A program made the translations under genes and the position numbers. From Luteitalea sp. (GTDB lineage: Bacteria; Acidobacteriota; Vicinamibacteria; Vicinamibacterales; Vicinamibacteraceae): a stretch of 24,000 bases of DNA. The notes below the pieces were generated by a model. That model was given only the letters and a program-made list of their open reading frames with translations. It was not told where the DNA came from and did not search any database. Shown here in pieces: positions 1 to 24,000 of this stretch (positions are counted from its first letter, which is position 1; each line of letters begins with the position of its first letter). Where the stretch lies: assembly GCA_009377605.1 (NCBI GenBank), contig WHTT01000020.1, forward strand, positions 3,394 to 27,393. Direction: 5' to 3'.

Positions 1-389
1 GGGATGCCCTTCTTGCGCTCCTCGTGCCAGTGCATGTGCGTGTTGACCATGCCAGGCATGACGTACTTGCCCGTGGCATCGATGATGGCATCCGGCTGCG
101 GGGGCGGCTTCTCATCATCCTCTCGGCGATCGGTCGGGTTGGACGACTGGATGCGCGTGATGAGCCCATCCTCGATGTGGATGTTGACCGGACCAAAAGG
201 CGGCTTGCCGCTTCCGTAGATGACCATGGCGTTGCGGATCAGCAGCCGCTTGTACTGTGCGGCATGCTTGGCAGTCGTGCTCGCAGAGCCGTCTTGGTCT
301 TGTGCCTTGGTGCTGGTCTGCAGCAGCCATGACGTGACTGCAAGAAATCCCCAGAGGAGCACCCATTGCGCGCGCCGACGTCGAGCCAT
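1..389 (-). CDS. Amidohydrolase-superfamily metal-dependent hydrolase, N-terminal part (gene runs off the left edge)
   Basis: Absent from the ORF track because there is no stop in the window. ATG at 389-387 is preceded by GGAGG (399-395). My translation is MARRRRAQWVLLWGFLAVTSWLLQ (signal-peptide-like) ...LLIRNAMVIYG...IHIEDGLITRI...IIDATGKYVMPGMVNTHMHW. That is the typical amidohydrolase N-domain plus the HxH metal motif. Confidence 0.8.
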   Translation of the reverse strand, partial: MARRRRAQWVLLWGFLAVTSWLLQTSTKAQDQDGSASTTAKHAAQYKRLLIRNAMVIYGSGKPPFGPVNIHIEDGLITRIQSSNPTDRREDDEKPPPQPDAIIDATGKYVMPGMVNTHMHWHEERKKGI

Positions 390-405
390 CGAAACCTCCA
401 GTTCA

Positions 406-545
406 GGTGCTTGGTCCTTGGTCCTTGGTGCGCCTGCGCCGTTGGTGCAGCATCGGTACCGGTCGGCGCCAGGCGTTTCGACGACAGCCCTGAGGCTCGT
501 CGCCCGCACCAAGCACCAAGCACCAAGGACCAAGAACCAAGGACC
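406..545. repeat. Two inverted arrays of heptamer tandem repeats flanking a ~75-nt spacer
   Basis: Left arm 406-431 reads GGTGC TTGGTCC TTGGTCC TTGGTGC. Right arm 506-545 reads GCACC AAGCACC AAGCACC AAGGACC AAGAACC AAGGACC. The arms are reverse complements in several registers. The last unit overlaps the SDR stop codon (545-547). Confidence 0.8.
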
Positions 546-1339
546 TACAACACACCCCGAATCATTCCACCATCGACCTGTAACGAGGCGCCGGTCGTAT
601 AGGCCGACGCGTTCGACAAGAGAAACACGGCAGCCAGAGCAAACTCCTCCGGGGCGCCGTAGCGTGCAAGTGGGATGGCCCGCTCGCTGCGGGCCCGTTG
701 CTCCTCGGCCGAGATGTTCGCCTCGCGGCTGCGCGTCTCGTCGAGCTCGCGGACGCGGTCGGTTTCAATGCGCCCTGGAAGCAAATGATTCACGCGGATG
801 CCTTGCGGCGCAAGCTCATTGGACAGCGTCTTGGCCAGCGCCGCCACGGACGCGCGCACGACATTGGATAGCGCCAGATTGGGAATCGGCTCCTTCACGG
901 CCGACGATGTCGACAAGACGATGCTGCCTCCCCCACGCGAGACCATGGTGGGCACGGTCACCCGCACCAGGCGGACGGCGCTCAAGAGCAGGAGCTCGAA
1001 TGCCATCTGCCACGCCTCATCGTCGACGCCGAGGGCCGTGCCCGACGGCGGGCCGCCCCCGTTTGCAAACAGCAGGTCGACGCCGCCGAAGCGACGAACC
1101 GTGGCGTCGTGCCATGCCGTGATGGCCGGGCCCGATCGAAGATCCGCCTCGACGGGAAGCACGGCGTCCGCCCCGGTCTCCGCTTCGAGCCTGTGCGCAG
1201 CTTCGCAGATGGCCTTCGAGCGCCGCGAGGCAATCGAGACGTGTGCTCCTTCCTGAAGCAGAGCCCGAGCGACCGCCAGTCCGAGCCCGCGGCTCGCGCC
1301 GCCGACCATCGCAACCTTACCCTTCAAGCCGAGATCCAT
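545..1339 (-). CDS. Short-chain dehydrogenase/reductase, BKR-like subgroup lacking the canonical YxxxK
   Basis: Start ATG 1339 (MDLGLKGKVAMVGGASRGLG...) has GGAAGGAG just upstream. Rossmann motif is GGASRGLG. The segment STSSAVKEPIPNLALSNVVRASVAALAKTL aligns to the SDR active-site region with Ser and Arg where Tyr and Lys are expected. The 418-aa track ORF (to 1801) is an upstream extension overlapping the DapA-like gene and is rejected. Confidence 0.85.
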   Translation of the reverse strand: MDLGLKGKVAMVGGASRGLGLAVARALLQEGAHVSIASRRSKAICEAAHRLEAETGADAVLPVEADLRSGPAITAWHDATVRRFGGVDLLFANGGGPPSGTALGVDDEAWQMAFELLLLSAVRLVRVTVPTMVSRGGGSIVLSTSSAVKEPIPNLALSNVVRASVAALAKTLSNELAPQGIRVNHLLPGRIETDRVRELDETRSREANISAEEQRARSERAIPLARYGAPEEFALAAVFLLSNASAYTTGASLQVDGGMIRGVL

Positions 1340-2232
1340 GAGGCTCCTTCCTGGGCCGCCGTCCATCGCAACAGGCGATCGAGGGCGACCAGGGTGGTGG
1401 AATCGAGTTGAGCGCCGGGCGCCCGCGTCGCCGCGTCGGCAATGGCACCTCGCCGGCGCAGGATCTCCTTGCGAATTGCCATTCCGATACCTTCTTGGAA
1501 CTCGAAGCGCATCAGCGGAACGAAGCGATAGAACACGTCGGCCGCCGTGTCGACATCGCCTGCCCGATAGAGCCGGACGATTTCCACGAGCGATTCCGGG
1601 TACGCAAACCCGGTCATCGCGCCCGCCGATCCTGCCAGCAGCTCCTCGAGCAGAAAGACGCCGCCGAGCCCACCGAAGATTGCCACACGTCCCTCCCCCG
1701 TCCGCTCCAGGATGCGGGTGATTTTGACGGGTGTCGGCGGATCCTCGAGCTTGATTGCTCGTACCGCTGGGACTTCCTCGGTGATCCGCGCCAGCAACCA
1801 CGGTTCCATGGCGTAGCCCGAGATGGGTGGATAGTCCTGGACAACGATCGGGATGTCCACCGCTTCGGCCAAAGCCACGTAATGACGCACGACCGCGTCA
1901 GAGTTGAGCTTCGGCATCCGCGGCGGGCTGACCATCACAGCCGCGGCCCCCGCCGCTTTGGCCGCGCGGCTGTACTCGATGCAGCTGCGCATCCCATCGG
2001 CAGTCGTGCCAACGACGATGGGAACGCGCCCATCGACCTGCGCCATGACGATGTCAGTTGCCAGATGGCGCTCGGCCTCCGAAAACCGTGCAACCTCGCT
2101 CGTCACGCCCAGCGCGGTGAGCCCATCCACACCGGCGGCGAGCGCCAGATCGACAACGCGGCGCAGTGATGCCTCGTCGATGTCGGCGCTTCGCGAGAAC
2201 GGGGTCGGCAGAACCGAGTAAACACCTTGCAC
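1324..2232 (-). CDS. Dihydrodipicolinate synthase/N-acetylneuraminate lyase (DapA) family class I aldolase or dehydratase
   Basis: 302-aa ORF. YSVLPTPF...D(x)ASLRRVVD...GVDGLTALGVTSE resembles the DapA-family N-terminus, and AIKLEDP holds the candidate Schiff-base Lys. GTG start at 2232 follows GAGGAGAGGAA. It overlaps the SDR start by 16 nt (coupled). Confidence 0.85.
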   Translation of the reverse strand: MQGVYSVLPTPFSRSADIDEASLRRVVDLALAAGVDGLTALGVTSEVARFSEAERHLATDIVMAQVDGRVPIVVGTTADGMRSCIEYSRAAKAAGAAAVMVSPPRMPKLNSDAVVRHYVALAEAVDIPIVVQDYPPISGYAMEPWLLARITEEVPAVRAIKLEDPPTPVKITRILERTGEGRVAIFGGLGGVFLLEELLAGSAGAMTGFAYPESLVEIVRLYRAGDVDTAADVFYRFVPLMRFEFQEGIGMAIRKEILRRRGAIADAATRAPGAQLDSTTLVALDRLLRWTAAQEGASWISA

Positions 2233-2251
2233 TTCCTCTCCTCTTCCTTGT

Positions 2252-2281
2252 TCCCTGATTCCCGAATCGTGAATCCCGAAG
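2252..2281. repeat. Degenerate octamer repeats TCCCTGAT / TCCCGAAT / TCCCGAAG
   Basis: Read directly, 20-50 nt upstream of the DapA-like start in the divergent intergenic region. Confidence 0.6.
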
Positions 2282-2384
2282 GACCTTACGAATCGCTACC
2301 CAGCACCGTCAAATGGATTCTGCTAATCGGCCCATCACCCGCCTTCGCTTGCCTCCGGCGAGCTACGGCGAGGCAAGCCCGTTT

Positions 2385-2436
2385 CCTCTTTCCCGTTTCC
2401 GGTTTCCCGAGTCCCGAATCCCGAACCCCAAATCCT
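2385..2436. repeat. Heptad-periodic C-tract repeats (TCCCGAA-like); G3N3-4 repeats on the minus strand
   Basis: The plus strand around 2392-2436 reads cccgtttccggtttcccgagtcccgaatcccgaaccccaaatcc, with C3-4 tracts at 2392, 2406, 2413, 2420 and 2426. Confidence 0.7.
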
Positions 2437-2450
2437 GACTGCACTGCACC

Positions 2451-2471
2451 GTGAACGATCACGATTGTGAT
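2451..2471. promoter_or_regulatory. Overlapping short palindromes GTGA-N4-TCAC-N4-GTGA(T): candidate operator upstream of the isomerase-family gene
   Basis: GTGAACGATCAC (2451-2462) and ATCACGATTGTGAT (2458-2471) lie 13 nt upstream of ATG 2484. The arms are short, so a chance match is possible. Confidence 0.3.
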
Positions 2472-2483
2472 AGCGTGTGCACG

Positions 2484-3908
2484 ATGACATCTGCCGTGGG
2501 CGAGCCTGTCACGATCGGCGTCATTGTCGGTAACCGCGGCTTCTTTCCGTCGCATCTCTGCTCGGCCGGCCGCCAGGAGATCCTAACCGCTTTGGAGGGA
2601 GCAGGCCTCGGGGTCGTGGCGCTGACGCCGGAAGCGACCCCCTTTGGCGCGGTCGAGAGCCTGGCGGACGCGCGTGCCTGCGCCGAGCTGTTCAAGACGC
2701 ACCGCGACCAGATCGACGGCGTCCTGGTCTCGTTGCCCAACTTCGGCGACGAGCGGGCCGTTGCCAACACGCTGCGTTGGGCGGGGCTCGACGTGCCGGT
2801 GCTCATCCACGCCTTCGCCGACGACAGTGAGCGGATGAGCATCCAGTTCCGCCGCGACAGCTTCTGCGGCAAGATGTCGGTCTGCAACAATCTGCGCCAG
2901 TACGGCATCCGCTACTCGCTCACGACCCGGCATACCGTCGTGCCGACCCACGCCTCCTTTCGGGAGGATCTGCAGCGGTTCGCCGCAACGTGCCGTGTCG
3001 TGCGCGCACTGAAGCGTGCGCGCATTGGTGCGATTGGTGCACGCCCGGCCGCCTTCAACACCGTGCGGTACAGCGAGAAGCTGTTCGAGCGCGCGGGCAT
3101 TTCGGTCGAGACACTTGATCTCTCGGAGCTGCTCGGTTGGATCAGGCGACTGGAAGACGAGGAGGCGGCGGTTCAGCAAAAGCTCGAAGGCATCCGCGCG
3201 TACACGCGTGTCGAAGGAATCCCCCCAGCGAGCCTCGTCAAGATGGCAAAGCTCGGCGTCGTCATTGATCGCTGGATGGCGGAGAAGGAGCTCACGGCGA
3301 CCGCCATCCAGTGCTGGACCGCGCTCGAAGAGTTCTACGGCGTCGTGCCGTGCACGCTGATGAGCATGATGTCGAGCTCGCTGCTTCCCAGCGCGTGCGA
3401 GACCGACATCGCCGGCCTGGTTGGCATGTACGTCCTACAGGCAGCCTCGCAGCAGCCAGCAGCGCTCCTCGATTGGAACAACAATTTCGGCGACGATCCC
3501 AACAAGGGTGTCGTCTTCCACTGTTCGAATCTGCCAAAGGCTTTCTTCAGCGACCAGCGCATGGACTATCAGGAGATCATTGCCGGCACCGTGGGCAAGG
3601 AGAACACGTTCGGCACGATTGTCGGCCGGATCGCACCAGGGCCGTTCACCTACTGTCGTGTGTCGACAGACGATCTCCGCGGCACGATCAGCTCGTATGT
3701 GGGTGAGGGGCGCTTCACGGAAGATAGGCTCGAGACCTTCGGCGGCTACGGCGTGATCGAGATCGCGGATTTCCAGCGCCTGTTGCGCTTCGTCTGCCAG
3801 CAGGGCTTCGAGCACCACGTGGCCGCCACGCGCGCTTCCACTGCCGGCGCCATCGAGGATGCATTCTCTACGTATCTCGGCTGGGAAGTTTATCGGCACG
3901 GCCCGTGA
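2484..3908 (+). CDS. L-fucose/L-arabinose isomerase family protein (COG2407-like)
   Basis: The track ORF is 2451-3908. The start is ATG 2484 (MTSAVGEPVTIGVIVGNRGFFP...) or GTG 2451. Length (~475 aa) and motifs such as GFFPSHL, FCGKMSVCNNL, VPCTLMSMM and VFHCSN match my recollection of the FucI-like family. Confidence 0.75.
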   Translation: MTSAVGEPVTIGVIVGNRGFFPSHLCSAGRQEILTALEGAGLGVVALTPEATPFGAVESLADARACAELFKTHRDQIDGVLVSLPNFGDERAVANTLRWAGLDVPVLIHAFADDSERMSIQFRRDSFCGKMSVCNNLRQYGIRYSLTTRHTVVPTHASFREDLQRFAATCRVVRALKRARIGAIGARPAAFNTVRYSEKLFERAGISVETLDLSELLGWIRRLEDEEAAVQQKLEGIRAYTRVEGIPPASLVKMAKLGVVIDRWMAEKELTATAIQCWTALEEFYGVVPCTLMSMMSSSLLPSACETDIAGLVGMYVLQAASQQPAALLDWNNNFGDDPNKGVVFHCSNLPKAFFSDQRMDYQEIIAGTVGKENTFGTIVGRIAPGPFTYCRVSTDDLRGTISSYVGEGRFTEDRLETFGGYGVIEIADFQRLLRFVCQQGFEHHVAATRASTAGAIEDAFSTYLGWEVYRHGP

Positions 3909-3910
3909 GG

Positions 3911-3938
3911 GGGGAAAAGGGGACAGGCCCCTTTCCCC
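3911..3938 (+). terminator. Stem-loop directly after the isomerase-family stop codon (member of the GGGGACAGSCCC hairpin family)
   Basis: GGGGAAAAGGGG-ACAGG-CCCCTTTCCCC gives an ~11-bp stem with one bulged A. It starts 3 nt after TGA 3906-3908 and is followed by TT. Confidence 0.6.
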
Positions 3939-4084
3939 TTCGCGCCCATCTGTGGAAGCGTGCTGCCACGTCCGCCAGCCCAGTGAGAAAAGTCATGTGC
4001 CCATAAGGGGCGAGACTTCTTATACTCAGCGCAATCATGAGAGCTCGTGTCTTCGTCGGTGGCGCGACGAACAGGAGAAGGTGC

Positions 4085-5560
4085 ATGCTTGTTCGTAGCT
4101 TGCTCATGCTGGCCGTGATGGCGTTTACGGCGCATCCCACGATGGCGCAGCACTACCAGAGTGATTTTCCTCCAGAGGAATTCAGGGCGCGCTGGCAGAA
4201 GGTGTTCGAGCGTATCGGTGAGAGCGCCGTCGCGGTGGTGCAGGGGATGCCGCAGACGGACGGATTCATCCTTCCACGGCAGTTCAACACGCTCTACTAC
4301 CTCTCTGGCATCGAGACGCCTGGTGCCTACATGCTGCTCGACGGGCGCACCAAGCAGGTCACGCTCTACCTCCCACCGCGCGACGAACGTCTCGAGCGCG
4401 CCGAGGGCAGGGTGCTCTCGGCAGACGATGCGGAGCTCGTGAGGCAGCTCACGGGAGTAGACGATGTGAAGCCGGTGGACGCCATGGCGGCCAATTGGCC
4501 AAGTGGGACCGTACCGCCCTCCAACCGACGGGAAGGCACGCCACCGGTTGCCCTCTACGCGGAGCTCAGCCCCGCCGAGGGCGCGGGACAGAGTCGGGGT
4601 GAGTTGATCTCCGCAGAGCTCGCGCGTGTCAACGACTTCTGGGACGCCGGCGTCTCACGACAACGTCGATTCGTCGAGCTCTTGCGGGCCCGTCATCCCC
4701 GCGTGGAAGTCAGGGATCTCAACGCTATCCTCGACGAGCTTCGCAGCATCAAGAGTGTCCGCGAGATCGCCTTGATCCGCCGCGCGTCGCAGCTGGCCGG
4801 CCTTGGTCTGATGGAAGCCATACGCAGTACCGAGCCGGGCGTCGCAGAGTACCAGCTCGACGCCGCCGCGCGGTACGTGTTCCTCGTCAACGATGCGCGT
4901 CTCGAAGCCTATCGATCGATCACGGCGAGCGGCACCGAGAATATCAACAACATGCATTACTTCCGCAACTCGGCGACGCTGAAGGACGGCGACCTGGTGT
5001 TGATGGACTATGCGCCCGATTATCGCTACTACGTGAGCGACATCGGCCGCGTCTGGCCGGTCAATGGAACCTACGCCCCGTGGCAGCGCGAGTTGCTGCA
5101 ATTCGTGCTCGAGTATCACAAGACGGTGCTGGCGCGCGTCCGGCCCGGTGTGACGCCCGCGCAGGTCATGGAAGAGGCGCGCAAGGCGATGGAGCCGGTC
5201 TTCGCGCGCACGACCTTCTCGAAGCCGATCTACGAGCAGGCAGCGCGGCGCCTCGTCGACACGGGTGGCGGCGTGTTCTCGCATACGGTCGGGATGGCGG
5301 TACACGACGTCGGCAGCTATCGCGACGGCTTGAAGCCTGGCCAGGTCTTCTCGGTCGATCCTCAGCTCCGCGTGCCCGAAGAGAATCTCTATCTACGCTA
5401 CGAAGACACCGTCGTCGTCACAGAAGATGGCGTCGAGAACTTCACCGACTTCCTGCCCATGGAGCTGGACGACATCGAAAAGCTCGTGCGGGAAGAAGGC
5501 ATCGTCCAAAAAGTGCCGCCAACGCCTCACGTTGATCAAGCACCTCCCTTGATCCCTTGA
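4085..5560 (+). CDS. Secreted Xaa-Pro aminopeptidase / aminopeptidase P family (peptidase M24B)
   Basis: ATG 4085 follows AGGAGAAGG. The signal peptide is MLVRSLLMLAVMAFTAHPTMAQ. M24 pita-bread motifs are present: LVLMDYAPDYRYYVSDIGRVWPVNG, HTVGMAVHDVG and LRYEDTVVVTEDG. The position aligned to the fourth metal ligand (E. coli PepP Glu383) reads SVDPQ, an Asp. Confidence 0.9.
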   Translation: MLVRSLLMLAVMAFTAHPTMAQHYQSDFPPEEFRARWQKVFERIGESAVAVVQGMPQTDGFILPRQFNTLYYLSGIETPGAYMLLDGRTKQVTLYLPPRDERLERAEGRVLSADDAELVRQLTGVDDVKPVDAMAANWPSGTVPPSNRREGTPPVALYAELSPAEGAGQSRGELISAELARVNDFWDAGVSRQRRFVELLRARHPRVEVRDLNAILDELRSIKSVREIALIRRASQLAGLGLMEAIRSTEPGVAEYQLDAAARYVFLVNDARLEAYRSITASGTENINNMHYFRNSATLKDGDLVLMDYAPDYRYYVSDIGRVWPVNGTYAPWQRELLQFVLEYHKTVLARVRPGVTPAQVMEEARKAMEPVFARTTFSKPIYEQAARRLVDTGGGVFSHTVGMAVHDVGSYRDGLKPGQVFSVDPQLRVPEENLYLRYEDTVVVTEDGVENFTDFLPMELDDIEKLVREEGIVQKVPPTPHVDQAPPLIP

Positions 5561-5985
5561 TCCTGATTCCTAGTCCATAGAGTCCCTCCAAGACGACTCA
5601 CTCTTGTGGCAAGAGGGCTCGCAGTCAAATGAGTTGTGCTGATGTACCGATCCATGCTCAGCCCGAGGTGTTGCGGACCCTCTTCGGCGAAGGTGGCCTC
5701 CGCGCTCTTGGCCAGAACGCGGGCGGCTCCTGTCGAAGACAAGAAGGTAAGGGTGCCCTCGCGGCTGCGTAGATCCTCGTAGACCTTCCATCTCTGGCCA
5801 CCCTGCTCGAGCTCGCAAATCAGTGTGTGGCCATCGATGCTGACAGGCGATGGGCCGTCAGTCCTACTGGCGGCCATCACCTGCGCGGCTGCTGTCACTG
5901 GAGCCGGCGTCTTGATTGCTGCAGCAGCTGCGGCGAGATTCTGCAAGAAGTGTCGACGGTCCATTGCACGTTCTTTTGCCGACAC
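5536..5985 (-). CDS. Hypothetical small protein with a twin-arginine (Tat) signal
   Basis: (MSAKERA)MDRRHFLQNLAAAAAAIKTPAPVTAAAQ has an RRxFL Tat motif plus an Ala-rich h-region. The start is GTG 5985 or ATG 5964. Codon usage is atypical (many A/T-ending codons) and local GC is lower. The C-terminal 30 aa run through the octamer repeats and overlap the pepP-like 3' end by 25 nt. It may be a remnant or a foreign gene. Confidence 0.45.
   Translation of the reverse strand: MSAKERAMDRRHFLQNLAAAAAAIKTPAPVTAAAQVMAASRTDGPSPVSIDGHTLICELEQGGQRWKVYEDLRSREGTLTFLSSTGAARVLAKSAEATFAEEGPQHLGLSMDRYISTTHLTASPLATRVSRLGGTLWTRNQDQGIKGGA
5545..5573. repeat. Octamer tandem repeats TCCCTTGA TCCCTTGA TCCTGA TTCCTAG
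   Basis: Read directly. The array spans the pepP-like stop codon (5558-5560) and the 3' end of the convergent minus-strand ORF. Confidence 0.7.
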
Positions 5986-6085
5986 TCTCCGTGGCGCCGC
6001 CGCCTCCGGTCAAGAGAATTGCAGTAATGACCCGATAAGCCTTGCGATCTATGGGCTCGAGCTTCCGCCCTCGCCCTTCGCGCGC

Positions 6086-7762
6086 TCATTCGGTTCTGAG
6101 GAGCACGGCCGGATCGATGGCCCATGCACGTCGAACAGCGCCTGCGCTGGCGCCAGTCGTCGCAGCAAGGAGCAGCAGCGCCACGCCGGCGTAGCTGAAC
6201 GGATCACGAACCGCGATGCCGTAGACGAAGCTGGCGAGCGCTGTGCTCGCGACGGCCGCGACCGTCAGACCAACCGCCACACCGGCGACCGCAGGCACGA
6301 GGCCCTGGGCGAGAACGAGATTCGTCATGTCGCCTCGGCTCGCTCCCATCGCCATACGAATCCCCAGCTCTCGCTGCCGCTGGATCACGAAGTATGTCGT
6401 GAGGCCGTAGAGGCCCAGCATGGCAAGCAGCATGGCTACCAGTGCAGCACCGGCTGCTGCCACAGCCAAGAGCCGCTCTTGCGCCATGGATCCGGTGATC
6501 ATCTCGCTGAGGGTGGTCAGCTTGGGCGCCGGGAGGTGTGGGTCTACCGCGCGCAGCGCGTCGCGCAGGGCGCCTTCCACAGCGCCCGGCTGCATCGCAC
6601 TACGAAACAGCACGGTGGGCTGATTTCTGCGTACGTGTGTGTGAGGCACATAGAGATGCGGCGCTGGCGGCTCCCGCAGGAGCGTCGTTGTCGCGTTTTT
6701 GGCCACGCCAACAATCTGCGCATCCAGCAACGTCTCGCCCATGCGCAATACGAGCGGTTGCCCCAGCGGACGAGCGTCTCGTGCGAGCTGTTGGGCGAGT
6801 AGCTCGTTTACTACGACTGACACGGGCTCGCCAGCGTCGCTCTCTCGAAATCCCCGGCCAGCAATGAGCGGCAGCCCAATCGTTTGGAAGTAGTCCGAGC
6901 TGGCAACCGTGTACGCGACGGAACGTTCAGGCTGAGAGCCATTCGCTGCCAATGTGAGCGTCGACTTCACCATACTGAGCGGCGGACGGTCGGCAAGGCT
7001 CACGGTCTCCACGCCAGGGACGGCACGCAATTGCTCGAGCAAGCCACGGCGCAGCCGAAGCGCCAGGTGCTCGTCGACCGACACCCGATCTGAAAGGGAC
7101 AGATCAATCGACGTCATGGCGACCGGTGCGCTGGTGTCGAATCCTGCGTCCACGTCCTGCAGCTGGCGCACGCTCTGAATCAGTAGGGCGCTGACAACCA
7201 GCAACGTCGCTGCGCCGGCGACCTGTGCGAGGACGAGCAGGCGCCGAAGGGAGAAGGCACCTCGCTGGACGCCCGCGCCTTCGCCGCTGCGGTCGCCGAG
7301 CAACGCGGTCATTGGAGTAGACGCATCGCCGCGGCGCAAGGCGGAGAGGGCGCTGACTAACACCAGAAACAGCGCGCTGGCGACCGTGAGCGCGGCGACG
7401 ATGGTCAAGCTGCGCGCGTCGAGCCCCATATCGAGTCGAATGGGAATTCGAAACAGTGCTCGTCCTGCCTCGAGGGCCGAGGAGAGGAGCACCGTACAAC
7501 TGGTCCCCAGAAGCGCGCTGGGCAGGGCGAGCATCAGGGCCTCGAGCAGCAGTTGCTTCCCGAGACGGGCGCGAGAAGCACCCAGGGCCTGGCGGATGAG
7601 CAGCTCTCGGCGTCGCCCCAGCATTCTCGTCGTCAGCAGCGTCGCGGCATTTGCGCACGCCACGAGCCACACGAGGAGCACCAGCCCGCCGATGACCGCC
7701 AGCATCAGCTCCACGGATGACCGGTGTCCCACCCAGAAGCGTGTGTACTTGGCGGGCAGCAC
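6086..7762 (-). CDS. ADOP-type (MacB/FtsX-like duplicated) permease, C-terminal fragment of a frameshift-split gene
   Basis: 558-aa ORF holding the first FtsX module (ACANAATLL...RRRELLIRQALGASR), a second MacB-PCD-like periplasmic domain and a second FtsX module (QRQRELGIRMAMGASR). Family-like sequence in this frame extends upstream of the called start to ~7828 (SIGVTQQLARELPDTNKQWSATVLPAKY). Confidence 0.85.
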   Translation of the reverse strand: MLPAKYTRFWVGHRSSVELMLAVIGGLVLLVWLVACANAATLLTTRMLGRRRELLIRQALGASRARLGKQLLLEALMLALPSALLGTSCTVLLSSALEAGRALFRIPIRLDMGLDARSLTIVAALTVASALFLVLVSALSALRRGDASTPMTALLGDRSGEGAGVQRGAFSLRRLLVLAQVAGAATLLVVSALLIQSVRQLQDVDAGFDTSAPVAMTSIDLSLSDRVSVDEHLALRLRRGLLEQLRAVPGVETVSLADRPPLSMVKSTLTLAANGSQPERSVAYTVASSDYFQTIGLPLIAGRGFRESDAGEPVSVVVNELLAQQLARDARPLGQPLVLRMGETLLDAQIVGVAKNATTTLLREPPAPHLYVPHTHVRRNQPTVLFRSAMQPGAVEGALRDALRAVDPHLPAPKLTTLSEMITGSMAQERLLAVAAAGAALVAMLLAMLGLYGLTTYFVIQRQRELGIRMAMGASRGDMTNLVLAQGLVPAVAGVAVGLTVAAVASTALASFVYGIAVRDPFSYAGVALLLLAATTGASAGAVRRAWAIDPAVLLRTE

Positions 7763-7796
7763 GGTTGCAGACCACTGCTTGTTGGTGTCTGGTAGC

Positions 7797-8567
7797 TCAC
7801 GAGCGAGCTGTTGAGTGACACCGATCGAAGTCAGCTTGGGCGGACGAGGCCTCCACTCCTGGCCGAAGACGACCGACGAGGAGGAACGAGCGGGCTTCCC
7901 GCGCTTCGAGAAAAGGTCTGTTTGCGAAGATAGACACTGCCGACGGCAAATGGACGACCGGGACCCAGAGGTGAGGTGCCGGCCCCCAATCCTTCGTCAG
8001 ACCAGAAAAGCTTTCGGGCGCAACACCGGCAATCGCAAATGAAACGCCATTGATGCGTAGTGAACGGTCACCAAGCTCGAGGTCTTCGCCGAAATGCTCG
8101 CGCGCGAAGTCCGGGCTCACGACCGCCACGGGAGGCGCAGACACCACATCGTCTTTGGGCATGAGCAGCCGCCCTCGCGATGCTCGAAGACGAAGCAGCT
8201 CGAAGTAGTTCCCAGTGACGATTTCGGCCTGCACCTGTTCTCGCGTGCCGGTTGTGCTCTCCACATGCACGGCGACGCGGATGTACGCCGCGAGGCCCGT
8301 CAGCGACTGACTACGCTGCTGGAAGTCGCGAAAGTCCAGGAACGAAGTCCCTATATACGCATCGTCGGGCGTCCGCGAATAGATGCCGACGAGCTCGTGT
8401 GACTCGGGAACGTCAGGAAGCCTGAACAACAGGACATCGACCAGGTTGAGCACGGTCGCGGCCGTTCCGACGCCGAGAGCGAGTGAGACCGTCACGCCAA
8501 TCACCACGAGCGGGGTCTTGAGATAGCTCCGCACCGCGATCCGGACATCGGCCAGGAGAGTCTTCAT
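7797..8567 (-). CDS. ADOP-type permease, N-terminal fragment (TM1 plus MacB periplasmic core domain) of the same frameshift-split gene
   Basis: ATG 8567 (MKTLLADVRIAVRSYLKTP...) follows GAGGTGA; the track start is GTG 8576. It ends at TGA 7799-7797, in a different frame from the downstream fragment. Confidence 0.85.
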   Translation of the reverse strand: MKTLLADVRIAVRSYLKTPLVVIGVTVSLALGVGTAATVLNLVDVLLFRLPDVPESHELVGIYSRTPDDAYIGTSFLDFRDFQQRSQSLTGLAAYIRVAVHVESTTGTREQVQAEIVTGNYFELLRLRASRGRLLMPKDDVVSAPPVAVVSPDFAREHFGEDLELGDRSLRINGVSFAIAGVAPESFSGLTKDWGPAPHLWVPVVHLPSAVSIFANRPFLEAREARSFLLVGRLRPGVEASSAQADFDRCHSTARS

Positions 8568-8681
8568 GTGTCTCACCTCATGCGGATGAAATGGTGCCCG
8601 GCCTTGAGCCTCGATTGCCTACGACTCAACACGCTGATCTCGGTGCGTGAAAGACGCTGGCGCAGCAGATGTAGGAGCTCC

Positions 8682-8703
8682 GGCGGCGGCGAAAGCCGCA
8701 GCC
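8682..8703 (-). terminator. GC-rich hairpin with a GAAA/TTTC tetraloop abutting the M61 peptidase stop codon
   Basis: GGCGGCGGC-GAAA-GCCGCAGCC gives 8 bp with one mismatch. There is no clear U-tract. Confidence 0.4.
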
Positions 8704-10592
8704 TATCGATCGGTTGCCTTACTTGCCAACCAGGACTCCCGAAATGCTCGTTGCGCTTCGGTGAGGGTCCCCGCCTCTCGCTCGATCGGCACGATTGTTA
8801 GCCAAGGGTCCTCGGCCAGCTTCACCGACCGCTCGACTCGACCGGCACGGCTCTCGTACACGACGCGTACCAGGTCACCCGGCTTGCGCGCCGTCAGGAT
8901 ATTCGTCATCTGATCCGCAGCCGTGACCTCCTGGCCGTCAATCGAGAGAAGCACATCGTCGCGACCGATCCCCGCTTGATAGGCCGGCGAGCCCGCGCGT
9001 GGTGTTGCGCTCACGAAGACCTTGCCCTCTCGGAGCTCGACCTCCGGAAGGCCGAGAGTCGCATGGCCCGGATCCGCCTTCTGCAGGAGGAATCCGGCGC
9101 GCTCGAGAAGGGAAGCGTAGTCGATCTTCTCGGTGCCCTCGATGTAGCGATCGAAGAAGTCCGCCGCGAACTGTGCGTCCCCGCTGACTTCAGCCAATCG
9201 ATCTCGAGCGTCCGACAGCGTATACGGCTTGGCGACCAGTCCGGGCTCGGGACCGCCGGGCTTGCCGTGGGTGACCCACATCGCGCGCATGAAGTCGTCG
9301 AGGGTCACGCGTGAGTCCGTCCGGCTGCGAAGCGTGAGATCGAGGCCGAGGCCGAGCGCCTCGCCGAACGTGTAGTACGAATAGAACGTATTCTCCCAAT
9401 TCGTGCGGTCGGTCGCGACGGCACGATCGACGAGCGGCGCCAGGCGGCTCATGTCGACCGCCGACCGAAAGGCCGTTCCAGGACTGTGAAGAGCGCCGTT
9501 GATTACACTCTCCCACTGCGATACGCCTTCGACTTGCTCGACGATACCGGTGCGTATCAGGGCGAGCTTGCCGTAGTAGTTCGTGAATCCCTCGGCCAGC
9601 CACAGCTCGTCCGAGATGTTGACATCTTCGAAATCGAACGGCTCGAGCAACGCCGGCCTCACCCGCTCGACGTTCCAGGCATGGAAGAGCTCGTGCGAGG
9701 CGGTGCCAATCAACCCGGCGTACGCCTGGGCCAGGCCGCGAGACGAGGTGAGGATGGTGCTGTTTCGGTGCTCCATCCCGTCACCGCTTGCGTACGGTAG
9801 GTAGTCGGCGATGAATGTGTAGGTACCCGGCTCGAGCTCGGGCAGCTCACCAAAGATCGCACGCTGTTCGCGCACGATCTTCTGGACGTCGCTCACGAAC
9901 CGACCGAGCTCCTCGTCTGTCCCCGCATGGTGCATGGCCACCCGAATCGTCACTTCAGGACCGCCAGGCCGCGCGGAGACGTCGAACTCGCGGAGGGTAA
10001 AGGCGCTCAGCTCGGTGGGTGAGTCCATGAAGTACTGGAGGTTGGGTGCCGTGAACGTGAGCGCTTCGTCTGCGGGCAAGAGCTGCGTGGCGGCGCGCCA
10101 GTTCTTCCCGGTAGGTGGCACGAACGTGATGCGGACCGGCCGGCCTTCCAGACCACGCCCCCACATGAACGCCGCTGGCATGTTGATATGTGCATGTGTC
10201 TCGTCAATGGCCAGGTACGTGCCGTCGACACGGTCGCCAAAGATCCGATAGCTCACCTTCACCGTGCCGTCGTGCTTCGTGACGTGCCATTGATGCGGGC
10301 TCGGTCGTGTAACCGCCACCGACTCATCTCTCCCATCGGTGAAACGTTCCATGAATACGTTCTTCGCGAAGTCGTGTGCCGCGTAGCGTCCGGGCGACGC
10401 GCGGCTCATGCGCACCTCGAAGGATCCCGCAGGCACGTCGGGAAAGATCACGTCCACCTGCATCCAACGGTGCTCCGGCTCGGGAAAGGAAACCTGGTAC
10501 TGAATCGGCGCTTGCGAGCTCTGCGCCAAGCTCATCGAGCCGGCGACCAGTACGACAAGGGCGAGGAAAGAGAGCCGAAGACGGATACTCAT
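8703..10592 (-). CDS. M61 glycyl-aminopeptidase-family metallopeptidase with a C-terminal PDZ domain, secreted
   Basis: 629 aa. The signal peptide is MSIRLRLSFLALVVLVAGSMSLAQS. The zinc motif is HELFHAWN. The C-terminal PDZ-like segment is GSPAYQAGIGRDDVLLSIDGQEV. Confidence 0.9.
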   Translation of the reverse strand: MSIRLRLSFLALVVLVAGSMSLAQSSQAPIQYQVSFPEPEHRWMQVDVIFPDVPAGSFEVRMSRASPGRYAAHDFAKNVFMERFTDGRDESVAVTRPSPHQWHVTKHDGTVKVSYRIFGDRVDGTYLAIDETHAHINMPAAFMWGRGLEGRPVRITFVPPTGKNWRAATQLLPADEALTFTAPNLQYFMDSPTELSAFTLREFDVSARPGGPEVTIRVAMHHAGTDEELGRFVSDVQKIVREQRAIFGELPELEPGTYTFIADYLPYASGDGMEHRNSTILTSSRGLAQAYAGLIGTASHELFHAWNVERVRPALLEPFDFEDVNISDELWLAEGFTNYYGKLALIRTGIVEQVEGVSQWESVINGALHSPGTAFRSAVDMSRLAPLVDRAVATDRTNWENTFYSYYTFGEALGLGLDLTLRSRTDSRVTLDDFMRAMWVTHGKPGGPEPGLVAKPYTLSDARDRLAEVSGDAQFAADFFDRYIEGTEKIDYASLLERAGFLLQKADPGHATLGLPEVELREGKVFVSATPRAGSPAYQAGIGRDDVLLSIDGQEVTAADQMTNILTARKPGDLVRVVYESRAGRVERSVKLAEDPWLTIVPIEREAGTLTEAQRAFRESWLASKATDR

Positions 10593-10620
10593 AACTCAGA
10601 ACTCAGAACTCGGAACTCAA
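10593..10620. repeat. Four heptamer repeats AACTCAG AACTCAG AACTCGG AACTCAA filling the 24-nt intergenic gap
   Basis: Read directly. On the minus strand the units read (C/T)TGAGTT or CCGAGTT. The outermost unit supplies the ABC-chimera stop TGA (10619-10617). The array ends at the M61 ATG (10592). Confidence 0.8.
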
Positions 10621-11876
10621 GCAGCCCGAACCCAGTGCAGCATCTCGCGAAACGTCGCAGACTTACCCTGTACGAGCAGGCCAACACGAAAGATCCGGCC
10701 CGCCGCCCAGACGACGCCAGCCGCCGTGGCCACCGTGAGCACCACGGAGAGCAGCAGCTGCCAGAGCGGAGGTCCGGGCTCGAGCGCGAGCCGCACGAGC
10801 ATGAGAAAGGGCGTGAAGAACGGGATCAACGAAAGGCCCGCGGAGAGGGTGGTGTCAGGCGATTGCACCACCGAGAACACGAGCACATACGGGATGACGG
10901 CAATCATCATGGCCGGTGTCATCATCGTCTGAGCGTCGCGCAGATCCGTGCAGGCTGCGCCAATGGCCAGGAAAAGCGCTCCGAAGATGAGCAGTGTGAG
11001 CAAGAGGAAGACGGCGAACCAGCCCACGATTCGTGGCGCGAGCATGTCCCCGTATCCCAGGTAGCCGAGCGCCACTGCGGCGCCACCGAGATACACGACG
11101 GCGAGCACGATTGCCGCCCCCGCAGTGGCAAGCAGCTTCCCCCACATCAGCTCACTGGGCGTGACGGATCCGAGCATGACCTCCGCAATCCGGCTCATTG
11201 TTTCCTCGATCACCGCGTTGAGCAACTGAGGCGCCGTGGTCATCACGAACATGAAGAGCAGGATCGGCAGTCCAATTGCCGCACCGAAGCTCCGAAATCG
11301 GTCGACTTCAGTCGCCGGCCTGATACGACCCTGGGCATCGCGCTCGAGCAAGCCAAGCTGACGAAATGGGACCTCACGCAGCGCGGCGTCCATTCCCGCT
11401 TGGTCCACTTTCAACGCCTTGAACCGCTGGGCGCGTACCGCGCCATTGATTGTCGTCTCGAGCCACAACGGGAGTGGTTGATATGTGGGCTGGCTCGAGT
11501 AGTAGCCAACGGCTGCGGTGCTGCCGGCCGTCAGTGTGTCCGGCGGTATCTCGACGAAGGCAAAGAGATCGTCGCGACGGACCCGGTCCGAGAGCCGGCG
11601 CACCGTCATTTTCTTGTAGAGCCCGCGCTCTTCGGGTAGGTAGCCGACCTGATCGCGTGCCGCGCGCGCGTCGGATAGGCCGAGCACCTCGATGGCGCCG
11701 CGGTCCGGCAGCAGGATGTGCATGATCATCCTGAGCGTCGTGGTCTTGCCGGAACCGTTCGGGCCAATAAAGCCGTAGATCGAGCCCTTCGGCACCTCGA
11801 GCGACACATCGTCTACGGCCACGGTGTTACCGAAGCCCTTCGTGACGTTGCGGAGCACTATTGCTGGCGCGCTCAC
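10617..11876 (-). CDS. Chimeric ORF: the first ~93 aa of an ABC ATPase fused in frame to an N-terminally truncated ABC-2 (NatB-like) permease; probable deletion remnant
   Basis: The N-terminus VLRNVTKGFG...GFIGPNGSGKTTTLRMI...VGYLPEERGLYKKMTV carries Walker A and the Q-loop region. It then switches at ~aa 93-100 to permease sequence DDLFAFVEIPPD...IEETMSRIAEVMLGSVTPSELMWGKLLA plus about five TM helices. No ABC signature (LSGGQ) or Walker B is present anywhere in the ORF. Confidence 0.8.
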   Translation of the reverse strand: MSAPAIVLRNVTKGFGNTVAVDDVSLEVPKGSIYGFIGPNGSGKTTTLRMIMHILLPDRGAIEVLGLSDARAARDQVGYLPEERGLYKKMTVRRLSDRVRRDDLFAFVEIPPDTLTAGSTAAVGYYSSQPTYQPLPLWLETTINGAVRAQRFKALKVDQAGMDAALREVPFRQLGLLERDAQGRIRPATEVDRFRSFGAAIGLPILLFMFVMTTAPQLLNAVIEETMSRIAEVMLGSVTPSELMWGKLLATAGAAIVLAVVYLGGAAVALGYLGYGDMLAPRIVGWFAVFLLLTLLIFGALFLAIGAACTDLRDAQTMMTPAMMIAVIPYVLVFSVVQSPDTTLSAGLSLIPFFTPFLMLVRLALEPGPPLWQLLLSVVLTVATAAGVVWAAGRIFRVGLLVQGKSATFREMLHWVRAA

Positions 11877-11899
11877 GGCTCAGGATTCCACCGACAGGA

Positions 11900-11956
11900 G
11901 AAAACGGGGACAGCCCTCGTTTTCCGATATACGAAAAACGGGGGCTGTCCCCGTTT
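11900..11956 (-). terminator. Two tandem hairpins (GGGGACAGCCCC family with A/T-tract flanks) after the Gfo/Idh/MocA operon
   Basis: Hairpin 11900-11924 is GAAAACGGGG-ACAGC-CCTCGTTTTC. Hairpin 11936-11956 is AAACGGGG-GCTGT-CCCCGTTT. On the minus strand each stem is followed by a T-run. The outer one starts 2 nt after stop 11960-11958. Confidence 0.65.
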
Positions 11957-11957
11957 C

Positions 11958-13058
11958 TCACGGCTCGGGGGTCCACCACAGGTCGATGGGCCGCTCAGCG
12001 CGAGAGGCAAAGGGCAACGAGACCTTCCGGCCGGAGCCAGCGGACTGATAGGCGGCGAAGATGGCCTCGAGGACCGCACGCCCATCCTCGCCGGTGACGA
12101 GCGGTGGCCGGTCGTGCAACACGCAATCGACGAAATGCGCCATTTCCTGCGGAAAGCCATAATTCCAGGCCTCCTCGTAGACGGTGAACGACCAGCCCAC
12201 CGTCTCGCCGCCTTTCTCGACGGCGTAGTCGTAGCCAACCTCACTGTACGTCTCGATCGCGTTGCCGTGAAGTAAGTCGGCATACGCCACACCCTGCGAG
12301 CCGTGCACTTCGGCTCGGTCATCCATGCCGCCAAGCTTCGTCCAGCTCTCCTCAGCGAGGCCAGTCACGCCATCTTCGAGCTCGACCAGCAGGATCGCGT
12401 TGTCATCACCGCGTGTCTTTTCGTCGTGCACGCGCGTGTCCATGTGCGCGTATACCGAGGCAATCTTCGGCCGGCCCAGCATCCAGCGGAAGAACGCAAT
12501 CGCGTGGCATCCCATGTCCATCGTGACGCCACCGCCGGAGCGCGACACATCCCAGAAGTGCGAAGCATGCGGACCGTCGTGCTTTTCGGACTGTTTGATG
12601 AGTGTCGGTCGGCCCAGCGCGCCGGAATCGAGCAACTGTTTCAGGCGGACGTACTTCGGAGCGAAGCAGAGCTCCTCCGCGTACATGAGCTTGACGTTCG
12701 CTCGCCGGCAGGCGTCGATCATGCGGTCCGCTTCCTCCAGGTTCAGGCACAGCGGCTTTTCACACACGACGTGCTTGCCGGCGGCGGCAGCGTCACGTGT
12801 GATCGCGCAGTGGAGGTCGTTCGGTACGCCAATGACGACCATGTCGACCTCGTCCATGGCGAGAAGCGCCCGATAGTCGGTGACGTAGTGTGGGATCGCG
12901 TAACGTTCGCTGAACGCCTGGGCGTGGCCGGGGGTGGGGGAGGCGACCCCGAACAGCTCAGCATGCTTGCACCGCTGCAAGGCGTCCGCGTGGATGCTGG
13001 AGATGAATTGCGACCCGATCAGTCCGACCCTGACGCCCGTCTCGCGCCGATCCGTCAC
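11958..13058 (-). CDS. Gfo/Idh/MocA family NAD(P)-dependent oxidoreductase (cytoplasmic type)
   Basis: VRVGLIGSQFIS is the Rossmann N-terminus, and EKPL is a family motif (VVCEKPLCLN). The start is either GTG 13058, in a GTGA overlap with the upstream stop and with GGGAG 9 nt upstream, or GTG 13073 (track). Confidence 0.9.
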   Translation of the reverse strand: MTDRRETGVRVGLIGSQFISSIHADALQRCKHAELFGVASPTPGHAQAFSERYAIPHYVTDYRALLAMDEVDMVVIGVPNDLHCAITRDAAAAGKHVVCEKPLCLNLEEADRMIDACRRANVKLMYAEELCFAPKYVRLKQLLDSGALGRPTLIKQSEKHDGPHASHFWDVSRSGGGVTMDMGCHAIAFFRWMLGRPKIASVYAHMDTRVHDEKTRGDDNAILLVELEDGVTGLAEESWTKLGGMDDRAEVHGSQGVAYADLLHGNAIETYSEVGYDYAVEKGGETVGWSFTVYEEAWNYGFPQEMAHFVDCVLHDRPPLVTGEDGRAVLEAIFAAYQSAGSGRKVSLPFASRAERPIDLWWTPEP

Positions 13059-14413
13059 GGCGAGATCTCCCACCCTCGTCGGAAGTCTGGCTTGATGAGC
13101 GGGTCCGCCTCTGGGACGCCCTTCGCGCGCATGTTCTCGGCGTCCCAGTCGATCGTGCGGCCGGTCCGGACGGCCAGGAGACCGACCAGCAGCGCTTCCG
13201 TCAGCGTCGACGCGTACGCGAAATCCGCGAGCGCCCGGCCTTCACCCTTGCACGCGCGAATCCACTCCTGATGATGCCCTGTCTCGCCTCGAACCGGCGG
13301 ACGCGGGAGCGTGGATGGGATCGGTGCAGCGTCCACGAACTTCTTCCGCGGCAGCAACAGGAACATGTCCTCGTCTGTCTGCCCGCCATGCCACGTTCGT
13401 GTGAACAGCGTCCCCGTGGTGCCAATGACCAGCGAGCCGTTTGTCGGTATCGGCTCACCGTCGAAGAGATCTCGCGGGGGCTGTTGCTTGCTGGAGTAGA
13501 ACGTCACGGCAACCGAGGGGCGACGACCGCGCGCTGGGAAGGTGAGCTCGACGATCTCCCATTCGGGCGGCCCCTCCGCCGTGCGGCGCGACGAGTCCTT
13601 CAGCCGCGCCGAGACCGGCACGCCCAGCTCGAGGGCCCAGAAGGCGGGGTCGAGGTTGTGCACGCCCATATCGCCCATTGCGCCGGTGCCGAAGTCGTAC
13701 CATCCTCGCCACACGAAGGGCACATATGCGGGATGGTAGGGGCGCGACGCCGCCGGTCCAAGCCACAGGTCCCAATCGAGCGCTTTCGGCACCGGCGGCC
13801 TGTCTTGGGGGCGCTCCACGCCTTGTGGCCACCACTCGGCCGGGCGATCGGTCCACACGTGAATCTCGGTCACCTCTCCAATGACCCCCGCTCGAATGGT
13901 CTCGACGGCGCGCCGCGAGCCCTCGAGCGCATGCCCCTGCGTTCCCATCTGCGTCACGACACCCGCCTCGCGCGCGACGTTTCTCATCATGCGAGCTTCC
14001 CAGATCGTGCGCGTCAGCGGCTTCTCGCAGTACACGTGCAGTCCCCGGCGCATGGCGGCAATCGATGCGGCCGCGTGGACGTGATCCGGCGTGCTCACCA
14101 CGACCGCGTCGAGCGCCTTTTCCGTATCGAGCATGCGGCGGAAGTCGCGGTAGCGGCGGACCTGCGGGTAGCGGGCAAACGTCTTGGCCGCCTGTCTCTC
14201 GTCGACATCGCACAACGCGACGATTTGCTCGCTGCTCACGCCGGCAAGATTATCCGCGCCCCGGCCGCCAGCACCGATGATGCCGATCGCGAGCTGGTCG
14301 CTCGGTGCCACGCGGCGACGGCCAGGTTGGGCTAGGGGACGGCCCGCAACAGAAACGCTCGCCGCGGCAAGCGCCGCGCCGCGCAACAACTCTCGCCGCG
14401 TGAGATCAGCCAT
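13055..14413 (-). CDS. Gfo/Idh/MocA family oxidoreductase with a Tat signal peptide (periplasmic type)
   Basis: MADLTRRELLRGAALAAASVSVAG is the Tat motif. It is followed by IGIIGAGGRG and YCEKPL. ATG 14413 has AGGTG 5 nt upstream; the track start is GTG 14416. The gene lies 15 nt downstream of the selenoprotein-candidate stop. Confidence 0.9.
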   Translation of the reverse strand: MADLTRRELLRGAALAAASVSVAGRPLAQPGRRRVAPSDQLAIGIIGAGGRGADNLAGVSSEQIVALCDVDERQAAKTFARYPQVRRYRDFRRMLDTEKALDAVVVSTPDHVHAAASIAAMRRGLHVYCEKPLTRTIWEARMMRNVAREAGVVTQMGTQGHALEGSRRAVETIRAGVIGEVTEIHVWTDRPAEWWPQGVERPQDRPPVPKALDWDLWLGPAASRPYHPAYVPFVWRGWYDFGTGAMGDMGVHNLDPAFWALELGVPVSARLKDSSRRTAEGPPEWEIVELTFPARGRRPSVAVTFYSSKQQPPRDLFDGEPIPTNGSLVIGTTGTLFTRTWHGGQTDEDMFLLLPRKKFVDAAPIPSTLPRPPVRGETGHHQEWIRACKGEGRALADFAYASTLTEALLVGLLAVRTGRTIDWDAENMRAKGVPEADPLIKPDFRRGWEISP

Positions 14414-14428
14414 CACTGCACCTGAGCG

Positions 14429-15076
14429 CTAAGAGGCCTCGAGACCCGCAAGAATCTGCTCGACATACTGGGCCTCGGGCAGCGCTCCCAGAATCTCGCC
14501 ATGGCCGTTGACGATGGTCTTTGGCACACCTGTGACCTGATACTGCCGCACCAAGTCCGGGTAATCGACCGCGGAAATGGAAGACGCTCGGATGAGGGGG
14601 CTTTCGAGCGCGAGGCGGTTTGCCAGGGCGACCGCCCGGGGACAGTGAGGTCAGGTCGGCGTCGAGAAGACCTGTAAGTGGAGTGCCTCGGTGAGCCCAA
14701 CCAGCCGCTGCCGTGTCGTCGCCGAGAGCCCGGAATCGTTCGCGGACACGGCAAGGATGGCATCGAGCAGCGACACCAGCTCGTATCCTTCCGGCGCCCC
14801 GTAGAAGCGGACTCCGGGATCGGTCTCCCCAACAACGGCAACGGCCGGCGCGCGCTCGATGCCCATCGTCTCGGCCAGTCCTTTGTCGAGCAGCAGGTCG
14901 TGCTCGTCGACGGTCACCAACGGGCTGGCCGCCGCCAGGCCGTCGAGGATGCCCTTGGTTGCAGGGCAGCTTTCGCAGTCGAGGGACTGCGTGAAGAAGG
15001 TGAGGCGGACAGGCGACTGGAGCGATTGCAGCCGGTCGGCGAGGACTCGTGCATCCGGATCGGAAAAGTACGCCAC
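14429..15076 (-). CDS. Two-domain thioredoxin-fold protein disulfide oxidoreductase (PDO/glutaredoxin-like) with in-frame TGA 14653-14651 read as selenocysteine (UPHC motif)
   Basis: The track ORF 14651-15076 stops at ...LHLQVFSTPT-TGA. The same frame continues as PHCPRAVALANRLALESPLIRASSISAVDYPDLVRQYQVTGVPKTIVNGHGEILGALPEAQYVEQILAGLEAS and ends at TAG 14431-14429. The N-domain has CESC (aa 34-37). A SECIS-like hairpin lies 11 nt after the TGA. Confidence 0.75.
14623..14639 (-). promoter_or_regulatory. Candidate bacterial SECIS element (17-nt hairpin with a GGUC apical loop)
   Basis: The RNA reads 5'-CCGGGC GGUC GCCCUGG-3': a 6-bp stem, one bulged U and loop GGUC. The loop starts 18 nt after the UGA. 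In E. coli fdhF, as I recall it, the minimal SECIS is GGUUGCA GGUC UGCACC with the loop at +19. Confidence 0.6.
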
Positions 15077-15108
15077 TATGCTGAATCTTAAGCCAAGAGC
15101 GCATCGAT

Positions 15109-15137
15109 TTGACAGCTTGTGAATCTTTTCACATCAT
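15109..15137 (+). promoter_or_regulatory. Candidate sigma70-type promoter for the act operon (TTGACA-N17-CATCAT)
   Basis: A perfect -35 hexamer lies at 15109-15114. A 4/6 match to the -10 consensus lies at 15132-15137. The site is ~150 nt upstream of the actA ATG. Confidence 0.35.
15118..15133. promoter_or_regulatory. Perfect TGTGA-N6-TCACA palindrome (Crp/Fnr-family type binding-site candidate)
   Basis: TGTGA ATCTTT TCACA, read directly. It sits in the 211-bp divergent region between the selenoprotein operon (start 15076) and actA (15288), inside the spacer of the candidate promoter. Confidence 0.5.
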
Positions 15138-15287
15138 TATGCGTTGGAGTTTCGACGTCGCTGGCTTTCACTCCTTTGCTCTGGAACGACGAGGCCTAGG
15201 TGCGCGGGCTTTGTGGGTGTGCCACGTCGCGGCCTGTGACAGAATGACGCCCGGACGATTGCCGGCAGCCGGCCGGCTCACGAGACC

Positions 15288-15947
15288 ATGAGCCAAATCT
15301 TTCCGAAGAGTGCGAACGCGTGGGCCCGGTTCTCACTGTTCGGCTTGCTGCTGCTCATCGTCCTAGGGGCGTGGGCGATTCTCCTTCTGCAGCGGTCGGA
15401 CTTCGTCACAGCGGCCCGAGCCAACGTGCAGCAGCCGATTCAGTTCAGCCATCTTCACCACGTCGGCGGCGAGGGATTCGACTGCCGCTACTGTCACACA
15501 TCGGTGGAGAAATCGGCATTTGCCGACATCCCGTCGACCAAGATCTGTATGAATTGCCATTCGCAGATCTGGCTGGAGAGCCCATATCTGGAGCCTGTGC
15601 GCGAGAGCTTCAAGACCGGGCAGTCGATCGAGTGGATTCGCGTGCACGACTTGCCCGACTTCGTCTATTTCAACCACAGCATCCACGTGAACAAAGGCGT
15701 TGGTTGTGAGACCTGCCATGGCCGCGTCGACGAGATGCCCGCCATGCAACAGGTGGCCTCGCTACAGATGGAGTGGTGCTTGGATTGCCACCGCCGGCCG
15801 GAGCAATATCTCCGGCCCCGCAGCCAAGTCACCGTGATGGGTTACGAGCCGGAAGGCGACCAGCTCGAGATCGGTCGGCGCTTGAAGCAGGAGTACAAGG
15901 TGCTGGATGCGCAGACGCTGACGTCCTGCTCGACGTGCCATCGGTAA
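15288..15947 (+). CDS. actA: Alternative Complex III subunit ActA, membrane-anchored pentaheme cytochrome c
   Basis: Has an N-terminal TM helix and five CxxCH motifs (CRYCH, CMNCH, CETCH, CLDCH, CSTCH). It is first in an actABCDEF-ordered cluster. Confidence 0.9.
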   Translation: MSQIFPKSANAWARFSLFGLLLLIVLGAWAILLLQRSDFVTAARANVQQPIQFSHLHHVGGEGFDCRYCHTSVEKSAFADIPSTKICMNCHSQIWLESPYLEPVRESFKTGQSIEWIRVHDLPDFVYFNHSIHVNKGVGCETCHGRVDEMPAMQQVASLQMEWCLDCHRRPEQYLRPRSQVTVMGYEPEGDQLEIGRRLKQEYKVLDAQTLTSCSTCHR

Positions 15948-15968
15948 CAAGTTCTTGAAGCGAGAACG

Positions 15969-18900
15969 ATGTCCAACCTCGATCCATCGGCCCTCCGGGC
16001 CCGGCTCGCCTCGACCGACGGTCCCACGTATTGGCGCAGTCTCGAAGAGCTCGCTGAGACCGAGGAGTTCCGGCGGCATCTCCAGCGTGAGTTCCCGGCC
16101 ACGGCGGCCGAGCTGAGCGACCCGCAAGGGCGGCGGACGTTCCTCAAGTTGATGGGGGCGTCGATGGCGCTTGCTGGTGTGACTGCGTGCACGCGCCAGC
16201 CCGCTGAGAAGATCATTCCGTATGTGAATGCGCCCGAAGAGCTCGTGCCCGGCAAGCCGTTGTTCTACGCGACGGCGCTGCCGCACGGCGGCTTCGCGAC
16301 ACCCGTCCTGGTGGAGAGCCACGAGGGGCGGCCCACGAAGGTCGAGCCCAACCGGGATCACCCGGCCACGCGCGGCGGGACGGACGTCTTTGCGCAGGGC
16401 TCCATCCTCACGCTCTACGACCCCGACCGATCGCGCGCCATCAAGGAATACGGTGAGATTCGCTCGTGGGATGTGTTCGTGTCGCGGATGCAGACGGCAA
16501 TCGCGGCGCAGAAGGCGGCGCAGGGGAGCGGGTTCCGCTTGCTGACCGAGTCCGTCACGTCGCCGACGCTCGGAAGGCAAATCGAGGAGCTGCTCAAGAC
16601 GCTGCCGGGCGCGAAGTGGGTGCAGTACGACGCCGTCTCGCGCGACAACGCTCGCGCCGGTGCCCGGGCAGTGTTCGGCCGTGACGTCGAGACACGCTAT
16701 CGACTCGAGCAGGCGGACATGATCCTGTCGCTCGACGCGGACTTCATCGAGGAGGGGCCCGGGCGCCTTGCCTACGCGCGGGCGTTCACCGATCGGCGAC
16801 GGTTGATCGACGGCCAGACGGACATGAACCGCTTGTACGTCGTGGAGAGCCGGCTGACCAACACCGGCGCCAAGGCGGATCATCGGTTGGCGGTGCGTGC
16901 GTCGGACGTCGAGCACGTGGCGCGGGCGGTCGCGGCGACGCTCGGTGTCGCTGGCGTGGCCGCATCGGCGTTGCCGAGCGGTGTAGAGGAGCCATGGGTC
17001 GTCGCGCTGGCGCGTGATCTCTCCGCGCACCGCGGGCGCTCGGTCGTCGTGGCCGGCGACCATCAACCGGCGGTCGTCCACCAACTCGCCCACGTCATGA
17101 ACGCGGCGCTCGGCAACGTGGGGCAGACCGTGGAGTACACGGCAGCGGTGGAGATGCGCCCGCAGATCCAGGTCGAGGCGCTGCGTGAGCTCGCCGGAGA
17201 AATGGCCGCCGGCACGGTGGAGGTGCTGGTCATGATCGGCGTCAATCCCGTCTACACGGCGCCCGTCGACCTCCAGTTCGGGGAGCGGCTGAAGAAGGTC
17301 CCGGTAGCCGTGCACGTGGGGCTGTTCGAGGACGAAACGGCGCCGTACTGTCGGTGGCACGTGCCGGAGGCGCACCCGCTCGAGGCGTGGAGTGATCTGC
17401 GGGCTTTCGACGGGAGTGTGACCATCTGTCAGCCGCTCATCGCGCCGCTCTACGAGAACAACAAGTCGGCCCACGAAGTGGTGGTTGCCTTCACGAGCAA
17501 CCCGACGCAAGGAGGGGCGGAGATCGTCAAGGCGTTCTGGCAGGCGGAGGTCACGACCCCGTCGGGTCGGTTCGGCAGCCTCACCAACGTCGATGGCCAG
17601 CCCTTTCCCAGCTTCGACGCTTTCTGGCGCCAGGCGCTCCATGACGGATTCGTTGTCGGGAGCGCCCTGCCGGCCGCGGAGGTGACGACCTCCGGACCGG
17701 TGCCGCCCCCCTCACGTCCAGGGAACACCTCGGCCGTCGAGATCACCTTCAGCGCGGATCCAACCGTGTACGACGGGCGCTTCGCGAACAACGGCTGGTT
17801 GCAAGAGTGCCCCAAGCCATTCAGTAAAGTGGTTTGGGACAACATCGTCGTCATGAGCCCTGCGATGCGGGAGCGATTGGGGCTCCCAAGGCCGGACGTG
17901 CTCGAGCAGTGGGCGCCGTTGGTGACCGTGAGATGGAAGGGGCGGGAGATCACTGGTCCGGTTCGCGAGCAGCCGGGCCATCCGGATCATTCGATCAATG
18001 TGCAGCTCGGATACGGACGCACGCGCGCGGGCCAGGTCGGGAACGGTGTCGGCTACAACGCGTATCGCATTCGCACTGCCGACGAGCCCTGGTTCGGGAC
18101 GGGCGCGGAGATCGACTCGACGGGGGAGTCGTATCGCCTCGCGGCCACGCAGATGCACTTCCAGATGGAAGGGCGCAATCTCGTGCGCGGCACGTCGCTG
18201 ACGCAGTATCAAGGAGATCCGGCGGTCGCCCAGCACCTCGAGCACGTGCCGCCGTACGAGGAGACGCTGCACGGTAACGAGTGGAAGTACGACGAGGGCT
18301 ACGCCTGGGGCATGGCCATCGACCTCAACGCGTGCACCGGGTGCAACGCGTGCGTGGTCGCCTGCGTGGCGGAGAACAACATCTCCGTTGTCGGCAAGCA
18401 CGAGGTGGTCATGGGCCGCGAGATGCACTGGATTCGGATCGACAACTACTACGAGGGCAGTCCGGACGGCCCGCACGCGGTCGAGACGCAGCCCGTGCTG
18501 TGCATGCAGTGTGAGAACGCGCCCTGCGAGGTGGTGTGCCCCGTGGCGGCGACGACGCATAGCAGCGAAGGCCTCAACGACATGGTCTACAACCGCTGCG
18601 TGGGCACGCGGTACTGCAGCAACAACTGCCCGTACAAGGTGCGGCGGTTCAATTTCTATCTCTACTCGGACTGGAACACGCCGACGCTCAAGATGGCGCG
18701 GAATCCCGACGTCACGGTGCGCAGCCGCGGTGTGATGGAGAAATGCACCTATTGCGTGCAGCGTATCAACGCCGGGAAGATCCAGGCAGAGCTCGAGGAT
18801 CGTGTCGTGCGCGATGGCGAGATCGTCACCGCCTGCGAGTCCGCCTGCCCGACGCGCGCCATTACGTTCGGCAACATCAACGATCCCGAGAGCCGCGTGG

Positions 18901-19043
18901 CCAAGCTCAAAAAGGAGCCGCGAAACTACGGGCTCCTGGAGGATCTGAACACGCGGCCGCGGACCACGTATCTCGCGGTGGTACGGAATCCGAATCCGGA
19001 GCTGGCGCCGGAGGAAGAGCCGGCTGCGGGGCACCATGGATAG
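15969..19043 (+). CDS. actB: Alternative Complex III subunit ActB (molybdopterin-oxidoreductase-like domain fused to a 4-cluster FeS domain), with Tat motif
   Basis: 1024 aa. YWRSLEELAETEEFRRHLQREFP is followed by RRTFLKLMGASMALAG. C-terminal ferredoxin-type motifs are CTGCNACVVAC, CMQCENAPCEVVCP, CVGTRYCSNNCPYKVRRFN and CTYCVQR...ACESACP. Confidence 0.92.
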   Translation: MSNLDPSALRARLASTDGPTYWRSLEELAETEEFRRHLQREFPATAAELSDPQGRRTFLKLMGASMALAGVTACTRQPAEKIIPYVNAPEELVPGKPLFYATALPHGGFATPVLVESHEGRPTKVEPNRDHPATRGGTDVFAQGSILTLYDPDRSRAIKEYGEIRSWDVFVSRMQTAIAAQKAAQGSGFRLLTESVTSPTLGRQIEELLKTLPGAKWVQYDAVSRDNARAGARAVFGRDVETRYRLEQADMILSLDADFIEEGPGRLAYARAFTDRRRLIDGQTDMNRLYVVESRLTNTGAKADHRLAVRASDVEHVARAVAATLGVAGVAASALPSGVEEPWVVALARDLSAHRGRSVVVAGDHQPAVVHQLAHVMNAALGNVGQTVEYTAAVEMRPQIQVEALRELAGEMAAGTVEVLVMIGVNPVYTAPVDLQFGERLKKVPVAVHVGLFEDETAPYCRWHVPEAHPLEAWSDLRAFDGSVTICQPLIAPLYENNKSAHEVVVAFTSNPTQGGAEIVKAFWQAEVTTPSGRFGSLTNVDGQPFPSFDAFWRQALHDGFVVGSALPAAEVTTSGPVPPPSRPGNTSAVEITFSADPTVYDGRFANNGWLQECPKPFSKVVWDNIVVMSPAMRERLGLPRPDVLEQWAPLVTVRWKGREITGPVREQPGHPDHSINVQLGYGRTRAGQVGNGVGYNAYRIRTADEPWFGTGAEIDSTGESYRLAATQMHFQMEGRNLVRGTSLTQYQGDPAVAQHLEHVPPYEETLHGNEWKYDEGYAWGMAIDLNACTGCNACVVACVAENNISVVGKHEVVMGREMHWIRIDNYYEGSPDGPHAVETQPVLCMQCENAPCEVVCPVAATTHSSEGLNDMVYNRCVGTRYCSNNCPYKVRRFNFYLYSDWNTPTLKMARNPDVTVRSRGVMEKCTYCVQRINAGKIQAELEDRVVRDGEIVTACESACPTRAITFGNINDPESRVAKLKKEPRNYGLLEDLNTRPRTTYLAVVRNPNPELAPEEEPAAGHHG

Positions 19044-19070
19044 GCGAGGACCTGCTGACGAGGTCGAACC

Positions 19071-20459
19071 TTGCTAGAGAAAGCAAAGCACTTCGATCCC
19101 CCCGAGACGCGCTTCATCGCGCCGGGGCATACGTTTGGCAGCATCACCGAGAAGATCACGTCGGCGGTCTTGACCAAGCGAACGCCGATCAGCTGGTTCA
19201 TCGGCTTCGCGGTCGGCTTCGGGTTGCTGCAGGCGCTGATGTTGGGGGCGACCTGGCTCTTGATGCGCGGCGTCGGGCTGTGGGGGATCAATCAACCGGC
19301 GGGCTGGGGCTTTGCCATCATCAACTTCGTCTGGTGGATTGGCATCGGCCACGCGGGCACGCTCATCTCGGCGATCCTGCTCCTCTTCAACCAGAAGTGG
19401 CGGATGTCCATCAGTCGCGCCGCCGAAGCCATGACGATCTTCGCGGTGATGTGCGCAGGGCTGTTCCCCATCTTGCACACCGGCCGCCCATGGCTTGCCG
19501 CCTACTGGCTGTTTCCATACCCGAACGCCATGTCCCTGTGGCCGAACTTCCGCAGTCCGCTCATCTGGGACGTGTTCGCGGTGTCGACGTATTTCACGGT
19601 CTCGCTGGTGTTCTGGTACACAGGCCTCATTCCAGACCTGGCCTCTCTGCGTGATCGCACGAAGCATCGCCTCTTGCAACTGTTCTACGGGGTGCTCTCG
19701 CTGGGCTGGCGCGGGTCGGCGCGCGACTGGCAGCGCTATGAGCTCGCATCGCTCCTCTTGGCTGGCCTTTCGACGCCGCTGGTCCTCTCCGTGCACACCG
19801 TGGTGAGCTTCGACTTCGCGACCAGCCTCATCCCGGGCTGGCACGCGACGATCTTTCCGCCGTATTTCGTTGCGGGCGCCATCTACGCAGGCTTTGCGAT
19901 GGTGCTGACGCTGATGATTCCCTTGCGGCGCATTTACGGCTTCGAGGACTTCGTCACCATTCGGCACCTCGACAACATGGCGAAGGTCATGTTGGCCACC
20001 GGGCTGATCGTGTTCTACGGCTATCAGATGGAGGCGTTCTTCGCTTGGTACAGCGCCAACCCGTACGAGTGGTTCATGATGACGAACCGGTGGACGGGTC
20101 CCTATGCATACCTGTACTGGACGCTGATCTTCTGCAACGGCGTGGCGCCGCAGGCGCTGTGGTTCAAGAGGTTTCGCACGAAGCCGCTTCGGCTGTTCGG
20201 CATTTGTATGTTCGTCAACGTCGGCATGTGGCTCGAGCGCTTCATCATCGTGCCGACCAGCCTCAGTCGAGACTTCCTGCCCTCCTCGTGGGGCATGTAT
20301 CACGGCACGGTGTGGGACTGGATGATCTTTGTCGGCACGATGGGCTTGTTCCTGACCTGCTTCTATCTGTTCATTCGCGTGCTGCCGATGCTGTCCATCT
20401 TCGAGATGCGCACGCTGTCGCCGGCGGCGACGCCGAAAGAGGAGTCCAGCCATGTCTGA
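19071..20459 (+). CDS. actC: Alternative Complex III subunit ActC (NrfD/PsrC-like integral membrane quinol-binding subunit)
   Basis: 462 aa and polytopic, with NrfD-like motifs (WGxxIxxFVWWIGIGHAGTLISA). The TTG start at 19071 has GAGG 7 nt upstream. Confidence 0.9.
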   Translation: MLEKAKHFDPPETRFIAPGHTFGSITEKITSAVLTKRTPISWFIGFAVGFGLLQALMLGATWLLMRGVGLWGINQPAGWGFAIINFVWWIGIGHAGTLISAILLLFNQKWRMSISRAAEAMTIFAVMCAGLFPILHTGRPWLAAYWLFPYPNAMSLWPNFRSPLIWDVFAVSTYFTVSLVFWYTGLIPDLASLRDRTKHRLLQLFYGVLSLGWRGSARDWQRYELASLLLAGLSTPLVLSVHTVVSFDFATSLIPGWHATIFPPYFVAGAIYAGFAMVLTLMIPLRRIYGFEDFVTIRHLDNMAKVMLATGLIVFYGYQMEAFFAWYSANPYEWFMMTNRWTGPYAYLYWTLIFCNGVAPQALWFKRFRTKPLRLFGICMFVNVGMWLERFIIVPTSLSRDFLPSSWGMYHGTVWDWMIFVGTMGLFLTCFYLFIRVLPMLSIFEMRTLSPAATPKEESSHV

Positions 20460-21018
20460 GGACGCCACGCGCGCGGCGGAGACGGGGGCGTCACTCTACG
20501 GCCTGATCGCGGAGTTCGAGACGGTCGACAAGCTGCTGGCGGCCGCACGGCGCGTGCACACGGAGGGCTTCCGCAAGATCGACGCCTACACGCCTGCGCC
20601 GGTCCATGGGCTGGCCGAGGCGATGGGCTACAACGATCGACGGCTCTCGCCGCTCACGTTGGCCGGCGGAGTCGCCGGCATGCTGGCCGGCTTCATGCTG
20701 TGTTACTGGACGTCGGTCATCGATTACCCGATCAACACCGGCGGGCGGCCGCTCAACAGTTGGCCTGCGTTCATCGTGCCGACGTTCGAGACGACAATCC
20801 TGTTTGCCGCACTGAGCTGCTTCGTTGGCCTGATCGTGCTCTGCGGATTTCCGCAGCCGTACCATCCGGTCTTCAACGTGCCGGCGGTGCGGGAGCGCGC
20901 CACGAGCAGCGGCATGTTTCTGGCGATCGAGGCGGAGGATCCACGATTCGATCGCACGGCCACGCGGCAGTTGCTCGAGACCGCAGGTGCGAAGGACGTG
21001 TATGAAGTCGAGGCGTGA
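20452..21018 (+). CDS. actD: Alternative Complex III subunit ActD (DUF3341-type membrane protein)
   Basis: 188 aa. Starts YGLIAEFETVDKLLAAARRVHTEGFRKIDAYTP and has two TM helices. The ATG overlaps the actC stop by 8 nt. Confidence 0.88.
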   Translation: MSEDATRAAETGASLYGLIAEFETVDKLLAAARRVHTEGFRKIDAYTPAPVHGLAEAMGYNDRRLSPLTLAGGVAGMLAGFMLCYWTSVIDYPINTGGRPLNSWPAFIVPTFETTILFAALSCFVGLIVLCGFPQPYHPVFNVPAVRERATSSGMFLAIEAEDPRFDRTATRQLLETAGAKDVYEVEA

Positions 21019-21021
21019 TCT

Positions 21022-21699
21022 GTGTCTACCTGTGTCCATCTACGGATCAACCCATTTGTGCTCATGCGTCGACGACTGTTGATGGGCGCCGTGCTCGTCG
21101 CTGTGGTCGTGGGCGGCGTGGCCTGTCGACAGGATATGCACGACACGCCGCGCTTCGAGCCACTCGAGGAGAGCGACTTCTTCTCGGACAAGCGCTCGGC
21201 GCGCCCCCTGCCGGAGGGGACCGTCGCGCGCGGCGAGCTGCGGGCCGACGAGGCCTTTTACACCGGAAAGGTGAACAATCAACCAGTGGCCGAGCTGCCC
21301 ATGCCTCTGACGCGCGACCTCGTGGAACGCGGGCGCGAGCGCTTCGATATCTATTGCTCGCCGTGCCACGGGCACACAGGTGAGGGACAAGGGATGGTCG
21401 TCAGGCGCGGCTTCAAGGAGGCGGCATCGTTTCACGACCCGCGGTTGCGCGGCATGCCCGTGGGCTACTTCGTGGATGTGATGACCAATGGGTTCGGCCA
21501 GATGCCGGACTACAGAACGCAGGTCACCCCGCGCGATCGTTGGGCGATTGCCGCGTATATCCGCGCGCTGCAGTTGAGCCGCAGCGCCACCGCCGATGAC
21601 GTGCCCGCCGAAGAGCGGCAAAAGCTGGAGACCGGCCAGGCCCCCGATGCTTCCAGCTCGTCGCACCAGGCGGAGGAGGAACCGACCTCCCATGAGTGA
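21022..21699 (+). CDS. actE: Alternative Complex III subunit ActE, monoheme cytochrome c
   Basis: Has a single CSPCH motif and a downstream Met ligand region (GFGQMPDY). The start is GTG 21022 (GAGG 8 nt upstream) or ATG 21064, which gives MRRRLLMGAVLVAVVVGGVAC, a possible lipoprotein signal. Confidence 0.85.
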   Translation: MSTCVHLRINPFVLMRRRLLMGAVLVAVVVGGVACRQDMHDTPRFEPLEESDFFSDKRSARPLPEGTVARGELRADEAFYTGKVNNQPVAELPMPLTRDLVERGRERFDIYCSPCHGHTGEGQGMVVRRGFKEAASFHDPRLRGMPVGYFVDVMTNGFGQMPDYRTQVTPRDRWAIAAYIRALQLSRSATADDVPAEERQKLETGQAPDASSSSHQAEEEPTSHE

Positions 21700-22873
21700 G
21701 ATTCGCCCGGAGTCGTTCCAGGTTCCACCCGGCGTCGACCGCATCCAGCGCGCGGCACTCGGGCTCGGCGTCGTCGGCCTGTTGCTGACGATCGTTGGTG
21801 CGTTCGTCGACACGGAGCAGTTCTACCGTTCGTATCTGCTCGGCTATATCTTCACGCTCGGCGTTCCGATGGGCTGCCTCGCCCTGCTGATGATCCAACA
21901 TCTCACAGGCGGCGGCTGGGCCGTCTCGACGCGGCGCACGCTCGAGGCGGCCGCGCGGACCATCCCCTTCATGGCGTTGCTCTTCGTGCCGATCGCGTTC
22001 GGGCTATCGCACCTCTATGAATGGACGCACGCCGAGCTCGTGGCGACCGACAGGGTCCTGCAGTGGAAGGCGCCGTATTTGAACGCACCGTTCTTTCTCG
22101 TTCGCGCGGCGATCTATTTCGCCGTGTGGACCGCCATCGCGCTGCTGCTGAGCAAATGGTCGCGCGAGCAGGATACGACCGGCCGCGACGACGTGCGGCT
22201 GCGCATGGTGAGTGGGCCCGGTATCCTCGTCTTTGGGCTAACGATCACCTTGGCCTCGGTCGATTGGGTGATGTCGCTCGATCCTCATTGGTACTCGACG
22301 ATCTTCGGGCTCCTCTTCATGGTGAGCGAAGGCCTGTCCGCGCTGGCCTTCGTCATCCTCATGACGTTCTTCTTGAGCCGTACGCCCGAGATGAGCCGTG
22401 TGCTCACGCCGAAGAAGTTCCACGATCTCGGCAAGCTGCTGCTTGCCTTCGTGATGCTCTACGCGTATCTGGGCTTCTCCCAATTCCTGCTGATCTGGTC
22501 GGCGAACCTGCCGGAAGAAGTCGGCTACTATCTCATTCGGGCGCGCGAGCGTTGGCAGTGGCTCAGCCTGCTCGTGATTGTCGGGCACTTCGCCTTCCCG
22601 TTCTGTCTGCTGCTGCTGCGCGATCTCAAGCGTCACGCGAGCCGCCTCGCTCTGCTGGCCATCATCATCCTCGCGATGCGCTTCCTCGAGACCTTTTGGC
22701 TCGTGGTCCCCAACTTTGGTGATCCGGCCACGTTGCATTGGCTGGATGTCACGACCGCCGTCGGTATCGTGGGCTTGTGGCTCGGGGCATTCTGCTGGAA
22801 CCTGAAGGGACGCGCGCTCTTGCCGGTCGGCGATCCGTACCTGGAGGAGGCTTTGGCCGATGGCCACCACTGA
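21692..22873 (+). CDS. actF: Alternative Complex III subunit ActF (second NrfD-like membrane subunit)
   Basis: ATG 21692 (MSEIRPESFQVPPGVDRIQ...) has GGAGGAGGA ~11 nt upstream and overlaps the actE stop (ATGAGTGA). The protein is polytopic. The track start 21596 is an Arg-rich extension inside actE and is rejected. Confidence 0.88.
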   Translation: MSEIRPESFQVPPGVDRIQRAALGLGVVGLLLTIVGAFVDTEQFYRSYLLGYIFTLGVPMGCLALLMIQHLTGGGWAVSTRRTLEAAARTIPFMALLFVPIAFGLSHLYEWTHAELVATDRVLQWKAPYLNAPFFLVRAAIYFAVWTAIALLLSKWSREQDTTGRDDVRLRMVSGPGILVFGLTITLASVDWVMSLDPHWYSTIFGLLFMVSEGLSALAFVILMTFFLSRTPEMSRVLTPKKFHDLGKLLLAFVMLYAYLGFSQFLLIWSANLPEEVGYYLIRARERWQWLSLLVIVGHFAFPFCLLLLRDLKRHASRLALLAIIILAMRFLETFWLVVPNFGDPATLHWLDVTTAVGIVGLWLGAFCWNLKGRALLPVGDPYLEEALADGHH

Positions 22874-23423
22874 TCCACACGAGACGGAGATCGTCCCGCA
22901 CCCTGACCGAAGGTCTTCGCATGGCACCACCTCGGAAGGCCCGAGCCATGGCTCGAGCTCAGGGGTGCCGGCCGACGGCGGTCACGAGCGGTCGGATGTC
23001 GACGTTTCGCGCTCGCACTGGGTGGTGATTGGCTCGGCCGTGTTCCTCGCGGTCGTCATGGCCGCCATGTGGCTGATGTTTCGATGGATGGAAGGCCGGC
23101 TCGCGTCGGCAGATCAACCGTTGCCGATCGTGACCGAGCGCCAGGCGGGCCAAGATCGGCAGCCGCCCGAGCCGCGCCTGCTGGTCGACGAGCCGGCAGA
23201 CCTGGCAGGCGTTCGAGAAGATGAAGCCGCGGTGCTCAACAGCTATGGCGTGGTCGATCGAGCTCAGGGCTCGTGGCGTGTGCCGATTGACCGTGCGATG
23301 ACGTTGCTCGTCGAGCGCGGCGTGCCGACGTCACCGCGGGCAGCCTCCGCACCGCCGTCGAACGGAGCCGCCGGGAGCCCCGCCCCGGCGATTGCGAGGA
23401 CGAAAGGCGCAGCCGAACAGTAG
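22860..23423 (+). CDS. Single-TM membrane protein translationally coupled to actF; function unknown (possible ACIII or oxidase accessory subunit)
   Basis: ATG 22860 has GGAGGAGG upstream and overlaps actF by 14 nt. The protein has a hydrophilic His/Ser-rich N-terminus, a TM helix (WVVIGSAVFLAVVMAAMWLMF) and a C-terminal segment LNSYGVVDRAQGSWRVPIDRAMTLLVERGVP. Confidence 0.75.
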   Translation: MATTDPHETEIVPHPDRRSSHGTTSEGPSHGSSSGVPADGGHERSDVDVSRSHWVVIGSAVFLAVVMAAMWLMFRWMEGRLASADQPLPIVTERQAGQDRQPPEPRLLVDEPADLAGVREDEAAVLNSYGVVDRAQGSWRVPIDRAMTLLVERGVPTSPRAASAPPSNGAAGSPAPAIARTKGAAEQ

Positions 23424-23429
23424 GGTGTG

Positions 23430-24000
23430 ATGTTAGTGCAAGCGAAACGCGGCGTCGGCGCGACCTTCAGGTGGGGCGCGCAGGCAGTCATTTTGGTGTT
23501 GGCCGTGTGCAGTGTGCATTCCGAGGCGTTTGCACAGCCAGGGGGCCACGACTTCAAGGCGCCGCGGGAGCCGGCGAGCCAGCGTCCGCGTGCGCTCGAG
23601 GGTGTCGCGATAGAGCAGAAGCTCGATGCGCAGCTGCCGCTCGACCTTTCGTTCGTCGATGAGCAGGGTCGCACCGTCCGTTTGGGACAGTACTTCAGGG
23701 GACGGCCTGTGATTCTTGCCCCGGTTTACTACGAGTGCCCAATGCTGTGCACGCAAGTGCTCAACGGCTTGACGAGCGCCTTGAAGTCGTCTGGCTTCTC
23801 CTACGAGGTCGGGCGCGACTTCGACGTCCTGGCCGTGAGCTTCAACCCGAGAGAGGGACCGAAGCTGGCCGCGCTCAAGAAGCTGGCCTATGTGGACCGG
23901 TACGGCCGGCCGGACTCGGCGGGCGGTTGGCACTTTCTGACGGGCGAGCAGGCGGCGATCACGGCGCTGACCGATGCCGTCGGCTTCTCGTACAAGTGGG
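23430..24000 (+). CDS. SCO1/SenC family copper chaperone / thiol-disulfide oxidoreductase (3' end beyond the window)
   Basis: Not in the ORF track because there is no stop in the window. My translation from ATG 23430 is MLVQAKRGVGATFRWGAQAVILVLAVCSVHS (signal/anchor) ...GRPVILAPVYYECPMLCTQVLNGL (CxxxC copper site) ...GGWHFLTGEQAAITALTDAVGFSYKW. Confidence 0.85.
   Translation, partial: MLVQAKRGVGATFRWGAQAVILVLAVCSVHSEAFAQPGGHDFKAPREPASQRPRALEGVAIEQKLDAQLPLDLSFVDEQGRTVRLGQYFRGRPVILAPVYYECPMLCTQVLNGLTSALKSSGFSYEVGRDFDVLAVSFNPREGPKLAALKKLAYVDRYGRPDSAGGWHFLTGEQAAITALTDAVGFSYKW

Follow-up and report, generated by a model that had tools for sequence, protein, structure and literature searches.

Known selenoproteins and related oxidoreductases

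Bacterial selenoproteins in which selenocysteine (Sec) takes the place of the first Cys of a CxxC motif include a family, TIGR02187 or 'AhpF N-terminal domain homolog', that has been known since 2004 and is listed among the UxxC selenoprotein families; a 2006 survey recorded it in Carboxydothermus hydrogenoformans and Symbiobacterium thermophilum. These first examples (ABB15282.1 in C. hydrogenoformans) come from hosts that are thermophilic anaerobes or microaerophiles, and the NCBIfam model of the family, 'PDO_seleno_TRX', carries 'seleno' in its very name. The protein disulfide oxidoreductases (PDOs) of thermophiles deposited in the PDB (Pyrococcus furiosus PDO 1A8L, 1J08, 2YWM and 2HLS) consist of two thioredoxin folds, each with a CxxC, together with a conserved cis-Pro loop, and all of them use Cys. 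The known redox partner of these thermophile PDOs is NADPH thioredoxin reductase. Homologous tandem thioredoxin folds form the N-terminal domain of AhpF (1HYU, 1ZYN), where the redox CxxC lies in the second fold; in AhpF they are fused to FAD/NADH domains, in a thioredoxin-reductase-like design of ~520 aa. To our knowledge, the first fold of the AhpF N-terminal domain has no CxxC. In Escherichia coli fdhF, the SECIS is a hairpin inside the open reading frame right after the UGA, and the G-U of its GGUC apical loop stands 23-24 nt from the U of the UGA.

We analysed a stretch of 24,000 nucleotides from a Luteitalea sp. metagenome-assembled genome (contig WHTT01000020.1), hereafter the window. 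Our results strongly suggest that it encodes a 215-aa cytoplasmic oxidoreductase of the PDO or AhpF-N-terminal-domain type, in which Sec occupies the N-terminal Cys position of the second-domain CxxC. The gene resembles the known seleno-PDO family in its fit to the family model, in the UxxC position of Sec, in its two-fold architecture and in the kind of bacterial SECIS found within the reading frame. It differs in its host, which belongs to the Vicinamibacteria, aerobic soil Acidobacteriota, and in its genomic context, with alternative complex III (ACIII) divergent upstream and Gfo/Idh/MocA and M61 peptidase genes downstream. Since the family is known and both the UxxC arrangement and the in-frame SECIS are standard, the gene is a mis-annotated further member of that family and represents neither a new family nor a new mechanism. 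What is new here is that public annotation truncates the gene and that its Sec form sits in an aerobic soil lineage.

A two-domain gene with an in-frame TGA

The gene lies on the minus strand and begins with a GTG start codon at 15076, from which 141 codons lead to a TGA at 14653-14651 (codon 142). The same frame stays open for 73 more codons past this TGA and ends at a TAG at 14431-14429. The read-through translation runs through LQVFSTPT, the TGA and PHCPRAVALA to VTGVPKTIVNG, with VFSTPT-TGA-PHCPRAV corresponding to residues 136-149 and VTGVPKTIVNG to residues 181-191. The following features were recognized, with the evidence for each given in brackets.

14429..15076, minus strand: predicted complete selenoprotein gene, 215 aa (translation, TIGR02187.2 score and full-length 1a8l alignment)
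14966..14977, minus strand: CxxC motif C34-E-S-C37 of the N-terminal thioredoxin fold (translation; C34 and C37 at least 90% conserved in the family alignment)
14651..14653, minus strand: in-frame TGA, predicted selenocysteine codon U142 (Cys column in homologues; recurrence of the TGA)
14642..14653, minus strand: putative redox-active U-P-H-C (residues 142-145) of the second thioredoxin fold (equivalent to CPYC of P. furiosus PDO; CPHC/CPYC in Cys forms)
14516..14533, minus strand: cis-Pro loop T182-G-V-P185-K-T of the second thioredoxin fold (aligns with AVPK of 1a8l)

Scored with U replaced by C, the read-through product reaches 221.5 bits against TIGR02187.2, an NCBIfam equivalog model with a cutoff of 185, over residues 8-209 and model positions 4-207 of 209. 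Residues 4-212 align end to end with P. furiosus PDO (1a8l, 3.8e-31); alignments with 1a8l, 1j08 and 2ywm span this same range at 1e-28 to 1e-31, and 2HLS was also aligned. In these structure alignments the TGA coincides with the leading Cys of the C-terminal CPYC, and VP184-185 coincides with the cis-Pro loop, within which G183, V184, P185 and K186 are invariant across the family alignment. Judged from the sequence, the protein comprises two tandem thioredoxin folds with a CxxC-type motif in each (CESC and UPHC) and a cis-Pro loop in the second, as in the thermophile PDOs; those exceed it by ~10 residues and have an insertion behind helix 1 of domain 2. Matches to the Pfam families Thioredoxin_3, Glutaredoxin and Thioredoxin are confined to residues 130-210, and the single-fold glutaredoxin family PF00462 covers only residues 136-191 with 36 bits; the protein has two domains, and its fit to the PDO model is much better. 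The AhpF N-terminal domain structures are matched at E 1e-8 to 1e-9. AhpF itself was considered and rejected: the protein has only 215 aa and no FAD/NADH domains, and it scores 62.7 bits against TIGR03140 (cutoff 502.9); the score against TIGR03143 is 72.4 bits (cutoff 687.65).

Public annotation of the gene is inconsistent and truncated: the window gene and all four of its closest relatives are on record as fragments of 141-142 aa, named either 'hypothetical' or 'AhpF' and in some cases accompanied by an additional orphan ORF. Specifically, the GenBank record of the window gene is the 141-aa 'hypothetical protein GEV06_08760 [Luteitalea sp.]' (P0001), JGI names a truncated relative (P0011) 'alkyl hydroperoxide reductase subunit AhpF', and at another locus (L002) the part after the TGA is annotated as a separate ORF of 88 aa (6451-6717). 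The JGI name is wrong, given the length of 215 aa and scores against the AhpF models that fall well short of the cutoffs. The original prediction of a Sec-containing, two-domain PDO/glutaredoxin-like protein thus started from an accurate description of the gene: its coordinates and sequence features (CESC, UPHC, 215 aa, TAG) were all reproduced on retranslation, its domain assignment is borne out by the TIGR02187.2 score and the full-length 1A8L alignment, and the truncated product that it expected from ordinary gene calling is what the public records contain. Its appeal to Sec at the N-terminal Cys of CxxC as an established bacterial pattern also agrees with the listing of this family among UxxC selenoproteins. 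A scan of the window for other in-frame TGA codons flanked by high GC3 on both sides returned only antisense frames of the ACIII genes, without a redox motif.

Conservation and selection around the TGA codon

Searching databases with the product retrieved the 141-aa fragment, four relatives of 141-142 aa and many full-length homologues of 210-230 aa. In all 15 full-length homologues aligned, Cys is invariant at the column of the TGA. The four truncated relatives (79-84% identical) all end at the same FSTPT. Their DNA, taken from independent NCBI, JGI and Logan assemblies and in every case syntenic with the window, has TGA at the same codon (4/4), followed by an open frame reading UPHCPRAV, VTGVPKTIVNG and ILGALPEAQ. 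In ten pairwise comparisons (Nei-Gojobori), dN/dS was 0.10-0.29 for the 71 codons after the TGA and 0.12-0.28 for the 141 codons before it, and substitutions cluster at third codon positions in both parts. Because both the dN/dS values and the third-position pattern match those of the upstream part, we conclude that the part after the TGA is translated.

These observations bear directly on the simplest reading of the locus, namely that the TGA is a genuine stop and the gene a pseudogene or a truncated one-domain protein, with the 73 downstream codons a decaying remnant. Every automatic annotation gives this stop, and TGA ends more genes of the window than any other stop codon. However, 29 genomes or contigs keep the downstream frame intact, and its dN/dS is the same as that of the upstream part. 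Conservation extends to the catalytic xxC, the cis-Pro loop and the remainder of the fold, and an independent second product would lack a start codon, none being present between the TGA and PHCP. A pseudogene is effectively excluded, because the downstream part is under the same selection as the upstream part, and we regard a genuine stop as extremely improbable. Still less probability, indeed next to none, attaches to an assembly or sequencing error that turned TGC or TGT into TGA. The source is a metagenome-assembled genome, and a MacB/FtsX-like gene at 6086-8576 of the window is split by a frameshift; against this, the independent assemblies from NCBI, JGI and Logan share the TGA, as do 24 species-representative genomes, closed chromosomes among them; closed Vicinamibacterales chromosomes with the TGA form are OZ220718.1, OY761475.2, OZ242205.1 and OZ253576.1. 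It is this recurrence of the same TGA across assemblies that excludes an error.

To place the codon in the family as a whole, one genome per GTDB species was scanned, which gave 80 homologous loci, and the motif was located in 72 of them. Among these 72 species-representative genomes, the codon at the Sec column is TGA in 24, TGC in 25 and TGT in 23; over all genomes and contigs, TGA occurs in 29 (the window and 28 others) and TGC or TGT in 48. In a rough neighbour-joining tree, drawn without support values, an Acidobacteriota clade composed mostly of Vicinamibacteria holds 24 Sec forms and five nested Cys forms, and further Sec forms stand separately among Cys relatives in one Ignavibacteria MAG, one Zixibacteria MAG and two Anaerolineae MAGs. 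As Cys forms are nested in the Sec clade and separate Sec lineages exist elsewhere, Sec and Cys have been exchanged several times, the pattern expected for a real Sec/Cys pair. Three checks named with the original prediction turned out in its favour: a redox Cys aligns with the TGA in every one of the full-length homologues aligned, the four syntenic relatives keep the TGA and an intact downstream frame under purifying selection, and TGA alternates with TGC and TGT across the family. One Sec-form PDO from a MAG labelled Betaproteobacteria (L019) is nested in the Acidobacteriota clade, adjoining L018, which suggests mis-binning or lateral transfer.

A SECIS-type hairpin downstream of the TGA

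The stretch that follows the TGA contains a candidate recoding signal, numbered here with the U of the UGA as 1.

14623..14640, minus strand: SECIS-type hairpin (local fold, bSECIS constraints and comparison between genomes)

In the window the stem is formed by C14-G31, C15-G30, a C16/U29 mismatch, G17-C28, G18-C27, G19-C26 and C20-G25, that is, 4+2 pairs, and is closed by a GGUC tetraloop (G21-G22-U23-C24) at a UGA-to-loop spacing of 17 nt, with a local minimum free energy (MFE) of -9.4 kcal/mol. The published bSECIS model asks for an apical loop 3-9 nt long that has a G in its first two positions, for a UGA-to-loop distance of 16-37 nt and for an MFE of at most -7.5 kcal/mol; the window hairpin agrees with the model in all four respects. 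As in fdhF, the hairpin is inside the reading frame right after the UGA and presents GGUC in its apical loop, with the loop G-U at 22-23 nt from the U of the UGA as against 23-24 in fdhF. The window hairpin differs in its shorter stem (six pairs) and in having no evident equivalent of the bulged U17, and most relatives of the window gene differ further in carrying a GGUCA pentaloop. Specifically, in most of the Sec forms compared (L002, L005-L032), Ser AGC follows Ala-Val and yields a perfect 6-bp stem with a GGUCA pentaloop; in the window's clade, Ala GCC stands there instead, with a register shift, a GGUC tetraloop and the C/U stem mismatch. In the two Anaerolineae forms (L040, L053), the hairpin appears to have moved a few nucleotides downstream.

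Folded as a single sequence, the 60 nt after the UGA, a GC-rich stretch, are no more stable than shuffles (z = 0.13), so that support for the hairpin comes from comparison between genomes. Both groups encode Ala-Val at the loop, yet GGTC[ACG] is present there in 24 of the 29 TGA forms as against 6 of the 48 Cys forms, and the six-pair helix (columns 15-20 with 26-31) has standard pairs in 80.5% of cells in the 29 Sec forms compared with 52.1% in the 48 Cys forms; in both contrasts the Sec forms are phylogenetically clustered and the samples thus non-independent. Divergent TGA forms show compensatory stem variants (CCAAGC/GCTTGG in L025, CCAGTC/GACTGG in L027 and GCGAGC/GCTCGC in L064), and formal covariation is modest, with a double-sided change in three cells. 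When five close relatives are compared, invariant four-fold-degenerate sites form their longest run of the whole gene at codons 146-151, where the hairpin lies, while ~63% of such sites elsewhere in the gene are variable. The SECIS-like hairpin that the original prediction had placed at the right distance from the TGA is accordingly recovered, with 17 nt spacing, agreement with the bSECIS model and pairing favoured in TGA forms. An Rfam search of the whole window gave no match; Rfam holds no bacterial SECIS family.

The hairpin also helps to weigh the possibility that the UGA is decoded as Cys or another standard residue, either by a tRNASec-like, opal-suppressing tRNACys of the selC* type or by near-cognate read-through. 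According to the literature, some anaerobic bacteria have a selC* tRNACys(UCA) that reads opal as Cys, and Acidobacteria commonly possess unusual allo-tRNAs resembling tRNASec; the reports of selC* tRNAs themselves, however, concern Firmicutes, Thermodesulfobacteria, Nitrospirae and Proteobacteria and do not include Acidobacteria. Recoding to Cys is also at odds with a hairpin whose GGUC loop is of the canonical SelB type and stands at the canonical distance, and with membership in an accepted Sec family, and a TGA with a hairpin that served merely to insert Cys would bring no obvious gain over TGC. On balance, we consider such decoding highly unlikely and retain Sec as the residue at position 142.

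A genome-wide reassignment of TGA can be rejected: of 17 genes checked in the window, 12 terminate at TGA as an ordinary stop. Components of the Sec machinery were sought close to the gene: ARAGORN found no tRNA-Sec in the window or in 28 Sec-type loci, and tblastn with E. coli SelD, SelA and SelB, using approximate query sequences, gave no match in the window and 85 fetched loci. A 94-nt 'tRNA-Arg (tcg)' called by ARAGORN at one locus (L011, 12295-12388), in GC-rich sequence ~1.9 kb downstream of the Sec codon, has no Rfam tRNA match and is probably a false positive.

Genomic neighbourhood

The genes around the PDO gene were assigned with Pfam.

13055..14416, minus strand: Gfo/Idh/MocA oxidoreductase with a twin-arginine signal (MADLTRRELLRGAA) (PF01408, PF19051)
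11958..13073, minus strand: second Gfo/Idh/MocA oxidoreductase, overlapping the first by 19 nt (PF01408, PF22725, PF02894)
15288..22873, plus strand: divergent ACIII operon with multihaem ActA, ActB, NrfD-type ActC, ActD, monohaem ActE and putative ActF (Pfam)

The first Gfo/Idh/MocA gene begins 12-15 nt past the PDO stop and no terminator-like site was seen between the two genes, an arrangement in which they are probably co-transcribed. The N-terminus of the first Gfo/Idh/MocA protein, MADLTRRELLRGAALAAASVSVAG, corresponds to a twin-arginine export signal (14330-14416, minus strand), so that this protein is probably periplasmic; the PDO has no signal peptide. The same divergent ACIII arrangement is found in many Acidobacteriota loci. 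By contrast, the Gfo/Idh/MocA pair follows the PDO gene in L001-L003 only, the close clade of the window. The majority of Acidobacteriota loci (L005, L008, L010-L014, L017, L022, L025 and others) have as the next gene one that encodes an M61 glycyl aminopeptidase with a PDZ domain, which is the most widely conserved neighbour of the PDO gene and has its window copy at 8703-10592. Compared across loci, the Gfo/Idh/MocA genes are an insertion between the PDO and M61 genes in the window's clade only. The context described in the original prediction, with two Gfo/Idh/MocA genes after the PDO gene and ACIII divergent to it, therefore holds for the window itself, where Pfam finds both elements; the Gfo/Idh/MocA pairing is confined to its close clade. 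No gene for a thioredoxin reductase or a peroxiredoxin (including ahpC) was found in the window.

Several further observations concern neighbouring genes. The MacB/FtsX-type permease at 6086-8576 (minus strand) is present as two ORFs (7797-8576 and 6086-7762) with a frameshift near 7800-7830; relatives have a single protein of 827-831 aa at the same position, and the split in the window reflects an indel in the assembly or else a true pseudogene. An ORF of 419 aa at 10617-11876 (minus strand) fuses part of an ABC ATPase domain (profile positions 2-95 of 137) directly with an ABC-2 permease domain; no homologue of it was found between the second Gfo gene and M61 in L001 or L002, and it may have arisen as an artefact of fusion or by insertion. 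In the divergent intergenic region upstream of ACIII, a sigma-70-like element at 15109-15137 (plus strand), TTGACA, 17 nt and CATCAT, agrees with the consensus at 10/12 positions, a consensus match only.

A model for Sec insertion and redox function

In the model that we propose, a ribosome arriving at UGA-142 would meet the hairpin 11-28 nt downstream, whose GGUC apical loop would recruit SelB-GTP-Sec-tRNASec; Sec would then be inserted without termination, and translation would run on to the TAG at 14431-14429. The codon, its alignment with Cys, the selection on the downstream part, the conservation of the hairpin in TGA forms and the family membership were all observed in this analysis, while decoding by SelB and the identity of reductant and substrate are suggested by analogy with known systems. 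In the chemistry that PDO, the AhpF N-terminal domain and other UxxC selenoproteins suggest by analogy, the selenolate of Sec-142, positioned where helix 1 of the second thioredoxin fold begins and facing cis-Pro185, would attack substrate disulfides, and Cys-145 would resolve the mixed intermediate, leaving a selenenylsulfide. Re-reduction would fall to a thioredoxin-reductase-like flavoprotein encoded elsewhere. The protein, which has a CxxC in its first fold as well, may work like the AhpF N-terminal domain and pass electrons from a flavoprotein on to a client of the peroxiredoxin type.

Compatible with Sec insertion is a dual output of the gene, in which scarce selenium would leave a 141-aa CESC domain with a function of its own and the locus would work as a selenium-responsive switch. 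Bacterial UGA recoding is only partly efficient, so that some truncated product must arise, and the truncated part keeps the conserved CxxC. Conversely, the 1a8l alignment puts the truncation inside the second fold, past its first beta strand, and the product would therefore carry an unfolded tail; moreover, the gene is no different in this respect from other UxxC selenoproteins. We thus give a functional switch a very slight probability.

Probable selenocysteine use in aerobic soil Acidobacteriota

The literature links the use of Sec mostly with anaerobes, and the prevalence of the Sec form in a lineage of aerobic type thus runs mildly against the trend; a literature search on Sec use in Vicinamibacteria or Luteitalea found nothing relevant. 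Our results place a Sec-dependent redox enzyme in the Vicinamibacteria, abundant soil Acidobacteriota with aerobic-type respiratory complexes. With TGA forms exceeding Cys forms by 24 to 5 in the sampled Acidobacteriota clade, the supply of selenium may be of importance to these soil bacteria. It is conceivable, if rather unlikely, that the Sec form is both ancestral and prevailing in Vicinamibacteria and related Acidobacteriota, and that its position between ACIII and the M61 peptidase could mean a dedicated client rather than general thiol-disulfide housekeeping. Were this so, a dominant aerobic soil lineage would be an unrecognised and systematically mis-annotated selenocysteine user, and the dedicated client would be, for example, a respiratory or proteolytic partner kept reduced by the PDO.

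Follow-up and report, generated by a model that had tools for sequence, protein, structure and literature searches.

A hairpin 11 nt downstream of an in-frame UGA as the probable SECIS element of a TIGR02187-type selenoprotein gene in Luteitalea sp. (Vicinamibacterales)

As the closest described counterpart of the hairpin considered here, the SECIS element of the Escherichia coli gene fdhF is part of the coding sequence and directly follows the UGA, after an 11-nt spacer; its hairpin counts 17 nt, with 6 bp and a single unpaired U, and is capped by an apical GGUC tetraloop bearing G23 and U24, both of which are contacted by SelB (PMC8659212). Counted from the UGA, the loop of the fdhF element starts at +19, and it is the 5' arm that carries the bulged, essential U17, likewise touched by SelB in E. 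coli (PMC8659212). The element, i.e., UGA followed by 11 nt and GGUUGCAGGUCUGCACC, is laid out in the genome as TGA + CACGGCCCATC + GGTTGCAGGTCTGCACC and was found exact, and under fdhF, in 5419 of 5426 E. coli genomes; an earlier note on the DNA under study had thus quoted the fdhF hairpin correctly. In more general terms, bacterial SECIS elements are described by the bSECIS model (bSECISearch; Zhang and Gladyshev, 2005; summarised in PMC13188914), in which the loop counts 3-9 nt with at least one G in its first two positions, usually then followed by G or U, the upper stem counts 4-16 bp, the UGA-to-loop distance amounts to 16-37 nt and the free energy reaches -7.5 kcal/mol or lower.

On the protein side, a TIGR02187-type selenoprotein has been listed for Carboxydothermus and Symbiobacterium (Zhang et al., 2006; PMC1794560), and the motif type listed for such proteins is UxxC (PMC13188914). 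Known members, namely those of Carboxydothermus hydrogenoformans (ABB15282.1), Symbiobacterium thermophilum and Asgard archaea, possess two thioredoxin folds, with the UxxC motif located in the C-terminal domain. The use of selenocysteine (Sec) is documented in Acidobacteria (PMC1794560, PMC12013277), and nothing specific on selenocysteine in Vicinamibacteria was found in the published literature.

The DNA analysed, hereafter referred to as the window, is a stretch of 24,000 nucleotides from a metagenome-assembled genome (MAG) of Luteitalea sp., whose lineage, the Vicinamibacterales (Acidobacteriota), differs from those of the known TIGR02187-type selenoproteins. It contains, on its minus strand, a gene interrupted by an in-frame UGA, with the following features:

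14429..15076, minus strand: protein disulfide oxidoreductase gene, 215 residues (from the translation and TIGR02187.2)
15076, minus strand: GTG start
14966..14977, minus strand: N-terminal-domain CxxC motif, C34-E-S-C37 (from the translation and alignment A1)
14651..14653, minus strand: in-frame UGA, the predicted Sec codon, residue 142, aligned with a Cys of the homologues
14653..14642, minus strand: C-terminal redox motif U-P-H-C, with the UGA at its first position
14431..14429, minus strand: TAG stop

When translated through the UGA, with C standing in for U, the product of this gene scores 221.5 bits against the NCBIfam profile TIGR02187.2 "PDO_seleno_TRX", i.e., above the equivalog cut-off of 185, and the match spans the UGA, residues 8-209 lying on profile positions 4-207 of 209. 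The portion of the protein 3' of the UGA is matched by Pfam Thioredoxin_3 and Glutaredoxin. As in the known TIGR02187-type selenoproteins, two thioredoxin folds are present, the first one with CESC and the second one with U-P-H-C, which aligns with the invariant C142 and C145 columns of 21 Cys homologues (alignment A1), such that the UGA faces the invariant first Cys of their CPHC. Judged from its sequence, the gene is a predicted cytoplasmic-type protein disulfide oxidoreductase of the TIGR02187 family, with two thioredoxin folds and homology to the N-terminal domain of AhpF. The deposited annotation ends at the UGA and consists of a protein of 141 aa (P0001, 'hypothetical protein GEV06_08760 [Luteitalea sp.]'; C-terminus ...FSTPT), identical to the translation of the gene up to the UGA except for the start residue (Met vs. 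Val in a raw reading of the GTG start). Five such fragments of 141-142 residues stood among the top protein matches, and the same truncation was encountered, in public protein sets, for the sampled Sec-form orthologues, where small C-terminal ORFs were called as separate genes.

Orthologous DNA was gathered with a Sec-form query from four truncated matches and from the best 80 matches, with one genome per species. This sampling provided 83 non-redundant orthologous loci, almost all from Vicinamibacterales or Acidobacteriota MAGs, which are related to one another, so that there are fewer independent events than the sequence counts suggest. At the Sec codon, TGA is found in 72 of the 83 loci, originating from different species-level genomes and metagenomes, and TGC or TGT in the 11 others. 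Complete Vicinamibacterales chromosomes with the TGA form include OZ242003.1, OZ253457.1 and OZ244051.1. Over the 55 codons that follow the TGA, not a single in-frame stop occurs in the 72 distinct Sec-form sequences, and nucleotide diversity amounts to 0.18 at both the first and the second codon position vs. 0.44 at the third; the downstream frame of the Sec forms is under purifying (coding) selection. From this open frame and the distribution of diversity over codon positions, it follows that the UGA is decoded in these lineages, which, along with the TIGR02187 match of the read-through product and the recurrence of the TGA, bears out the earlier view that it is no plain nonsense mutation. 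Within this sample of 83 loci, the Sec form is the majority state and apparently also the ancestral one, as suggested by a rough NJ tree with parsimony over 75 residues, where Sec is placed at the root of the sample and at least five independent Sec-to-Cys switches are counted.

Downstream of the UGA, the minus strand reads ...ACGCCGACC UGA CCUCACUGUCC CCGGGC GGUC GCCCUGG CAAACCGCCU..., with the codons UUC UCG ACG CCG ACC before the UGA and CCU CAC UGU CCC CGG GCG GUC GCC CUG GCA AAC CGC CUC after it. The structural features of this region are the following:

14640..14650, minus strand: 11-nt spacer separating the UGA from the hairpin base, CCUCACUGUCC, codons Pro-His-Cys-Pr...
14623..14639, minus strand: predicted SECIS hairpin CCGGGC-GGUC-GCCCUGG, 17 nt, conserved and covarying in orthologues
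14639..14634, minus strand: 5' arm of the hairpin
14633..14630, minus strand: apical loop GGUC, +18..+21 after the UGA
14629..14623, minus strand: 3' arm of the hairpin
14625, minus strand: unpaired U+26, in the 3' arm of the hairpin
14613..14619, minus strand: ACCGCCU, 3' arm of an alternative stem pairing with 14637..14631, a rival fold excluded from the element

The hairpin had been pointed out by the earlier note on reading the letters of the window, and its sequence, coordinates and spacing proved exact; the 17-mer CCGGGCGGTCGCCCTGG is present as a single copy in the window (14623-14639, minus strand). Around GGUC, the pairs are C-G, C-G, then the unpaired U+26, G-C, G-C, G-C and C-G, i.e., a stem made of 4 bp, an unpaired U and 2 bp closing a loop of 4 nt, with a UGA-to-loop distance of 17 nt. 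With the fdhF element it shares the 11-nt spacer, the size of 17 nt with 6 bp and one unpaired U, the identical GGUC tetraloop with the two bases touched by SelB in fdhF, and the location in coding sequence directly behind the UGA. The loop starts one position earlier than in fdhF, however, the stem is GC-rich and has no lower part that would extend it as far back as the UGA, and the equivalent of U17 is absent, since the only unpaired U of the window hairpin lies in the 3' arm, whereas that of fdhF bulges from the 5' arm. Moreover, this U is paired, and the loop counts 5 nt, in about 80% of the orthologues. As such, the fdhF-like structure that had been claimed holds for the spacer, the size and the GGUC loop, while the resemblance in the bulged U is superficial, and the hairpin would, by analogy, work like an fdhF-type SECIS without being a structural copy of it.

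The conservation of the hairpin was considered in alignment A2, which comprises 65 distinct Sec-form sequences and is gap-free over the hairpin region, the hairpin hence lying at the same position throughout. Among the Sec forms, several synonymous sites are frozen within the hairpin, namely those of Arg at +13..15 (CGG in 37 of 37), Ala at +16..18 (GCG in 66 of 70), Val at +19..21 (GUC in 68 of 71) and Ser at +22..24 (AGC in 59 of 59), despite CGG and AGC being minority codons locally (25% and 32%, respectively). Third-position entropy is 0-0.3 bit within the hairpin vs. 1.0-1.8 bits at flanking Ala, Arg, Pro, Thr and Val codons, and third-position diversity is 0.25 within the hairpin vs. 0.47 elsewhere downstream. 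For the family as a whole, the helix is formed by +12..+17 with +23..+28, i.e., 6 bp closing a 5-nt loop, GGUCA (52 sequences) or GGUCC (5 sequences), individual orthologues having a 5-nt loop and a stem of 6-7 bp. This helix is 90.3% paired over the 65 distinct sequences. Compensatory changes, which the earlier note had proposed to look for, are present, C-G being replaced by A-U at +13/+27 in seven sequences and by U-A at +17/+23 in one, and none of 500 shuffles matched the observed pairing or covariation score; at +14/+26, the pair in the family register is G.U in 36 sequences and A-U in 29. Codons at a distance also vary together, A at +13 (Lys AAG) going with Leu CUU (U at +27) in 7 of 12 vs. 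0 of 53 sequences (p=1e-6), and Pro CCG going with Leu CUC in 14 of 15 vs. 1 of 50 (p=4e-12), the latter combination shifting the lower helix such that it counts 7 bp and U+26 bulges out. When applied de novo, RNAalifold placed a hairpin at the same spot. Across the 65-72 distinct Sec-form orthologues, the hairpin signal is far beyond chance, and the claim of a GGUC hairpin placed as in fdhF was in this respect upheld. The particular arrangement of 6 bp with a bulged U and a 4-nt loop, on the other hand, stands for the small clade of the window (WIN, L001, L002 and L004), where Ser AGC is changed to Ala GCC, and not for the family, over which pairing in this register amounts to only 53.6%, a 5-nt loop being formed instead. 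The constant feature of the Sec forms is the start of the loop at +18, almost always as GGUC.

The comparison of Sec forms with Cys forms indicates that this constraint follows the UGA. GGUC at +18..21 is found in 67 of 71 Sec forms vs. 4 of 11 Cys forms (p=2.4e-5), G+18, which is a synonymous site, is kept in 66 of 70 vs. 5 of 11, and the mean energy of the hairpin closed at +17 is -10.7 vs. -5.9 kcal/mol (p=6e-4). Within clades, the usual changes seen in Cys forms are GCG to GCC or GCU, GUC to GUG, or alterations of the stem codons. Only in the Sec forms are the synonymous sites held in this way and, along the rough tree, the element decayed in most of the Sec-to-Cys switches. Three Cys forms retain the hairpin, namely L007 (TGC), where it is identical to that of its Sec sisters, as well as L038 and L051, which keep GGUCA and the stem; a hairpin shared by Cys orthologues had been named beforehand as an argument against the element, and these three loci do give it some substance, although most Cys forms have lost the GGUC loop. 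From their sequences, they look like recent Sec-to-Cys conversions, and they resemble the fossil SECIS-like structures of Cys homologues (Zhang et al., 2006, Fig. 4; PMC1794560), a likeness that concerns these Cys orthologues and not the window hairpin itself.

Considered as a single sequence, the hairpin does not stand out from chance. The 17-mer folds at -7.8 kcal/mol on its own and at -8.5 to -9.4 kcal/mol in context, folding z-scores are about 0, and in a 48-nt context the pair probability of the hairpin is about 2%; the isolated RNA thus has another structure as its energy minimum, an outcome that the earlier note had named as speaking against the element. The upper stem and loop of the hairpin are recovered in the local minimum-energy fold. 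For comparison, the minimal hairpin of E. coli fdhF reaches only -4.2 kcal/mol (ViennaRNA), and folding of a single sequence was regarded as uninformative for a protein-bound element of 17 nt. The case for a SECIS is made by the comparative data and thermodynamics is not its basis; these data outweigh both the non-minimum-energy fold and the Cys forms keeping the hairpin. With respect to the bSECIS model, the window hairpin shows no essential difference, considering its loop (4 nt), stem (4+2 bp), GGU start and distance (17 nt), the energy being within the limit by a small margin (-7.8 to -9.4 vs. -7.5 kcal/mol) for a structure that is not the global minimum-energy fold. The model is nonetheless too permissive to discriminate in this GC-rich family: in our own implementation of the generic criteria, a candidate was accepted somewhere downstream of the codon in 68 of 71 Sec forms but also in 10 of 11 Cys forms, and the criteria were accordingly discarded as a discriminator. 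The agreement of the hairpin with the model is therefore weak evidence, because nearly all Cys forms pass too in DNA of 65% G+C. Rfam returned nothing relevant, either for the whole window at the gathering threshold or for 14400-14900 at E-values up to 10, and a scan of the window for other TGA-interrupted frames was too noisy at 64% G+C.

Several rival explanations have to be weighed against these data. In a GC-rich genome, the codons for P-R-A-V-A-L-A could by themselves give rise to the hairpin, which would then have no role at all or leave Sec insertion to some other element, and part of it does come with the protein. The peptide CPHCPRAV.LA is shared with the Cys homologues, the amino acids determine three of the six pairs as well as G+19 and U+20 of the loop, a hairpin of -7.5 kcal/mol or lower still arises here in 30% of random synonymous recodings under local codon usage (7% with GGUC in addition), and the Cys forms L072 (-13.9 kcal/mol) and L082 (-13.3 kcal/mol) also fold hairpins at the same place. 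A by-product would not, however, account for synonymous sites that are invariant in the Sec forms only, and on non-preferred codons, for the retention of the synonymous G+18 with the UGA, or for covariation between synonymous sites 15 nt apart, and no other conserved structure was found within +1..+45 by the family comparison and RNAalifold; this explanation is very unlikely. The functional SECIS could otherwise be the 7-bp stem formed by GGGCGGU (+14..+20, 14637..14631) with ACCGCCU (+32..+38, 14619..14613) around an 11-nt loop, or, as a variant, both conformers could act as a regulatory toggle. This stem, which the earlier note had described as an alternative to the hairpin, is indeed present and thermodynamically preferred in the single sequence (-10.4 to -12.6 vs. 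-8.5 kcal/mol for the hairpin in the 48-nt context, with a pair probability of about 60%), and it is kept in the four closest relatives, where C-to-U changes preserve G.U pairs. Over the 65 Sec forms, however, it is 70.8% paired, with no compensatory change and with all 500 shuffles equalling it; its pairing derives from His/Asn-Arg codons, +36, which alone among the partner sites is clearly synonymous, shows no constraint (1.45 bits), the stem is absent in the 'HEMAF' clade and its formation would bury the conserved GGU in a helix. For want of covariation and with the partner site +36 free to vary, the stem was rejected as a conserved element, and its being the functional SECIS or one half of a toggle is highly improbable, while a competing fold specific to this clade is possible.

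Regarding the UGA itself, downstream hairpins can generally promote stop-codon read-through, and the codon might be read without SelB or Sec, by a near-cognate Trp or Cys tRNA or under a reassigned code, the hairpin doing no more than slowing the ribosome. This is extremely unlikely, considering that TGA is the usual terminator in the window (GFO/IDH/MocA, M61 and ACIII genes), and the code is hence not reassigned, that the UGA takes the place of the redox Cys in a family of which Sec-containing members are known, and that the loop motif and the spacing agree with those of fdhF, whose element depends on SelB. A genuine stop, whether due to nonsense mutation, to decay into a pseudogene or to erroneous sequencing of the MAG, with the 141-residue fragment as the only product, would agree with the deposited 141-aa hypothetical protein but is hardly credible for a TGA recurring over the different genomes and metagenomes of the sample, in front of a frame that is intact and under purifying selection, and at a codon aligned with the catalytic Cys.

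Very probably, then, the hairpin at 14639..14623 on the minus strand is the bacterial SECIS of a TIGR02187-type selenoprotein gene, with Sec in U-P-H-C. By analogy with fdhF, the presence of the UGA in the ribosomal A site would bring the hairpin, 11 nt downstream, just outside the mRNA entry channel, where the C-terminal winged-helix domains of SelB may bind G+18, G+19 and U+20 of the apical loop. Such binding would tether the complex of SelB, GTP and Sec-tRNA(Sec) at the A site, so that the UGA would be decoded as Sec and not be read by RF2, and Sec would be placed as the attacking residue of the C-terminal UxxC redox centre. The element is overprinted on the codons Pro-Arg-Ala-Val-Ala-Leu-Ala of the conserved peptide, which provides about half of the base pairs together with G+19 and U+20, the remainder resulting from synonymous-site selection on the third base of the codons for Pro, Arg, Ala, Val, Ala/Ser and Leu. 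Within the 24-kb window, none of selA, selB, selD and tRNA-Sec was found (no tRNA with ARAGORN; profile searches).

Vicinamibacterales are an abundant soil order. What the locus presents is a known mechanism and a known selenoprotein family, in a lineage where the latter is widespread and systematically mis-annotated; since the mechanism is textbook, its value is mainly for annotation and ecology, with a probable selenoprotein of 215 residues encoded where the record gives a "hypothetical protein" of 141 residues, and with the hairpin and its gene suggesting the use of selenium in Vicinamibacterales. A broader reading can be offered tentatively, its chances being put at slightly below even: the Sec form would be ancestral and dominant across Vicinamibacterales and overlooked through truncation at the UGA by gene callers, and the SECIS would be tolerant in register, the cognate SelB reading only a loop at a fixed distance. 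The registers in question would be (i) the continuous helix with a 5-nt loop, (ii) the 7-bp helix with a bulged U, and (iii) the bulged-U helix with a 4-nt loop, GGUC being fixed at +18 in all of them. If true, this would imply a selenium requirement in Vicinamibacterales and a cognate SelB dispensing with the bulged U required in E. coli. The set of orthologues is also an unusually clean natural mutagenesis series of a bacterial SECIS embedded in a conserved peptide, in which synonymous sites are frozen, pairs compensate, registers shift and the element decays once Cys has replaced Sec, and it could serve to train selenoprotein predictors for GC-rich genomes, where the generic SECIS criteria fail to discriminate.

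Of note, as regards the surroundings, an alternative complex III operon is oriented divergently to the selenoprotein gene, with the following genes:

15288-15947: ActA-like multihaem cytochrome
15969-19043: fused ActB
19071-20459: NrfD-like ActC
20452-21018: ActD

Two genes for TAT-type GFO/IDH/MocA oxidoreductases come after the selenoprotein gene on the same strand, and no functional link of these neighbours to the selenoprotein gene is evident. Among the orthologous loci, the gene next downstream of the orthologue encodes an M61 peptidase in 34 of the 52 loci scanned, and a multihaem cytochrome gene lies upstream of the orthologue in 14 of 73.

Two mutually exclusive structures can form in the RNA downstream of the selenoprotein UGA, namely the SECIS hairpin and an alternative stem (14613-14637, minus strand). 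The latter has been kept in the four relatives closest to the window as well as in the window itself, with C-to-U changes there preserving G.U pairs, and is predicted to be dominant over the SECIS hairpin in isolated RNA; it is not conserved across the orthologue family at large. As for the SECIS-like hairpin, it is retained intact in three Cys-form orthologues, i.e., at the orthologous loci L007 (TGC at L007:1923), L038, and L051, that of L007 being identical to those of its Sec-form sisters L008, L011, and L012. These three hairpins look like fossil SECIS elements left after recent Sec-to-Cys replacement.

At three orthologous loci (L002, L003, and L004), gene callers cut the selenoprotein in two. 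One predicted protein covers the N-terminal 141 residues, and a small ORF of 49-88 aa, predicted independently of it, covers some of the C-terminal thioredoxin fold, with a weak Thioredoxin_3 match in two of the three:

L002:2837-2998, small C-terminal ORF
L003:3451-3717, small C-terminal ORF
L004:1459-1608, small C-terminal ORF

Three orthologues with 46-49% identity to the window protein come from bins with the following labels:

L070, JBLMXQ010000130.1, bin label Betaproteobacteria
L082, CAZOIK010000234.1, bin label Bifidobacteriaceae
L073, JACQVC010000102.1, bin label Gemmatimonadetes

The Betaproteobacteria and Bifidobacteriaceae labels look like those of mis-binned acidobacterial contigs.

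Respective to gene neighbourhood, the divergent neighbour of the selenoprotein gene is an alternative complex III (ACIII) operon (15288-23423, plus strand), in which further ORFs follow ActD:

15288-15947, plus strand, ActA-like multihaem cytochrome
15969-19043, plus strand, fused ActB with a TAT-variant signal
19071-20459, plus strand, NrfD-like ActC
20452-21018, plus strand, ActD

In 14 of 73 loci, the selenoprotein orthologue has a multihaem cytochrome ORF upstream of it. A 626-aa ORF (15762-17642, minus strand) runs antisense to ActB; no family match was found for it in Pfam or NCBIfam, and it is probably spurious, long ORFs of this type being common in 65% G+C DNA.

On the downstream side, 34 of 52 orthologous loci have a gene for an M61 glycyl aminopeptidase carrying a PDZ domain directly after the selenoprotein orthologue and in the same orientation (e.g., L019, about 2200-3570, plus strand). 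In the window, the two are separated by a pair of GFO/IDH/MocA oxidoreductase genes and an ABC gene. This side of the window includes:

13055-14416, GFO/IDH/MocA oxidoreductase with a twin-arginine signal
11958-13073, GFO/IDH/MocA oxidoreductase
10617-11876, minus strand, 419-aa ORF, partial ABC ATPase plus ABC-2 permease
8703-10592, minus strand, PDZ-domain M61 glycyl aminopeptidase
7797-8576, minus strand, ORF with MacB_PCD and FtsX domains
6086-7762, minus strand, ORF with a MacB_PCD domain

In the 419-aa ORF, residues 22-111 correspond to the first ~95 positions of the ABC ATPase domain and residues 98-392 to the ABC-2 permease. This ORF is an unusual fusion or else arose from two genes through a frameshift or a deletion between them. 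The two neighbouring MacB_PCD ORFs, in different frames, look like two pieces of one large MacB/ADOP-type permease, separated through a frameshift or an assembly error.
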